The notes below the pieces were generated by a model, which did no database searches, was not told the DNA's origin, and saw only the letters and a program-made list of their open reading frames with translations. Positions 1 to 64,000 of a stretch of 64,000 nucleotides of DNA are shown here, in pieces. This DNA is from an uncultured Psychrobacter sp. (GTDB lineage Bacteria > Pseudomonadota > Gammaproteobacteria > Pseudomonadales > Moraxellaceae). Location of the stretch: the NCBI RefSeq assembly GCF_947500265.1, contig NZ_CANMRN010000005.1, positions 159,307 to 223,306 of the forward strand. The letters run 5' to 3'. Position numbers and translations under genes: made by a program. Each line of letters opens with the position of its first letter. Position 1 is the first letter of the stretch.

Positions 1-1418
1 ATACCTGACTCGGCGCTAAATCGGCGGCTCTCGGTTAGTTCTGCATGTACGGGTTGCAGTAGCGGAATGCGACATAGATCGGCCAGCACAGCTCCTGCAT
101 CGACGGCTGCCAACTGGTTAGCATCTCCTAATAGTATTAGCCTTGCACCTGGCTTTACCGCGCTCACAAGATAGTTAGCCAACTCAACTCCGAGCATAGA
201 TGCCTCATCAACGATGATAATATCCTCACCCAGTGGGTTGTTAGCATCGTAACGCGGTCTACCCGTTCGACCGATACCTAGTAGACGATGGATTGTTTTT
301 GCCTCTTGCAACTGCAGCTCTACATTTGCGTCGTCTAAAGCCGCCTGTAGAGACTCTTGCATACGCTGGGCTGCCTTACCCGTTGGCGCCGCTAATGCTA
401 GGCTAGCACTGTCTGTACTAAATCTAATATGTTCAGACTCATCTCCCCTACTCTCTGTCGCCTGTTGTAACGCGATAACCAATTGAGCAACGGTGTAGGT
501 TTTACCTGTCCCTGGGCCACCAGTAATGATACTAAATGCATTATTGTTCGCCACATTGATAGCGGCTATCTGTTGGTCATTTAAGTTCTCAGGCATAGCA
601 ATGTCTAAAGGCACTATCCGCTGATTCAAAATATGACTGATATGCTGTGCTAAATTAAACTCTGCCTGCCATGTGCGGTGTAACCAAAATGTGATTTTCG
701 AACTTTTGGTTACTTCATTTTTAGTTATACTATAAATAATTGGTTGATTATTTTTGCTTAGGCTATTTTGATTGTTGTTAAAATCAGTATCAGTATCACT
801 ATTCGCCTCAACATTAGCAAATAAAGCATGCTCATGGATTGAATGAACGAAAGTACTTAAGTCGCTATTTTTCAAGCGATGGTATAACGTAGTTATCGCA
901 TCAAAACGTTTGATCAACGTCCCTTTTTCATGATTACTCAGTGCTAGCTGCGCCCACAAATAATCTCGCTGACCAAACAAAGTATCTAGTAATACAAATA
1001 GCGATGTCTCCGTTGTAGTGTCATCGTCTAGTTGCGTGTTTGGTTGCGTGTTTATCTGAGTATCAATCAGCGCAAAAATTGGTGTCGCCAGTATCTCTAG
1101 TAAGTTCTGCTGCCATGCATATAACGTGACTATTTCCCCATTAATTTGCCCTTGCATGGGAGCTTCATGATCGGCTGTATCGACAATTAATACAGTATGG
1201 CCCTCTTCCAAATGAGCCGCTAAAATAACGAATAGAGCCGTAAATAAATCGCTATCTTCTGACTTACCGTTTCTTCTATTTTCATCGTTTGTCTTTGCAT
1301 CTGTCGCGTCATACGCTACATGCGTTTGTCGACGACGCAACAAGATATAATCGCTGATGTTACCGGCCCAGCTCTCTTGCAAGCTAATAGCTGACTTACT
1401 TTTATTATTATTACTCAT
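1..1418 (-). CDS. recD: Exodeoxyribonuclease V alpha subunit RecD (first ~472 codons; 3' end lies beyond the left window edge)
   Basis: The gene is edge-truncated, so it is absent from the ORF track. The minus-strand ATG is at 1418..1416, about 75 nt after the recB stop. Hand translation in that frame gives Walker A AFSIITGGPGTGKTYTVAQL (rc of 481-540) and Walker B IIIVDEASML (rc of ~190-235). Not every codon was checked for stops. Confidence 0.85.
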   Translation of the reverse strand, partial: MSNNNKSKSAISLQESWAGNISDYILLRRRQTHVAYDATDAKTNDENRRNGKSEDSDLFTALFVILAAHLEEGHTVLIVDTADHEAPMQGQINGEIVTLYAWQQNLLEILATPIFALIDTQINTQPNTQLDDDTTTETSLFVLLDTLFGQRDYLWAQLALSNHEKGTLIKRFDAITTLYHRLKNSDLSTFVHSIHEHALFANVEANSDTDTDFNNNQNSLSKNNQPIIYSITKNEVTKSSKITFWLHRTWQAEFNLAQHISHILNQRIVPLDIAMPENLNDQQIAAINVANNNAFSIITGGPGTGKTYTVAQLVIALQQATESRGDESEHIRFSTDSASLALAAPTGKAAQRMQESLQAALDDANVELQLQEAKTIHRLLGIGRTGRPRYDANNPLGEDIIIVDEASMLGVELANYLVSAVKPGARLILLGDANQLAAVDAGAVLADLCRIPLLQPVHAELTESRRFSAESG

Positions 1419-1492
1419 CGTATATTTATCTCTTATTAATCTGATTAACTGCTATAACAATTTTTGTCTACCTAGTTGCTATATAAGGTTTA

Positions 1493-4400
1493 TTAATCCG
1501 GTAGGCCAAACAATGCATCTAGACCTTTAATAAAGGCGATAGGAATATCCCAAGTGACCAATCCATAGCAACTGTTACTGCTCAAGCTATCGTGGTTAGA
1601 CTGAGCCCTATCTTTTGATGTAGGCATAGTAGCTGCTTGAGCATTCGGGTCATACACACCGCGTAAAAACACGTACTCTACAGCGCCTAAGTACTTATCT
1701 TCGTTACCCGTATAATCACTGATTCTCATAGCAAGGAACCGATGTAATGCTACTTGATAGATTGCTGCTTGTAGCCAGTAGCCTGCTTTGGACATTGCTT
1801 TCTTGAGCGTATCTTCATTGTAGTCGCTTAGGCTATTTCCTAGAAAGTTACTCTTATAATCGACCACATAATACTTGCCAGCATGCTCATACACTAAGTC
1901 AATCTCACCACGCAAATAACGATATAGATGTGCTTTATTTTGTGGCACTAGAGTAACGTGTTTATCTGTTTCGTCAGGTAAATACTGTTGGAAAAGCTTA
2001 CTAATATCCTGTGCTTTAAAATTCTCTGACAACCCCATGTTGAACTCTAACTCGGCAAATCGCTTACCTTTATCAAGAGCAATCAAGGGTTGATTGGAAG
2101 CTAATAGCGGCGCATGCAGCACCTCTTCAATCCAATTAACTAATGCCTCATGCTTGGTTGTGTCTATTGACTCAAGATCAAACCCATCACTATCTCTTTG
2201 TTTTTTGCCTTGGGATCTGCGGCTCTGCTGTTCAGCACTGCTATATATCAGCGGCAACTGATAGCTATTAATCGCTCTATCAATAACCTGATGCCACTGG
2301 GCTTTATTAGTGAAATCGATTTGTTCAAATATCTCATGCAAAAACGTACCGGCATTGGCACCTTTTACAAAGGTAAAGCGGATATCATCTTCTACCTTGA
2401 AGCTTATTTCACTGTCTTGTTCGAGAGACTCTTTGCTATTCAGTGAAGAAAGGTCTGAAACAGAAGACTCTGTCATATCAATATCTATCGCATCATCAAT
2501 ACGCTCATCCACTATCGCCATTGCTTGTGTAGATTCATCTAGCTGACGCGCTAAGGCGGTAAAACTGGTCTTGGCCCAGCCATAAAAATAATTGGTTTTC
2601 ATAACCTCAGCAAAGGGCGCGTACTCAATAGCCTCTGTCGTAGGCTTATGAGCATTTGACTTGGTAGCAGCCATCTGAACATTGTCATTTATACCTGCTG
2701 AGTTAGCATTATTGCTTGCGTAATTATTGTCATAGAACTCATTAACCTTATGACCTCTAAGCATACCTACAATGCCTTTGAGCCTATCAGGTAGCTCGAA
2801 CTTTGCTTCTGGCGATTCAAACCAATAGAACACTGGTTTTAGCTCAAACCCTGTTTTGTTACTCGGATCTCGTAACACAACATAAAGCTGCTCACTGGCT
2901 CGAGTAAATGCCACATAGCCAAGCCGTCTTATCTCATCAAAACCTTCTTGTGTCTCGATATCCGTATAGTAACCCTCATCCGTGGCAGAGCCTTGCAATG
3001 GTGAGAAGCGGCGCTGATTACCCGATTGATTATTTGTCGACTGCTGAACTTCTATCGACTGCCGCACTAGCGCTGAAGGCGCTTGTTGCGCATTATATAG
3101 ATACAGCCCATAGTCTTCCTTATTACCAGACTTCCTACTGGCATCACCCATTCCCAATACATAGACAATAGGGAATTCAAGCCCTTTTGACTTATGAATG
3201 GTCATCAGTTGCACGCCAGATTCTGTCGGTAGCGGATATTGCTTAGCCCAATCACTGTTGGGTGCTGTATCTATCTGCTGTCTGAACCACGCCAACAACT
3301 CATACTCACCCATTCCTAAACCATACTGCGCCAAGATATCCATCACATGACGCAAGTCCATGATATGGCGATCGCCTTCTGGATGAGCAGCTAAGGCCTG
3401 CCAAACACCTTGCGGCTGCACAGGGCTTTTATCTAATAAATAATGTAGCGCCGATAAGATGCCAAAGTGCTGCCAACGCTGTGCCCCTTCTTTTAGATAG
3501 GTAATAAAGTCTTGATAGCTCTTTTTAATATCAGTAGCTTCATTGGCTGGGTGGTCTTTCGAATTAGACTTATTTGAATGGGCGCTTGGTGTACTGCTAC
3601 CCTCGGTAATGCCTGACTCATGATCCGTCATCATGGCTTTGATGTTTTTGATACTCAGTCCATATAGGTGGCTGGTCAACACCCGATTAATCATGTCATG
3701 ACGATACGGATATAGCATGGCACTCAGTAATGCTGCCACATCTTCTGCCATGATAGTCTCAAAGATACTGACGTCACTGGTGGTCAAGGTCGGCACATTA
3801 AGTTTTACTAGCTCGTCTTCGACCCTTTTCAGATCTTTTTTGGCACGTGCTAGCACCCCAATATCACTCGGCTGAATCGGCTTACCTTTAAGTGTCTGAC
3901 CACTATTAAGCAAAGTGGCTATATGGCGAGCTGTGATTTCATGTTCATCATAATCAAACTCTTTGTCCTTGTCATAAGGCAGGTGCAATAAGCTCACTGG
4001 CTGAGCAGAAAGCACCTCTGTCACTAGCACATCATCCAGACTATCTGACTCATTAAACCAAGACAGCTCATATTCCGGTTTTGCCGCTTTGATATGTTGG
4101 TAGTAAATACCAGTACCCAACTGCGACAGCCTATTCTCAGCAGTTGTTGCATCAGCCATACCAAACCAGCAGTTCAATGCGTTAATCACACCCGCATTAG
4201 AACGGCGATTGATATCAAGTGTCCAAAGCGTACTCTTGTCAAACTGGGCTTTCATATAATTATAGTTGGCCACATCGCCACCACGAAACCCATAAATAGC
4301 CTGTTTGGGATCGCCAACCAATAGCAGAAACTCATGATTGGTTTTGTTAGTGGTTGATTGCTTGTCACTGTCCGACTGTTTACGCTTATTCTTTGGCAAA

Positions 4401-6043
4401 TAAATGCTTTCAATCATAATGGCTTGCTCGCCATTGATATCTTGCGACTCATCAATCAACGCCACAGGATAGTGATGACGAATATAACGCGCCAGCTTAT
4501 CTCCTTGACGACCAGTTAATGCTTGGTTTAAGCGTACCATTTGTAAACTAAAAGTCGTCTCGCCACGCTCTTCCAAAATGACTGGCAGCCTATTGCGCAC
4601 AGCAAGCACAATATGGCGGTTAAGATTGGCTAATACCAACAAAATATGCTGATTTAAACTATCAAGCATGTCTAAGATAGCCATTAACTTACTAATGGTC
4701 TCTAGCTCAAAAAGTGTCTGATGCTCTTTTTCTTTATTCTTATTAAAGTTCTTAATTTTGCCATCTTCATCGGGATATCTAGAATCCTGCAATGATGTCA
4801 AAATCTTATTCTCGCTCTCATTTAAATAGCTATTAAATGCTAGCTGATACTCTGATATCTTTTGATGCACCTCAATAATGGCATCAAACTGTTTGGTTAA
4901 ATTAGAACCACCACGGAATCCTTGAGACTTTCTATAATCAGGATTTAAATAAGGCTGAATATCTGCTAAATCTAACTGAGAAAACTCATTGATTAGCTTT
5001 TCGTATGCATCAAAATCAAAGCTTTTCTCATGCCTTATCTCATCAATCGGCGCAGAGATAAAATTAAGCGAGCGAGTTACGTATTTCTTATGATCGCCAA
5101 CTGCAGTCAGCTTACCTTGCTGATCCATTAGCGCGTAAAGTTTAGGCTGCTCATAATACAAACGGCTTTGAAACTGACGCAGCTCATCATGAATAATGCT
5201 GTCAGTCACCTGGTCAATACTGCTGTCTTCAATAATCCCCATGCCCTGCTGGTGACCCGTTTCGCTACTGTACTCCGTCAGCCATTTTTGCGCCAAGCTA
5301 TCGAGCGTGCCTACGAATAGCTTATCTAGGGTGGTTAGTACTAATGCGGTACGCCTGATAGCTTCCGCCATTGGGTAACTGTACACGTGATCTAGCAAAT
5401 AACCGACAAGATGCAAATTAATAGGATCTTGCATGATGCCGTCTAAGCGCACATATTTGGCCTGATTAACCAGCCAATCTTCACGGTCTTTCTTTGCCTG
5501 TTTACATTGCTCAGCCGCCGCTTGCTTATCAGCAGCAAGGTCTTGATTCAAATCGTTAATATCTATTTCAACATTTGCATCAGTACTTGAGTCATTATCT
5601 GCTTGTGCGTCTTTATCCTTATCCTTATCATTCTCAGGCATGACTTGCAGTATGTTGGGATAGAGACTCTCTTTATTGCTAATATCAGCACTTAGGCTAT
5701 TGACCCATTGTAATAGCTGATAGAAATCTACCAAACGATCATGAATACGTTGACGCATTTCGGCAGCGGCAGCTCGAGTAAAAGTCGTGGCGATGATTTG
5801 CTCTGGTGCACGTCGCGCTTCGATCAGTAGGCGTAGTACAATACCGGTCAGCGTCCAAGTTTTGCCCGTGCCCGCTGAGGCTTCAATCAGGTGTTTACCC
5901 GTCAGATCAACATCAACTGCCGGTATGACATCATTTTTACGTTCAGGCACAGCAGATAAAGGCAGCTCATCTGAATATTCATCAAATAAATTCGGTTGTG
6001 TAGACAAGTCAATTGTATTGGTTGGATCGCTAAGGTCTGTCAT
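1493..6043 (-). CDS. recB: Exodeoxyribonuclease V beta subunit RecB (helicase-nuclease), expanded form
   Basis: 1516-aa ORF. It has a UvrD-type Walker A (EASAGTGKTWT), helicase motif LLLVGDPKQAIYGFRGGD and a C-terminal PD-(D/E)XK nuclease (GEIDLVYEHAGKYYVVDYKSN). It lies between recC and recD. It is about 330 aa longer than E. coli RecB (1180 aa) because of acidic low-complexity inserts such as ENDKDKDKDAQADND. Confidence 0.95.
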   Translation of the reverse strand: MTDLSDPTNTIDLSTQPNLFDEYSDELPLSAVPERKNDVIPAVDVDLTGKHLIEASAGTGKTWTLTGIVLRLLIEARRAPEQIIATTFTRAAAAEMRQRIHDRLVDFYQLLQWVNSLSADISNKESLYPNILQVMPENDKDKDKDAQADNDSSTDANVEIDINDLNQDLAADKQAAAEQCKQAKKDREDWLVNQAKYVRLDGIMQDPINLHLVGYLLDHVYSYPMAEAIRRTALVLTTLDKLFVGTLDSLAQKWLTEYSSETGHQQGMGIIEDSSIDQVTDSIIHDELRQFQSRLYYEQPKLYALMDQQGKLTAVGDHKKYVTRSLNFISAPIDEIRHEKSFDFDAYEKLINEFSQLDLADIQPYLNPDYRKSQGFRGGSNLTKQFDAIIEVHQKISEYQLAFNSYLNESENKILTSLQDSRYPDEDGKIKNFNKNKEKEHQTLFELETISKLMAILDMLDSLNQHILLVLANLNRHIVLAVRNRLPVILEERGETTFSLQMVRLNQALTGRQGDKLARYIRHHYPVALIDESQDINGEQAIMIESIYLPKNKRKQSDSDKQSTTNKTNHEFLLLVGDPKQAIYGFRGGDVANYNYMKAQFDKSTLWTLDINRRSNAGVINALNCWFGMADATTAENRLSQLGTGIYYQHIKAAKPEYELSWFNESDSLDDVLVTEVLSAQPVSLLHLPYDKDKEFDYDEHEITARHIATLLNSGQTLKGKPIQPSDIGVLARAKKDLKRVEDELVKLNVPTLTTSDVSIFETIMAEDVAALLSAMLYPYRHDMINRVLTSHLYGLSIKNIKAMMTDHESGITEGSSTPSAHSNKSNSKDHPANEATDIKKSYQDFITYLKEGAQRWQHFGILSALHYLLDKSPVQPQGVWQALAAHPEGDRHIMDLRHVMDILAQYGLGMGEYELLAWFRQQIDTAPNSDWAKQYPLPTESGVQLMTIHKSKGLEFPIVYVLGMGDASRKSGNKEDYGLYLYNAQQAPSALVRQSIEVQQSTNNQSGNQRRFSPLQGSATDEGYYTDIETQEGFDEIRRLGYVAFTRASEQLYVVLRDPSNKTGFELKPVFYWFESPEAKFELPDRLKGIVGMLRGHKVNEFYDNNYASNNANSAGINDNVQMAATKSNAHKPTTEAIEYAPFAEVMKTNYFYGWAKTSFTALARQLDESTQAMAIVDERIDDAIDIDMTESSVSDLSSLNSKESLEQDSEISFKVEDDIRFTFVKGANAGTFLHEIFEQIDFTNKAQWHQVIDRAINSYQLPLIYSSAEQQSRRSQGKKQRDSDGFDLESIDTTKHEALVNWIEEVLHAPLLASNQPLIALDKGKRFAELEFNMGLSENFKAQDISKLFQQYLPDETDKHVTLVPQNKAHLYRYLRGEIDLVYEHAGKYYVVDYKSNFLGNSLSDYNEDTLKKAMSKAGYWLQAAIYQVALHRFLAMRISDYTGNEDKYLGAVEYVFLRGVYDPNAQAATMPTSKDRAQSNHDSLSSNSCYGLVTWDIPIAFIKGLDALFGLPD

Positions 6044-6072
6044 ATGGGCGCATACTTTTAATTATTATTTAT

Positions 6073-6247
6073 TAGGGCGTGTCTTTAATTTACTCGATAG
6101 TTATCTAAATGGGCTAAAAACAGCTAAATTTTGCCAAACATCGTTAAATAGCTGGTTAATATCCCGATATTATCTGCACTATTTTCCTCGTTTGGCGGCA
6201 ATTTATCTCATTTTTATCACCATTTTTGAAATGAAGACACGCCCTAG
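6073..6247. mobile_element. MITE-like non-autonomous element, copy A (175 bp, terminal inverted repeats TAGGGCGTGTCTT / AAGACACGCCCTA)
   Basis: A second 175-bp copy lies at 42301-42475 in the same orientation. My hand alignment gives about 18 mismatches and no indels. The termini are perfect inverted repeats. There is no coding capacity. It fills 175 of the 248 nt between the recC stop and the recB start. Confidence 0.7.
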
Positions 6248-6291
6248 AACAAGATAGCAAAAACTAATTAGAGGCTGTTCTAGATAATGGG

Positions 6292-9200
6292 CTAACCATC
6301 TAAGTTAGTTAACGCATTAAACATCGGCGCGTATAATGGCTGGGCTAATGTAGTCAGAGCTGCCGATAGCGCTTTGAATGCATCTTGGTCACGTAGCACG
6401 TACTGCCAAATAGTATGCTGCGAGCAAGTATCGTATACCGTGTCTGAGTTATAGTTAGGTCTTAACCAGTCGGAGAAGTCGGCCCGTTTTGGCCAGTAGC
6501 GGTTGCTGTCACCTTCTTCAGCTGTTAGATACTTATCAAGGTAATTAAGTGCATATTCTGGTAATAACGTAATAGGCACTTGACCCGTTAACTTACCAAA
6601 AACAGCCCATTTTATCAGCTCAATCACAGCATCTTCATACATAATCGGACTTAGTTTAAATGCGATTACTTTCTCATATTTTTTGACTTGTGCACTAGGC
6701 TTATTAAAGCGCCAAATACTCACGCCATCATTTAATACCACTTGCTCGGCAGTGGTACGTCTGGCCACTTGCCAATACAAATGTGACAACCAAAACTTGA
6801 GTAAATGCCTAGGACTGGCAGAATTGGGTAATATGTTTAACCACTGCTTAGGTGATTGCTGAGCATAAGGCACGCCCGCCTGAATAATTGATATGGGTGC
6901 TAATATTGGTACTGAGCCTTTAATCTTAATGATTTTTGGCAGCAGCTTAAGCAGTGTTTCTATACCCTCTATATCTGTCTGGTCTTTTGAATCATTATCA
7001 GTGTTATTCAGTATATTTTTTAGCTCTATCTGAACAGGATATTCGGCGGTTGGGGTCAGTAGCTGTAATACACTGCTGATATCTGCCGTACTCTCGTTGA
7101 GAACACTGCTTTCGTCAAAGCCATTAGCCATTAACTGCTCTTTGAACTCTAGACATTGCTGTTGCAGTTTCTTTTGTTGATTGGGTAGCGTGGTTTGGCG
7201 AGCGACACCAGCGGGCATGATTTTTTGATACATCAGGATTGGAATGATGGTTTCAGCCGCTGCATTACTATCATTCTTTTTAGCCTCATCAGTAACCAAC
7301 TGTTTAATCAAATGATCTTTGATTTGATAGGTAATTAAATTGTTTAGAAATAGCGGCTCTTGCTGCGACAGTGCTTCTTCACCTTGTACCACATGCACTT
7401 TTTGAGACCGTAAGAACGCTTTGGCAGGATGTCGCACTTGGTAAGCCAACACCCCTTCAATATCTATCTCTCCGATGTTAAATATACTATCGGATAACAC
7501 TTGGATGAGCGCTTCTGTCATGCTATTGACATTGCTAGTATCGACAACCGTATCTAGCGCCAATAGTTCGACCAATGCAGACAAGGTTTGATTGTCTACT
7601 TGACCTAGCTGACCCAAGCCTTGGCCAAGCACCTGAGCGATTGACTCATACTCCGCCTTCGTGGGTAAGCCCACCAACTCTTTATGCTCACTAGATACTC
7701 GACCTTTTAATGTGTCGAACACCGCTTGCCAAAGCGGTGCAGGCGGAAACTGCTTTTTCTGAGCCAGTTTGGTTTTGCGCATGGCTGTATTTAATAAAGT
7801 ATCCAACTCATCAATCATATCGACAGGGCTAGAATCCTGAGCGTTAGCATTAGCATTAACGTTGGCATTAGCATTGTCATCAATATCAGGAGACACTTGC
7901 TCAAAAACATCAGTGCCTTCGATTGCTGTCTCAAACAGACTCTCATGAAAAGGTAGTGCAGGATGCTCAGTCACCAACCACTGCTTAATCAATTTAGGCA
8001 AATAGCGCTTAAGGCTTTCCGTGGTAGGATCAATATTCTCGGGTAATGTCTCAAGCGAGTTCACCTGCCATTGCACCTCGCCTTGCAAAAACTGCAATAG
8101 CTCACTCACTGGATTGGCTGGCAAATGCTCATGGGTGTCCGTCAAGCTTTGGCCATTGTAGAACATCCAACATGCACTGCGCGCGCACAGTAGCGCATCT
8201 AAAAATGCGCCGTTGTCATCATCTTCACTAACTCTGTCACCACGGCGTGCATTGGTCGCTTTCATCAAATCATAGCGGTTATCTCGGTCACGCCCCGGAA
8301 ACTCAGAGAGATCCATATTGAGCATCACCACCAGCTCAAATGGCACGTTTCTTAGTGCACCGAATCGACCAAAGGTAATCACCCCCGTCGGCTCCGCACT
8401 GACTTGCTGACTTTCAAGCTCGTTTTCGATACTGTCTAGCATAAAGCTCAGCTTGAGTGGCAATTGCTCCACACCTGCCAGCCTCTGCTCTACTTCTCTG
8501 TTATCGATATCACCACTAGCGTACTGCCTATAGTGACGATTGGCTCGCAGACTTGATTTAAAACCATTCATCGCGTTGTAAATGGCGCGCATGGTACGCG
8601 TTTGATCCACATCGCCAAAGTAGCGATGGATAACTTGTGTCTCAATCTGGTCGAGCCAATCTTCCGCTTTCATTTTTTGTGTATGGTCATCACGACGTGC
8701 AACCAAACCAGTATAAATGCGGCAAAGCGCTTCAACAATCAACGCATCATTTAGGCTCACTTGTGGTAAAGGCAAGGTCATTTCTGGTAACGCAGTGCTT
8801 GGCCATTCATCCTCATCTAAAGGATACAAGCAGTCGCTCAACTCAGCCTCTGGCATGACTAGACCTAGGGTCAATCTGTCTAACGCTTGCGCAAAGCTAA
8901 AGCGATAGTCATAGTCATTACTATCCAAAGTTTGCTTAAGATGCAACTCATCAAAACCGCGAATAAAGCCCGCCTCTACCAACAAATCACAGCCACGGCT
9001 CATCTGCTCGTGAGTCAGTCCAAAGCTTTCAAACAAGGGCGGTAACATGAGCCAGTCTAAGACTTCAGCTGCTTCAAAACGGGCACTATGGCTACCCAAT
9101 AGTTTGTAAAAACCGATAATCGCTTCCCATAATTGGCGAATATCGGCGTCAACAACACCAGTCACTTTAGCAGGCAAAGTCAAGCCGTCTTGACCCTTAC

Positions 9201-10812
9201 CATTGATGAAGATAGACCCAATCAATGCATGATGACGTTCAACATCAGGTAGCAGCACAACGATGTCGGAGATATGGCGTTTTTTCTCACCGGGCTTGAT
9301 AGGTTCATTTAGCCAACGACCAATCATAATGCGCAGCACTTCAAGCTGACGCTGCAAACTATGACACGAATGAATGCTTAGGCTATTATCTTGCGAAGAA
9401 ATTGCCCAAAAACGGTCTTTCTCAAAACGCTTATTCTCTAACGCTTCATCTTCATACCAAGCCGTTGCTGGCTTCTCTTCATCAAAGCTTGACTCTATAT
9501 GCTTACTTACTGCTTGTGAGACTGTAGCAGCCGTTGCTTGCTGGGTCGATTGCTCATCAAGCATCAATACATCATTTTGCAAACGTTTTAATAAGCTCAG
9601 GTTACCTTGCGTATCTTGAGTACTGACAGCGTCATCAGCAGCATCTATGCTTTCATACTCGTAATGACCGAGCGCATTATCTACACTATTATCAAAGTTA
9701 TCTTGCCATTCGACTAGCGCATCGTCGTATTGCTCATTACCTGATAAGTTGGCAAGCATGGCAAACGCATCGCGCGACTGCTTGCCCAAACGCGATAGCA
9801 AGCTATGACCATAATCACGTAAAAACACACTCTCAGGGTTGATAATCTGCTGACGCTGTAACCAAGCTTTATCAACGATATCTGCCCAGAACAGCTTTGA
9901 TGGATTGTAATGTAATAGCGTGATATTCATGTATTGTGACAAGCGCTGTAGAAAATCAAGCTCGGTCTGTGGCAGTTGCTGAATGGTAAATATACGCAGT
10001 ACTTTGGGCAACTGATCGCGCTCATTTGCCTTGTTACCTTTTAAAGCTGACCAGAACGCACGCTCCAGTGCCACACGGTGTAGATGAACATCAGCAAACA
10101 AATGCGACCATAAAAAACGTTGGGCAATTTCCAACTCAACATAATGCTCGACCAACCACTCAGGCGTACCGCGCGCATACTTATCAAAGCGCAGGGATAA
10201 GGCGTCTTTATCCGCTATCAACTCACTTACGTTCAACTGCTTATTTTGCGACCATAATGCCAACCAATCCTCACGGTGAGTCAAATAGCGGTTAAACACC
10301 CTAGCCAAATCGCTTGCCAGTTGCCAAATACGAGCATCTTGTTGCGCCTTATCCTGTTGTAAGCTGTCTTGTTGAGCAATTGCCTGTGGGTCATCAATCA
10401 AAGACGCTAGCAACGGATGAACTGGATGCTTTTCATCTGCAACAATCGACTCCTGATAATAAGTTAAATAACCAAACAATCGCCACTGCATTACTGTCGG
10501 TGATAACACCGCCACTTCGGGTACATTTAGAGTTGTCGCTTCAGGGTTTTGCGCCAGTAAGTATGCATTATGGCGAGTCAGGACATCTTGCATCAGCGTC
10601 CATTGATACTGGCCCCAAAACTTAGTACGCACCAAGGTACTAATACCAGCACGGCTAGCAATAGTTTTGTCTAACCAATCACCCAATACCATTGACGGTA
10701 CAATGACAATAAAGGGTTCAAAAACCGGCTGATCCTTGGACTGGTATTGTACAAGCAATTGATCAACGAGGTTTTCGGTGCGGTGCGACTGAATAATAGT
10801 GAACATAGACAA
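6292..10812 (-). CDS. recC: Exodeoxyribonuclease V gamma subunit RecC, expanded form
   Basis: 1506-aa ORF directly upstream of recB-recD. The N-terminus MFTIIQSHRTENLVDQL follows the RecC start pattern (E. coli MLRVYHSNRLDVL). The call rests on operon position and size class. E. coli RecC is 1122 aa. Confidence 0.85.
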   Translation of the reverse strand: MSMFTIIQSHRTENLVDQLLVQYQSKDQPVFEPFIVIVPSMVLGDWLDKTIASRAGISTLVRTKFWGQYQWTLMQDVLTRHNAYLLAQNPEATTLNVPEVAVLSPTVMQWRLFGYLTYYQESIVADEKHPVHPLLASLIDDPQAIAQQDSLQQDKAQQDARIWQLASDLARVFNRYLTHREDWLALWSQNKQLNVSELIADKDALSLRFDKYARGTPEWLVEHYVELEIAQRFLWSHLFADVHLHRVALERAFWSALKGNKANERDQLPKVLRIFTIQQLPQTELDFLQRLSQYMNITLLHYNPSKLFWADIVDKAWLQRQQIINPESVFLRDYGHSLLSRLGKQSRDAFAMLANLSGNEQYDDALVEWQDNFDNSVDNALGHYEYESIDAADDAVSTQDTQGNLSLLKRLQNDVLMLDEQSTQQATAATVSQAVSKHIESSFDEEKPATAWYEDEALENKRFEKDRFWAISSQDNSLSIHSCHSLQRQLEVLRIMIGRWLNEPIKPGEKKRHISDIVVLLPDVERHHALIGSIFINGKGQDGLTLPAKVTGVVDADIRQLWEAIIGFYKLLGSHSARFEAAEVLDWLMLPPLFESFGLTHEQMSRGCDLLVEAGFIRGFDELHLKQTLDSNDYDYRFSFAQALDRLTLGLVMPEAELSDCLYPLDEDEWPSTALPEMTLPLPQVSLNDALIVEALCRIYTGLVARRDDHTQKMKAEDWLDQIETQVIHRYFGDVDQTRTMRAIYNAMNGFKSSLRANRHYRQYASGDIDNREVEQRLAGVEQLPLKLSFMLDSIENELESQQVSAEPTGVITFGRFGALRNVPFELVVMLNMDLSEFPGRDRDNRYDLMKATNARRGDRVSEDDDNGAFLDALLCARSACWMFYNGQSLTDTHEHLPANPVSELLQFLQGEVQWQVNSLETLPENIDPTTESLKRYLPKLIKQWLVTEHPALPFHESLFETAIEGTDVFEQVSPDIDDNANANVNANANAQDSSPVDMIDELDTLLNTAMRKTKLAQKKQFPPAPLWQAVFDTLKGRVSSEHKELVGLPTKAEYESIAQVLGQGLGQLGQVDNQTLSALVELLALDTVVDTSNVNSMTEALIQVLSDSIFNIGEIDIEGVLAYQVRHPAKAFLRSQKVHVVQGEEALSQQEPLFLNNLITYQIKDHLIKQLVTDEAKKNDSNAAAETIIPILMYQKIMPAGVARQTTLPNQQKKLQQQCLEFKEQLMANGFDESSVLNESTADISSVLQLLTPTAEYPVQIELKNILNNTDNDSKDQTDIEGIETLLKLLPKIIKIKGSVPILAPISIIQAGVPYAQQSPKQWLNILPNSASPRHLLKFWLSHLYWQVARRTTAEQVVLNDGVSIWRFNKPSAQVKKYEKVIAFKLSPIMYEDAVIELIKWAVFGKLTGQVPITLLPEYALNYLDKYLTAEEGDSNRYWPKRADFSDWLRPNYNSDTVYDTCSQHTIWQYVLRDQDAFKALSAALTTLAQPLYAPMFNALTNLDG

Positions 10813-11225
10813 TAATCTGATTGCAATAAAGGTGAGATATTAGGATTAATAAAAAAGGCTTCACTTATAAATGAGATGTCTGTATCCAATGTCAAAAACG
10901 CTATAAAACGTCCAGAAAAAACAAAAATCGATACTCATTAATCCATGTTTGATGGTCGTTACTATGATGCATTTCTGCTAGCATGAGGGCTATAAACAAA
11001 AACAATCATAGTAGCAAATTCTACATATCCATTGATAAAGTTGACTTGCCAAATTTGCTATCAGTGTGCCATTGATGGTTATCGTTTACTAGTGTAGATG
11101 CCGATATTATAATAATCTTGCGACATTTAGTGTCGTTTTATACTATCATTCATATTTACAATGAAATAATCTCATTGCGGTTTTTAAATTGGCCTTTACA
11201 ACCTGTATCTAAATAATACTTTCTA

Positions 11226-11771
11226 TTGACGGGATTACTTAATATTATGCCATTGCGTCCCATTGATGCCATTTTTGTCCATCCAAAACAACGCTTATAC
11301 GTCGTGTATTATCGCGGTGAGTTGTGGCAACTGCCGCGTATGAAAATCGATGACAGATCATGGCAAAACAGACGACCCTATACGGATGATAGTAGCTCAC
11401 TTTATTTGAGCATCCATCAAGCTATCAGCGACCCTATCCTTGCGCAGAAACTGAGAACGCTAGATCTACCTGTAGCAGTACGTGGTAGCACGTTGCCACG
11501 TTTCGAAGCATGGTGGGAGGCACATGGGTTTAGATGGTTAAAAGACAGATTGTTAACCGGTGAATCGCCGTTAGCAGCGCATCAAACTACTACGCCTGCC
11601 AAAGTATTAAATGACCGATCTGATTCTCTAATAAATCGCCACACCAATGACCATACTGATGAAAGTGGTGAAGTTAATGAAGAACAAGTATCTACCCCTT
11701 CTGCAGATACGGATATCTTTGCAGACATGTTGGCTGAATTAACCGATGAAGTACTAGAACAAAAGCTTTAA
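11226..11771 (+). CDS. Hypothetical protein (acidic C-terminus)
   Basis: ORF-track entry that starts at TTG. An ATG at 11247 (MPLRPIDAIF...) is a more likely start. I recognise no motif. Confidence 0.4.
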   Translation: MTGLLNIMPLRPIDAIFVHPKQRLYVVYYRGELWQLPRMKIDDRSWQNRRPYTDDSSSLYLSIHQAISDPILAQKLRTLDLPVAVRGSTLPRFEAWWEAHGFRWLKDRLLTGESPLAAHQTTTPAKVLNDRSDSLINRHTNDHTDESGEVNEEQVSTPSADTDIFADMLAELTDEVLEQKL

Positions 11772-11837
11772 AAACTAGATACCACCCTGTGTATAAACTT
11801 TGCTATAAATCAACTAATAATAAAAGAGCAGTAATAT

Positions 11838-12647
11838 ATGAAAGACTACAAACTACTGCTGGCTGGGCTAATCTTGCTACTGCTCACAATCTTTATCGCG
11901 GTCTTCATTTGGTTGTGGACCAGCAATCGAAAAAACACAGACCCATTGCCAATCATGGCAAGTGAAAGTGAAGCAGACCCTAGTACGAAAGGTGATGAAT
12001 CAAGAGAGATTGCTGACAGTGTTTTATACATTCGAGCAGAGGAGAAGTTACAGATACCTTTGGACGATATCATTGTGAGCTTTGAATCTCGTTATCCGCA
12101 CGTGCAAGTGTTAGCGAGCTATGTACCCTCTAACGACCTTCTTACAGTACCAAGTGGTGGTTCTACCAAAGACAACCTCTCTGACTTCGTTTTTGATACA
12201 GATATGATTATTACCAATGACGATAGCCTATCTACAGAGCGGGTATCACTCCTACAGTCAGAATTGCAACAGGCGCAAGATAGAAATGGTCAAAGTCAAA
12301 AAAGCATTGATAGTGCTAGCATAAATGACGCTTCTGATAAAAATAGTAATAATAGTACTACGCATAATAAAGATAAAGAGATACACACTCTAAATCCCTT
12401 CAACTATGCTCTAAAAGATGAACAAGCGCTTGAGGGTGTCATCCTGACAGACGATACAACTGCTATTAGCTTCCGTAATTTTTTACTATCGAGCACAGGT
12501 CAAGATATACTAAAAAAATATGATTATGAGAACATTAGTGGTTACAAAAATAGTGTAAATGACTTATTTAAACCAACCTCACAGGCAAAAAATGCATCAG
12601 GTGATCATGCTGTAGATGTCACTGACGCGCTTAGCAATGGTGAGTAA
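11838..12647 (+). CDS. Hypothetical N-terminally membrane-anchored protein with a low-complexity Ser/Asn/Asp-rich middle
   Basis: 269-aa ORF with a hydrophobic N-terminal helix (LLLAGLILLLLTIFIAVFIWLW). The AAAAGAGCAG-type purine stretch lies a few nt before the ATG. No family was recognised. Confidence 0.5.
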   Translation: MKDYKLLLAGLILLLLTIFIAVFIWLWTSNRKNTDPLPIMASESEADPSTKGDESREIADSVLYIRAEEKLQIPLDDIIVSFESRYPHVQVLASYVPSNDLLTVPSGGSTKDNLSDFVFDTDMIITNDDSLSTERVSLLQSELQQAQDRNGQSQKSIDSASINDASDKNSNNSTTHNKDKEIHTLNPFNYALKDEQALEGVILTDDTTAISFRNFLLSSTGQDILKKYDYENISGYKNSVNDLFKPTSQAKNASGDHAVDVTDALSNGE

Positions 12648-12678
12648 GGATAAATTGTCTTTATTTATCTTTTGTTGA

Positions 12679-12707
12679 TTGCTTTTATGACTGCTTTTTT
12701 CTACAAT
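12679..12707 (+). promoter_or_regulatory. Candidate sigma70 promoter for tRNA-Arg
   Basis: TTGCTT (12679-12684), a 17-nt spacer and TACAAT (12702-12707), ending 13 nt before the tRNA 5' end. Confidence 0.35.
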
Positions 12708-12720
12708 GTCACTCCATAAT

Positions 12721-12796
12721 GCGCCTATAGCTCAACAGGATAGAGCAGTTGCCTCCTAAGCGATCGATCCGAGTTCGAGTCTTGGTGGGCGCACCA
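12721..12796 (+). tRNA. tRNA-Arg (anticodon CCT)
   Basis: Hand-folded cloverleaf. Acceptor stem GCGCCTA/TGGGCGC, D arm GCTC..GAGC, anticodon stem GTTGC/GCGAT with loop CTCCTAA (CCT), T arm CCGAG-TTCGAGT-CTTGG, and an encoded CCA. Confidence 0.9.
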
Positions 12797-12907
12797 ATTA
12801 TTGTATTCAGACATAACCTCGCATTACCCCAATCCGCTACAGCCCCCGAATTGACTTACATTACGTCTTCCTGCATCACTTGTCATTACCTAGCAGCACC
12901 ACTACAC

Positions 12908-12982
12908 TGTTGTTAAATATGTTGTTAAATATTCAACAAGAGCGTTATTTGTTGTTAAATTCTCTTAGGTTTTGTTGTTAAA
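12908..12982 (+). repeat. Four direct copies of TGTTGTTAAA between the tRNA and the integrase remnant (possible arm-type or regulator binding sites)
   Basis: Exact 10-mers at 12908, 12920, 12950 and 12973. A partial inverted copy (TTCAACAA) lies between copies 2 and 3. Confidence 0.6.
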
Positions 12983-13009
12983 ACCTCTCCACGCCTTTAA
13001 GGCCAAGTC

Positions 13010-13489
13010 ATGACAAAGAGAAAAGACTACCAATTGACGGATGCTGCCGTAAAATCTATTGCCAAACAATCATCACCTAATAAGATTACACGCCACGGTG
13101 ATGGCAATAAACTATATCTAATACAACATCCAAATAGCTCCCTATTTTGGCAAATGGCTTATGGATTAAGCATGACTCTTGGATTACCAGAAATTCATGT
13201 TGATTTAGCACAAAAAAGTATCTATGTTCCTACAGATCTAGACAATCAAGAGGAAAAGCAGTTTTTAACTGTAGGTACAACAACCGACGAAGCTGTTGCG
13301 ACATATAGATATATCAAAAGTTACTTTACTAACCTTTGTGATTTTGCTGGACGAGAAATGATTAATATAGGATATGAAGAACTAAAATATATAGATACTG
13401 GGGTAAAATTTAGAACAGTAAAAAAAGAAAAAACGATTGAAAGACTGCATCATGAAATTAAAAACAACATTACATTAAATGAATTGTAA
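13010..13489 (+). pseudogene. Remnant of a P4-type tyrosine integrase (only the N-terminal arm-binding/DUF4102-like part is recognisable)
   Basis: Residues LTDAAVKSIAKQSSPNKITRHGDGNKLYLIQHPNSSLFWQMAY match the DUF4102 pattern (LTD..v...kp....y.l.DggGLyL.v.p.GsK.W...Y). The remaining ~90 aa show no integrase catalytic motifs, and the ORF is 159 aa against about 400 expected. It lies directly next to a tRNA gene. Confidence 0.55.
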
Positions 13490-13536
13490 ATATTCTATAA
13501 TACTCTCTTATCTATTTTAAAACTTTCAAAATATGT

Positions 13537-13565
13537 AAAAAAGCCCCGCTAATGCGAGGCTTTTT
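13537..13565. terminator. Bidirectional rho-independent terminator between the integrase remnant and hicB
   Basis: AAAAAAGCCCCGC-TAAT-GCGAGGCTTTTT. The GC-rich stem has A-runs and T-runs on both sides, and it lies between convergent genes. Confidence 0.55.
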
Positions 13566-13580
13566 ATTGAATAGCTAATA

Positions 13581-13991
13581 TCAATGTGCAAAAAAATTCT
13601 TTTCTGCCAATAATGCAATAAAATTACTTCTACTCTTATAACGTTCTTTATTGCTTGCAACTTTCTCATCAATCATATGAATCAGACGACTTGGTAAAGT
13701 TACATTGATTTTTTCAGTTTTTCCGAGATAACGATTTACATCGACTGGCGCTAAAGCCCAAGTTACACCTTCGTACTCTGGATTATCCATATAAGCACCA
13801 ATATCAGAAGGAAGTGGGATTTGTTCTCCGTCTTCTACCAAGCCTTCTAAATGCAGCTCGATAGCTTCAATCGCCATATCAACAGCATCTTGATAGTTAT
13901 CAGCAGCAGAAAAGCATCCTGGTAAATCAGGTACACGGATACCATGCGCTGTATGACTATCTCCTCTCTCGATTGCGATAGGATAAAACAT
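13581..13991 (-). CDS. hicB: HicB-family antitoxin with a C-terminal ribbon-helix-helix domain
   Basis: N-terminus MFYPIAIERGDSHTAHGIRVPDLPGCFSAADNYQDAVDMAIEAIELHLEG is the typical HicB fold signature. The C-terminus INVTLPSRLIHMIDEKV...RSNFIA is CopG/RHH-like. The SD AAGGAG precedes the ATG. Confidence 0.85.
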   Translation of the reverse strand: MFYPIAIERGDSHTAHGIRVPDLPGCFSAADNYQDAVDMAIEAIELHLEGLVEDGEQIPLPSDIGAYMDNPEYEGVTWALAPVDVNRYLGKTEKINVTLPSRLIHMIDEKVASNKERYKSRSNFIALLAEKNFFAH

Positions 13992-14087
13992 GGCTAGACT
14001 CCTTTATATAGGTTTTATTAATTCAACGGTATAGATTATTTCAAAACAGATTTTTTATTAGTATTTACAAGTTAGCTGTAGACAAAC

Positions 14088-14115
14088 GTTAGCTTCGTTT
14101 GCAAACAAAGCTAAC
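14088..14115. promoter_or_regulatory. 28-bp near-perfect palindrome in the hicA-hicB spacer
   Basis: GTTAGCTTCGTTTGC/GCAAACAAAGCTAAC, with one mismatch per arm pair. It sits in an unusually long 143-nt gap between the hicA stop (14135) and the hicB start (13991). Confidence 0.35.
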
Positions 14116-14134
14116 TATTGCTAAAGCCACTGGA

Positions 14135-14317
14135 TCATTTCAATCCAGCTTGTTTGAAAATACTATTAACAGTACCTTTCGGTAGGTCTTTTTTAGGGTG
14201 TGGGACAGTAACCCTGCCCTTTTTAGTTTTATGCTTGTACTGAAAATGACTACCCTTAGTGGCGACCCAATACCATCCATCTGCTATGAGCATATCTATA
14301 AGCTCGGATGACTTAAT
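14135..14317 (-). CDS. hicA: HicA-family mRNA interferase toxin, 60 codons, ATT in the initiator position
   Basis: Not in the ORF track. Hand translation of the minus strand gives (I)KSSELIDMLIADGWYWVATKGSHFQYKHKTKKGRVTVPHPKKDLPKGTVNSIFKQAGLK*, which is the canonical HicA pattern (MKSSELI..L...GW....kGSH......g...tvPhp.kdl..gt...I.kqaGl). An in-frame TAG lies three codons upstream. AGGAGG lies 5 nt before ATT (14317..14315). Confidence 0.75.
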   Translation of the reverse strand: MKSSELIDMLIADGWYWVATKGSHFQYKHKTKKGRVTVPHPKKDLPKGTVNSIFKQAGLK

Positions 14318-14347
14318 AAAAACCTCCTATAATCAAAATTCATTTCT

Positions 14348-14408
14348 ATTATAATAACCATAACCCTAGGGTTATAAATTATTAAGTACAATATAACCCT
14401 AGGGTTAT
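14348..14408 (-). promoter_or_regulatory. Putative hicAB promoter with two identical 16-bp palindromic operators
   Basis: ATAACCCTAGGGTTAT occurs at 14360-14375 and 14393-14408, centre-to-centre 33 bp. A minus-strand TATAAT lies at 14353..14348, immediately downstream of the proximal palindrome. The SD and start follow about 25 nt later. Confidence 0.5.
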
Positions 14409-14995
14409 GATATGTCAAATTTATTCTTAAATATTTCAAAAAGGGGAAAATCAGCTACTGCGATAACCTCGCCAGCCACCGCAACCTTGACGTCCATATT
14501 CTGAGTTGATGGTAGGTTAACCGCAATCTCTGGCACAACCTGCCACGGCACAAGCCGTGATAATGTAGGAGCAAGCTCTGACAGCTCGCAGAGATTTACC
14601 ACTGTATCAAGTTTAATACGAATACGATTGGTCAAAAACCTATCTGTACGCACGGTATCGGTCAGATATGAGGGATATTTGTGCGCTAAGGATTTAGAGT
14701 ACCAAAGCCTCATAATTTCATTTTGTTTGGGGTATAGCGTATCAAGAACAAACTGCAAAAATCCCAGCCTACGCTCACTTGCCAGCGCTTGCCAATTGGC
14801 ATAGATAATCCGCATCAGTGTATCAGATAGCCCGAGCCCGTCATCATCAAGCCTGAATACCACCAGACCGTTTAGCTTAGTAAAGCACTCTACGACCGAC
14901 TGACGACCCTGGCACGGCACGCTATAGTTAAATATAGTTGAAAATACCATTGAGCGCATTAAGAGAATAATCATCAACCATTTGTGCAAATACAT
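14405..14995 (-). CDS. Hypothetical protein, probably the 3' part of a frameshifted gene
   Basis: 196-aa ORF with no recognisable family. Upstream (14996-15105, minus strand) two further short reading-frame pieces (MTDIVGGYAASQLTDQ*, SDYIGSIVKSHKVGELDQVIVDVFAQMVDDYSLNALNGIFNYI*) look like a continuation in other frames. This suggests decay. Confidence 0.35.
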   Translation of the reverse strand: MYLHKWLMIILLMRSMVFSTIFNYSVPCQGRQSVVECFTKLNGLVVFRLDDDGLGLSDTLMRIIYANWQALASERRLGFLQFVLDTLYPKQNEIMRLWYSKSLAHKYPSYLTDTVRTDRFLTNRIRIKLDTVVNLCELSELAPTLSRLVPWQVVPEIAVNLPSTQNMDVKVAVAGEVIAVADFPLFEIFKNKFDIS

Positions 14996-15267
14996 CCACG
15001 ATCACTTGATCAAGCTCGCCCACTTTGTGGCTTTTTACAATCGAACCAATATAATCACTGGTCGGTAAGCTGGCTCGCTGCATATCCACCCACTATATCG
15101 GTCATACTGAATTGCCGCTATCAGTGGTTTGCGTTACCCTGACAATGATTGTATCTTCAGGAAGACAGGCCCACTGACGTGGGACCTATGCCGTCAAATC
15201 CGTACACATCAACTTGGGAGATAGTAGTATTACATGTGGAATGAAACTATCAGATCAAATTTTAGAA

Positions 15268-15948
15268 TTAGTTTCTATTGCTAAATTGAGATTCGAGTGG
15301 CTTAATATCATAGCCAAAATATTCCTCTATAACGTCTTGCAGGTTATTCATACTGATGTTCAGCTCCTCCTCGTAGCCACTATTGCTGTAAATTTCTAAT
15401 TGGGTATCGCGAATAAATAAAAAGCGTTTACCAACAACCATCGAGAAACGTAACTGGCTACTAAATGGATAGATAATATCGGCAGAAAAGCGGTTTTCAA
15501 TACTGTGATAGATTTCGGTTTCAGACTTTGCGGCAATATCAATTTCCATTTGTTTTTTTTCTACATTACGTTTTCGGTGGTAGACTGTGATCACATCGTT
15601 TTCTATCGTAGTCCTAAAGCGCATACCGTAACACTCATATAAAATGGGGGTTGCGGCTGGGATAAGTTGAATGGATGGCCACCCATTGCCAATATCTGCA
15701 AAGTAGCGCTGGTTGTTTATTTCCAGTCTTACTAGTCGGTGGATATCTTGTCCACCAATGCGAGCAGAGTGCAAGTATGCATCTAACCCAACTGCTTTGG
15801 TTGCATCTAAGTAGCTTAGAGCTTTGTCTGAACAGGTACCGCCATATGCCATCGTTGCAGGGTGTACGTTGTTGAGTAGGTATAAGTTATGAAATGGCTC
15901 TTGCTTAAATTTAGCAAGTAGTATTTGTTGAGCTAAATGCACTGTCAT
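15268..15948 (-). CDS. Arylamine N-acetyltransferase (NAT)-fold acyltransferase-like protein
   Basis: 226 aa. The NAT-like landmarks appear in the right order: FHNLYLL (cf. FENL), YGGTCSDKA (cf. GGYCFELN catalytic Cys), HRLVRLEI (His) and FADIGNGW (cf. DVGFG Asp). The start overlaps the upstream stop (ATGA). Confidence 0.55.
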   Translation of the reverse strand: MTVHLAQQILLAKFKQEPFHNLYLLNNVHPATMAYGGTCSDKALSYLDATKAVGLDAYLHSARIGGQDIHRLVRLEINNQRYFADIGNGWPSIQLIPAATPILYECYGMRFRTTIENDVITVYHRKRNVEKKQMEIDIAAKSETEIYHSIENRFSADIIYPFSSQLRFSMVVGKRFLFIRDTQLEIYSNSGYEEELNISMNNLQDVIEEYFGYDIKPLESQFSNRN

Positions 15949-17381
15949 CTGTGAGATGCTCCTCGTTTAGCAATAGCAGAATCAAATGTTGGATAGCTAA
16001 AAAAGTAAGGATCGTCTACATCGTATGTGAATGTGCCTTGCCATATTTCCTTAAGTTCTGCTATTTCTGTATTACCGTTACGGGTTAAATAGTCCACTAC
16101 CAACTTTCGGATGCCACTACCAACATCAAAAGAGGTCTTTTTTCGGTTTGCGATCTCGTCAGGCAATAAGTGCCTAAAGGCGTCTCTAAGTGCTATCTTG
16201 TTATGACCTGGAATATAGAACTGCCTATGCTCAAGATTATCAGCAACCCTCTTTACTGTCCGATCTAAAAATGGGCAACGAGCTTCAATACTATGTGCCA
16301 TGCTGCACTTATCAAGCCTACGAAGTTCCGTAAAGTGCATATCGGTTATCAGCTTGGTACGAGTAATTTGCCACTCTTGTTCGGATAGTTGCTCATGGTA
16401 ACCAGCAAATAGCTCATCTGCCCCCTCTCCGGTTAGTACTACCTTTAAGCCTTTCATGTAGGCTGCTTGAGCTAATAAATAAGTCGCAAGGCCATTGCTA
16501 ATGATCGATGGATTGTAACTTTCAGTTGCGTAAAGTACTTTATCAATCAATCCGGGTAACTTTTGCTTACTTGGTAATGGGATGTAGATAACTTGCTTTA
16601 ATCTTAGGTGTTTAACAAGCATTTCAACCATAGCAACATCAATACTATTGGAATCTCCCAGAGTAAAATAAGTTACATCTTGGCGATGCTGGCAAGTTAT
16701 AGCCGCAATAATCGAGCTATCTAGACCTCCGCTCAGAAAAACACCGAAGGGCTGTTTAGGTAAGCGTTTAATGACTGCTTGTTCTATTGCTGAAAGCAGA
16801 TTGGGTGTTGTATTAGTTAACTGTTGGTGGCGTGCTATTTGGGTAAGCATGCCCGTGTTCAGGTCAAGCTGACTAATACCAAGGGGCACTTGCTCGAACC
16901 AGTCAATATTTTGTAGGGCTTTAAGTTCACTGACAACAAATAGGTTGTTATTGGCTTGACCATAAAACAGTGGCTTTTTACCCATATGGTCGCGAAACAA
17001 TAGAATCGAATTTGTCTCCAGCTGATAAATAACCCCTGAATAAAATCCGTCTAACTCGCTTAGTACCTGCTCACCCAGTTGAGCAAATAGTGGTGCGATT
17101 ACATGTGTATCACAGTCGCTGTTACGGAAGATATCATATTGTTTTGCAAGTAAATCTGCATTGTAAATCTCGCCATTAAAAGCTCCTATCATACAGCTGG
17201 ATTTGTAAGGTTGGCGTCCTGTAATGCTTTCATCATTAATTGCCAAACGTGCAAACCCAATAGCTAATTTCCCCTTGATCCAATAGTGTTGGTAATCAGG
17301 ACCTCGATGAGCAAGGCGAGTTAAAGTAGCTGATATATTCTGTTCGGCGTTATCACCGTGAAGCACGACTATTCCGCACAT
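15945..17381 (-). CDS. Asparagine synthetase B-type glutamine amidotransferase/adenylating enzyme
   Basis: 478 aa. It has the N-terminal Ntn nucleophile MCGIV, HRGPD, NGEIYN, the PP-loop FLSGGLDSS and the C-terminal AsnB-like region. It overlaps the upstream gene by 13 nt. Confidence 0.85.
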   Translation of the reverse strand: MCGIVVLHGDNAEQNISATLTRLAHRGPDYQHYWIKGKLAIGFARLAINDESITGRQPYKSSCMIGAFNGEIYNADLLAKQYDIFRNSDCDTHVIAPLFAQLGEQVLSELDGFYSGVIYQLETNSILLFRDHMGKKPLFYGQANNNLFVVSELKALQNIDWFEQVPLGISQLDLNTGMLTQIARHQQLTNTTPNLLSAIEQAVIKRLPKQPFGVFLSGGLDSSIIAAITCQHRQDVTYFTLGDSNSIDVAMVEMLVKHLRLKQVIYIPLPSKQKLPGLIDKVLYATESYNPSIISNGLATYLLAQAAYMKGLKVVLTGEGADELFAGYHEQLSEQEWQITRTKLITDMHFTELRRLDKCSMAHSIEARCPFLDRTVKRVADNLEHRQFYIPGHNKIALRDAFRHLLPDEIANRKKTSFDVGSGIRKLVVDYLTRNGNTEIAELKEIWQGTFTYDVDDPYFFSYPTFDSAIAKRGASHR

Positions 17382-18427
17382 AGTTGCGATTCTTTGTTGA
17401 ACTGTAGCTGATTACGCAATTGCATTAACAGTTCACCTAACCGATTCAAGCCACTACCATCTTCTGCATCGCCCCAATAGCTGTCATTAAGTGTATGTTC
17501 GGCTATGTGATATTGCTGAGTTGATAATAATAACGCTTCAAGTTCAGGGTTCTGAGTAAATTTGGCTGTAAGTGCTTGCAGCATTATATCTTCCTTCATG
17601 TTATGCCAGTTAGGTTGTAGGTGTTGTGACTCTAACTGCTTAGCCATTTGTTTGGCTAACATAGGACTTACTGCACAGCGTATGCGCTCTTGCAATGTAT
17701 GATCTTTAAATTTTTGTGCTTGGTAAAAGTGCTCTGTTGTCGGCCAAATTTTATTATGCAGATAAATGGCATGTTTTGAGAAGTTAGAAAACTCTCCCCA
17801 GGTTTGGTCTGAATGGTAAAATAAAATAGAGTTAATATTGTCATACTCTAAACTTAAAGGCAGGCAGTGCCCTAATTTTTCGTTTTTACTTTTCAAGTAA
17901 TCTATATTTTCAGGCCGTATTTGTGGGTGTGTATTAAGTAGTTCTACTTCGATTCCTGCTTGTTCTAGTGCGCGTCGCTTACGTGGGTTATTTGATACCA
18001 AGCGCACTTGTTTTATTGCCATTTCTTTTAGCACATTTATAGCTGGTGCATAGTCGCGAACATCTTGTTCTAAACCCAGTGCCTCAAATGACTCTGCTGC
18101 ATCTAAAGCTTCACTCTGCATTTTGTATACTGCTTGAATCTTATTAGAAAGGCCCTGTCCACGGCCTTCTTGATGTAAGTGGAAAATGATCCCACTTCCA
18201 TTGTGTGCCATTATTTTCATGGATTCGCGCAATTGGTCGGCACAGTCACAGTCCCTTGCTTCAAATACTTCAGAGGCTAGGCAAGAAGAATGTAATCGCA
18301 GTATTGGTTTACTCTCTAGTTTATTGATATCACCAAAGGTGACTACTCGTAACATTTCGTTGCCGGTATCGTACATTCTAAATGTGCCGTGTGGTGTTGG
18401 GAGTTCGCAGTAATTTTTAAAAGGCAT
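17369..18427 (-). CDS. GTP cyclohydrolase II (RibA) fused to a NADAR/YbiA-type N-glycosidase domain
   Basis: The N-terminal half RLHSSCLASEVFEARDCDCADQLRESM...HLHQEGRGQGLSNKIQAY aligns by eye to E. coli RibA (RVHSECLTGD..CDCGFQLE...RQEGRNIGLLNKIRAY). The C-terminal half FYH..WGEFSNFS...WPTTEHFYQAQKF...SPMLAKQM...NW...AKFTQNPELEALLLST...EHTLNDSYWGD..GSGLNRLGELLMQLR aligns to E. coli YbiA almost motif for motif. Confidence 0.8.
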   Translation of the reverse strand: MPFKNYCELPTPHGTFRMYDTGNEMLRVVTFGDINKLESKPILRLHSSCLASEVFEARDCDCADQLRESMKIMAHNGSGIIFHLHQEGRGQGLSNKIQAVYKMQSEALDAAESFEALGLEQDVRDYAPAINVLKEMAIKQVRLVSNNPRKRRALEQAGIEVELLNTHPQIRPENIDYLKSKNEKLGHCLPLSLEYDNINSILFYHSDQTWGEFSNFSKHAIYLHNKIWPTTEHFYQAQKFKDHTLQERIRCAVSPMLAKQMAKQLESQHLQPNWHNMKEDIMLQALTAKFTQNPELEALLLSTQQYHIAEHTLNDSYWGDAEDGSGLNRLGELLMQLRNQLQFNKESQLCAE

Positions 18428-18428
18428 T

Positions 18429-21400
18429 TTATTCTATTCTCTCAAGGGTTTTCTGATGTGCTTTTGCAAAGCGGTCACTCTGCGGCACTATTTGATTTAA
18501 AAATTCGTAAATATGGCACTCGTTCATTTGTTTAACTTGGGTTTCTAATTTAGTAAAAGCATCTGGGTTAAAAGAGCTAGCCAAGTACTTATACAACTCG
18601 CTCAGTTCTGGATATTTGGATAAAGCTTGCGTTAAACCATTGATTCGGTAAAAACTGAGCCTTAAACGTGAAAGACGAGTATTGCATTCTGATTTGGTCG
18701 CTTTCCATACCTGGCTAATCTCAATATCAGTAAAGACCAAGTTATGTCGTTCGTTATGTCGTAGAAATTCTTGCAGACCAGCGTACAATGCTGATCCCAT
18801 GATTTCGTCCCGTACTTTACTTAAATTCAAAATTGGTTCGTTCTGTATACGCCCAGTATGTTGAACAGGAAATGGTGCACTTTTAATAGTTAGTCCATGG
18901 TAATGTTTATTGACTATTGCCCAGACCATGTCTGAACGGCGAGCTTCACGGCCATTAATCTTAAAAATTAGGTTAGGCGTTTGTATTAAGGCTTTAGCGT
19001 TTAGTACAAAGGTGTTGCCTCCACGGTTTACCGTATCTTTTGCTGCAGCTAATGGAGATGTTGAACATGCTGGAACAATACCACGAGTGAGCGGGAAGCC
19101 CGTGACCAATAAAGGCGCATGTGCAATCAATCGAGAGCGAGCTTCAGTGACACTTTCACCTTTGTAGGCGGGTTCGAGCCAAAATGGTGCTTCAATATGA
19201 GCCGTATGTTTACGAGATAAGTCATAGTAATAATCAGGATACTTATCTCGAAGTATTGTATTTTCGTGGCTGCGATCAGGCAGTTCGATATTGTTTGGTA
19301 TTTTATCAAGCCAGCGTAAGTTATGAAGCAGATCTACCAATTGCCCACGTAGGCCATTTAATGGAGGATTAGGCGATGAGCCTTCGTATTGCCCGATCAC
19401 TATATCGACATCTGCTTGCTTAAACACTGGTAGCCAAGCTAGAAACTGTTTGGCTCGGGAATCTAAACGCATATCGTCATCAAGGATCCAAGCATAGTTA
19501 TTTGGAGTCATTGTACATTTTAAACCAACATATTTTTGCAGCATGCTCCGTGCATGTGCAATTCCCACTTGGCCTTTTGGTCGTTTTGCCAAGTCGGAAC
19601 CAAATAGGCCGCTTGCAGCATCTTCTATCTGTTGTGTTTCGCTTATTATTTTTATATCACCCGCTGACCTTTTACTGAATGAAAGCGTTTCTTTCACGGA
19701 AGTATCTGAACAACCGTTGCATAGCACTATGGAGTTTATACTGGATAAAAAATCACATTGTGCAAGATCAGCAATACTATTTAATAACGGCAATAACTTA
19801 TGCGCATCACCGGTAATCACACCAATAGTTAGAGCAAATGGTTTGGATGGTTTTTCTAGTGGGCCAAGGGGCAACCATGCATCCTGTGCTTGTTTAAGGT
19901 TACAATCAATACCAGTTAAACTTTGACGAAATGCTTGATAGCCCTGCATTTTTGGGATATTTATTGTATACAGAGATTGTCGCATTAAGTGCTTGAGATT
20001 TGGATGATCCACATGATGAATACTTAGATAAGCCCTCCGAGCCATGTGTTCGAACCCTAATTCATTCCATGGGCGAATATCCGCGCCATAATCAATCAGT
20101 TTTACTTCACTCTGGGTTTTTATTAAGTTTTTCGGGTGCATGTTATTACATACAATTCCTGCTTTGCTGCAACTATGTAGCAAGTCAATCACTTGTTCGC
20201 AGTTGCCACCTTGATAAGGGATGCTATTTTCAAAGGGATAAGTGAGTACCAAAGTTTTTCCATCTGATATAACTTCATCAAGAGTATATAAACCAGGTAG
20301 ATTGTACCATTGTGAACTGGACCATTTTAAAAAATTGATTTGCTCAGTAGGTATGTGGATTTTCCAATAGTCAATGCATTTAAAAACACGTTTACCATCT
20401 GTCATGACAACAGCTTCAGAGCCCATACCAAGTAGTAGAAGCTCATGAATACCAAATAGCCTTCTGATACGATCATTAGCTGCATCAATGCGGCATTGTT
20501 TTATTCTATTAGCGAGTGTTGCATGCGGTTTTAAGAGGAGCTCATTACAGCGGTTAGTACATAAATGACGAGCGCCTAAGTCCGTCAGTATTGCTGATAA
20601 ATCGTTCTCGCTTCCAATAGAGCGTTGCTTTTGAAAGTCACCATCTTTTAATACCCATGCGCTATTACCAATATTTTCTTTGGCAACAAATGCTGTGGCT
20701 GTTTCAATACACGTTTGCTGATGGCATAAATTATAGCAAGTAACTCCCAGTTGATTCATCCGCTCAATAAACGCACGCAACTCAATCTGATCTAATTTTT
20801 TATTTGTGGTCAAAACGATATTGAAGCTAACCAGACTTTTTTGACCTAAATGATGAATTTTTTCAATAGCTTGCTCTAATTGGTTAAATAAAAGACTTCC
20901 TAATTCAACGCCAAGAGTTAATGCGATTTGAGATTCCTGTTTTAGTATTGGTTTTGGTAGGGCTTCTGGCTGCCAGAAAAATAGGCGCTGTGCGCGCTCA
21001 AGGAACGCTTTACTTTGATCAGCGCTCATACGTCCATGGTATTTCTGCCAAAAAACTGCTAATCCATTATTCTTGGTTGGTGAGTTTGGTGTACTAAGGC
21101 GTTGACGATCACTATCGGCATAGTGAGTTAGTAGTGGTTTTTTTATATTGCAATAGCGTGTTGTGTCTAATTCACAGAGGCGTATACACAAATCTCGATC
21201 AGTGCAACTTGATAGTTGCTCATCAAAACCGCCTGCCATCAACATAATATCTAGTGATAAGAATAGGTTAGATCCTTGAATACCTGGATTTCCGCACAAG
21301 AACAGTTCCTCATTTATTGAGTCGGGAGGTATACATTTAATAGGCTGCTGTTCATTACCTTCACAACGGTAAAATCCCGCTGCCACTATATTACAATACT

Positions 21401-21806
21401 GTGTGATTACTAACGATTTGCAGTTTTCTAAGTAGTTAGGATGCCATTCATCATCATCGTCAAGAAATGCTAAAAATAGTGAACTGAAATCCTGTTTTTG
21501 TTTGTTGCTAAGGTATTCTATTGCCGTATTCCATGCTCCACTAGCACCTAGAGTTCGCTGGTTTAATAAATATTTAATATGGCAATTAGTTGATGGGATA
21601 GATTCGACTATCAGTCTGTTTTGACACTGGTTTCGGTTAGCAGAATCGTCTACAACAATAATATAGATCGGTGATATGGACTGATTTAATACTGAGTTTA
21701 TAGCTCTTTGTTTTAGTAGACTAGGTCTGTTTTTGGTCGCAATAATCACTGCTATTTGTGGGGCGTTCACACAATACTCCATTGCTAATGAACAACTAGC
21801 TTTCAT
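18429..21806 (-). CDS. 1125-aa multidomain protein: N-terminal GT2 glycosyltransferase, central protein-kinase-like domain, C-terminal second GT-A (DxD) domain
   Basis: GT2: IAVIIATKNRPSLL...IIVVDDS...FLDDDDEW. Kinase-like: LLLGMGSEAVVMTDGKRVFKCI ... NMHPKNLIKTQSEVKLIDYGADI (catalytic-loop and DFG-like). C-terminal: LTIGVITGD...AWILDDDMRLD. The domain borders are approximate (~1-290, ~450-640, ~650-1000). Confidence 0.6.
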   Translation of the reverse strand: MKASCSLAMEYCVNAPQIAVIIATKNRPSLLKQRAINSVLNQSISPIYIIVVDDSANRNQCQNRLIVESIPSTNCHIKYLLNQRTLGASGAWNTAIEYLSNKQKQDFSSLFLAFLDDDDEWHPNYLENCKSLVITQYCNIVAAGFYRCEGNEQQPIKCIPPDSINEELFLCGNPGIQGSNLFLSLDIMLMAGGFDEQLSSCTDRDLCIRLCELDTTRYCNIKKPLLTHYADSDRQRLSTPNSPTKNNGLAVFWQKYHGRMSADQSKAFLERAQRLFFWQPEALPKPILKQESQIALTLGVELGSLLFNQLEQAIEKIHHLGQKSLVSFNIVLTTNKKLDQIELRAFIERMNQLGVTCYNLCHQQTCIETATAFVAKENIGNSAWVLKDGDFQKQRSIGSENDLSAILTDLGARHLCTNRCNELLLKPHATLANRIKQCRIDAANDRIRRLFGIHELLLLGMGSEAVVMTDGKRVFKCIDYWKIHIPTEQINFLKWSSSQWYNLPGLYTLDEVISDGKTLVLTYPFENSIPYQGGNCEQVIDLLHSCSKAGIVCNNMHPKNLIKTQSEVKLIDYGADIRPWNELGFEHMARRAYLSIHHVDHPNLKHLMRQSLYTINIPKMQGYQAFRQSLTGIDCNLKQAQDAWLPLGPLEKPSKPFALTIGVITGDAHKLLPLLNSIADLAQCDFLSSINSIVLCNGCSDTSVKETLSFSKRSAGDIKIISETQQIEDAASGLFGSDLAKRPKGQVGIAHARSMLQKYVGLKCTMTPNNYAWILDDDMRLDSRAKQFLAWLPVFKQADVDIVIGQYEGSSPNPPLNGLRGQLVDLLHNLRWLDKIPNNIELPDRSHENTILRDKYPDYYYDLSRKHTAHIEAPFWLEPAYKGESVTEARSRLIAHAPLLVTGFPLTRGIVPACSTSPLAAAKDTVNRGGNTFVLNAKALIQTPNLIFKINGREARRSDMVWAIVNKHYHGLTIKSAPFPVQHTGRIQNEPILNLSKVRDEIMGSALYAGLQEFLRHNERHNLVFTDIEISQVWKATKSECNTRLSRLRLSFYRINGLTQALSKYPELSELYKYLASSFNPDAFTKLETQVKQMNECHIYEFLNQIVPQSDRFAKAHQKTLERIE

Positions 21807-21973
21807 ATTTGCTTAGCAAGGTTATAAAGCTCCTTGTATTAATAGGCTAGTAGTTCAGTCAAAACTATTAAATATTTTTACTTTCATATCATTAGTTGGC
21901 GCTCATACGGACTACAACTACATAGAAAGGATTACTAGTGATTCTATTTCATGAATGCAGTTTCGATAGTAGT

Positions 21974-22023
21974 AAATAGGCTACTAGCTATATATGAAAC
22001 ATAGCATTAGTAGCCTATTTTTT
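21974..22023 (-). terminator. Candidate terminator hairpin downstream of the 154-aa secreted-protein gene
   Basis: AAATAGGCTACTA ...21-nt loop... TAGTAGCCTATTT, flanked by A-runs and T-runs. The loop is large, so this is weak. Confidence 0.3.
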
Positions 22024-22127
22024 ACTCAAGTCATGTTTGTGATACTGGTGTTTATTAATACATACTAATTAGTAGTAATTTATCACATATATAATTTCAA
22101 ATATGTGCTGGCATGCCAGCAATAGTC

Positions 22128-22592
22128 TTATCCTACATTACAACTTGTTAGCGCTGGCGTACCTTTTTTGATGATTTTGATTAAATTAGCACCATCACTT
22201 TCACCCTCATAACTACTACTATAGTATCCGTCGATTTCTATTGTCATTGGAATGCGATAGCACTTCTTTTTATTAAGCTTTAATCTCTCAATCTCAGGAT
22301 TGTCTGACTCAAGCGCAAACTGAGTAGGATAGTTTGTCTTAGATGCTTTGGGAATCATCGCTTTTGATTTGTTATCAACAGTAAATTCAGCCGGAAATCT
22401 TGCTTCGTTAACCATATTATATTCGAGAATTCCTGAGACTACGGTCTTTCCTTTATATCTTGTCAGGCCCTCATTATCCGTAGTGCCGACCTTTAATGGC
22501 GTAGCTGGCTTTGCCGCGGGAGCGGCATAAGCTGATACACCAGTAAGGGCTAATGCTGCTGCTACAGTAAGTGATACCAATTTGTTTTTCAT
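22128..22592 (-). CDS. Secreted hypothetical protein (Sec signal peptide)
   Basis: MKNKLVSLTVAAALALTGVSAYA|AP signal peptide. No family was recognised. Confidence 0.6.
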   Translation of the reverse strand: MKNKLVSLTVAAALALTGVSAYAAPAAKPATPLKVGTTDNEGLTRYKGKTVVSGILEYNMVNEARFPAEFTVDNKSKAMIPKASKTNYPTQFALESDNPEIERLKLNKKKCYRIPMTIEIDGYYSSSYEGESDGANLIKIIKKGTPALTSCNVG

Positions 22593-22676
22593 TTGAAATC
22601 CTTTTGTGGGTTAGCTATTTTGCTGCAATAGTTGGGTTTAGACTGTGTACGTTATCGCATAATACGATTAGAGTAT

Positions 22677-23357
22677 TTAATCAAAAAGACAAGTAAACGT
22701 TTTGTTTTTAGAATTATAGGTTGCACCCATATCTATTATTTCATCCCAATACTCCATCTTGTAAGATTTAAAATTAGGCAAAATAGTGGAGAGATTGGCG
22801 GTTGGTGCGAACTTTAAAGCTTCACCTGCACCTGAAGATTCTGGTCTAAACATAAATACGTATTCCTCTAAAGGCTGGCCGCGATATTTAATACCGTCTT
22901 TGAATATTAGATGATATGCGGTAAACTCACCTCCCTCTTTTATTTTTACTTCCTTTATCGTATCTCGATATGCTGATAACCATTGTGACCTCGGCTTAAC
23001 AAAGTATCGGTAGTCTTGTGATACCCCTTTAATACTATCCTCTAATGACAACTGACTTTGGTCGAAAGTTTTAAAGGATAAATTTTTACCTACACATCCG
23101 CCTTCCATATCACCAAATAAATAAAGCATATCACTTGTTGGTAATTCTTGAGAGCTGCTTATCGCTACTTTATTAGTATCCACAGAAGAGCCACCTAAGC
23201 CTTGTTGTACACCTGCTATAGTGCCTGTCACTACCTCATTCACCAAAGAACCAACACTTTTTACTACTGTTGTGCCCATTGTTTGACTCTCAGCACAGCC
23301 TGATAGAGCAATAAGGCTGCTAATAGCAACCAATGACAACATATGATTCGATTTCAT
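22677..23357 (-). CDS. Lipoprotein, hypothetical (paralogue pair member 1)
   Basis: Lipobox MKSNHMLSLVAISSLIALSGC. The C-terminus is ...KTFTCLFD. Confidence 0.7.
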   Translation of the reverse strand: MKSNHMLSLVAISSLIALSGCAESQTMGTTVVKSVGSLVNEVVTGTIAGVQQGLGGSSVDTNKVAISSSQELPTSDMLYLFGDMEGGCVGKNLSFKTFDQSQLSLEDSIKGVSQDYRYFVKPRSQWLSAYRDTIKEVKIKEGGEFTAYHLIFKDGIKYRGQPLEEYVFMFRPESSGAGEALKFAPTANLSTILPNFKSYKMEYWDEIIDMGATYNSKNKTFTCLFD

Positions 23358-23393
23358 AATTAATCCATTAGCGTTTAAAATACTGAATAAATA

Positions 23394-24149
23394 TTACAGG
23401 TCAAAAGTACAGGTTATCTCATTACCATCATGATCAGAATCTATTAAATTAGGGTACATATCTCTGTTTTCAGGTTTATAAAAGTCTTTGAAGCTTTTAG
23501 CGATACCAAAATCCTTGGATGTACCAGAATTGCTTTCTTCTATCATTGCGAGAACATAAAGAGGCTGATAGCCTTTTTTTTGCCATTTGTAAAAATGCTG
23601 GGAAAAAGGAAAGTCTTCATCTGTATCACAATTAGATTGCACACGCGTTAATTCTTTTTCTCTAAATAGATCTTCAAGCTTATAAACGGCACTTGTTGTT
23701 TCATCTTCTGCTATACCCTGACCAGAACTAATATTAATTAAACTTGGTTTTATTTTAGTGCCATAAGCTACAACATAGCTATGCTCATCTAAGTCACCAA
23801 TGATGGAATAGTTGGTACCTCCATCTAAAGTAGGTATCTTGTTTCGCCATTCTCGCACACCAGGTATTTCAGCCAGCGTCTCCCATTGCCAATCAGTATT
23901 GGGCTTTAAAGCGAGATAATCAGTAATCTTAGAAAATCTAGGTGCGTTTTCTTCTTCGACAACATCTTCTTCAATAACAACGATCTCTTCTTCAGCAACT
24001 GCTGGTTCTACTGCAACCACCTCTTTGTTAACAGCCGAATTTTCAGTAGTAACTTCTTGAGTAGCTTCTGCTTCTTTATTGTCCATACAGCCAGATAACG
24101 CAATAATACTGCTTATAGCAACTAATGATAAAACATGACCTGATTTCAT
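23394..24149 (-). CDS. Lipoprotein, hypothetical (paralogue pair member 2, acidic linker)
   Basis: Lipobox MKSGHVLSLVAISSIIALSGC is nearly identical to that of the neighbouring gene. The C-terminus is ...EITCTFDL. Confidence 0.7.
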   Translation of the reverse strand: MKSGHVLSLVAISSIIALSGCMDNKEAEATQEVTTENSAVNKEVVAVEPAVAEEEIVVIEEDVVEEENAPRFSKITDYLALKPNTDWQWETLAEIPGVREWRNKIPTLDGGTNYSIIGDLDEHSYVVAYGTKIKPSLINISSGQGIAEDETTSAVYKLEDLFREKELTRVQSNCDTDEDFPFSQHFYKWQKKGYQPLYVLAMIEESNSGTSKDFGIAKSFKDFYKPENRDMYPNLIDSDHDGNEITCTFDL

Positions 24150-24360
24150 AGTTAAGCTCTTAATATTGAAAATAAGTGGAAGGACTATAGGAACAAGAAT
24201 TAATCTTTAGCAAAGAATAATGGGTACGAATAAATCTCCATTCATGTACCGAACACTTTTGCAGTTTTAAATTCATTAACCTATGGATCTGCTAAACAAA
24301 TAAAAAAGTCGCCCATTGTTTATATGGACAACTCTTAATGATTTTTTAAAATGCCAATAG

Positions 24361-24750
24361 CTATTTACAGAATTTGGCAAAGAGGTTATTTACTACGGGG
24401 CGAGGTAGCGTGTAATCAGCCATCGCTTCTTTCAGGCTTTTGTAATCTGTATCATTTACTATGTTTGAACTTATTGGGTTTGAACAAGTAATACTTAGCA
24501 CTCCTCTAAAACTACTTGTTTTACCATCAGCTGTTAAAGCAATCAGCAGATTGTCTAGCTTTTTGAGATTAGCGCCTGTATACCCTTCTATTGTCATAGG
24601 ATAAGCAGTCCAAGTAGTGGTATACACACCACCGTCTTGACTAGTATAGACATTAATACCATCTGAAAAATTAGGGGCTGCCAATGCACTAGTAGATACA
24701 AGAAATGATAGGCTCAAGAAAGCTAAAGATAATAAGTAAGTGGATTTCAT
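24361..24750 (-). CDS. Secreted hypothetical protein
   Basis: The track ORF starts at 24807. An internal ATG at 24750 is preceded by GGAG and gives a clean signal peptide, MKSTYLLSLAFLSLSFLVSTSALA|AP. Confidence 0.6.
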   Translation of the reverse strand: MKSTYLLSLAFLSLSFLVSTSALAAPNFSDGINVYTSQDGGVYTTTWTAYPMTIEGYTGANLKKLDNLLIALTADGKTSSFRGVLSITCSNPISSNIVNDTDYKSLKEAMADYTLPRPVVNNLFAKFCK

Positions 24751-25352
24751 TACCGCTCCAATAGTTAACATTCGTCGTGAATTTTTACCTCCTTCATAAT
24801 ATAACACAAATGTTTTATCTTGTTACATAAGCTTAATTAAATGTATTGATAAATATATAAATTTAACAAGTTAGCATCTACCATGTTCTATCATAATTCA
24901 TAAGAAATTATTAAACAGATGATAAGCTCTTTGGTATCGTTATCACATGAGATACTAAAAAAATATCGAATGAATAGTGTGGCTGGCAAGATAGTTTCGA
25001 AATAATTGGCCTATATGCATATATTTAAAATTATTTGGTGCGACTATCTATAATATTACGAGTCTATGAATGGTGTTTATAGATATACTGAAAACTAAAA
25101 AGATATGAATACACTATATTAATAATCTATCTAAACCCATTTGCATAAGGCTTACACCACAAATTGCTAATAATGAAGTTTGTTATGCGTCTTTGTGGAA
25201 ATTGGGGTTTGATATAGGAATGCATTAGGTGTGTCATCTATATACGATTCGTCCATATGATATTTCATCTCTATGCTCACTGCTAATTAATGTTTCTTGG
25301 TATGGTTGGAAGTATTAAATTTTAGTGCGAGTTAAATTATATTCTGTTTCAT

Positions 25353-25805
25353 TTACTTATAGTGCTGGTCATTGATTTGCCTTAGCATATTAATAGTGTT
25401 TATATCGTAACTGCCTGCGTAGAACTGGTATAAAAGCTGCTCAAATACACACTTATTACCAGCGGCAAAGGCAAACAACGTTAGCGAAGACTGCAGCTTC
25501 AGATTGTCCGGTGAACCAAAGATGTTTAAAGCGCTTTTATCAGGGTGCAATAGTAATAATTCAGCGCACTCTATTAACCGTGCACCCAGCACATCATGCT
25601 GCAAATACGCTTGTGCTTGCTCCAAGCTCCCTACTGCAAATCGTCGAGACATTTTGCTATGCCCTAACCCTCTAACCTGTGGAAAGATAAACCACATCCA
25701 ATGCGTACGCTTACGACCTTGGGTCAGCTCTTCAATCACTTGTGAATAGATAGTATCTTGAGCTTTGATAAAATCATCAAACAAATCTTTGTCTATCGTT
25801 GTCAC
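25353..25805 (-). CDS. DUF1810 family protein
   Basis: The signature block GRKRTHWMWFIFPQVRGLGHS...AQAYLQHDVLGARLIEC...IFGSPDNLKLQSSLTLF matches my memory of the DUF1810 family consensus (SHWMWFIFPQ). Confidence 0.7.
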   Translation of the reverse strand: MTTIDKDLFDDFIKAQDTIYSQVIEELTQGRKRTHWMWFIFPQVRGLGHSKMSRRFAVGSLEQAQAYLQHDVLGARLIECAELLLLHPDKSALNIFGSPDNLKLQSSLTLFAFAAGNKCVFEQLLYQFYAGSYDINTINMLRQINDQHYK

Positions 25806-25894
25806 TTTCTACACTCCTTGCACTTTAAGTAATAAGCGTTTACCTATCTGCCACACTCACAACGTAGCTCAAACCATGTATAGTCAATACTAGG

Positions 25895-26572
25895 CTAACC
25901 TGTCACATATATCGCTCCCATCCAGAAATGGTCAGGTTTATCAATCATCCTATTGCCGTAAAACACTTCTACATCATCAGCAATCCAACTTTCAACAGCA
26001 GTTGTGATACTAAAAAACTCATCAAGAGATAACTTATGATCGCTTTCAATATCAAGCAACATATACTGGATACTAAGACCTTCAGGAATTTGATTGAGTA
26101 GAGGATTAACGGCATTTTTTACTTGTTCTGAGTCTGGCTTACCGGTTACACTATTCTGTATAAATTTAGCAATCTTTTCAGACCCGCACGATCTTTTGAT
26201 ATCATTAACATCTATACCAAACTTATCGCGATCAGATAGTATCGATTCAAATACAGTTGTTACCTGCCCAACCTCATCCGCTTTGCAAATAATAATACCG
26301 TCTATAACCTCGAACCTATCGATACATTTACCTGTGGTTTGTAGCGCAAACAATGTGTCCAAACCTGTTTGTTGTTTTAACGCTAGCAATAGCTGTTCAT
26401 TCCAGCCATCTTCGATAACAATAAACCCAACCTCAGACAAACGATAGCTATCTGATTGTGACCTATATAAAGTAGCTAAAGGTATGGGCTCTATCTGAAG
26501 CTCATCATTATGTTCTTTTCTAATGTTGTTCTTTATAGTCTGCTTATCTTCAAAAATACTATCTACTGTCAT
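25895..26572 (-). CDS. Hypothetical protein with a degenerate FtsZ/tubulin-like layout (FtsZ C-terminal-domain-like; GTP-binding glycine loops absent)
   Basis: By eye: FGIDVNDIKR (cf. FtsZ GLINVDFADVRT), NPLLNQI (cf. SPLLE), LSLDEFFSITTAVESWIADDVEVFYGNRMIDK...GAIYVTG (cf. B. subtilis FtsZ LSLYEVQEAADIVASASDQDVNMIFGSVINE...VTVIATG). The N-terminal GFIVIEDGWNEQ occupies the place of IKVIGVGGGGGNA. No GGGTGTG motif is present. Confidence 0.45.
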   Translation of the reverse strand: MTVDSIFEDKQTIKNNIRKEHNDELQIEPIPLATLYRSQSDSYRLSEVGFIVIEDGWNEQLLLALKQQTGLDTLFALQTTGKCIDRFEVIDGIIICKADEVGQVTTVFESILSDRDKFGIDVNDIKRSCGSEKIAKFIQNSVTGKPDSEQVKNAVNPLLNQIPEGLSIQYMLLDIESDHKLSLDEFFSITTAVESWIADDVEVFYGNRMIDKPDHFWMGAIYVTG

Positions 26573-26599
26573 ACTCGGCTCTTCCTTAAAGTAAAATCA

Positions 26600-27691
26600 T
26601 CAATTACGGTTATAAAGCTGCATCCCACTTTCTAGGCGCTCGAGAATAACTGTCTTTAACTCTAATGGTTCAATGACGAAGGACAATTGCGACATACTTA
26701 CCAGCCAATCTTGCAAACGAGTCGTATTAGCAACTGTAGCGCTGACTTGACGCCAAGTGTCGTCGATAATCGTAATCTTCTGATCTATTGATAATGGACG
26801 CTCATAAAGATGCTGACAGGCATATTTCTGTACTTTTAAAACCAAGTTGATTTCAACATTTTTACCAAACTCTAGCTTGCCCAGCTCCTGTAAGCTATCT
26901 AATGTAAAAATGTCACGCCCTACCCAGTCAGGTATTAGCTTATCTATGACTAGTGCCTCGGTAATACGATTGACCGCAAAGTTGCGATGCTCCTCTAGCA
27001 ATACGTCATCATCGATATGATCATCAGCAGAATTAAAGCCAGTGAGATAGATCATATTGTCAATAAAGATCAGTCCTTTGGGATACACCACTCTTTGAGT
27101 TGGTTTTTCTTCCCATTTATTTTGATAGCGTATTCGTAATTGACGATTCTGTAGCAGAGCCTGATGAATACTTTCAAGCACATCACTATCAAGCGTTGGT
27201 GCTTGCACGATACTAGGCAAGGTGATGAGATGGTCTTTCCATTGCCCTAGCGGACTTTGATGAAAGTTATCCTTATCTCGGCGACGTAATTGAGTGAGCT
27301 TGTCTGTGATTTCTTGTTTAAAAGATACTGGTAAGTAGTTTGCGGTATATTTATCCAGCATCTCCCAAAAAAACACGATTTGCTCGTTAATAACATCGAT
27401 GCTAAAGCTGGGTTCAATATAGAAGCGTGCGGTTTGACCTCTGATTTTTTCTCCCCATCTAGGTACTCGAACCAGAGCATCACTATAGAAAATATCGTTA
27501 AAGGTTTGGTTTAAGCCAATCAGATCGTTCTCTAAATTTTTACGCTCACTTGTATAATTGTCATCATTATCACCATAGTTTTGCATAAGCTCTGTTAATG
27601 ACATAGCATCAGCTTCACTACGAGGCAAACATTGATATAAAGCAAATAGGCGTGCTGACTTTGTATAGCTGGCGATTGGATGTGCAGGCAT
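26600..27691 (-). CDS. WYL-domain transcriptional regulator (HTH-WYL-WCX architecture)
   Basis: 363 aa. The N-terminal winged-HTH-like region is SARLFALYQCLPRS...MSLTELMQ. The WYL core is RQLRIRYQNKWEEKPTQRVVYPKGLIFIDNMIYLTGF. Confidence 0.7.
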   Translation of the reverse strand: MPAHPIASYTKSARLFALYQCLPRSEADAMSLTELMQNYGDNDDNYTSERKNLENDLIGLNQTFNDIFYSDALVRVPRWGEKIRGQTARFYIEPSFSIDVINEQIVFFWEMLDKYTANYLPVSFKQEITDKLTQLRRRDKDNFHQSPLGQWKDHLITLPSIVQAPTLDSDVLESIHQALLQNRQLRIRYQNKWEEKPTQRVVYPKGLIFIDNMIYLTGFNSADDHIDDDVLLEEHRNFAVNRITEALVIDKLIPDWVGRDIFTLDSLQELGKLEFGKNVEINLVLKVQKYACQHLYERPLSIDQKITIIDDTWRQVSATVANTTRLQDWLVSMSQLSFVIEPLELKTVILERLESGMQLYNRN

Positions 27692-27745
27692 AGTATTTAC
27701 TCTATTAGACTGATGAAATAATCAACTCATTATTAAAATACAGGC

Positions 27746-28601
27746 TCAATCAAAACGAACCAATATTGCGGTGCCATTGTCATAAGCATTGCCATTGGAA
27801 TTATAAACTTGGTTCTTGAGATTGATTAGCCAATCTTGCAAATCAGTTTCAGCACTGACAAGTTGCCATTCATGACTCGTCACTAAGTCATGGATACCAT
27901 CCGTACAAACCAAGATACAGTCGCCGCTATTAATATCAATCTCGCAAGAGCTGCCTTCTGGTGCTTCAGTGCTTGTATGACTGTCATCAGCTGTCAATAC
28001 AAAGCATTCAGTAATGCTATATAGACTCCCTACCATACCTTCTCGGTTATAATCAGAAAATGCTGCTTGCCGACCTTGCTCTTGTGCCTGTTGGTCAATA
28101 AGTTCGTTTAGCAAGTTATGATCTCGAGTCAGGCACTGCCACTGTGACGCACCTTTAGGCAGCCAGTACACACGGCTATCATCCACATGCATTATCGTTG
28201 ACTTTATGGTTCCATCACCATTTAACTCACAGGCAACCATCGCGAGCGTTGCCGCCGCACCATGACGCTTAGCTGAATGCTTGGTTGATTAATCAGCTGA
28301 TGAATATCATCTGAAGTAATACTCTTCTGATTACCCCATAACCGTCTGATTGCTTTTACCATCGCCTTTGAGCAGCCCTGTGAGTGATTAGAGCTTGCGA
28401 CACCATCAGACACTGCTAAACAAAATGTTGCTACAACTGGTGTCACTGCCATCATACCTAAGTCTTTTTGATACCAATTATCTAAAAAGAAAAGGCGTCT
28501 TGCTGCAGGCTATTACTGGTATTACCTTGGAAGGTAATTGCGCTAGCTTGGGTGATAGATAGAGTTTCTTTTGAAAGAAAATTATTTGAAGAAGCAATCA
28601 T
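27746..28601 (-). pseudogene. PP2C-family Ser/Thr phosphatase gene broken by two frameshifts
   Basis: Three collinear pieces in three frames. (1) 28601..28482: MIASSNNF...GNTSNSLQQDAFSF* (NxD metal motif). (2) 28455..28222: ...ATFCLAVSDGVASS... (DG motif). (3) 28240..27746: GAAATLAMV..VDDSRVYWL..LTRDH..ILVCTDGIHDLV..YDNGTAILVRFD. The first break is at an A5 run (28484-28488), and adding one base restores ..DAFSFLDNWYQKDLGMMAV... The second break lies between ~28262 and 28288. Confidence 0.7.
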
Positions 28602-28633
28602 GATGGTAGGCCTATATGTTTATCATAAAAGCC

Positions 28634-28682
28634 AGTATAGAGGACAACTTGTAAATTTATTTTATAGGTTGCCCTCTATACT
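28634..28682. promoter_or_regulatory. 15-bp inverted repeat (19-bp spacer) in the divergent promoter region between the PP2C/WYL operon and the DUF262 genes
   Basis: AGTATAGAGGACAAC (28634-28648) and GTTGCCCTCTATACT (28668-28682) are complementary at 14 of 15 positions. Confidence 0.45.
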
Positions 28683-28786
28683 AGACTAGTAACGACAAAT
28701 ATCTTACTTCAACAAATGAAAATTAGGTTATTTAAAGAACTAATGTTTATTATATAATTCTGTAAATTTAAGGATAATTACTAATT

Positions 28787-30268
28787 ATGAGTGAATCAAT
28801 AACGCTCCAGAACAGAACGATAATCTCAGTAAAGCAGTTACTGAGTGAATGTCTACTGACTATCCCTGAGTATCAGCGCCCTTACAAATGGAATCAGCAC
28901 AATATCGCAAGCTTATTCAATGATATTAAGATGCAATGTGACAAGCCAGCCTATCGCCTTGGCACTATCGTGCTTCATAAGTCTAAAGATAAAGATGATA
29001 AAGACGTACTCAATATTGTCGATGGCCAACAGCGCACCCTAACGCTAATGCTCACCGTCATGGCGATTATCAAAAACTATCATCCTGATAATTCAACCAA
29101 ACCTAAAGAAGTAAAAGCTATCGGAAAAATATTAGGCGAACTATCTAATACCGTACCAGCTTTAGCTAAAAAACAAGAGTTTGCTAGCGATATATCCATC
29201 TACAATTTGCATTCAAATTTTCAAGAGATAATACGCATTATCAGCCGTGGTGAGCTAAGTATTGAACATATTGATTTTCTGCTAAATCAGTGTGAGGTGG
29301 TCATCTTTATATTGGAAGATGAATCAGAAGCCTTTCAGTTTTTTGATTCACAGAACTCCCGCGGTAAAGAGCTGTATCCGCATGATTTACTCAAAGCATT
29401 TCATTTACGTGAGTTTAGTGCCTATGATGAACGGCTCAACCCAAATATTAAAGCGCAAACTGTCGCTCATTGGGAAAGCTTAGCAGATGACGAATTGCAC
29501 AGGCTGTTTAGTCAGCATTTATTTAGGATTAAACGCTGGATAGATCATAAACCAGCCCGCAACTTTACCAGTCGTCATGTAGATATTTTTAAAGGGGTGT
29601 CTCTACATAAACAAAATTTACCGCACTATGCAAAAGCTATGATGATCACGCATCATTTTATCGATGATTATAATAGCAATATACACCGTCATATTGATGC
29701 TCAAGCAATGAACTACCCATTTCAGCTAGACCAAAAAATAGTCAACGGTCGTCGTTTTTTTGAAATGGTTGAATATTACGATACGCTTATTGAACGCACT
29801 AAAAAGATTGATATAGCACATACCTCAGAGAATAAAGACAACCATTCCTATGCAACTATCTATAACCAAACCTTGAATGAACGAGCATCGAAGATTGTTA
29901 AGATATTAGATATTTATAGTGATAAGTGGCGTCAGGGTGACAAATATACTCGCAACTTATTTGATAATACTTTGATCTACTATATTGATAAATTTGGTAT
30001 GCAAGACTTATCACAGGTTATAGAGATCATGTTTATTTGGGCATACAAAATACGCCTAAGACAATTTGCGGTAAAACTCGCAACGATGGACAATCATGCA
30101 GTTGACGGTATGTTATTCAAACGTATCAAAGACGCTACATTGCCTAAAGAAGTATGGATCGCTGGTGTTCAACCTCTAAGAGGCAATGACATAAAAGAGT
30201 CTAATAAAAAAACTGATAACGACATATACCAATTATTTGATCACCTCAACTATTTGACTGATAAATAG
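28787..30268 (+). CDS. DUF262 (GmrS/ParB-like NTPase) domain protein
   Basis: IPEYQRPYKW and VDGQQRTLTL are the two hallmark DUF262 motifs. No C-terminal His-Me nuclease motif was seen. Confidence 0.8.
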   Translation: MSESITLQNRTIISVKQLLSECLLTIPEYQRPYKWNQHNIASLFNDIKMQCDKPAYRLGTIVLHKSKDKDDKDVLNIVDGQQRTLTLMLTVMAIIKNYHPDNSTKPKEVKAIGKILGELSNTVPALAKKQEFASDISIYNLHSNFQEIIRIISRGELSIEHIDFLLNQCEVVIFILEDESEAFQFFDSQNSRGKELYPHDLLKAFHLREFSAYDERLNPNIKAQTVAHWESLADDELHRLFSQHLFRIKRWIDHKPARNFTSRHVDIFKGVSLHKQNLPHYAKAMMITHHFIDDYNSNIHRHIDAQAMNYPFQLDQKIVNGRRFFEMVEYYDTLIERTKKIDIAHTSENKDNHSYATIYNQTLNERASKIVKILDIYSDKWRQGDKYTRNLFDNTLIYYIDKFGMQDLSQVIEIMFIWAYKIRLRQFAVKLATMDNHAVDGMLFKRIKDATLPKEVWIAGVQPLRGNDIKESNKKTDNDIYQLFDHLNYLTDK

Positions 30269-30282
30269 AGAAAAATAAAATT

Positions 30283-32538
30283 ATGAAAAACTATAATCCG
30301 AGCGCAACCGAGCAAGTGATACTACTAACACCAAAGGGGCTGCTTAACGGCACCGAGCACTATCTAATTCCGATGTATCAGCGTAATTATGCTTGGGGCA
30401 ATAGTGAGATTGAACAGCTTATTGTCGATATTATGGACGCTCAAATTGATGCGAAAAATTCAAAGGAACATAAGAACTATTATCTAGGTACACTGGTAGT
30501 ATTTGAAAGACCACAACTATCTTCAAAACGTACAGTGTTTGAAGTTATTGACGGTCAACAACGCTTTACTACTCTGAGCTTATTAATCATATATCTAAAG
30601 AATTACTTTACAACTATAGATAGCGACTATGATATGTCATGGTATACAGAACAAAACATTGAGTTTGAAAGCCGTCCGAAATCTACTCAGACGTTAGAGT
30701 TACTACTGAATGACAATCTAGAAACCTATGAGCACCTTCATGAAGCTAAGCTAAATCCCGTTATTATCAACGGCTATACGTCTATTAGAGAAGTAATGGA
30801 AAGTAAATTTTTTTCCCCTAATAATGATAACCAACAACCCACTACAACCCTTCAAGAGTTTTGTGATTATCTATTTCAATATGTACAGATTGCTCGTGTA
30901 CCTGTGCCTGACGAAACGGATTTAAATCATTATTTCGAAGTTATGAATAACCGAGGTGAGCAATTAGAGAAGCATGAAATTATTAAAGCACGTTTGTTGT
31001 CAGTCATTGAAAAGGCAAACGAAAGTGAGATAGCGCTTGCGGACAAACAACCAGTTAAAGCTTTGATTCATGATGTTTGGGAAGCCTGTGCCAATATGAA
31101 TAAATACGTACAGTATGGCTTCAATACTACTTTACGCTTTAAGTTGTTTTCAGAGAATTTAACTCTTTTGCGGCCTAAAGATTTTGATGAACTGCTTAGG
31201 ATATATAAAGACTCTGATAATCCGAACTATTCCCAGCCAGATAATGAACAGTATTCTGACTGTAACAATGATGCTCAAAACAATAAATTGAAGCCACTTC
31301 CTTCTCTTTTCCACATCCTTGAAAATGGTTTTGCCAGTCCACCTAACCCTAGCAATACCGCGGATAAAGAAGAAGATGACGGTAATAGTGAGACTTACTA
31401 TAGCTTAGTGAATTTCTCAAGCTTTCTTTTACATGCTTTGAGAATCATGGTTAACGTGCAGTCCTCATATAAAAAAGACATCGCACTTGATGACAAACAG
31501 CTGCTAACCCAGTTTGAAACCTTTATCTTAAAACCATCCAACTTAGAAAATGCTCACACTTCAAATACTGAGCAAAGTATAGAAACTAACAATCAGATAA
31601 CGCCTTTGTCTCAAGTAAAGACCTTTATATACTCATTACTTAAAAGCAAATTTATCTTTGATCACTTTATAATAAAGCGCAACACTCAAGACAGTAAAGG
31701 ACAATGGACGCTTAATAAGCTAATCAAGAATGAAGATAAAAAAAACAGCTACTACAAAAATAGCTTTGAGACTGACACTGACAAACTAGTGATGTTGCAA
31801 AGTGCTTTTCATGTCTCAACTCCTACTACGAACTATAAGCACTGGCTTAATGCCGTTTTATATTATGCTTGTAAGCATTATAAACATGATGAAATGGGGC
31901 TTAATAGCGTAGCGTATCTTGACTATTTAGAAGAGATAGCTCGCGCCTTTATGTTAAAGCGTTATTTGACTGATGAACCTGATGATTACCATAAAATCAT
32001 TTATCAAACCTCAGACTTCAATAAGCTATTGACTGAACATACCCATGACAACTTGAGTACTGATAATCTACGTATACAAATTAAGCAGTATCTCAGGTAT
32101 GGCAATATCCGCAACATTTTTGTATTTAATTATTTAGATTATCTGCTTTGGTTAAACGGTAACTATCCTAAGTTTACCTTTACCGCTAGAAGCTCTGTAG
32201 AACACTTTTATCCGCAAAATAAGCGAAACGACAGTATATTTTTGGAAGATAAAGACGCAAAAGATTCACTGTTGCACTCTTTTGGTAATTTATGTTTGAT
32301 TAGCCATAGCCTTAATTCACGTGTGAGTAATGATATGCCTGATGTTAAGGTAAAGTATTTCTCACAAAATGGAAATATGCAAAGTGGGCAAATCGATAGC
32401 TTAAAGCTACTGAAAATGATTGATTGCATACAAGGTAAACCAGATGCGTGGGATAAAAAAATAATTGCTCAGCATGAAACTGAAATGTTAAATATTATGC
32501 TGCAAGGGCTAAATTTAGCAGGTGTATCTTATGAGTAA
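30283..32538 (+). CDS. GmrSD-like type IV (modification-dependent) restriction enzyme, DUF262 + DUF1524
   Basis: N-terminus IPMYQRNYAWG and IDGQQRFTTL (DUF262). C-terminus SSVEHFYPQN...HSFGNLCLISHSLNSRVSN (DUF1524 His-Me finger). It starts 14 nt after the upstream DUF262 gene. Confidence 0.85.
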   Translation: MKNYNPSATEQVILLTPKGLLNGTEHYLIPMYQRNYAWGNSEIEQLIVDIMDAQIDAKNSKEHKNYYLGTLVVFERPQLSSKRTVFEVIDGQQRFTTLSLLIIYLKNYFTTIDSDYDMSWYTEQNIEFESRPKSTQTLELLLNDNLETYEHLHEAKLNPVIINGYTSIREVMESKFFSPNNDNQQPTTTLQEFCDYLFQYVQIARVPVPDETDLNHYFEVMNNRGEQLEKHEIIKARLLSVIEKANESEIALADKQPVKALIHDVWEACANMNKYVQYGFNTTLRFKLFSENLTLLRPKDFDELLRIYKDSDNPNYSQPDNEQYSDCNNDAQNNKLKPLPSLFHILENGFASPPNPSNTADKEEDDGNSETYYSLVNFSSFLLHALRIMVNVQSSYKKDIALDDKQLLTQFETFILKPSNLENAHTSNTEQSIETNNQITPLSQVKTFIYSLLKSKFIFDHFIIKRNTQDSKGQWTLNKLIKNEDKKNSYYKNSFETDTDKLVMLQSAFHVSTPTTNYKHWLNAVLYYACKHYKHDEMGLNSVAYLDYLEEIARAFMLKRYLTDEPDDYHKIIYQTSDFNKLLTEHTHDNLSTDNLRIQIKQYLRYGNIRNIFVFNYLDYLLWLNGNYPKFTFTARSSVEHFYPQNKRNDSIFLEDKDAKDSLLHSFGNLCLISHSLNSRVSNDMPDVKVKYFSQNGNMQSGQIDSLKLLKMIDCIQGKPDAWDKKIIAQHETEMLNIMLQGLNLAGVSYE

Positions 32539-32760
32539 CGTGGACGATATAGAAATATTCACTCAAAACCGTGTCATACGCTTTTTTACCGATACGCTAG
32601 GCTATCGCTATCTATGCAACTGGCAGTAAAAACATAGAGCGCGACACCTTGGAGCAATGGTTGAAAAAGTACGATTTTAGTATGCCCTGATCACACATGC
32701 TATCAGTATCTTGAAAAAGGCAACCTTTTTAAGAAGTGGCATCAAGCTTGACCTCTGCTG
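32531..32760 (+). pseudogene. Remnant of a type I restriction enzyme R subunit (HsdR) N-terminus
   Basis: An ATG at 32531 overlaps the GmrSD-like stop (ATGAGTAA). The translation MSNVDDIEIFTQNRVIRFFTDTLGYRYLCNWQ* is followed, in shifted frames, by NIERDTLEQWLKKYDFS and LITHAISILKKATFL. This resembles the conserved HsdR N-terminal block (..LGY.YLGNW..R..NsNIE..lL..wL.k.GYs..li..Al..L.ka). Only about 75 codons are left. Confidence 0.4.
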
Positions 32761-32799
32761 TCAAATCTGTAGACATTAACTTGAGAGATTTTAATCAAT

Positions 32800-33100
32800 A
32801 AATAGTCTGGTCTGGTCAGATCGATGGGACTGTCTGTGGCTAGCAAGTACAAAAGATGAAAGCTAAATGGGGTAGCTGCAATATTGAGCAATGGCGAATA
32901 TTACTTAATCTTGAATTGGCTAAAAAGCCCTTCCCGGTTTAGAGTATATTATCGTGCATGAGTTATTACACTTTAAGGAACGATAGCACAACGATAGATT
33001 TAAAGCATTATTAGATACACACATATCTGACTGGAGATCGAGACGTGACTTACTTGATCGGTTGCCTGTAGGTCAAAATGACTGGCAACAGCGAGAGTAG
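32800..33100 (+). pseudogene. Remnant of a YgjP/DUF45-type (HExxH) metallopeptidase gene, C-terminal half, with frameshift and in-frame stops
   Basis: VQKMKAKWGSCNIEQWRILLNLELAKKPFPV* is followed in another frame by LEYIIVHELLHFKER*HNDRFKALLDTHISDWRSRRDLLDRLPVGQNDW. This is the WGSC...HELxH...W pattern typical of DUF45 genes that accompany type I R-M loci. Confidence 0.5.
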
Positions 33101-33254
33101 TATCTTATTGTCTGATCAGATATATAGATTCGCTACTTTTAAGCTAGATATAGGCTGGCTTGAGATTTGTCAGATGCCAACCACCTCATTAGTGCGGTTA
33201 TAAGAATATCAATATCATAAATTCATATACGATGTGACTGATTTTTATAGAAGT

Positions 33255-33322
33255 AAAAAAGGTTGCCAACACTATATTGTGCATAGTGTTAGCAACCTTT
33301 CTTTAATTGGTATTTTACTTAG
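33255..33322. repeat. Hairpin-containing ~65-bp repeat, copy 1 (second copy at 37790-37855)
   Basis: AAAAAAGGTTGCCAACACTAT-ATTGTGC-ATAGTGTTAGCAACCTTTCTTTAATTGGTATTTTACTTAGG has a 15-bp stem with one mismatch. The same stem and the same 3' flank recur at 37790-37855. Confidence 0.55.
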
Positions 33323-33347
33323 GTGATGTGCTTAATATTGGGGTTTG

Positions 33348-33383
33348 AAAGACCTCACAACCTACCAGTTGTGAGGTCTTTTC
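33348..33383 (+). terminator. Perfect 14-bp stem-loop followed by a T-run (orphan terminator-like hairpin)
   Basis: AAAGACCTCACAAC-CTACCA-GTTGTGAGGTCTTTTC. No intact gene ends nearby. Confidence 0.45.
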
Positions 33384-33781
33384 ATGTCTCATCGCATCAT
33401 AACATTGCATCACTTACGATCCCTTTTCATACAAGATACCGAATATCTGGCATCAATACTTACGCCAATCCACTCATACCTTTAGGTCTTCCAAACTCAT
33501 TCAAGATATAAGCGTAATTCCCCACTCTCAAAATACAAAAAACCCTTTCAATCTTTAGATTTCATAGCTTGAAAGGATTTATCTATTCCATTTTTATCTA
33601 GGTAAACGTCTTAATGTTGGGGTTTGAATGCTACAACCACTTGTTGAATAGTATTTTACAGAGTCTATAAAGATTAATGATATGGCAAGAAATGCTCTAT
33701 TTATGGCACGAGTTGTCAAGCGACCATGAATTGTATCTGCGTATAATCATGAGACACCCATGGTAATACAAGGATAAGTAT

Positions 33782-35398
33782 ATGGCAGCTTCTGAGTTTG
33801 ATTATATTATTACAGGTGCAGGATCAGCAGGTTGTGCCATTGCCGCGCGATTGATTCAGGCAAATATAGGTACGGTGTTGTTGCTAGAAGCCGGCCCCAA
33901 GGACAGCAGTTTGTTTCATAAAATTCCAGCCACTGTGCTTCAGGTCTTCCAAAAAAAATCTTGGGCATACACCACCCTACCTCAAAAAGAATGTAATAAC
34001 CGTGAAATGCTGATTGCTCAGGGCAAAGTGCTTGGCGGTGGTAGTTCTGTCAATGGCATGATTTATATTCGCGGTCAAAAAGAAGACTATGACGATTGGA
34101 AAAACCACTGGGGATGCGATGGTTGGGGTTATGATGATGTTCTACCATTTTTCAAAAACGCCGAAGCCAATGAAAGCTTGGGTGATAAATACCACGGCGA
34201 AACAGGCGCGGTTCCCGTTAGTGAAAACAGATATCGCCACCCCTTAACACAGGCTTGTATTCGAGCATGCCAGCAAATGGGCTTGCCTTATACCAATGAT
34301 TTTAATGGCGCCTCACAAGAAGGTGTTGGCTTTTATCAAACAACGACTAAAAATGGCGAACGTGCAAGTACCTCTAAAACCTATTTAGAATCGGTTAAAA
34401 ACAGCCCTAACTTAACCGTACTGACAGAGGCCTTAGTACACAAAGTCACAATACAAGATAATGTCGCGTCTGGTGTTGAATACTCTGTCAAAGGGGGTCA
34501 AACAATAACTGCTAAAGCCCGACAAGAAGTAATTATCTCATCGGGTGCATTTGGTAGTCCTAAAATATTATTGCTTTCTGGTATAGGCCCTAAAGCACAT
34601 CTTGATGAAATGGGTATTGAGGTCAAAGCAGATCTTCCTGTTGGTGAAAACTTCCACGACCATCAACACATGTCAATCAACGCGACAACCAAAGAAGACA
34701 TTAGTATTTTTGGTCAAGACAAAGGCCTATCTGCTATCAAACACATGCTTCAATGGCTGTCTTCTCGCTCAGGGTTAATGACGAGTAATATTTTAGAAGG
34801 TGGCGCGTTTATCGATAGTGAAAACGTGGGGCGACCAGATATTCAGTTTCATTTTTTACCTTTATTAGACAATTTTGATAATACCCCTGGAGAAAAACCA
34901 GAGGCTGAAGGTCATGGCGTGTCTATCAAAGTGGGCCACTTAAGGTCAAAATCACGAGGTACGGTTCGCTTAAAGTCAACCAATCCTAACGATTTGGTCG
35001 AAATTGATGCGCAAATACTATCGCACCCAGACGATTTAAAAAATCAGATACGGGCGGTGCAAACCGCTTTAAAGGCGATGCAACAGCCAGCATTAAAGCA
35101 TATTATTAAAAAAGTGGTTGAGCCTAATAATATCGCTATCGATGACTATGAAGGGCTTAAAACATTCGTTCGAGAAAACATCAAAACAGTTTATCACCCA
35201 GGAGGTACCTGCAAAATGAGCACAAACCCTAATGATGCGGTAACCGATTTAGCGCTCAAGGTGCATGGTGTGAAAAACCTTCGCGTTATTGATTTATCTA
35301 TTTGTCCCCAACTGCCTAGTGGCAATACCAATGCGGTGGCGATGATGATTGGCGAGCGCGGTGCTGACTTTATTATTCATGAGGCGTCAAAAGAGTAA
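33782..35398 (+). CDS. GMC-family FAD oxidoreductase (choline dehydrogenase-like)
   Basis: 538 aa. It has the N-terminal FAD fold DYIITGAGSAGCAIAARL, the GMC signature GKVLGGGSSVNGMIYIRG and a C-terminal HPGGTCKMS active-site region. Confidence 0.85.
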   Translation: MAASEFDYIITGAGSAGCAIAARLIQANIGTVLLLEAGPKDSSLFHKIPATVLQVFQKKSWAYTTLPQKECNNREMLIAQGKVLGGGSSVNGMIYIRGQKEDYDDWKNHWGCDGWGYDDVLPFFKNAEANESLGDKYHGETGAVPVSENRYRHPLTQACIRACQQMGLPYTNDFNGASQEGVGFYQTTTKNGERASTSKTYLESVKNSPNLTVLTEALVHKVTIQDNVASGVEYSVKGGQTITAKARQEVIISSGAFGSPKILLLSGIGPKAHLDEMGIEVKADLPVGENFHDHQHMSINATTKEDISIFGQDKGLSAIKHMLQWLSSRSGLMTSNILEGGAFIDSENVGRPDIQFHFLPLLDNFDNTPGEKPEAEGHGVSIKVGHLRSKSRGTVRLKSTNPNDLVEIDAQILSHPDDLKNQIRAVQTALKAMQQPALKHIIKKVVEPNNIAIDDYEGLKTFVRENIKTVYHPGGTCKMSTNPNDAVTDLALKVHGVKNLRVIDLSICPQLPSGNTNAVAMMIGERGADFIIHEASKE

Positions 35399-35407
35399 TT
35401 GTTGTCT

Positions 35408-35518
35408 GCCCGATATTAGCGAAACAGATAGAACGTTGATACTAAGAGTGCTAGCAAAGATACATGAGTTGTAACCATCAAAATAAAGAAGCACTCAGGC
35501 CAAGCCGCTAATATCGGG
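35408..35518. repeat. Perfect 13-bp inverted repeat flanking 85 bp, just after the GMC oxidoreductase stop
   Basis: CCCGATATTAGCG (35408-35420) and CGCTAATATCGGG (35506-35518). An inner 7-bp pair GAGTGCT/AGCACTC is also present. Confidence 0.5.
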
Positions 35519-35665
35519 GTATTTACCAAAAAACTTTTATCAAATAACACTTACCCATAAACGTAATTATTATTTATTTTACTTTTCAACTAATTATCTT
35601 CTCATTATGCTATTTTTAATGATATGAAAATATCTTTTGAATTCTTCGGTGCATAGGAGAGGTAG

Positions 35666-36592
35666 ATGTTAAGTTTAGAACGTTGGGAGCAGTCCCTTCA
35701 GTATATTCGCGGTGATTTTTGTACTCAACCACATAGCTATACCACTTTTTTTGGTGAGATTAAGTCAAGCAATTATGACGGGTTAGAAGTTGCCTACATA
35801 GAAACCAATGCTCAAAAAATAGATCACGTATTCAGTTCACTTAAAGAAAACAGACACTACTTTGTGGTTTGGCAACAAAAAGGGGCAATGGTTTTTTCAC
35901 ATGCCCAGCACGAACAAATTTTGTTGCAGCCTGATGAAATCATACTGGTTGATCCTGCTGCTAGCTATAGCATGTACCCTCAAGGTTTAGTACAACAGCT
36001 GGTGGTTCACATACCAAGGTGTGAATGGAACAATATTGGAATAAACCACAAAGCGCTCTTTTCTAAACTGTCACCACATCAAACCAGTACCAAAGTCTTG
36101 TTAACCATCTTAAAACAATTGGCGTATGCACCACCCTCTCAGCACAATGGCGAAGGCCAAGCAATACAGCAGGCCATTCGTGCTTTAATCCAGCCAAGCA
36201 TTGATGATAAAAGTACTGATACTGCGTCCTCATTAAAAAGGATAGTGCAGCAACATATTTTACGACTGCTTTCCGATCCAGATTTATGCCCCGAACGATT
36301 AGCAGAAGAGATGAAAATGTCAAAGCGCTCGCTTTATCGGCTTTTTGCGGAAGACAATATCAGTATTGCCCGTCTTATCTTAAATACGCGGATTGAGCAA
36401 TGCTGTAGAGAATTGATTGAATCAGCTAAGTTAAATCAGCCGCTGTCGTTAACTGAGGTGGCTTTTCGTTGGGGGTTTTCTGACACCTCTCAATTTTCTC
36501 GTTCTTTTAAACGTATTAAAGGAGTGTCGCCTAGTGTATGGCGCGAATCCCAATTAGTGCCCTACAGTGAGTTGCATCCACACCAAATGTGA
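35666..36592 (+). CDS. AraC-family transcriptional regulator
   Basis: The C-terminal double HTH has the ...LAEEMKMSKRSLYRLF... and ...FSDTSQFSRSFKRIKGVSPSVWR signature. Confidence 0.8.
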   Translation: MLSLERWEQSLQYIRGDFCTQPHSYTTFFGEIKSSNYDGLEVAYIETNAQKIDHVFSSLKENRHYFVVWQQKGAMVFSHAQHEQILLQPDEIILVDPAASYSMYPQGLVQQLVVHIPRCEWNNIGINHKALFSKLSPHQTSTKVLLTILKQLAYAPPSQHNGEGQAIQQAIRALIQPSIDDKSTDTASSLKRIVQQHILRLLSDPDLCPERLAEEMKMSKRSLYRLFAEDNISIARLILNTRIEQCCRELIESAKLNQPLSLTEVAFRWGFSDTSQFSRSFKRIKGVSPSVWRESQLVPYSELHPHQM

Positions 36593-36596
36593 TTTA

Positions 36597-37676
36597 TTAC
36601 CCAAACCGAACTACTAGCCATTGTTCTAGCCGTTGTATTGGTTTACGTAGCACAGTTGAATGCATCGCTATACCACCACTTAATCCTATCACGCAGCCTA
36701 AAGCAGTATCGATCAAACGCGCTTGGATAACCGATTGATAGTTTTGGACGGAGGCTGGCAAGTCGCTGCCATATTCAGCAATAAATATTGTTAGTGGTGT
36801 AATAAATACTACTGCTAGTCCATAATGTCGATCAATCAGTGACTCAATGCATAGCATCATTACAAATATAATAATTGCAACCTCCCACATAAGTAAATCA
36901 AACGATAGCAGCCAAGTCGCTAGACCTACACCAACCACAGTACCTAGTAGTCGGTGTAACTGTTTGATCCACATGGTACGCAACTGAATACCTTGAATAA
37001 TAATAAAGCAACTGACAGAGGCCCAATAAGGATAAGGCATATTTAGTAAGACAGCCACTAATAAGGCTAGACTGACAAACCCTGTCACTATAATACTCTC
37101 GCTGATAATATCTGGCTTATAGCTATAATGTGGAGCTTGCAGCGTCTGCCTAGTTGCCAATAAAAATAACGAATACAGCAATGCCATGATCATAGAAAAC
37201 CCACTGCCAAGCATCACTAACCCACTGGCTGACAGTAGCTCAGTTAAAGGTATCGGTATAAATAATGCGATAGCACCCGCCATCATTACAAACAATCCTG
37301 CAGGTGGCTGCTGCTGATAATAGCGACCGAGCCCTACAATACCGAAGGCCATTATTGTAAATACTGGTAGCTTAAGTATAGGGACTTGCTGAGCGATTGC
37401 GCCAAGCGCAAAACATAGCGACATAGCAAAACCCCATGCCATTATAGTGACAAGACGGTATGCAAGCGACCCTACTAGTGGCAAATTAAGTATAATCATT
37501 GCCCCTAGTGAAGCCTTCACGCCTGAAGATAAAGCATCGAAATAAGCGCCAATAAATACTGGAAAACTAATAGCAATAGCGCTGACAATAGGTAGATGCC
37601 ATGGCCTGCGACTTTGAGTCACAGTAAGTAAGTGCTTAATGTCATTCCGTAGCAAGCGCTTAATAGTAGTTAGCAA
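36597..37676 (-). CDS. Polytopic inner-membrane protein, FUSC/YccS-like (tentative)
   Basis: 359 aa with about 10 hydrophobic segments. The N-terminal pattern (RPWHLPIVSAIAISFPVFIGAYF) is reminiscent of FUSC-family exporters. The assignment is weak. Confidence 0.45.
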   Translation of the reverse strand: MLTTIKRLLRNDIKHLLTVTQSRRPWHLPIVSAIAISFPVFIGAYFDALSSGVKASLGAMIILNLPLVGSLAYRLVTIMAWGFAMSLCFALGAIAQQVPILKLPVFTIMAFGIVGLGRYYQQQPPAGLFVMMAGAIALFIPIPLTELLSASGLVMLGSGFSMIMALLYSLFLLATRQTLQAPHYSYKPDIISESIIVTGFVSLALLVAVLLNMPYPYWASVSCFIIIQGIQLRTMWIKQLHRLLGTVVGVGLATWLLSFDLLMWEVAIIIFVMMLCIESLIDRHYGLAVVFITPLTIFIAEYGSDLPASVQNYQSVIQARLIDTALGCVIGLSGGIAMHSTVLRKPIQRLEQWLVVRFG

Positions 37677-37789
37677 AACGTTGCTCCTTTATTTTCTTTT
37701 TTATGATTAGCAATCGTGCTATAGCCAAATTTATATAAATACGATTATTGGGCGTAAACCCCATCGGCTAGTCAGTTCTAATATTAGTG

Positions 37790-37855
37790 AAAAAGGTTAC
37801 CAACACTATGCTTAGCATAATATTAGTAACCTTTCTTATTTGATTTTTACTTTAG
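37790..37855. repeat. Hairpin-containing ~65-bp repeat, copy 2 (terminator-like, downstream of the APC permease gene)
   Basis: GAAAAAGGTTACCAACACTAT-GCTTAGC-ATAATATTAGTAACCTTTCTTATTTGATTTTTACTTTAG. The stem position G-C in copy 1 is A-T here, which is a compensatory change. Confidence 0.55.
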
Positions 37856-37933
37856 TAAGATAACAATTACTGATGTTTAATCTTAAGTCTTTCTTATTAA
37901 ACTTACTGGTTAGTTGATATTGCTAATATTGCT

Positions 37934-39319
37934 TTACGAATCTGTCTCTATAGCATCAGCCTCAAACAGACCTTTTTTCATATAGAACTTAACCCAAAGT
38001 GCCGCAATAATACTAATAATTAATAACATTCCTCCAAAGATTTGGAAAATCATTGCAGTCATCTCTGGTGCAGGTGAACTATTAATAATGATGTACACCA
38101 TAGCAACGATACCCAGTATTTGCGGAACAGGATAAAACGGCGTGCGATATGGGCGTGAATGATTGGGTATACGGCGGCGCAAAACGATGACATCAATATG
38201 CGCAATAATATAAGCCAGTAGATAACTGATGGTTGCTGCAATGACCATTGGAATGACCGAATCAATAGAAAGTCCTAAAAAAGGAATACAGATAAACACT
38301 GTCATTACTACTATTGCAAGCCAAGGTGCTCCAAAACGGTTAACGGTTTTAAAGACTGGGAGCGTCTGCTTTTGCTCAGCCATACCATGTAGCATACGTG
38401 GGATTGCAGCTAAAATAGTGTTGGCGCTACTAAAAGTGGCAGCCAATGCCATAACTGTCGCAATTAACAAACCTGCCGTTCCAAATAATGACATGGCATA
38501 GTCAACATAAGGGACATTTGATTCGAGGATCGTCTCAACGCTTAAAAACTGACTGGCGCCATAAACAAAAATAAGATACATAAAAAAGATAATAGTGACT
38601 GAAATATGCATAGACTTTGGAATGTTGCTATTTGGATCTTTGACTTCATTGATCATTGGACATATAAATTCAGCACCTACGAATAACCACATTGCCAAGG
38701 CAATAAGACCAATGAAACTACCATTTGTCACGCCAGCCATACCAAAATCTACAGTAGTACCTACTATTTCTGCTGGAGCAGTAAGATGCAAACTTGCAAC
38801 CAATCCAATTAACAATATCGCTGACACCATAATAACAACGATCAAGTTTTGAACTTTGGCAAAGACATCAATACCTCTGATATTAGTCACACATAAAAAT
38901 AACAAGATTAGTATCGGTACAACCTTTGCAGGTAGCATGCCTGGTAATAACGCATCAAGCATAGCCTCTACCAAAAACAGCTCTACCGTTACGCCTAATA
39001 TCCCCACCAAAACATAGCCTGCATATACCGAAACGATAGCGGGAAAGTGACCGATTGCTTTTTGGGTATAAGTGGCCAGTGTTCCCTCTGCTGGAAACAT
39101 CAGTGATAATTCAGCGAAGCTCATGATATTAAAGTGAGCAATCACCAAAGCGGCAACCATTGCAGCTATAAAAGCGCTGCCTCCGATGCCAATACCCTGT
39201 AAGGCAGATATCATAGCTCCTTGAGCCACAACCAAGCCGATACATATTGATATCATAGTCAGCAAACCAATCTTTTTGGCTGCCGCTACACGGGGGCTTG
39301 TATTAATAGTTTCTGTCAT
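37934..39319 (-). CDS. APC-superfamily amino acid/amine permease
   Basis: 461 aa with 12 predicted hydrophobic helices. It shows the typical APC N-terminal segment (LLTMISICIGLVVAQGAM) and overall layout. Confidence 0.75.
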   Translation of the reverse strand: MTETINTSPRVAAAKKIGLLTMISICIGLVVAQGAMISALQGIGIGGSAFIAAMVAALVIAHFNIMSFAELSLMFPAEGTLATYTQKAIGHFPAIVSVYAGYVLVGILGVTVELFLVEAMLDALLPGMLPAKVVPILILLFLCVTNIRGIDVFAKVQNLIVVIMVSAILLIGLVASLHLTAPAEIVGTTVDFGMAGVTNGSFIGLIALAMWLFVGAEFICPMINEVKDPNSNIPKSMHISVTIIFFMYLIFVYGASQFLSVETILESNVPYVDYAMSLFGTAGLLIATVMALAATFSSANTILAAIPRMLHGMAEQKQTLPVFKTVNRFGAPWLAIVVMTVFICIPFLGLSIDSVIPMVIAATISYLLAYIIAHIDVIVLRRRIPNHSRPYRTPFYPVPQILGIVAMVYIIINSSPAPEMTAMIFQIFGGMLLIISIIAALWVKFYMKKGLFEADAIETDS

Positions 39320-39453
39320 GATATATAACCTATATGGTCAAGGGCATGTCCACCTAAGACGTAAAGATGCCATTTCGGATGTATCTGACTTCTTGTCAAT
39401 GTTCAACTTATTTTAGGATAAGACACACGTGAATATAATCTCTAAAATAGAGG

Positions 39454-40878
39454 TTAAGATTTAGAGGTTTGCATGGTTTGTATAGAGGTAAACTCCTTTA
39501 GCCCAGCTTCACCAAATGCGACACCAAATCCTGAATCTTTAACACCACCGAACGGAGCATCAGGTTGTACCATGGCATGATTATTGATCCAAACGGTGCC
39601 ACACTCTAAACGTGAGCCGATACTCTGTGCTTTTTCGATGTCTGTTGACCAAACTGAACCGCCAAGTCCAACAGAGAGACGGTTAGCACTGGTAATCGCC
39701 TCTTCTACATCGCTAAACTTAATAATCGGTAAAATAGGTCCGAACTGTTCTTCATCAACCAAGCGCGCGCCATCTTGAATATTATTCACTAACGTTATTG
39801 GATAGAAATAGCCTGTCTCGTCCACCACTTCACCGCCACATAAAAAGTTGGCACCGCGCTCTTTGGCATCTTGAGCAAGCGCTTTGACAATCTCCAGCTG
39901 CTTCTCATTTTGTAACGGCCCAAAGTCTGTATCCGCATCAAGTCCATTGCCCGTTTTCATGCTATTTGCTATGTTAGTCATGGCTTCACAAAGCTGCTCG
40001 TATACTGCTTCGTGTACATAAAGTCTTTTTAATGCCGCACACGTTTGGCCATTGTTTATAAACGATGTGGCAAAAATCTTACCTGCAATAGCCTCAATAT
40101 CGGCATCAGCCAATACAATACCGGCATCGTTACCGCCAAGCTCAAGCGTTAAACGCTTTAGGTTTTCAGCAGCGCTTTTCATGATGGCTTTACCTGTTGG
40201 GGTTGAGCCGGTAAAAATAATTTTATCAATATCTTTATGCGAAGACATTGCACCGCCAATCTCACCTGCGCCAGCCACTACATTCAAAACACCTTTTGGC
40301 AAAATATCTTTGGCAATTTCGCCAAGAAACAAAGTCGTCAACGGTGTCATCTCTGAAGGTTTAATAACGACTGTATTGCCCGTAATCAAAGCAGGAATCA
40401 TGTGCCAAATACCGATTAGCAATGGATAGTTCCATGGCGTAATAGAACCCACCACGCCGAGTGCCTTACGGTGAATAGCTATGTGTGCGGCGTCGTTGTC
40501 TTGAATGGTTTCTGGTGTCAGCTCCATGCTGGCAGTGCTGCGTATCCATGCGAGCGTACCACCAAATTCAAAGCCTGCCCCCAAATCAGCGAAACCATTG
40601 ATAGGCTTGCCTTGCTCTTTGGTTAACAGGGTTATAAATGCCTCGCTCTTGGCTTCAACGGCATCTGCAAGCTGCATCAATTTATCTCGGCGTTCTGCAT
40701 AGGTGAGTGCTGACCAAGCAGGAAATGCCGCTTTAGCTGCGGCGACCGCAGTATTTAATTGTTCAACACTGGCTTTTGGACAGCGTGCAACAACTGATTT
40801 GTCAGCTGGATTGATAACGTCAAAATAGTCATTCGTTGACACTTTTTCGCCGTCGATAATTAAATTAAATTCTTGCAT
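39454..40878 (-). CDS. NAD(P)+-dependent aldehyde dehydrogenase
   Basis: 474 aa. It has FTGSTPTGKAIM, the catalytic Glu block LELGGNDAGIV, the catalytic Cys block NNGQTCAALKR and EEQFGPILP. Confidence 0.9.
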   Translation of the reverse strand: MQEFNLIIDGEKVSTNDYFDVINPADKSVVARCPKASVEQLNTAVAAAKAAFPAWSALTYAERRDKLMQLADAVEAKSEAFITLLTKEQGKPINGFADLGAGFEFGGTLAWIRSTASMELTPETIQDNDAAHIAIHRKALGVVGSITPWNYPLLIGIWHMIPALITGNTVVIKPSEMTPLTTLFLGEIAKDILPKGVLNVVAGAGEIGGAMSSHKDIDKIIFTGSTPTGKAIMKSAAENLKRLTLELGGNDAGIVLADADIEAIAGKIFATSFINNGQTCAALKRLYVHEAVYEQLCEAMTNIANSMKTGNGLDADTDFGPLQNEKQLEIVKALAQDAKERGANFLCGGEVVDETGYFYPITLVNNIQDGARLVDEEQFGPILPIIKFSDVEEAITSANRLSVGLGGSVWSTDIEKAQSIGSRLECGTVWINNHAMVQPDAPFGGVKDSGFGVAFGEAGLKEFTSIQTMQTSKS

Positions 40879-42300
40879 GGCACTAACCCTTATCGTAAAA
40901 ATTGTGATGGATGATTTATGTGATTAAAAAATTATGGTTGATAAAAACCCGTCATTTATCGTTAATTTGACGCCTATTAAAAAAACGCTCTAGACATACC
41001 ATCTGTGAGTATCACCTCATCAATATGTTGTCCATAAGCCACTACCCGTCGACCATGGACAGGTATTAAATTACTGGTTGAAGTTATATGAATCTCTCTG
41101 TTTAAGAGCTCATGATCATGGTTTTTAGTATTGATGATATGGCTATTTTTTTGGCCGTTTGAACTGGGAAGCTTGTGTATCATAGATAACGTCCTTGTTG
41201 TCTAAAGATAGAATTGAGGGAATGGTATTATTTGCACTAAATCTGATAGCGAGCCAATAGATATTTAATATTAGCGATCTACCAACAAAAATTTGTGATG
41301 CTCCAATTGAATCAGCAGCTCGATCAACCTGTATCAAGGATTACTACTGAATATATAAAAATAAACAATAGTTTTGTTTTTATATATTTAAAGATAATTA
41401 TAGATACCTCTTATTCATACCTATTTTTATCTTTTATCAAATTGGTATATAATGAATATACTAGATAGTTGAACATTCAACAATTATTTTTTTCACTTTA
41501 TTTTACTTGTCTACAATAGTTGATAATATTTTTTAGGATTATTTCTCGCTTTGATAGCCGGAATAAAAACGTGATAAACCTAAAAAAATGTGAATATATT
41601 GAACGATTTTTTGATAAAAATATTGCTGTCGTTAACTCACCGAAAAGGCTGCAAATGAGATTAGTATTACCATTCAACTCCTCTAGATAGAATGAAATAC
41701 TAGATTTAAAAACAATAAGCCAGTCAGCATTTTTTGTTTTCATATTATTCCTAGTAAACCCTATTGGTTTACACGGTAAGCCACGTTATTAGACATGTTT
41801 GCGGAATTAATGTTGTAGACATAATCATTGATATATTGTGTTCATGCTCTATTGCAAATCCTGTATTAATAGCCAGCGTTAGCAAGATTAAACCAGAACC
41901 AATATAGTCATTACCTACTGCAGCAAGGCATAACTTGTTTTTGATGAGGTATTCATAGATACAAATCAGAGAATATGGCTTGACTGGTGCAAAGGATTTC
42001 TTGTCTCAAATCTAAGTAAGAGACAGGTGATTATTATAAATAATGATAGATTCTGTAAGCACAGATGCAGATGAAAACTACTGAGTAAGGATGGGGCTGG
42101 CACTCTTTATGGGTCTGTCTACAATTCCAACTTAAATATTTAGCCATGACAAAGCGGTGTGAAATTTTAGTTTAGTAAATGAGTAGTGCCACATAATACT
42201 GATATAAATAAACAACTTTTGTTTACTTTTTGTGGTGATTAGGGACGAGATAGATAATTGGTCTGACATTGATTTTTTCTTTCTAGTCTTAGACTGAGTC

Positions 42301-42475
42301 TAGGGCGTGTCCTCAATTCAAACGAGTGCTCTCTAAATGGGCTAAAAATAGCTAAATTTTGCCAAACATCGTCAAATAGTTGGTCAATATCTCGATATTA
42401 TCTGCACTACTTTCCTCGTTTGACGGCAATTTATCTCATTTTTATCACCATTTTTAAAATGAGGACACGCCCTAG
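42301..42475. mobile_element. MITE-like element, copy B (175 bp; TIR TAGGGCGTGTCCTCA / TGAGGACACGCCCTA)
   Basis: It is collinear with copy A (6073-6247). The T-to-C change at TIR position 12 is matched by an A-to-G change in the opposite arm. It lies in a 1.75-kb gene-poor stretch. Confidence 0.7.
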
Positions 42476-42633
42476 TTAGATGTAGATGATAGAAAAGTAA
42501 AGCTAACCCTGAATTTGTATAACACAAACTTTTAAAACTGAAAAATACCATTAACCATGTGACAGCTTTTATTTGTTTACATTAAACGTTACTGTACTTT
42601 CCATATATGTATGACCATAGATAAGGATATCTC

Positions 42634-43434
42634 ATGAATACACATTTGATTAGACCCATCCAGCCATATTTCATGCTATATGCACAGAATAGTTATCAGA
42701 AAAAACAGATCAATCGTGATGGTATCTCACATTTTTATTGTTTTACTTTAGACCAAGCAGCGATGGCGGTTAACGTTGTACCCGATGGCAGTATTGATAT
42801 TATTATCAAGCTGCATGATGACAAGCCCGAAGCATGGGTATGTGGCAGCTCAAGAATACTAGGCAGCACTTTTATTGAAAAAGAATGTTCTTACTTTGGT
42901 GTTCGTTATCAAATCGGTATGATGCCTGATTTTTTATCTATCAAACCAAAGGACATTGTTGATCAGACCGTACCTCTACAAAGTATTTCGCCACTAGCCG
43001 CGCAGCTACTTGCAAGGCTTGCTGAGTGTCACACCTTTGAGCAACAGATAACTGCTTTTCAGCAAGTGTGTGTGCATCGCCAGCGCTTAGTAGAATCCTC
43101 TGATTTATCACAAACGTTAATCAAACTGATGCTACAGCACCGCGGTAATATCAGCGTTGCTGAGCTAAGCCAACAAAGTGGTTACTCCGTCCGAACTATC
43201 AGCAGCTCATTTAACAACTATTACGGTTTGTCGCCAAAAGCATTTAACCTCATTTTGAGATATCAACAAGTATTAGATCAATTGATGCAAAGTAATGGCG
43301 AGCGTTTGATAGATCTGGCAACAGATATGGGCTACTCAGATCAGTCTCACTTATGCCGACAATTTAAGCGATACAACGGCCAAGGTCCAAAAGAATTTCA
43401 GAATATTTTAAAACAGTATAGTTACAAAGCCTAA
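42634..43434 (+). CDS. AraC-family transcriptional regulator
   Basis: The C-terminal HTH pair is ISVAELSQQSGYSVRTISSSF... and MGYSDQSHLCRQFKRYNGQGPKEF. Confidence 0.75.
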   Translation: MNTHLIRPIQPYFMLYAQNSYQKKQINRDGISHFYCFTLDQAAMAVNVVPDGSIDIIIKLHDDKPEAWVCGSSRILGSTFIEKECSYFGVRYQIGMMPDFLSIKPKDIVDQTVPLQSISPLAAQLLARLAECHTFEQQITAFQQVCVHRQRLVESSDLSQTLIKLMLQHRGNISVAELSQQSGYSVRTISSSFNNYYGLSPKAFNLILRYQQVLDQLMQSNGERLIDLATDMGYSDQSHLCRQFKRYNGQGPKEFQNILKQYSYKA

Positions 43435-43812
43435 CCACTGCTTCACTCCTCCACTTAAGCTATTTTGAATGTTCACGGTACTGTTTACATCGTGATTTTT
43501 ATCTGAATACCCTTTTGCACTCTTTTTTCTTTATTTTGCCTTTTTTGCATCATGTAAGACTATTTATTCTGTTTGAGCTTTGCTTTGCAAAGTCATCACA
43601 CTGACTACCCCTAAGCCCTTATTTTAGAGGTTTTTTTAAACCTGTCGCCATACATCTCCTTACACTAACTTCTCGTTGTTTTGTCCTGTTACTCTGAAGA
43701 AAGCCATCTTATATTTATGCGCTACTTCCGATTTGTTCTATGCATGGTTTTTATAATATGTAAATATTAAATGGTCACCAACATTACAGACCAATAAGGA
43801 CATAAAGACACC

Positions 43813-44961
43813 ATGACAAAGGAAAATGTGAGTACCCAGATAGATTTTATCTACCTATCAGAACCAGACATGATCGCTGCTGGTGTGACCGATATGGCAC
43901 AGTGCGTAGATACCATGGAAGAGATGTTCATCCTATTACAAAAGGGTGACTATCGTATGGCCGGCCCCAATAGTGACTCTCATGGCGCTATGATTACTTT
44001 CCCTGAGGAATCCCCTTTTTCAACCATGCCTAAACCAACAGCAGATCGTCGCTTAATGGCGATGCCAGCTTACCTTGGTGGTGACTTTCAGACTTGCGGT
44101 GTGAAATGGTATGGCTCAAACATTGCCAATCGCGAAATAGGCTTACCACGCTCTATTTTGATGTTCACATTGACCGATGTCGTTACTTCAGCGCCATTAG
44201 CATACATGTCAGCCAACCTATTATCAGCCTATCGAACAGGTGCAGTCCCTGGTGTAGGCGCACGCCACCTCGCCCGTAAAGATTCAAAAGTGATTGGGCT
44301 TTTAGGGCCAGGCGTCATGGGTAAAACAACAGTTGCCTCTTTTATGGCAGCTTGTCCAGACGTTGATACCATTAAAATAAAAGGTCGCGGCCAGGCAAGT
44401 TTGGACAGCTTTACGGCATGGCTCGCTGAAACCTTTCCTCAGATTGTTAACGTCCAAATCGTCGACTCTGTTGAAGAGGTCGTTCGAGGATCTGATCTGG
44501 TGACTTATTGCAATTCAGGCGAGGTGGGCGATCCATCGACCTACCCAATCGTTAAACGCGAATGGGTGAAACCTGGTGCCTTTTTAGCCATGCCAGCAAG
44601 CTGTAGTTTGGATGAAGGCATGAGTGGCAAAGACGTACGTAAAGTCATGGACAGTATCGGTTTGTACACTGCTTGGTACGAAGAAGTGCCTAAACCTGCC
44701 CATAACCACATACCATTAGTAGGTATGCGCTTTATGGATATGATTGAACAAGGCTCAATGACCATGGATCAGCTTGAAGATCTTGGTGAAATTGTTGCTG
44801 GTGTCACCCCTGCTCGCCAAAATGATGAAGAAATCGTGGTGATGTCTGTTGGTGGTATGCCAGTTGAAGATGTGGCTTGGGCCACCGTCGTATATCGTAA
44901 CGCGATCGAAAAAGGTATTGGTGTGAAACTCAACTTATGGGATACCCCAGTACTACGTTAA
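43813..44961 (+). CDS. Ornithine cyclodeaminase / mu-crystallin family NAD(P) enzyme
   Basis: 382 aa. It has the Rossmann loop VIGLLGPGVMGKT and an N-terminal layout typical of OCD-like proteins. The substrate is unknown. Confidence 0.65.
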   Translation: MTKENVSTQIDFIYLSEPDMIAAGVTDMAQCVDTMEEMFILLQKGDYRMAGPNSDSHGAMITFPEESPFSTMPKPTADRRLMAMPAYLGGDFQTCGVKWYGSNIANREIGLPRSILMFTLTDVVTSAPLAYMSANLLSAYRTGAVPGVGARHLARKDSKVIGLLGPGVMGKTTVASFMAACPDVDTIKIKGRGQASLDSFTAWLAETFPQIVNVQIVDSVEEVVRGSDLVTYCNSGEVGDPSTYPIVKREWVKPGAFLAMPASCSLDEGMSGKDVRKVMDSIGLYTAWYEEVPKPAHNHIPLVGMRFMDMIEQGSMTMDQLEDLGEIVAGVTPARQNDEEIVVMSVGGMPVEDVAWATVVYRNAIEKGIGVKLNLWDTPVLR

Positions 44962-45117
44962 ACAACACGCTTTAATAATAGCTGACTAAAATCCTTCGAC
45001 CAAAATACATTGATAAGTGCTTATAACACGGCAATGTGATTATTTTAGTCAGTTATCTATTTATCATCCCTATATTTATAAAACATCCATCCACTAACAT
45101 CAAATAAGAGAACTCAC

Positions 45118-45543
45118 ATGACAAAAGTTACCAAATTAAAAACAGGTTCAGTATTAGAAGAAAAAAGCAGTTATTCACGCTTGGTTTGTGTCGACAACCT
45201 GATTTTTGTGTCTAATACGGCAGGCCGTTGTCCAGAAACCAAAGAGATTGCTGAAGACTTAGAAGAACAAACGCTACAAGTATTCGCCAATATCGAACGT
45301 GCACTTAACGCGGTAGACTCGTCATTAGCTGACGTTGTCATGACACGTGTATTTATTCAAGACCCCAAAGATGCCATGGTTGTTATGGGAATCTTTGGTG
45401 AAAAATTCAAAGGTGTTGATCCTGCCACTACTGTCAGCTGCCCACCACTAAGCTCTAGTGTTTACAAAGTAGAAATAGAAGTAACAGCATATAAAGGCGC
45501 ATCAACTGCAGAAAACGTGACCATTAACATTGGTCAACAATAA
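45118..45543 (+). CDS. RidA/YjgF-family (endoribonuclease L-PSP-like) protein
   Basis: 141 aa. The call rests on size, the ...VFANIERALNAV...VMTRVFIQD...VEIEVTA pattern and the context next to amino-acid oxidoreductases. Confidence 0.6.
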   Translation: MTKVTKLKTGSVLEEKSSYSRLVCVDNLIFVSNTAGRCPETKEIAEDLEEQTLQVFANIERALNAVDSSLADVVMTRVFIQDPKDAMVVMGIFGEKFKGVDPATTVSCPPLSSSVYKVEIEVTAYKGASTAENVTINIGQQ

Positions 45544-45594
45544 GCCACCTGCACAGGCCGTATATAACATTAATCAGCAAGGAGTACGGTTCCA

Positions 45595-46893
45595 ATGGCA
45601 CCTATCATAAAACCAATTGTCAATCTTGCAACTGAATTGCCAAAGAAAACGACAGTTGTCATTATTGGTGGCGGTATTGTTGGATTAACTGCCGCGTTAA
45701 CCCTTACCGAGCGAGGCGTACCAGTAGTAGTACTAGAAAAAGGCCGTTTTGTTGGTGAGCAGTCGTCACGTAATCTAGGCTGGGTACGTAAAACGAGCCG
45801 TGCCGAAAATGATGTGCCACTAGCAGTAGAGTCCGATAGATTGTGGGCTGGTATGAATGAGCGTGTTGGTGCTGATGTGGGTTATCGCCAATCAGGTATT
45901 ATGTTTTTAGGCAAAACTGACACTGATATAGCAGGGTACGAGAATTGGTTAAAATCAATCGATCATTTGAAGCTTGGCTCAAAGCTACTCACACCAAGCC
46001 AAATAGATGAGCTAGTACCCAATGGTATCGGTGATTGGAAAGGTGCTCTATATACACCATCTGATGGTCGTGCCGAACCCGAACTTGCTGCCAGTGCTAT
46101 TGCCAATGCTGCCCAAAGAAAAGGCGCGATATTGATTGAAAATTGTTCGGCACGCACATTAATGACAACAGCAGGCCGTGTCTCAGGTGTGATTACAGAG
46201 CATGGTGAGATTCAATGCGACAATGTATTACTGGCTTCTGGTGCGTGGTCACGTCGTTTCTTAGGTAATATGGGAATACACTTCCCTACACTACCTTTGT
46301 TTTTGTCAGTATTTAAAACCAAGCCGTTACCGCATATTCCTATCGATATAGCAGTAGGCGCGCCTAATTTTTCTTTCCGAAAACATATCGATGGTAGTTT
46401 TATCATGATGCAACGTGGCGCGTTAGATGCACCATTGACCATTGACCACCTAAAAATTGGCACACAGTTTTTAGGGGCACTTAAACATGGTAAAGACATG
46501 ATGCATATACGCCTGAACAGTTTTTTTATAGAAGACTGGAAACTGGGTCGCCGCTGGTCAAAAGATGAAATAAGCCCCTTTGAAAAAGTACGGACCTTCA
46601 ATCCTCCTATTAACCAAAGCTTCAATCAAGACGCGCTGAATAACCTTAGACAAGCTTGGCCTGTTTTTCAAGATGCTGAGATTGAAAATGAATGGGGCGG
46701 TGCTATTGACGTGACACCTGATTCTAACCCAGTCATTGCTAATATAGATGCAGTGCCAGGATTGACCGTTGCCATTGGCTTTAGTGGTCATGGTTTTGGC
46801 ACCTCGCCTGCCGCAGGACAATTGGCTGCCGATTTAGTGATGGGTACGACGCCTTTGATTGATCCGGCGCCTTATCGATTCTCACGTTTTTAG
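45595..46893 (+). CDS. FAD-dependent oxidoreductase (DAO / D-amino-acid dehydrogenase-like)
   Basis: It has the N-terminal dinucleotide fold VVIIGGGIVGLTAALTLTERG and a C-terminal GFSGHGFGTSPAAG motif. Confidence 0.8.
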   Translation: MAPIIKPIVNLATELPKKTTVVIIGGGIVGLTAALTLTERGVPVVVLEKGRFVGEQSSRNLGWVRKTSRAENDVPLAVESDRLWAGMNERVGADVGYRQSGIMFLGKTDTDIAGYENWLKSIDHLKLGSKLLTPSQIDELVPNGIGDWKGALYTPSDGRAEPELAASAIANAAQRKGAILIENCSARTLMTTAGRVSGVITEHGEIQCDNVLLASGAWSRRFLGNMGIHFPTLPLFLSVFKTKPLPHIPIDIAVGAPNFSFRKHIDGSFIMMQRGALDAPLTIDHLKIGTQFLGALKHGKDMMHIRLNSFFIEDWKLGRRWSKDEISPFEKVRTFNPPINQSFNQDALNNLRQAWPVFQDAEIENEWGGAIDVTPDSNPVIANIDAVPGLTVAIGFSGHGFGTSPAAGQLAADLVMGTTPLIDPAPYRFSRF

Positions 46894-47044
46894 TTTTTCA
46901 CTTTTTAATACCATTGATATGGCCAGTTCAAGATAATTGGGATACAAGGAAGCCGAGTGAAAGTACTACACATAGCAGGCCAAGTGAAAACTGACACCGT
47001 ATCTAATCTGCCAGTAACTGACTATATTCTAAAAAATTGACTAA

Positions 47045-47071
47045 AAAGGACACCTATAGTTGTCCTTTTTT
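47045..47071 (+). terminator. Rho-independent terminator
   Basis: AAAGGACA-CCTATAGT-TGTCCTTTTTT. Confidence 0.5.
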
Positions 47072-47165
47072 AACCCATTGCTAAGAAAATCGCGGCGATT
47101 CGCATCGTTCTATGTGCTTCGCCTAAGTATCTCAAATATAATGGTACGCCTTTTATTTTTTCAAG

Positions 47166-47208
47166 AAACAAAAAAAGGCCATATTGTTATAGTAACAATA
47201 TGGCCTTT
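47166..47208 (-). terminator. Rho-independent terminator after the TRAP large permease gene
   Basis: On the minus strand the sequence reads AAAGGCCATATTGTTA-CTA-TAACAATATGGCCTTTTTTTGTTTC. It lies about 30 nt downstream of the stop at 47240. Confidence 0.65.
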
Positions 47209-47239
47209 GGATACAACCCTTACTGCCTGACTATATCTG

Positions 47240-48529
47240 TTAGCTCAACAACACTAAAGATACTGCAGGGAAAGCGACTAAGATTACCAGTCGAATCACA
47301 TCAGACACAATAAAAGGCATAACCCCTTTGAACATCTCAGAAAGTTTGATATGCGGCGCCATCGCCTTAATCACAAAGATATTCATTCCCATCGGCGGTG
47401 TAATCAGACCAAGCTCCACCGTCAACACAGCAACAATACCAAACCAAACCGGATCAAACCCTAACGCCACAATGATTGGATAAACGACTGGAATGGTAAT
47501 CACTAGCATCGCTAAGGCATCCATAAACAACCCAAGCAAAAAGTACATGATGAGAATGCAGATAAGAACCACCATGGGACTCACTGCTAGCGTACCAATC
47601 CAATTTGCGAGTGTATAAGACAAGCGCGATACTGAGATAAAGTAACCCAAAGCTTCGGCACCCAGTAGCATAAAAAATACTACCGCCGATAACGCAAGCG
47701 TCTCAATGAGTGATTGCTTCAGTCCTTTCATACGCATGCCTTTGGCAAACGCATAAGCCCAAGACACAAATGCGCCCACTGCCGCGCCTTCTGTTGGCGT
47801 AAATAAGCCAAAGAAGATACCTGCAATAATCACGATAAAGATAAAGCTAAAGGGTATAAGTCCGGTTAGTGATAATAGCTTGGCTTTCCAAGAAGTGGAC
47901 TCACCGCGACGTGCCAAATGCGGCTTCCAACGTACCATAATCATCACGGTGATTGAATACATCACCATGCCAAGCATTCCAGGCAAAAAGCCAGCAATAA
48001 ACATATCGCCAACTGACTGCTGGGTTAAAATGGCATAAACCAGCAAGGCAATACTGGGTGGAATCATAATACCTAACGTGCCACCAGCGGCTAAAATACC
48101 ACAGGCAAAGCCGGGTTGATAACCGTATTTCTCCATTTGCGGTAAGGCAACTTTGGTCATAGTAGAGGCAGTCGCCAGTGAAGAACCAGAAATAGAGGCA
48201 AAGATACCAGATGACCCAATACCGGCAATACCGAGACTCCCCCTAACCCCGCCAAATATAGTTCTAGTGGCATCAAAAAGCTTACCTGCCATACCAGAAT
48301 GCGTGGCAAACACCCCCATCAACACAAACAATGGAATCGCACTAAAGTCATACTTGGCTAATACATCTACTGGAATGTCTTTAAGCATTTGTACCGCAGC
48401 GCTTGGCGCAGTCACTGCACCAAAACCCACCAGACCAACTCCTAACATCGCGAGCGCTACAGGCACTCGTACAATGACCAGCAATATCATAGTAATTAAA
48501 CCAATCGCACCGATAATTTCTGGACTCAT
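47240..48529 (-). CDS. TRAP transporter large permease (DctM family)
   Basis: 429 aa and polytopic. It overlaps the upstream small permease gene by 4 nt, in the typical DctQM arrangement. Confidence 0.9.
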   Translation of the reverse strand: MSPEIIGAIGLITMILLVIVRVPVALAMLGVGLVGFGAVTAPSAAVQMLKDIPVDVLAKYDFSAIPLFVLMGVFATHSGMAGKLFDATRTIFGGVRGSLGIAGIGSSGIFASISGSSLATASTMTKVALPQMEKYGYQPGFACGILAAGGTLGIMIPPSIALLVYAILTQQSVGDMFIAGFLPGMLGMVMYSITVMIMVRWKPHLARRGESTSWKAKLLSLTGLIPFSFIFIVIIAGIFFGLFTPTEGAAVGAFVSWAYAFAKGMRMKGLKQSLIETLALSAVVFFMLLGAEALGYFISVSRLSYTLANWIGTLAVSPMVVLICILIMYFLLGLFMDALAMLVITIPVVYPIIVALGFDPVWFGIVAVLTVELGLITPPMGMNIFVIKAMAPHIKLSEMFKGVMPFIVSDVIRLVILVAFPAVSLVLLS

Positions 48530-49053
48530 GCGCCTGTCTCCTCAGCGTCAAAGAACTCGCCTGTTTTAAAGATATTGATGGATTCGATTAAAGAGCGAAT
48601 GGCGAGTAATAGACTTAAGAAGGCACTAAAGGCATAAATAGGCATCATAGATACTCGAAGGTCTTGAGTGACCTTACCGTACTCTATAGCATCGAAAGCA
48701 CTCTCATAAAGCCCCCACGCAAACACAATACCTAGGATAAAAAAGCCCACCATAAAGCAGCCCATCATGTAGCCTTTGATGGACTGAGGCATTTTCTGGG
48801 TGAATACATCAACAATGATTTGAGAGCGTTCGACAAAAGAGGCAAAAGCGGCCAATAATGCGAACATCATGAAATAAGAGACAATTTCGACACTGCCCTT
48901 GACGGTAAATCCAAACTCACCACCTGTGAGTTTGAATAGATAACGGGCGGTTACGTCTAGCATGGTTGTAAGCACAATAATAATAAGACTGAGACCCCCA
49001 ATAAATTGACACAGTCTTGAGATAAAATTACTGGTTTTCACCAGGTATTCCAT
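48526..49053 (-). CDS. TRAP transporter small permease (DctQ family)
   Basis: The track ORF is extended to 49128 and overlaps the binding-protein gene. An ATG at 49053 (MEYLVKTSNF...) has the SD GAGGAG and removes the overlap. There are four hydrophobic segments. Confidence 0.8.
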   Translation of the reverse strand: MEYLVKTSNFISRLCQFIGGLSLIIIVLTTMLDVTARYLFKLTGGEFGFTVKGSVEIVSYFMMFALLAAFASFVERSQIIVDVFTQKMPQSIKGYMMGCFMVGFFILGIVFAWGLYESAFDAIEYGKVTQDLRVSMMPIYAFSAFLSLLLAIRSLIESINIFKTGEFFDAEETGA

Positions 49054-49069
49054 AGGTAGCTCCTCTAAG

Positions 49070-50128
49070 TTAGACTTTACAGGCAGCGCTAGCCGCTTGG
49101 GTTTTTTGGTAAACATCTTGCGCGTCATGACCGAGCTTAGTCACATCATCAAGATATTGTTGTGTACCTTCTAATAGAATGCCTTTCCATGCGGGATTAT
49201 TAAGAGGATCTGGAATATCTGTTACTTCTTGACCTAATGCTTTGGCGTTTTTCAGTGCGATTTGATCTTCCTTATCCAATACTTCACCCACTTTTTTTGC
49301 CATGGCCATGCCTGAGTTATCATCAATCACACTTTTTAAGTCATCAGGTAAGCTGTCATACTTTTGCTTATTCATCGTTACCAATGCCGCCGAACTATAA
49401 AAAGGGATATTGGTATGATATTTCACCAGCTCATCAATTTTAAACGTTTCAACCGCACCCCAAGGTAAGCTTAGACCATCAATAACACCGCGCTGTAACG
49501 ATGTATAAATATCATTAGAAGGCAAACCTATAGGCGATGCACTCATATTTTCCATAAGGCTGGCCGCCACTACCGAGGGATGGCGCATACGCAGGCCTTT
49601 CATATCTTCAGGTTTTTTAATAGGTTTAGTGGTTGTATGCAATACACCTGGGCCTGCACCATAGGCAAATAGTAAGTGCGAGTCTTCGTATTCACTAGCA
49701 ATGGTGCCGTTGTCATATAGTGTTTGTACGATGCAGCCCATTTGTGTCGCAGAATTAGAAAGCCCTGGCAGCTCTGCTATTTGAGTCAGAGGAAAGCGAC
49801 CACTGGTAAAACCATGCGCTTGAGAGCCGATATCGACAATGCCTTTGACCGTGGCATCATAGGTTGCGCCTGGTTCGCTGAGCGTGGCTGAGGGGTACAG
49901 CTCAACTTTTAGGCGACCATTAGAATCAGCTTCTATCTTTTTAGCCCAAGGTTCAAATATCTCTGTGTTCATGTTTGAGGTAGCAGGCCAATAATATGAA
50001 AACCGTAGGGTCGTCGTGTCTTGAGAGTTCGTAGACGAGCCATCGGCATTGGTATCTGCTTGGTTAGAACAACCAAGCAAACCAACCGTTGCGAGTATTG
50101 TCATTGAAAAAAATGAAGCCAATTTCAT
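49070..50128 (-). CDS. TRAP transporter substrate-binding protein (DctP family), lipoprotein
   Basis: The start is taken at 50128 (MKLASFFSMTILATVGLLGCSN, lipobox, SD AAAGGA). It has a DctP-like body, and the genes are in P-Q-M order. Confidence 0.85.
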   Translation of the reverse strand: MKLASFFSMTILATVGLLGCSNQADTNADGSSTNSQDTTTLRFSYYWPATSNMNTEIFEPWAKKIEADSNGRLKVELYPSATLSEPGATYDATVKGIVDIGSQAHGFTSGRFPLTQIAELPGLSNSATQMGCIVQTLYDNGTIASEYEDSHLLFAYGAGPGVLHTTTKPIKKPEDMKGLRMRHPSVVAASLMENMSASPIGLPSNDIYTSLQRGVIDGLSLPWGAVETFKIDELVKYHTNIPFYSSAALVTMNKQKYDSLPDDLKSVIDDNSGMAMAKKVGEVLDKEDQIALKNAKALGQEVTDIPDPLNNPAWKGILLEGTQQYLDDVTKLGHDAQDVYQKTQAASAACKV

Positions 50129-50211
50129 TGCTGAATCCTTTCGTTGATAATGTGAGGTCATGTTAAAAAAACGATGACACTAAGCCTGATGACATAGCAT
50201 CAGGCACGGTG

Positions 50212-51138
50212 CTACAACATCTCCCTAGAATATAAAGTACGCAATGTATTTTTCATTTCGTTGTAGCTATCACCTTCCACACGATCGGCTAGCTCTTTTT
50301 TGTACTGCTTTTCAATCGCTAATAGTTTTTGCGCGATTTGCACACCTTCCGCAGTTAAACAGGCCGTTTGGGTATCACACTGTACATGAGCACCAATACT
50401 CTTTAATGCATCCAATAAGGCAGTTTTAGGTTGCATAACAAACTGTCCTAAGGTGTCTAAATCCAAAGGATTACCATCAGCCAAGCAAGCATAAATGCGC
50501 CATAATTCAGGGCTAACACCTGCCGCCTCATTTAGGCGATCATAAAAAACCTTGCTAAGTTGGGTATAAGAGGCTCTCAATAAATAGAGTATGTGGTCTT
50601 CTAGAAAATCATGCTGATTTAACACATCTACTTGTTTGGTGTTTAAAACATCATAATGTGGACTGGCTTGAGCATAAGAGCCCTGAGAAAAAACGAGTGG
50701 ACGGGCATTGTCGGCAATTTTATAATCAACCACTTCACCCACCATAATTAAATGATCACCGCCATCGTAAATGTTCCAGTTTTTACATTGTAATTGTGTC
50801 AATGCTTCTGGCAGTAAAGGGCTATCGCCTAAGCCATTGGTATAGTCAACGTCGCTAAACTTATCTTGGCCACGTCCAGCAAAACGGTTAGAAAGTGGAA
50901 TCTGTTGGTCACTTAAGATGTTAACGGCAAAATATTCACAGTTCTGGAAAGCCTCTAAACTATGTGCACCTTTATCAATACTCCATAAGATAAGCGCAGG
51001 GCTCACTGATACAGTATTAAAACTACTGGCAGTCACACCAATCGGCTCACCTTCTGCCGTACGGGTCGTAATGACAGTAACACCTGTCGGAAATTGGCTA
51101 AATACCTGACGCAGTTCTTTGGGATCAAAATTTGACAT
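50212..51138 (-). CDS. iacG: Flavin reductase domain protein (IacG-like) with a ~140-aa C-terminal MarR-like winged-helix extension
   Basis: The N-terminus FSQFPTGVTVITT...GVTASSFNTVSVSPALILWS is the flavin-reductase fold. The C-terminal half (ILYLLRASYTQLSKVFYDRL...GVSPELWRIYACLADG.PLDLDTLGQFV...LTAEG) resembles a MarR-type wHTH. It is the last gene of the iac block. Confidence 0.65.
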   Translation of the reverse strand: MSNFDPKELRQVFSQFPTGVTVITTRTAEGEPIGVTASSFNTVSVSPALILWSIDKGAHSLEAFQNCEYFAVNILSDQQIPLSNRFAGRGQDKFSDVDYTNGLGDSPLLPEALTQLQCKNWNIYDGGDHLIMVGEVVDYKIADNARPLVFSQGSYAQASPHYDVLNTKQVDVLNQHDFLEDHILYLLRASYTQLSKVFYDRLNEAAGVSPELWRIYACLADGNPLDLDTLGQFVMQPKTALLDALKSIGAHVQCDTQTACLTAEGVQIAQKLLAIEKQYKKELADRVEGDSYNEMKNTLRTLYSREML

Positions 51139-51275
51139 AACACTCTCCTGAATTTAACGAAAAAGATTCACTAAAAATAAAGGGCTTATACGCAAAGTAA
51201 CGCACTAAAAAACCCTACGCTATCCATAGCAATCAAATAATTGTTTACATACCTATTAATAAAAAGCCATCACTA

Positions 51276-52229
51276 CTAAATATCTAATACCAATGTCGAT
51301 GACTTAGATCGTGAGCAACAAACGGCTATTTGATCGTTGTCAGATTTTTCATCATCAGTTAAAAATTGGTCACGGTGGTCCGGCTCACCCTCTAATACAT
51401 CGACAATACAAGTGCCGCAAATACCTTGCTCACAAGATACTTCCACCTTGATACCCGCATCGGACAATGCTTGCATAATGGTTTGAGTACCAGAGACAGA
51501 GATGGTTTTGCCACTTTGCTCAGCAATCACGGTAAATGCTTCACCCGTACTGTCTACTTCGACACTGAAATATTCAAAATGAATATTTTTGTCTTTGAAA
51601 CCTATTTCTTTCGCGCTGCCCATTATCCAGTCCATAAAACCTGATGGACCACAAGTGTAGACATGGGTACCAGCTGCCGCTTCACCAAAATCTACGGCTG
51701 GGTTTAAGCGTTGTTCGTCACCTAAATCATCGCAATGCACTTTTAATTCATCACCAAAATCGCGTTGTAACTCATCTAAAAATGCGACTTCGCTATGCGA
51801 ACGGACACAGTAATGTAAGTCAAACGATTTGCCTGCCGCTTTTAGGGTATAGGCCATCGCAATCATTGGAGTAATACCAATGCCGCCGCCTGCTAAAATA
51901 CTGTGATCAGCGGTCATATCAAGTGGAAACAAGTTACTGGGTTCAGTGATAGTGACCGTGTCACCCGCCTTTAATTGCTCATGAATCGCAATAGAACCAC
52001 CGCGTGACTTAGGATCTTTTAATATACCTAAACGATAAAATGCGGTTTCGTCTGGTGCACTGCAAAGCGAGTATTGACGAATGGTGTCATCATTTACATG
52101 AACTGCAATATGCGCCCCTGCACTAAAAGCAGGTAATGGTGAACCATCTACATTGGTCAGGGTAAGTGACACCACATCGGAGGACATCATTTGTCTTTCG
52201 GTAATGGTTACATTAAGTAAGTTATTCAT
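51276..52229 (-). CDS. iacF: PDR/VanB-type oxidoreductase (FNR-like domain + plant-type 2Fe-2S), IacF-like
   Basis: 317 aa. It has the C-terminal cluster motif CEQGICGTCIVDV and the FNR-like GGGIGITPM. The call is supported by its position in the iac cluster. Confidence 0.8.
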   Translation of the reverse strand: MNNLLNVTITERQMMSSDVVSLTLTNVDGSPLPAFSAGAHIAVHVNDDTIRQYSLCSAPDETAFYRLGILKDPKSRGGSIAIHEQLKAGDTVTITEPSNLFPLDMTADHSILAGGGIGITPMIAMAYTLKAAGKSFDLHYCVRSHSEVAFLDELQRDFGDELKVHCDDLGDEQRLNPAVDFGEAAAGTHVYTCGPSGFMDWIMGSAKEIGFKDKNIHFEYFSVEVDSTGEAFTVIAEQSGKTISVSGTQTIMQALSDAGIKVEVSCEQGICGTCIVDVLEGEPDHRDQFLTDDEKSDNDQIAVCCSRSKSSTLVLDI

Positions 52230-52317
52230 AATTGATTAAGTCCTGTCATAAATTTGATTGAAGGGTTAAGAATTTTCTGCCTACGCCAATCTCCAATCAC
52301 ACAGCATGCAGAAATCG

Positions 52318-52500
52318 TGGCTTTTAACGGGTGGTCATTTTTAACAAAGCATTATGTTTAACAACATTGAACGGTGTTTAACAAATTGTGGCTTTTAATA
52401 ACGACCCATTTTTAACCATTGGCAGTATTTAATCATTTGTTGCTTTTTAACAGTTGCTAGCACTTGGGAGTCGCTGGCTTTTAAAAAATGTGCTTTAAAC
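52318..52500. repeat. Degenerate ~17-bp periodic array built on TTTAAC/TTTAAT (about 10 units) in the iacE-iacF gap
   Basis: The hexamer starts at 52323, 52340, 52357, 52377, 52394, 52411, 52428, 52446, 52480 and 52494. The spacings are 17,17,20,17,17,17,18,34,14. TGGCTTTTAA recurs three times. Confidence 0.6.
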
Positions 52501-52597
52501 CAATCGCTATTTTGGCAATATGGACATTCAAACTGTCCCGATTATCAGACAATCCTATTGCCGTACTGCCAAAATATCAGGTGCATATCAGTAGCGT

Positions 52598-53341
52598 TTA
52601 ACGCATTGATAAACCACCATTGGCATCCCATGTCGCGCCTGTCACACCAAAGGCATTACGGTCTACTAGCTGTGACACCATCGATCCGATAAAGTCAGGG
52701 CTACCCAACGCTTTTACCGGTATAACGTTTTCCAATAAGTGAGCAAGTCTTTCAGGTGATACCAACTCATGTACAATTGGTAAATCCATAGGGCCTGGGG
52801 CCACGGCGTTTACCGTTACGCCTTTTGCCGCTAAATTACTGGCAAACACTTTAGTCATAGTGATGATGCCACCTTTGCTAGAGGCATAATGCACCCCTGC
52901 CGCGGCGCCACCATTTTGACCAGCTAATGAAGTCATGTTGACGATACGGCCGTAGTTTTTATCGGCAAAATAGGCACCGAACACTTGGCAACCAAATAAT
53001 GTACCGCGTAAATTAACGCTCAACACCTTATCGAACTCTTCGGCCGTCACATCCATTACTGGTGTGGTTAAGGTAAGTGCTGCATTGTTAACCAAACCTT
53101 GCACCTGCCCAAAATGCGCTTCGATATCGATTAATGCTTGTTCGAAATCTGCTTTTTGGGTCACATCTAATTTAAAGCCAGCAGCAATATCTGTACTGCT
53201 GCTTACTCTAGTGGCGGCTTCTACGGCTTTTTCTTTATTAACGTCGGTAATTGCGACACAAAAACCGTTAGCGATCAAAGCCTTGGCGATACACTCGCCT
53301 AGACCTTGACCGGCACCTGTTATTACGATGACATCTTTCAT
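52598..53341 (-). CDS. iacE: Short-chain dehydrogenase/reductase, IacE-like
   Basis: It has VITGAGQGLG (TGxxxGxG), NAA and YASSK catalytic motifs. The call is supported by its position after the Rieske oxygenase genes. Confidence 0.8.
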   Translation of the reverse strand: MKDVIVITGAGQGLGECIAKALIANGFCVAITDVNKEKAVEAATRVSSSTDIAAGFKLDVTQKADFEQALIDIEAHFGQVQGLVNNAALTLTTPVMDVTAEEFDKVLSVNLRGTLFGCQVFGAYFADKNYGRIVNMTSLAGQNGGAAAGVHYASSKGGIITMTKVFASNLAAKGVTVNAVAPGPMDLPIVHELVSPERLAHLLENVIPVKALGSPDFIGSMVSQLVDRNAFGVTGATWDANGGLSMR

Positions 53342-53371
53342 AAGTACACTCTCTTAACAGATACCGATGGA

Positions 53372-53851
53372 TTAAAGGATGTAGCTGATGGTGCGTAGGT
53401 AGTCTTCTGCATTAATCAGCTTGACCACTTTTTGCTTGATAACAAAGCTGTCACCGTTAGGTACAAGTTTGTAGTCAATATTTGCGACATATTGCTTAAG
53501 AACACCAAGACGGCTTTCGTTAATCAATAAGGCACAGCGGGCCTCAATGATATTATTTTCGGTTTCATTCACTCGTAAACGAGACGTCAAACGAATGGTA
53601 CCGCCATTGCTTTCAACCGATACAGATTCGCCACTCATCAAACGTGCCACGCGCATTCTACGCATGTCAGCATCATCATAAGCATAGTTCAAACGACTCA
53701 CGTAATCGTCATCTGAGGTATCAATTGGCACCACATACACACCGTCGGCTTGCCACAAAGGCAACCACTGATCGTATTGCTTGGCATCTAACAAATCATT
53801 TTCGTAGTCAATAAATGCCGAAACGCTAACGTATATATCGTTACTCATCAT
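53372..53851 (-). CDS. iacD: Aromatic ring-hydroxylating oxygenase beta subunit, IacD-like
   Basis: It has an NTF2-like size and pattern. The start is taken at MMSNDIY, where the ATG overlaps the alpha-subunit stop (TAATG). The track ORF start at 53890 would overlap iacC. Confidence 0.8.
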   Translation of the reverse strand: MMSNDIYVSVSAFIDYENDLLDAKQYDQWLPLWQADGVYVVPIDTSDDDYVSRLNYAYDDADMRRMRVARLMSGESVSVESNGGTIRLTSRLRVNETENNIIEARCALLINESRLGVLKQYVANIDYKLVPNGDSFVIKQKVVKLINAEDYLRTISYIL

Positions 53852-55134
53852 TATTCTCCCTGTTCCCATTCGCCCATCATTTTTGCCCACTGCTTATAAG
53901 CCGCTTTCATACCGACTTCTGAACACACGGTGCTATAGTCATTGCCGAGCTCATTTTGCTTGACCATTTCTTGACCACGGTTCACTAAAATCCATTCGTT
54001 GGTGCCGCTTTGCGAGCCTTTTTGAACACGTTCCCATGCTTCAGAATCATCTGGCGTACCGAAACCCATTGGGCCTTGGAAATGCTCATGCAAACGAATA
54101 CGGGCTTTGTTAAAGGCATCTGGTGCGCCATCACCACCGATAGCGATATGTTGAATTTCAGTTTCATTAACAGCGATAGGTGCTAATACACGGAAGAAAG
54201 CCATTGAACACGCCACGTTCGGGAATAGATTTAAGTTAAACCCTGAGCCCGCTGCGGCACGAACCAATTTACGAACTTTCTCATCGCTATGGCCTTCAGC
54301 AGTTAACTCTGCCGCCAGTGCTTCAAAACGCTTGGGAATTGGGTCGTCTAAGTTTTCTTCTAAATCTACTAACTCAGGAATCATCACCATCACACTGTGA
54401 CCATTACCCAAATCTTCTACAAAACCGTCACCTTCCAAAAAGTCAAAAATCTCTGCGGTATCACCATCTAATGATGAGATAAACGATTTATGAATGATTG
54501 GAAAATGGTAGGCATCAGTCGTATTTTCTAGCTGAATTTTCCAGTTGCCTGGGAAGCGAAAACGGTGCTCACCCAACGTTTTGATTGGATAGCCACCACC
54601 TTGTTTGATAAACAAGTCAATCCATTTTTTCGCACCACCTAGAAAGTCTTCTAGCGGTTCGATATCATTATTAAAAGTAGCAAAAATCAAACCTTGATAA
54701 GATTCCATGCGTAAGCTGATAAGTGGCAGATTTTCTTTCTCAATCACACCCTCATAAGGACCCGCAATTGGTATAGCGCGTAACGTACCGTCTTGTCCAT
54801 AACCCCAACCGTGGTACGGGCATACAAAACTTCGCGCATTACCTTTGTGTTTCTCACAAATGGTTGCACCGCGATGACGGCAACGGTTTACCAATACGTG
54901 GATATCCATTTTTCTGTCACGTGATACGATGACTGAATGGCGACCGATACGGGCCGTTTTATAATCGCCTTTTTTTGATATCTCACTTTCATGGCCGACC
55001 CATACCCAAGTATTGTCAAAAATTGCATCCATTTCTTTGTCGAATACTTGCTCATCTGTGTACATCTCAGACAATACTTTATCGCCTTCAGGGGCTACTA
55101 ATTGACTGACTGGAATACGTTTTTCATTTAACAT
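53851..55134 (-). CDS. iacC: Rieske non-haem iron oxygenase alpha subunit, IacC-like
   Basis: The Rieske motif is CRHRGATICEKHKGNARSFVCPYHGWGY. The mononuclear iron region is DAYHFPIIH. The start is chosen at 55134 (MLNEKRIP, SD AAGGAGAG 6 nt upstream) rather than the track start at 55281, which overlaps iacI. Confidence 0.85.
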   Translation of the reverse strand: MLNEKRIPVSQLVAPEGDKVLSEMYTDEQVFDKEMDAIFDNTWVWVGHESEISKKGDYKTARIGRHSVIVSRDRKMDIHVLVNRCRHRGATICEKHKGNARSFVCPYHGWGYGQDGTLRAIPIAGPYEGVIEKENLPLISLRMESYQGLIFATFNNDIEPLEDFLGGAKKWIDLFIKQGGGYPIKTLGEHRFRFPGNWKIQLENTTDAYHFPIIHKSFISSLDGDTAEIFDFLEGDGFVEDLGNGHSVMVMIPELVDLEENLDDPIPKRFEALAAELTAEGHSDEKVRKLVRAAAGSGFNLNLFPNVACSMAFFRVLAPIAVNETEIQHIAIGGDGAPDAFNKARIRLHEHFQGPMGFGTPDDSEAWERVQKGSQSGTNEWILVNRGQEMVKQNELGNDYSTVCSEVGMKAAYKQWAKMMGEWEQGE

Positions 55135-55174
55135 ATCTGGCTCTCCTTGAACTTTTTTATTTGTCATTTCATGA

Positions 55175-55693
55175 TTATTTTGGGGTGGGCAATTCCTTAT
55201 CCACGTCCCAAGGGGTATCAACAGGGCGATTAAACAGGCTTTCAGTCTGGAAGTGTTTAATTTTCCATTGTTCGTTTTCAAGCATAAAGGTTACGGTCAA
55301 TCTGGCACTACTCAACTGCGAGCGCCCATCATGAAAGGTTGCGGTTTGAAGCAGTAGCCATGTGCCTTCTGCAGTTTGCTCTGATACGGTAATAAACTCA
55401 TTGGTCAAAAAATGCGAGTTAAAAACAAAGTGGGCGGGCGGTAATGTGTATTTTTCAAACATTTTCGCAATGGCGTCTTTTCCTTCATACGCCCCAAATG
55501 TCTTTGCATAACGCTTACCCACACCTTGCCAAACCGCATCTGATGTGAACAAATCCATCAGTAACGACAAATCAAAGCCCATGTCTAGCACGTCACACAA
55601 CGACATATAACGTTGCATACAAGCACGGACTTCTCTTTCTTGCTCTAACACCCAAATGCGTTTGCTTAGGCTGGCTACTGTTTCTGTTGTCAT
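55175..55693 (-). CDS. iacI: SnoaL/NTF2-like protein, IacI-like
   Basis: 172 aa with an NTF2-like pattern. The assignment comes mainly from its position between iacB and iacC, as in the iacHABICDEFG arrangement. Confidence 0.55.
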   Translation of the reverse strand: MTTETVASLSKRIWVLEQEREVRACMQRYMSLCDVLDMGFDLSLLMDLFTSDAVWQGVGKRYAKTFGAYEGKDAIAKMFEKYTLPPAHFVFNSHFLTNEFITVSEQTAEGTWLLLQTATFHDGRSQLSSARLTVTFMLENEQWKIKHFQTESLFNRPVDTPWDVDKELPTPK

Positions 55694-55720
55694 AATAATG
55701 CCTATATAGTTAAGAGAAGC

Positions 55721-56080
55721 TTATTCAGGAACGACTAACTCACGGCCGATACGTGCTTCGACTTTGCAATATTTCCAAAGCTTATAAGTACCATCGCCCA
55801 CTGGAATGGTTCTGAAGAAGTTACAAGCAGCAATGATGGTTTCGATATCAGGCACGTCAGCCATGATATAAGCCATCCATGGGGCAGCATTAGCAGCACC
55901 GACTTGTAATCTATCGTCGTCCATAATGCCTAAAATGTTGACGCCTGGTAGCTCATCGACGTTTTGCATCATTTGGCTGAATGCTTGCCAAACATCTTTC
56001 ATCTCGGCAGCTGGTGAGTCCATAAAGTTTTGGTTGATACCGATACAAAACAAGACGCGGTGTGAATCTAACTTTTCCAT
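55721..56080 (-). CDS. iacB: Small conserved protein, IacB-like
   Basis: 119 aa, directly downstream of the iacA-like gene. The assignment is by size and synteny only. Confidence 0.5.
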   Translation of the reverse strand: MEKLDSHRVLFCIGINQNFMDSPAAEMKDVWQAFSQMMQNVDELPGVNILGIMDDDRLQVGAANAAPWMAYIMADVPDIETIIAACNFFRTIPVGDGTYKLWKYCKVEARIGRELVVPE

Positions 56081-56134
56081 TGAAATATCCTTTTTTAGAG
56101 TGGTTGTACGTTTAAAGAAACCTTAAACGTTGGG

Positions 56135-57271
56135 TTATAAATATCCTGGGTATGGTGCGTGATCAAATGCCATGGCACCTGCATTTCTAAAGGTAATTTC
56201 ACCCATAAATGCATGCTGTGCTACAAGTGAAGAATCTCTATAAATACGGGTCATTGCATGGCTATTTTGGGCACTCGTCATACCCATTAGTTTATATACG
56301 GTGCGTATGACTTCTACACATTCATGCGTCAAATGCGAGCTAGACAATCGTAATAAGTTGATCTGTGCATCACTGGGCTCATCGCCTGCCATAATAGTTG
56401 CCCAAACATCATCGGTTGCTTGATAGAAAAAAGCTTTGCAAGCATGTATTTTTGCTTCTGCTTTACCGATAGCAATTTGCACATATTCACGCTCACCAAG
56501 GTTTGGCGCGCCAGTAACAGACTTACGGCCACGTGCTTCACCAGTAATAATATTTAGCGCTTCACGGGCCAAGCCCAATATGGTGACTGCCAATACTTGG
56601 GTGGCTAAAGATAAAGATGGATACTTAAACAGTGGCTCAGTCAAACTGAGATTACCACCACGTACAAAGGTCCATTCTTTAGGTACGGTCACATTGTCTG
56701 CAACCACATCATGGCTGCCTGTGGCACGCATGCCAATCATGTCCCATGTTTCATCAATGGTTACTTGTTCTGCTGGCATAACAGCCATGCGTGGTAACGC
56801 ACCTTCTGTTTCAGGTTTGATACCGACACCGATTAATGATGCGCCTTTACAACCACTGGCAAACTTCCAGCGTCCAGAAACAATATAGCTGTCGTCTTGT
56901 TCTTGAGCAGGGCTCATAGGAAAGATAGCACCGGCAAATACCACGTCAGGCGTTTCGGCCCATACTTTATCGATAGTTTCTAAAGGCAAACCACCTAAGT
57001 AGAAAGGGTTCATACCAAAGCTGGCAACCCAACCCGCTGACCCATCAGCCATAGAAATAGTTTCGATGAGGCTTAGAAAGTCTGTAGGGCTACGTTCATC
57101 ACCGCCAAAACGCTTTGGTACAAACGCACGGTATACGCCAATTTCTTTGAAACGTTCAATAATATCTTGGTCAATATGACGCTGTGCTTCAAAGTCATCA
57201 GCACGCTGGCGAATATCGCTAAGTAGCTCATTCAGTTTTGGATGGTCGATAAGGGGTTTTAGATCTTTCAT
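56135..57271 (-). CDS. iacA: Acyl-CoA dehydrogenase-fold flavin monooxygenase, IacA-like (indole-3-acetate oxygenase)
   Basis: 378 aa with the ACAD-like three-domain layout (..FGGDE..., ..WKFASG..., C-terminal helical domain). It is flanked by amidase, iacB-like and Rieske genes, as in described iac loci. Confidence 0.75.
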   Translation of the reverse strand: MKDLKPLIDHPKLNELLSDIRQRADDFEAQRHIDQDIIERFKEIGVYRAFVPKRFGGDERSPTDFLSLIETISMADGSAGWVASFGMNPFYLGGLPLETIDKVWAETPDVVFAGAIFPMSPAQEQDDSYIVSGRWKFASGCKGASLIGVGIKPETEGALPRMAVMPAEQVTIDETWDMIGMRATGSHDVVADNVTVPKEWTFVRGGNLSLTEPLFKYPSLSLATQVLAVTILGLAREALNIITGEARGRKSVTGAPNLGEREYVQIAIGKAEAKIHACKAFFYQATDDVWATIMAGDEPSDAQINLLRLSSSHLTHECVEVIRTVYKLMGMTSAQNSHAMTRIYRDSSLVAQHAFMGEITFRNAGAMAFDHAPYPGYL

Positions 57272-57336
57272 AGAAATTCCTTTTTCATGTAAATGTCAGT
57301 AGTTTGTGAATATAAAATCGATTGTTGTAAAATAAG

Positions 57337-58458
57337 CTATTGTGAGAATGATGCAGCCAAGCACTCAGCCACTGCACATAAAAATGCATCATCACCTTTG
57401 CGACCAACCAACTGTAAGCTAATGGGTAAATCAAAGTCAGAATCACACGGTATGGCGTAAGCTGGGTGACCAGACAAGTTGAATGGGCGTACCAGTTTAG
57501 AGATGGTCAGATCGTTTTTTCCCGCTACCACTTGCTCTAACGTCATAGGAAAATGCGGGAGAGTTGGCATGACCAACACGCGAGTATCTTCTAACACCTC
57601 ATCTACTTGCGCTATAAATTCGGCTCGGATTGTTTCAGCCTCTAACACAGCCTCATCGGTGGTATGGCTCGCTTTTTCGAGACGAGTGGCCACATCTTGA
57701 CCCAACTTACCTGTCTCGTAAAAATCCTTGCAGGCAAGCCATGTCTCACGGTTAATGATAGTAAGCCCTGCCTGAAATGCCTTGTCCAAATCTGGGAGTT
57801 GTACGGGCTTTAGCTCAATCGATGAACAGTCAGTCAACACATTCTTAATAGTGCTGTTGATACGTTCGTCTGAATCCGTCTCTAACCAGCCCAGCGTTAA
57901 CGTTTCTTGCTGTAGTGTCAGCACTTCAAACTCAGGTGAAATCGCTTTCATGGTTTTGGTGATGAGCTCAGGCGTTTTTGCAAAGACACCCACACAGTCT
58001 AATGATGATTCGATAGGCCAAACACCCTCTCGGCTCACCAAACCAAAAGTAGGTTTAAATCCGTAAACACCGCAGCAAGCAGCAGGCATACGTACTGAAC
58101 CGCCTGTGTCGGTACCAATCGCTACATCAACTTTACCGCTCGCCACTGCCGTTGCAGAACCACTCGATGAGCCTCCAGGAATCAAATTAGGATATAATGG
58201 ATTGACTGGTGTACCATAACTGCGGTTAATCCCTGTCATACCAAAAGCAAGCTCATGCATGACCGTTTTTCCGATAATAGAAAAATGATTTGTCTTAAGG
58301 TGTTGAACAATGATGGCATCTTTTTCGGCAGGCAAAACACTAGAGCAGGCATCACTACCCAATTGGGTAGCAGTTCCGATAACGTCAATACTGTCTTTTA
58401 TCGCAACCGTTAGTTGATTGGTATCTGATAATGGGAACATCACTGTAAAATCATTCAT
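57337..58458 (-). CDS. iacH: Amidase-signature enzyme, IacH-like
   Basis: The amidase signature is GGSSSGSATAVASGKVDVAIGTDTGGSVRMPA. The start is moved to 58458 (MNDFTV..., SD AAAGGA 8 nt upstream). The track start at 58545 would place an operator-like palindrome inside the coding region. Confidence 0.8.
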   Translation of the reverse strand: MNDFTVMFPLSDTNQLTVAIKDSIDVIGTATQLGSDACSSVLPAEKDAIIVQHLKTNHFSIIGKTVMHELAFGMTGINRSYGTPVNPLYPNLIPGGSSSGSATAVASGKVDVAIGTDTGGSVRMPAACCGVYGFKPTFGLVSREGVWPIESSLDCVGVFAKTPELITKTMKAISPEFEVLTLQQETLTLGWLETDSDERINSTIKNVLTDCSSIELKPVQLPDLDKAFQAGLTIINRETWLACKDFYETGKLGQDVATRLEKASHTTDEAVLEAETIRAEFIAQVDEVLEDTRVLVMPTLPHFPMTLEQVVAGKNDLTISKLVRPFNLSGHPAYAIPCDSDFDLPISLQLVGRKGDDAFLCAVAECLAASFSQ

Positions 58459-58503
58459 TTCAAATCCTTTCAAATTCATAGCTTGATTAAAAGTATCGTT
58501 AAA

Positions 58504-58534
58504 TTTAGTTGAAATGTCAAATACTTTGACTAAA
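58504..58534. promoter_or_regulatory. Candidate IacR (MarR) operator in the iacH-iacR divergent region
   Basis: TTTAGTTGAAATGTCAAATACTTTGACTAAA contains the perfect inverted repeat GTCAAA-TAC-TTTGAC nested in TTTAGT...ACTAAA. A related sequence lies at 60594-60620. Confidence 0.45.
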
Positions 58535-58586
58535 TTTATTTTCATATCTACAATAAAATTAAAAATACAGCCTTAGGAAACAAAAA

Positions 58587-59060
58587 ATGCAAACAGAAAA
58601 ATCACCCTATCTTCCAAATAGTAAAAAATTTAATTATCGTCAATACCCTTTTTACTGGGTGGCTCGCGTAGAGTCTTTATATAATCAAGAAATGGAAAAA
58701 ACGCTAAAACCGGTTGGCATGGATTCATCACGCTGGCGAGTTGGATTACTGTTAAGAGAGCATGAAACGCTAGCCATTTCAGAGATTTCTAACGAAGCAT
58801 TGATGAAGATCCCAACGACTACCAAAATCGTTCAACGCATGGAAAAAGAAGGTTTGGTCAAGGTTTTTAAACAAGAAAGTGATGGACGAGTGAGACTGGT
58901 GAGATTGACCGAACAAGGCAAATCTCAGGTAGAAATGATTGTTAAGAAAACCGCACCGATGTTTGAAAATCTGTTTTCTAAGTTTTCAGCAGAAGAACTT
59001 GAAACGTTTCTTAGATTAAGTGAAAAACTTTTTGATAATCTAGAAAGCAATGAGTCATAA
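58587..59060 (+). CDS. iacR: MarR-family transcriptional regulator, IacR-like
   Basis: 157 aa with a MarR wHTH pattern (GMDSSRWRVGLLLREHETLAISEISNEALMKIPTTTKIVQRMEKEGLV...DGRVRLVRLTEQG). It is divergent from iacH. Confidence 0.8.
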   Translation: MQTEKSPYLPNSKKFNYRQYPFYWVARVESLYNQEMEKTLKPVGMDSSRWRVGLLLREHETLAISEISNEALMKIPTTTKIVQRMEKEGLVKVFKQESDGRVRLVRLTEQGKSQVEMIVKKTAPMFENLFSKFSAEELETFLRLSEKLFDNLESNES

Positions 59061-59344
59061 ACCAATAAATTCGAATACTTTTAAAAATATAAAATAAAAT
59101 TAAGACAGCATAAAACAATAACTAATTATCTTTTGATAAAAAATTATTATTTTATTAAATAACCAATCACATAATTTGTTGTGTTGTACAGTCATTCCGC
59201 TATAAAAATATGACAGCGTTAACCTCGCTTGAAGTAGTAGATATACATCTACACTTGGTTGCCTTGTACTATTTTTAAATGGAATCGACTATATTACTGA
59301 CTCAACTTAGTTTCTATATAAGCAAGAAAAGTGAAAACACTACA

Positions 59345-59394
59345 AATACAGCTGGTATCACGTTTGAGGCTAACAAGCGTGACATAGCTGTATT
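59345..59394 (-). terminator. Candidate terminator hairpin right after the second TRAP binding-protein gene
   Basis: AATACAGCT...TCACG-loop-CGTGA...AGCTGTATT, with a T-rich tail on the minus strand. Confidence 0.4.
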
Positions 59395-59399
59395 ATTGT

Positions 59400-60443
59400 T
59401 TAGGACTTACAGGCAGCGCTCGCTTCCTTTGCTTTGGCATACACTGCTTGGGCATCTAGTCCCATGGCACTTACATCTGCCAAATATTTTTTGGTGCCTG
59501 CTTCTAATGGTATGCTCCATTTTGGATCATTTAGCGGGTCAGGAATATCAATCATCACATCGCCGCGAGCTTTAGCTTCGCTGCTGTATTTAGCCGCTTC
59601 TGTATCAAACACGTTAGCCGCTATGTCTGACATTACCTTGCCAGTGTTATCGTCCATAATTTTCTTTAGGTCATCAGGCAAATCAGCATATTTGTCTTTA
59701 TTCATGGTCACGACCAAGGCCGAGCTATAAAAAGGCATATTGGTATGGGTGTTTACCACATCAGTCAATTTGAAAGATCCGGTTGGACTCCATGGAAATG
59801 CCATGCCATCCACCACACCGCGTTGTAATGAGGTATATAAATCGGTTGCTGGTAGGCCAACAGGCGCGCCACCTGCCGCTTCAATAATATCGCCGCCAAT
59901 CGCAGAAGGACGGCGAATACGCATGCCTTTCATATCGGCAGGAATACGTATCGGTTTATCAACCGTATGTAAGGTGCTGGGCTCACTGCCTATCATGAAC
60001 AATAAGTGCGTGTCGTCATATTCGCTAGACACCACCCCCTCATCATAGAGCGTTTGCAGCATACAGCTCATTTGACTAGCCGAGCTCGACAATCCTGGCA
60101 GCTCAGCTATTTGAGTCAATGGAAATCGTCCATTGATATAACCCTGAACTTGCACTCCTAAATCAACGGTCCCCTTAGCCACCGCTTCATACGTAGCATC
60201 CGGTTTACTAAGTGTGGCTGAAGGATAAATCTCTATTTTCAGTCTACCACCCGACTCTTTTTCGATTTTGTTTGCCCAAGGCACAAAAGCATCGGTATGC
60301 ATGACTGCTGATGCTGGCCACAAATGTGAAAAACGCAACGTGGTCACATCATTAGCGCCTGTGGTTGCACTATCTTCTTTTGAACAGCCACTCAAGCTTA
60401 ATAAAGTTGCTAACGCGATGGTCAGTGGAAGGGGAAGTTTCAT
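59400..60443 (-). CDS. Orphan TRAP substrate-binding protein (DctP family), lipoprotein; paralogue of 49070-50128
   Basis: The signal and lipobox are MKLPLPLTIALATLLSLSGCSK. It aligns by eye with the other binding protein over its whole length (TTLRFS..WPA...GRFPLTQIAELPGLS...TSLQRGV.DG...PFYSSA.V.TMNK.KY..LPDDLK...ASAACK). No adjacent Q/M genes are present. Confidence 0.85.
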   Translation of the reverse strand: MKLPLPLTIALATLLSLSGCSKEDSATTGANDVTTLRFSHLWPASAVMHTDAFVPWANKIEKESGGRLKIEIYPSATLSKPDATYEAVAKGTVDLGVQVQGYINGRFPLTQIAELPGLSSSASQMSCMLQTLYDEGVVSSEYDDTHLLFMIGSEPSTLHTVDKPIRIPADMKGMRIRRPSAIGGDIIEAAGGAPVGLPATDLYTSLQRGVVDGMAFPWSPTGSFKLTDVVNTHTNMPFYSSALVVTMNKDKYADLPDDLKKIMDDNTGKVMSDIAANVFDTEAAKYSSEAKARGDVMIDIPDPLNDPKWSIPLEAGTKKYLADVSAMGLDAQAVYAKAKEASAACKS

Positions 60444-60593
60444 CGTAGAATCCTTTCTTAGTGGGTTGATGGCTAATTGTGTTTGGTAAACACAAGAAAA
60501 AACAGATAAAGAATGCCGATCATCATGCGATTTAATGCATCTTTAACTGCTGTGCGAACCTGCTTAAAAGAGTCAGATATTTACTAGCATGTA

Positions 60594-60620
60594 TTGAAAA
60601 TACTTTACATTTCAACTAAA
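60594..60620. promoter_or_regulatory. Second copy (inverted orientation) of the iacH-iacR operator-like sequence, upstream of the orphan binding-protein gene
   Basis: The reverse complement TTTAGTTGAAATGTAAAGTATTTTCAA matches site 58504-58534 at the first 14 positions and at most of the rest. It lies about 150-177 nt upstream of the ATG at 60443. Confidence 0.4.
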
Positions 60621-61069
60621 ATTAGCAGTCGCTAATGCGCTTGTCAATCAGTAAAATTAAAAAAACATGTAATAAATTCTACAAACATCAAACCATTTAT
60701 ATATAAAAACCAATTAAATCAATGCTATACATTACAATTTTATCGTTTTACATAATAAATTCATGACAGAAAAAATAATGACGGCAACCTTAATTGCTAA
60801 CAACAATATACTCTAAAGGTATTTTATTGAGAGAAAACTCAACTTAAGCCAGCTATTAGTAAATTTAAGATTAAAAACATACAGGCATCAAAAAGTGCTA
60901 CTAATGCGTATTTTCCAAATTACTGTGCTACCTAGTCATACCAGTTAGTCACACCCGAATCTTTGAAAAATCACACACTAGCAGCACTATATTTTTGGAC
61001 AGTGCCATCTTACCTACTGAAAAAATTAACCCTCATGTAAAAACTTATGCATTAATCCGTTACCTTGTG

Positions 61070-61987
61070 TTAAATAGATTCTCGCTTATGAACCACATTT
61101 TCTTCTTCATATATTTGGTAAATCACTCCTAATAGTGTCTTTAGTAAATCTGATTTGTCAAAATGTCTAACATTCATAATGACAGGTGATGTCAACAGTC
61201 CATCTTCAAAAGGAATATAAGCCACTTCCTTCTCACGCAAATGCTCAAGCGATTGAGGAACAATAGTTATACCCACTCCTGCGGCGACCAAACCTAATGC
61301 TACATGTAGCTCGCTGACTTCTGAAAAAGAAGTGGGTTCAATATTTCGGTCTTCAAACAAACCTAAAATATAGTCAATAAAACTGGGTCTTGGCGCTTTG
61401 GGATATAACAGTAAGTTTTCGTCGATTAAATCAGCAATGCCAATAGTACTGCGCTTTTGCTGCATAATATGATGATCGATAGGGACGGCAACTACCAAGC
61501 TTTCTTCTCGTAACAAAATACGCCTGACTGATGCATCATCAAATAATAATCTGCCAAAACCCACATCTATTTTGCCACTGGTCAGCGCTTGCGTCTGCTG
61601 CCACGAATTTAGCTCATGTAGCTTAATTTGTATATTAGGATACACTTTACGGAAGCGTGAAATCACTCGCGGTAGCGTGCCATACAAAATAGAGGCTACA
61701 AAACCGATAGACAGAGACCCATCAAAAGTGCCTTTACGCATGGTCATCGTACGCAAATTATCAGACTTTTTTATGATTTGTATTGCATGTTCATAAAAGA
61801 AAATACCTGCTTCCGTTAACTTTAAGGGACGCTGATCTCTGTCTATTAAAACAACGCCGACCTCTTCTTCTAATTGTTTTATTTGGCGGCTGAGTGGTGG
61901 CTGCGAGATATATAAACGTTCAGCGGCCTTATTAAAGCTTTTCTCTTCAGCCACGGCTATAAAGTAACGCAAATGCCTAAGTTCCAT
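61070..61987 (-). CDS. LysR-family transcriptional regulator (CatM/BenM/CatR-like), divergent from catB
   Basis: It has MELRHLRYFIAVAEEKSFNKAAERLYISQPPLSRQIKQLEEEVG. The divergent position relative to catBCA is classic for this family. Confidence 0.85.
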   Translation of the reverse strand: MELRHLRYFIAVAEEKSFNKAAERLYISQPPLSRQIKQLEEEVGVVLIDRDQRPLKLTEAGIFFYEHAIQIIKKSDNLRTMTMRKGTFDGSLSIGFVASILYGTLPRVISRFRKVYPNIQIKLHELNSWQQTQALTSGKIDVGFGRLLFDDASVRRILLREESLVVAVPIDHHIMQQKRSTIGIADLIDENLLLYPKAPRPSFIDYILGLFEDRNIEPTSFSEVSELHVALGLVAAGVGITIVPQSLEHLREKEVAYIPFEDGLLTSPVIMNVRHFDKSDLLKTLLGVIYQIYEEENVVHKRESI

Positions 61988-62073
61988 GTTTTACCTCTCT
62001 ATAATTTTAATGATCGATTCACCATCAAAGCATGGTTTGATGCTTTACTAAATGTACAAGCCGTCATTATAGT

Positions 62074-62088
62074 ATACCTAAAAGGTAT
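62074..62088. promoter_or_regulatory. LysR-type binding site ATAC-N7-GTAT in the regulator-catB intergenic region
   Basis: ATACCTAAAAGGTAT is the same dyad consensus described for BenM/CatM site 1 in Acinetobacter baylyi. Confidence 0.5.
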
Positions 62089-62183
62089 TAAAGAGCGTTA
62101 TATTAGGTCTTAGACAAAATCAGTCACAAAACCTATAGTTAATGGCGAACTTAAAGGATTAATGACAAAGGATAAAAATAAAT

Positions 62184-63305
62184 ATGATTCGTTCAATTCA
62201 AACATTATTGGTTCCCATTCCTACTATTCGAGCCCATAAATTGGCTTGCACGGTAATGAACGAGCAGACCTTGGTCTTGGTTCATATTAAAACAGAAGAC
62301 GGCTATGAAGGTTGGGGAGAAGCCACCACTATTGGCGGATTAAACTATGCAGAAGAAAGTCCTCATAGTATTAAGACCAATATAGACACGTACTTTACGC
62401 CACTATTACTCAAAGAAGCGCCTGCTTCTACTGCAAAAGCCATGCAGTTATTGAACAAACAAATTAGCGGTAATCGCTTTGCGAAATGCGCAATCGAAAC
62501 GGCACTGCTAGATATAGAAGGCAAGCGCCTGGGCATTCCTGTCAGCGAATTGTTGGGTGGCCGCGTTCGTGATGAATTGGGCGTGGCGTGGACGCTAGCC
62601 AGTGGTAACACTAAAAAAGATATCGCTGAAGCCAAACTAATGATTGAGCAAAAAAAGCATCAAATCTTTAAGCTGAAAATTGGTAGTAACCCGATTGATC
62701 AAGACCTTGCCCATGTTCTAGCGATTAAACAAGCCTTACCCAACTGCCGTATTACAGTGGATGTGAATCAAGCATGGACTGAGCTTGAAGCAATGAAGGG
62801 CATCAAGTGCCTACAAGACGGCCTTATAGATTTGATCGAACAGCCTATAACAATGCGCAATAAAGCTGGTTTAAAGCGTCTAAAAGAGCATTTTGATGTT
62901 GCCATCATGGCAGATGAGATTGTTCAAGACCCACAAAATGCATTCCATTTAGCAGCTGAACACTGTGCGGATGTATTCGCCGTTAAGATCAATCAAGCAG
63001 GCGGTCTAAAAGCAGGTTGCCTCATTGGACAAATGGCACATCTGGCAGGCATCGATTTATATGGTGGCACTATGCTAGAAGGCCCTATTGGCACTGCAGC
63101 CTCGGCTCATGTGTTCTCCACATTTCCTAGCTTGAATTTTGATACTGAACTGTTTGGCCCATTATTGCTGACTGATGATATTTTGGTGCGTCCACTTGAC
63201 TATCAAAACTTCAATTTAACCGTGCCAACAGGCGCAGGTCTAGGTATCGAAGTAGATCAAGACAAAGTTTACCACTATGCCAAAAAGATTCATGCGCTAG
63301 GTTAA
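62184..63305 (+). CDS. catB: Muconate cycloisomerase I
   Basis: 373 aa of the MR/MLE enolase-superfamily type (..FKLKIG.., ..VDVNQAW.., ..IEQP..). It is followed by catC and catA. Confidence 0.9.
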   Translation: MIRSIQTLLVPIPTIRAHKLACTVMNEQTLVLVHIKTEDGYEGWGEATTIGGLNYAEESPHSIKTNIDTYFTPLLLKEAPASTAKAMQLLNKQISGNRFAKCAIETALLDIEGKRLGIPVSELLGGRVRDELGVAWTLASGNTKKDIAEAKLMIEQKKHQIFKLKIGSNPIDQDLAHVLAIKQALPNCRITVDVNQAWTELEAMKGIKCLQDGLIDLIEQPITMRNKAGLKRLKEHFDVAIMADEIVQDPQNAFHLAAEHCADVFAVKINQAGGLKAGCLIGQMAHLAGIDLYGGTMLEGPIGTAASAHVFSTFPSLNFDTELFGPLLLTDDILVRPLDYQNFNLTVPTGAGLGIEVDQDKVYHYAKKIHALG

Positions 63306-63378
63306 TAGGAACACAGTCAGTACACAGTTTTTAACTTTTGTACTTATAGACAGAAAACCAATTACTAAGGAAATACTC

Positions 63379-63669
63379 ATGTTATACCACGTACGTATGG
63401 ATGTATTGATACCAACCGATATGGATGCCAACAAAGTGGCAGAGCTAAAAGCGGTAGAAAAAGCATTATCGCAAGAGCTGCAAGAGCAAGGTAAATGGCG
63501 TCATATCTGGCGACTGGCTGGTGAATATTCTAACTTTAGTATCTTTGATGTTGAAAGCAACGAAGAGCTACACGACATCATGATGTCATTACCACTTTAC
63601 CCTTACATGAAAGTTGAAGTGACTCCATTACTGCGCCACCCTTCTTCTGTACGTAGTGATGATAGCTAA
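63379..63669 (+). CDS. catC: Muconolactone delta-isomerase
   Basis: 96 aa. MLYHVRMDV..P.DMD......LKA.EK.L.Q.LQ..GKWRHIWR.AG.Y.N.S.FDV......H....LPL.PYM..EV.PL.RHPSS matches the CatC family almost residue for residue. Confidence 0.9.
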   Translation: MLYHVRMDVLIPTDMDANKVAELKAVEKALSQELQEQGKWRHIWRLAGEYSNFSIFDVESNEELHDIMMSLPLYPYMKVEVTPLLRHPSSVRSDDS

Positions 63670-63680
63670 ATTGTTGTTTC

Positions 63681-63728
63681 ATAAAGCATATATTTAATAA
63701 AGCACGTATTTAACAAAGCAAAAAAAAC
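63681..63728. repeat. Three tandem 16-bp units (ATAAAGCATATATTTA / ATAAAGCACGTATTTA / ACAAAGCAAAAAAAAC) between catC and catA, followed by a hairpin
   Basis: Read directly from the sequence. The units share the AYAAAGCA...TTTA frame also seen in the 52318-52500 array (e.g. ACAAAGCATTATGTTTA). A hairpin, AACCATATGATT-GAAA-AATCACATGGTT, follows at ~63727-63755. Confidence 0.5.
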
Positions 63729-63853
63729 CATATGATTGAAAATCACATGGTTTAAAAATTAAAGAAATAGGTAATAAAAATATTGGGTCAGAGTACTCAA
63801 TTCAAAATCCTAATATTTCAAAATATAGAACAGTCCTCAACAAGGAGAGAGAC

Positions 63854-64000
63854 ATGGAACACAAAAACATAGAAGCATTAGCAGAAAAATTCATCAAAGG
63901 TAAGATTGACTTTCCTGATCAAGTAAACCCACGCGTGCAAGAGATTACTTTGCGTATCGTAGGTGACTTGATGAAAGCCATTAATGATTTGCGCATCACT
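63854..64000 (+). CDS. catA: Catechol 1,2-dioxygenase, N-terminal 49 codons (runs off the right edge)
   Basis: Not in the track (edge-truncated). AAGGAGAG lies 6 nt before the ATG at 63854. MEHKNIEALAEKFIKGKIDFPDQVNPRVQEITLRIVGDLMKAINDLRIT fits the CatA N-terminal helix pattern (..NPRV.QI..R...DL.KAI.DL.IT). The gene order is catB-catC-catA. Confidence 0.75.
   Translation, partial: MEHKNIEALAEKFIKGKIDFPDQVNPRVQEITLRIVGDLMKAINDLRIT

Follow-up and report, generated by a model that had tools for sequence, protein, structure and literature searches.

What is the function of four co-directional minus-strand genes that lie back-to-back with a pair of restriction genes? The question is raised by a 64,000-nucleotide stretch of Psychrobacter DNA (the window), in which an initial annotation had placed a broken PP2C phosphatase, a WYL regulator, a degenerate FtsZ-like protein of 225 aa and a DUF1810 protein, with gaps of 54, 27 and 89 nt, divergent from DUF262/DUF262-DUF1524 genes. 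The ORFs reproduced these coordinates and gaps exactly, and the divergent genes are a GmrSD-type pair on the plus strand (28787-32538; Table 1). On balance, we believe that the window genes are the remnant of a five-gene operon (promoter/operator, PP2C, WYL, FtsZL-A, DUF1810, FtsZL-B), that this operon is the fixed, WYL-controlled backbone of a hypervariable Psychrobacter defence island, and that its payload is a GTPase-dead FtsZ mimic, the unit in the window being partly decayed. The GC content of the module region is low (35-38% vs 41-44% elsewhere in the window). Loci fetched from other genomes are given below by their L numbers.

Table 1. Positions of the module, its control region and the divergent gene pair in the window.
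Feature	Position	Strand	Basis or remark
DUF1810 gene	25353-25805	-	ORF list
225-aa protein gene (FtsZL-A)	25895-26572	-	ORF list
WYL protein gene	26600-27691	-	ORF list
PP2C pseudogene, first operon gene	27746..28601	-	fragments 27746-28240 and 28222-28455; original ATG 28601
FtsZL-B stump	25167..25268	-	direct reading of sequence and tblastn
GmrSD_N (DUF262) + DUF7834 protein, 493 aa	28787..30268	+	Pfam, PADLOC
GmrSD_N+GmrSD_C protein	30283..32538	+	Pfam
Core operator, 11-5-11 palindrome	28645..28671	.	predicted WYL regulator site
Extended 22-5-22 palindrome	28634..28682	.	inverted repeat, 86% complementary
Second conserved inverted repeat	28609..28633	-	between -10 and PP2C start codon

The 225-aa protein (FtsZL-A) proved to be FtsZ-derived by both fold and profile homology. 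A profile search, which had been suggested as a check, recovered FtsZ at E = 5e-8 (profile vs PDB sequences), and when the AlphaFold2 model (pLDDT 85) was compared with the PDB by Foldseek, the top 50 matches were all FtsZ (E = 3e-10). Residues 111-213 aligned by hhalign with residues 199-302 of E. coli FtsZ. FtsZL-A retains H7, the T7 loop together with its two catalytic Asp residues (D121 and D124, which correspond to D209 and D212 of FtsZ), the C-terminal domain and the LxLDEF segment. The N-terminal domain has shrunk to about four strands and one helix, and this half of FtsZL matches FtsZ by fold only, not by sequence. FtsZL-A shows no GTP-binding glycine loops (T1, T4), and from the absent motifs the protein is predicted not to bind GTP. 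In the family alignment Cys96 is invariant, and an ALQTTxK motif appears to occupy the position of the T4 loop.

In most loci the gene after DUF1810 encodes full-length FtsZL-B, a protein of 208-219 aa with 30-36% identity to FtsZL-A. The module in the window is incomplete at this point, as the paralogue is cut to a 33-codon stump that reads MKYHMDESYIDDTPNAFLYQTP... before a stop; the FtsZL-B N-terminus of L001 matched it at 65% over 20 aa (tblastn). The FtsZL family is small, as 1.84 billion proteins yielded only 74 cluster representatives, and it has so far turned up only in Moraxellaceae. Narrow-pattern searches of IMG/VR did not find relatives of either the Psychrobacter-type (A1) or the L044-type (P0155) FtsZL. 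Some distant homologues are fused to LRRs and one to an FtsK ATPase, and distant homologues adjoin WYL, PD-(D/E)XK or SIR2 genes. We regard FtsZL as an uncatalogued relative of FtsZ.

The identities first proposed for the other three genes also held. The WYL regulator is intact (363 aa, wHTH-WYL-WCX), with Pfam matches to WYL (PF13280, 1.1e-13) and WCX (PF25583, 7e-7) and matches to PADLOC WYL models at 1e-22 and 6e-11, the second covering residues 12-249. Pfam did not detect the wHTH, and its presence at the N-terminus is suggested by the sequence pattern. The search for solved relatives found no close one, the best being weak PafBC matches. Identity of the regulator is 63-91% among Psychrobacter-type loci and 24% to the L046 copy, with dN/dS of 0.07-0.31. 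DUF1810 is intact at 150 aa (PF08837, 1.3e-51), matches PDB 2JEK (Rv1873) at 4.9e-39 and is under stronger constraint than any other operon gene (dN/dS = 0.10-0.22); FtsZL-A is the fastest-evolving (0.26-0.45). Intact PP2C orthologues are 285 aa long, match PP2C_2 (PF13672) at 1.2e-9 and carry the four Asp metal motifs SDGV, GDSR, TDG and DNG of a PPM-family Ser/Thr phosphatase. The window copy, of which a fragment still matches PP2C_2 at 1.3e-3, is indeed broken by two frameshifts. The divergent genes form a type IV restriction-like pair. The product of the first gene, the 493-aa protein, contains a DGQQR motif and matches PF03235 (1e-30) and PF25202 (4.6e-67), together with HEC-06, Orf5 and SspE-type N-terminal domains in PADLOC; its partner matches PF03235 (8.5e-32) and PF07510 (4.3e-12).

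The initial annotation had also called for a synteny check. PP2C-WYL-FtsZL-DUF1810 recurred in some 25 Psychrobacter loci, with dS values from 0.3 to >1, and the order was the same in all Psychrobacter loci with enough sequence, apart from local loss or decay. DUF1810 comes after FtsZL-A in every Psychrobacter-type locus but L003 and L028; it is not universal, being missing from P. submarinus, L028, L030, L044 and L046. Most Psychrobacter loci carry the second FtsZL paralogue. This synteny is far beyond chance. We give next to no credence to the idea that four unrelated genes came to be adjacent here by accident: more than 20 species, with dS reaching >1, repeat both the gene order and the upstream operator, and the gene pairings recur in re-shuffled architectures, so that the synteny data already refute it. 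At least four architectures combine FtsZL with WYL and two combine it with PP2C, and we regard the FtsZ-like protein as the conserved hub.

The surroundings of the operon vary from genome to genome. Flanking genes elsewhere include Wadjet and CBASS, type I R-M and a PLD-helicase, and also BrxC, HmaA, type I R-M with HEC-05, DUF262 pairs and RtcR; an integrase lies at the island edge, and in some loci PDC-S26 nucleases (PDDEXK_4) are inserted within the operon. A GmrSD pair 88-99% identical to that of the window diverges from PP2C in L005, L007, L014, L026 and L038-40, and a 37%-identical pair is co-directional and downstream in L001, L015, L018, L025 and L028. In the prophage-like locus L044, PP2C-SIR2-FtsZL adjoins phage tail genes and WYL is absent, whereas L030 and L046 have WYL-PDDEXK_4-FtsZL arrangements. 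It had been reasoned that housekeeping neighbours elsewhere would speak against such a unit. This counts in part against it, as neighbours of this type were found, though only for two remote relatives, a WYL+FtsZL pair (L033) and a distant Moraxella FtsZL without WYL (L042). As a system, the operon genes are absent from PADLOC. The suggestion of an uncharacterised accessory unit is supported by genes that are syntenic in more than 20 species, under purifying selection, located in defence islands and outside the PADLOC catalogue.

The decay seen in the window raises the possibility that the module is an inactive relic in its source genome, with ORFs that are intact only because decay is recent. 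PP2C there carries exactly two 1-nt deletions (about 28494/28495 and 28286/28287), the first of which causes a premature TAG at 28482-28484, and a G-to-D substitution turns the GDSR metal motif into DDSR; FtsZL-B is reduced to its stump, and components have decayed in many other genomes. However, PP2C was the only broken gene seen in the window, and WYL, FtsZL-A, DUF1810, the operator and the GmrSD pair are all intact. Both deletions lie in short homopolymer runs and could be sequencing errors. At 0.17-0.27, the dN/dS of the window PP2C hardly exceeds the values for intact pairs (0.13-0.23), which indicates either recent decay or a sequencing error. L038-41 share the FtsZL-B deletion and have an intact PP2C, and this configuration therefore persists across lineages; FtsZL-A and DUF1810 are constrained in other genomes that lack PP2C. 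We consider an inactive relic rather unlikely, though a serious contender, and it would be compatible with any functional reading of the intact copies elsewhere.

The 185-nt divergent region of the window contains a single conserved 11-5-11 palindrome, CAACTTGTAAA-TTTAT-TTTATAGGTTG, which is unique within the window at ≤3 mismatches (0.01 expected). Among 46 fetched loci searched, 32 contained it once each, giving 33 sites with the window, compared to 1-3 expected by chance in 703 kb. Each locus has a single conserved promoter/operator region. The palindrome precedes PP2C, or WYL in loci that have lost PP2C, was kept in L017 and L025 despite the loss of PP2C and the 5' half of WYL, and in L044 lies immediately upstream of FtsZL. 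The experimentally bound R-BOX of BrxR, an 11-bp inverted repeat with a 5-bp spacer, has the same geometry (PMC9122601), and we predict that the palindrome is the binding site of the WYL regulator. A mirrored left arm occurs only with a divergent DUF262-type pair (window, L005, L007, L008, L011, L014, L026, L038-40) and is absent from loci without a divergent partner. Two TATACT hexamers mirror each other, one facing the GmrSD pair (28677-28682, plus strand) and one facing PP2C (28639-28634, minus strand), and probably represent the -10 boxes of a bidirectional promoter with a shared operator; a generic promoter scan did not single out these proposed promoters. A second inverted repeat, GGCTTTTATG-ATAAA-CATATAGGCC, is found upstream of PP2C in nearly all loci as GCCTnTATG-N5-CATATAGGC and may serve as another operator or form a hairpin in the 5'UTR. 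The regulatory link to the restriction pair that had been suggested gained support from the shared conserved palindrome, which becomes a 22-5-22 palindrome with mirrored TATACT hexamers wherever a divergent DUF262 pair is present.

An operator common to the module and the GmrSD pair would also be expected of a pure regulatory cassette, in which PP2C, FtsZL and DUF1810 act as signal-processing accessories of WYL, have no effector activity of their own and serve solely to control neighbouring defence genes (GmrSD, PDC-S26, BREX and others). The position of the L008 module upstream of BREX, at a BrxR-like site, and the in-line insertion of defence cassettes in the operon fit such a role, and BrxR itself regulates without a role in defence (PMC9122601). 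Yet FtsZL-A and DUF1810 are intact, with dN/dS of 0.14-0.5, between genomes that lack WYL and/or PP2C, and FtsZL-B is likewise intact and under purifying selection where these genes are truncated. Moreover, the L044 FtsZL is accompanied by SIR2 and PP2C and not by WYL, and fusions to LRRs and an FtsK ATPase are typical of a sensor or effector, not of a co-regulator. We think a purely regulatory cassette unlikely. Against the payload scheme favored below, WYL has been lost repeatedly while FtsZL stayed intact (L009, L017, L023, L025, L029, L035), which a cell could hardly tolerate if WYL were a repressor and FtsZL a strong toxin; either WYL is an activator, or FtsZL probably does not act as a potent constitutive poison.

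In the scheme that we favor, with FtsZL as the payload of a defence-island backbone, the WYL protein would bind the palindrome as a dimer and repress both divergent promoters in the manner of BrxR/CapW. Infection would generate single-stranded DNA or DNA damage, WYL would be released, and the GmrSD pair and the FtsZL/DUF1810 payload would be switched on together, with PP2C possibly tuning the system by dephosphorylation. The GTPase site of an FtsZ subunit is made complete by the T7 loop on the "bottom" face of its neighbour (PMC7010359). FtsZL proteins may act as non-extendable mimics of FtsZ/tubulin subunits that dock through their preserved T7 face, either on host FtsZ, leading to division arrest or abortive infection, or on a phage tubulin. 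Alternatively, FtsZL may be an FtsZ-shaped bait, in which case the effectors would be encoded in cis or nearby (SIR2, PD-(D/E)XK/PDC-S26, GmrSD) and LRRs could add sensing. Domains noted as effectors of conflict systems include inactive cell-division domains and rare FtsZ/tubulin domains (PMC7159879).

The same parts could instead make up a DNA-damage checkpoint unrelated to immunity, in which WYL senses ssDNA and induces an FtsZ-mimicking division inhibitor, analogous to DriD-DidA of Caulobacter and DdaA-AciT of Acinetobacter in a family without LexA and SulA; the variable-island location would then be incidental. WYL regulators do drive division inhibitors after DNA damage (PMC13010146; see also PMC4211646), Acinetobacter lacks LexA and SulA (PMC13010146), FtsZL keeps the polymer-interface elements of FtsZ, and the minimal conserved unit, WYL plus FtsZL, has housekeeping-type neighbours in L033. 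However, a conflict system accounts better than a core checkpoint for the patchy distribution, the frequent gene decay, defence neighbours that differ between genomes, LRR fusions, SIR2 and PD-(D/E)XK partners, the fast evolution and the presence of a copy in a prophage. The window operator is unlike the DdaA/DriD motif CGAC-N7-GTCG, and a core DDR regulator of Moraxellaceae, DdaA, has already been described. A checkpoint function is, in our judgment, improbable.

The closest parallels to the module as a defence-island unit are the BrxR/CapW-type regulators (PMC9122601, PMC9122589, PMC9122588, PMC11662680), which share the WYL and WCX domains, a defence-island position beside BREX, GmrSD-type, CBASS and other systems, and an 11-bp inverted repeat with a 5-bp spacer that overlaps the promoter of their own operon. 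The pEFER island also joins a WYL regulator with a GmrSD enzyme (BrxU). The present regulator differs in that we detected no close sequence relationship to the solved BrxR or CapW structures and in being the second gene, with PP2C before it and FtsZ-like and DUF1810 genes after it, an arrangement not described for BrxR or CapW. The type IV restriction enzymes of the GmrSD/BrxU type and the PADLOC candidate PDC-S26 (PDDEXK_4) have clear members among the neighbouring and embedded genes, and these are interchangeable cargo, not the module itself.

FtsZL-A shares the two-domain fold of the FtsZ/tubulin superfamily, with sequence homology over H7, the T7 loop and the C-terminal domain, but unlike FtsZ it has only 225 aa and no C-terminal tail for FtsA/ZipA, and FtsZL is accessory, island-borne, duplicated and LRR-fused, not a division gene. 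SulA, MciZ and interface "capper" mutants antagonize FtsZ at the polymer interface, where FtsZL is predicted to dock without extension; SulA and MciZ, however, have folds unrelated to FtsZL, whose capping activity is hypothetical. L272 is presumably a bottom-face residue of FtsZ. DriD-DidA and DdaA-AciT (PMC4211646, PMC13010146) likewise combine a WYL regulator with a division-interfering partner, as expected here, and DdaA-AciT shares the setting of a family, Moraxellaceae, without LexA and SulA. However, neither DidA nor AciT is an FtsZ homologue, both being small membrane proteins, the activators DdaA and DriD bind a motif different from the window operator, and the present module is accessory and defence-island-linked. 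In the NTP-dependent conflict systems of Kaur, Burroughs, Iyer and Aravind (2020; PMC7159879), predicted-inactive MinD/ParA and FtsK ATPase domains are listed as effectors, and one FtsZL homologue is FtsK-fused; the activity of their rare FtsZ/tubulin effector domains was not addressed there. Those systems are built on MoxR-vWA or GTPases in multicellular prokaryotes, whereas the partners here are WYL, PP2C, DUF1810, LRR, SIR2 and PD-(D/E)XK.

The residual similarity to FtsZ in FtsZL-A, the 225-aa FtsZ-like protein of the module, was faint when the protein was searched alone, with matches to FtsZ_C and TIGR00065 that fell below the Pfam and NCBIfam cut-offs. An exhaustive profile search of 1.84 billion proteins, of the kind the initial annotation had proposed, recovered only 74 cluster representatives of the family (FtsZL). 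With an alignment of 36 diverse members (A3), AlphaFold2 modelled FtsZL-A at pLDDT 85 and pTM 0.80; with close homologues only (A2) the pLDDT was 42, and it was the distant homologues that raised the confidence. The model has the two-domain FtsZ/tubulin fold (Rossmann-like N-terminal domain, H7 and C-terminal domain), the N-terminal domain being cut to four strands and one helix. Its best 50 PDB matches in Foldseek were all FtsZ (E down to 3e-10, query-normalised TM 0.39–0.56), and its best viral matches in BFVD were phage FtsZ and tubulin. Searched against PDB sequences, the A3 profile found FtsZ at E 5.2e-8 (profile 85–196 on FtsZ 180–291), and hhalign placed FtsZL-A 111–213 on E. coli FtsZ 199–302 (E 4.9e-5, 99 columns); sequence homology was confined to the part from H7 through the C-terminal domain. 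Model fold, profile and hhalign uphold the first description of a degenerate FtsZ-like protein, and we conclude that FtsZL-A is, as judged from sequence and predicted structure, FtsZ-derived. A PADLOC match to QatB (E 0.013) was rejected as spurious; QatB is a four-helix bundle without known homologues (PMC13376578).

In the T7 loop, GIDVNDIK of FtsZL-A aligned on NVDFADVR of FtsZ, with D121 and D124 at the positions of D209 and D212 and a Gly at that of N207. The family consensus of this loop in A3 was GIDxxDI, Cys C96 was invariant throughout the family, and LSLDEF aligned with FtsZ LRLDEF by hhalign. No glycine-rich motif corresponding to the T1 loop or to T4 (GGGTG[ST]G) was found anywhere in FtsZL-A or in the family alignment; 'EDGW' and 'ALQTTGK' sit at the inferred T1 and T4 places, as assigned by inspection rather than by structural alignment. 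The family is predicted to be GTPase-dead, keeping the 'bottom' face and lacking the motifs of the nucleotide-binding 'top'. In FtsZ, the 'bottom' T7 face completes the GTPase site of the neighbouring subunit (PMC7010359). FtsZL is a small family, so far confined to Moraxellaceae and absent from Pfam, NCBIfam and PADLOC; scans of IMG/VR with narrow patterns for the Psychrobacter-type and L044-type FtsZL found no relatives, and a search of the anti-phage literature for FtsZ-like proteins found nothing beyond a jumbo-phage review.

All module genes lie on the minus strand with intergenic gaps of 54, 27 and 89 nt, and 185 nt separate them from a divergently oriented pair of type IV restriction-like genes (the GmrSD pair). 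The ORF calls reproduced exactly the positions first assigned to the four-gene module.

Features of the module and its divergent neighbours, in window coordinates
Feature	Position	Strand	Basis or remark
DUF1810	25353-25805	-	ORF; PF08837
FtsZL-A, 225 aa	25895-26572	-	ORF
WYL protein, 363 aa	26600-27691	-	ORF; WYL + WCX Pfam matches
PP2C fragments	27746-28240 and 28222-28455	-	ORFs; ancestral ATG at 28601
FtsZL-B stump, 33 codons	25167-25268		
GmrSD_N/DUF7834 protein, 493 aa	28787-30268		Pfam PF03235 + DUF7834
GmrSD_N+GmrSD_C protein, 751 aa	30283-32538		Pfam PF03235 8.5e-32, PF07510 4.3e-12

The DUF1810 protein matched PF08837 at 1.3e-51 over positions 5–136 of the 136 in the Pfam model and Rv1873 (PDB 2JEK) at 4.9e-39, making it a full-length member of the Rv1873-like family, on which a literature search under DUF1810 found nothing relevant. 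Both proteins of the neighbouring pair carry the DUF262 N-terminal domain of GmrSD-type enzymes, with a DGQQR motif in each translation, and the 751-aa protein also has the DUF1524 His-Me nuclease domain. Close homologues of the window proteins were all from Psychrobacter.

Orthologues of the PP2C phosphatase are 285 aa long, keep an intact frame and contain all the metal motifs (SDGV, GDSR, TDG and DNG; PF13672 at 1.2e-9). Alignment of the window DNA against four such intact orthologues located exactly two 1-nt deletions (near 28494/5 and 28286/7), each within a short run of one nucleotide, a resulting premature stop (TAG at 28482–28484) and a Gly-to-Asp change of GDSR to DDSR. The gene, first described simply as "broken", is altered in both frame and metal motif, and by its sequence it is a pseudogene unless the frameshifts are sequencing errors. 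Since the dN/dS of the window copy (0.17–0.27) barely exceeds that between intact pairs (0.13–0.23), the inactivation is either very recent or a sequencing artefact. A generally error-prone assembly left no sign, because the overlapping ORFs at 53.4–55.7 kb proved to be separate genes (dioxygenase alpha/beta and SnoaL); no further split genes were seen across the window.

Synteny was mapped by tblastn and HMM searches of 46 fetched loci (L001–L046), together with Pfam-annotated neighbourhoods. The canonical order was PP2C, WYL, FtsZL-A, DUF1810, zero to two PDDEXK_4 genes and FtsZL-B, often followed by a GmrSD-like pair in the same orientation; several genomes have an integrase where the island ends. 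The paralogue FtsZL-B, of 208–219 aa and with 30–36% identity to FtsZL-A, has shrunk to a 33-codon stump in the window and in L038–41; the module copy in the window is partly decayed. Adjacent DUF262-type pairs came in three arrangements. Two of these are divergent, namely the window type, which points away from PP2C, and a pair of 614/841 aa; the third, a 37%-identical pair, is downstream and co-directional. More distant FtsZL homologues recombine the same partner genes, as in WYL-PDDEXK_4-(LRR)FtsZL (L030), WYL-x-PDDEXK_4-FtsZL (L046), WYL-(LRR)FtsZL-DUF1810-FtsZL-B-GmrSD_N (L035), FtsZL convergent with WYL (L033) and PP2C-SIR2-FtsZL adjoining phage tail genes (L044). When the ten longer FtsZL representatives were scanned, eight carried N-terminal leucine-rich repeats and one had a C-terminal FtsK ATPase.

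The flanks of the module vary between genomes and are rich in recognised defence systems, including Wadjet, CBASS, type I R-M (in one form with embedded HEC-05), PLD-helicase, GmrSD, BrxC, HmaA, more DUF262 pairs and RtcR; the PDDEXK_4 genes interleaved in the operon correspond to the PADLOC candidate PDC-S26. The island region of the window has a GC content of 35–38% vs 41–44% in the rest of it. PADLOC-DB 2.0 gave no match for intact PP2C, FtsZL-B or DUF1810. The initial annotation had reasoned that housekeeping neighbours in other genomes would speak against a defence-related unit; two remote FtsZL members did have non-defence neighbours, whereas the Psychrobacter-type loci, those with a window-like module, sat in defence-rich islands. 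In one Moraxella sp. locus (L042:8001-9426), a remote 224-aa FtsZL (from a 90% cluster of 191 members) precedes an unannotated protein of 241 aa and lies between SpoU methylase and TrkA/TrkH genes, a housekeeping neighbourhood without WYL or defence genes. It may represent a housekeeping branch of the family.

PDDEXK_4 (PDC-S26) genes were found repeatedly inside the operon (L036, L022, L005, L014, L020, L021, L029, L030 and L046), inserted between PP2C and WYL, WYL and FtsZL or DUF1810 and FtsZL-B; an island may contain as many as three (for example L036 7698-8864, 11248-12519 and 13154-14185); they behave like plug-in cassettes. Other gene groups surround the module in the window. A minus-strand cluster of four genes adjoins the island (15268-21806) and is also found after the module in L038-39. 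Its largest product, of 1125 aa, combines a GT2 glycosyltransferase domain at the N-terminus with kinase-like motifs recognised by eye in its middle (HPKNLI…IDYG); the others are a 352-aa fusion of GTP cyclohydrolase II and NADAR, a 478-aa amidotransferase resembling asparagine synthase and a 226-aa protein similar to N-acetyltransferases. Next to it on the same strand (22128-24807) are four small proteins (154, 226, 251 and 148 aa) with signal-peptide or lipoprotein-like N-termini and no Pfam or NCBIfam match. Homologues of the 226- and 251-aa proteins, with WG_beta_rep proteins, flank the module on its PP2C side elsewhere in Psychrobacter, so the module is inverted relative to that backbone in the window. 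Further away, also on the minus strand, are genes for RecB-like (1516 aa; UvrD helicase and PDDEXK_1) and RecC-like (1506 aa) proteins (1493-10812), both much longer than their E. coli counterparts (~1180 and ~1122 aa), and a HicB-like antitoxin gene (13581-13991; PF15919, 3e-45).

All module genes were under purifying selection, with dN/dS of 0.10–0.22 for DUF1810, 0.07–0.31 for WYL and 0.26–0.45 for FtsZL-A, the fastest. PP2C was lost or broken in ~9 loci and WYL in ~8. FtsZL-A was present in every Psychrobacter-type locus and DUF1810 in all but L003 and L028, and both were intact nearly everywhere, with FtsZL-A seemingly truncated or broken in L008, L012 and L026. In the regulator-less genomes, FtsZL-A and DUF1810 were still constrained (dN/dS 0.14–0.5). 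From this loss pattern and constraint we infer that FtsZL and DUF1810 are the selected payload and that PP2C and WYL are dispensable control. A potent FtsZL toxin restrained solely by WYL or PP2C is unlikely, because FtsZL stays constrained where these regulators are lost. Nor does PP2C act as an essential antidote to FtsZL, as the ~9 loci with lost or decayed PP2C keep FtsZL intact.

The 140 nt upstream of PP2C were conserved even among the most distant Psychrobacter-type loci and contained an 11-5-11 palindrome, a TATACT hexamer resembling a -10 element and, within the leader, another inverted repeat. The palindrome (consensus CAACCTrTAAA-N5-TTTAyAGGTTG) occurred once in the window, at 28645–28671 (0.01 expected), and once in each of 32 fetched loci, giving 33 sites vs 1–3 by chance in 703 kb. 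It always lay 5' of PP2C or, where PP2C was deleted, directly 5' of the WYL remnant, making it a candidate operator of the WYL regulator at its own promoter; in L044 it was immediately upstream of FtsZL. In the window the palindrome is widened to 22-5-22 (28634–28682) with a second TATACT facing the opposite way, and this form with the opposed TATACT was present in every locus with a divergent DUF262 pair. Mirrored TATACT elements around one palindrome are the hallmark of a bidirectional promoter controlled by a single operator, and we regard this arrangement as the strongest evidence here, albeit at the level of sequence, that the module and the restriction pair are co-regulated. A generic sigma-70 promoter and terminator scan performed no better on these sequences than on shuffles and was uninformative.

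Two further arrangements of this DNA were observed. In L017 (9419-9497) and L025 (9420-9498), a deletion takes PP2C and the 5' half of WYL and spares the candidate operator and promoter, which are joined to a WYL 3' fragment followed by intact FtsZL-A, DUF1810 and FtsZL-B; the payload may be constitutively expressed as a result. On a contig with a phage tape-measure gene (L044:6392-8669), a 222-aa FtsZL is clustered with a short PP2C of 205 aa and a 281-aa SIR2 protein, the Psychrobacter-type candidate operator being directly 5' of FtsZL and no WYL gene in view, an arrangement that points to a host regulator acting in trans.

By analogy with BrxR and CapW, the models for repression by a WYL dimer (PMC9122601, PMC9122588, PMC11662680), a dimer of the WYL protein would sit on the palindrome and repress both promoters. 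Infection-generated ssDNA or damage would release it, leading to joint expression of the GmrSD pair and the FtsZL/DUF1810 payload. With its preserved T7 face and, by prediction, no GTP pocket, FtsZL could attach to the GTP face of a polymer of the FtsZ/tubulin family and not itself be extendable; the target could be host FtsZ, resulting in division arrest, or a phage tubulin. Alternatively, FtsZL may be an FtsZ-shaped bait coupled to effectors, and the LRR fusions and the SIR2, PD-(D/E)XK and GmrSD neighbours fit such a sensor-effector logic. The link of PP2C to FtsZL in two independent architectures indicates that PP2C probably modulates FtsZL by dephosphorylation. There are related precedents in the literature. 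In Caulobacter and in Acinetobacter, the latter a relative without LexA and SulA, division inhibitors are induced after DNA damage by WYL regulators, in the pairs DriD-DidA and DdaA-AciT respectively (PMC13010146). Among the effectors noted in conflict systems are inactive domains of cell-division proteins and rare FtsZ/tubulin domains (PMC7159879).

A broader reading is that FtsZL proteins make up a new class of immune component, serving as baits or caps in the shape of FtsZ; we consider this a long shot. Central to it are the T7 face and C-terminal domain, which are kept as the GTP-binding motifs are gone and which in FtsZ are the surfaces that division inhibitors target. As baits, FtsZL decoys would capture phage-encoded FtsZ inhibitors or phage tubulins and would then license the linked effectors SIR2, PD-(D/E)XK/PDC-S26 and GmrSD, with LRR fusions widening recognition. 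As caps, they would block host FtsZ filaments so that infected cells stop dividing. Under both variants, the WYL switch and the PP2C phosphatase would gate the whole unit.

Synteny, defence-rich flanks and the mirrored palindrome support and sharpen the original proposal that the module is an uncharacterised accessory system, a regulatory unit of the restriction genes, or both. WYL regulators are gatekeepers of defence islands, and to our knowledge their targets beyond catalogued defence systems are largely unexplored. Here such a regulator is locked into a conserved operon with PP2C, DUF1810 and FtsZ-derived proteins predicted to be GTPase-dead, a concrete and testable case in which one predicted operator with a mirrored bidirectional promoter would co-regulate two outputs, the type IV restriction genes and another payload. 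If FtsZL acts on FtsZ/tubulin polymers, or mimics them as bait, it would tie the cytoskeleton directly to bacterial immunity and provide the first functional context for DUF1810 (Rv1873 family). Literature searches found no paper mentioning the P. arcticus module genes and nothing relevant on WYL and PP2C together in defence.

The regulatory logic is of a known kind; the payload is an uncatalogued one, made up of a predicted GTPase-dead FtsZ family together with PP2C and DUF1810. The WYL protein matched PF13280 (1.1e-13, residues 170–246) and the WCX family PF25583 (7.1e-7, 281–354), both passing the cut-offs. Its N-terminus gave no Pfam HTH match; the PADLOC WYL model PDLC01457 aligned to 12–249, and an HTH_11-like pattern (…SLTELM…SERKNLENDL…) was recognised by eye. 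It could not be assigned as a BrxR or CapW orthologue: phmmer against the PDB found nothing at E up to 1, and a profile search of solved structures gave weak matches to the WYL domains of PafBC/PafC (E 0.07–0.9). Compared with the wHTH-WYL-WCX regulators BrxR, CapW, PafBC and DriD, it differs in having no close sequence kinship to the characterised members, but it has the same WYL-then-WCX order and its gene likewise co-localises with defence systems. The likeness extends to the DNA, as the R-BOX bound by BrxR, an inverted repeat of 11 bp interrupted by a 5-bp spacer (PMC9122601), has a geometry equal to that of the candidate operator of the module.
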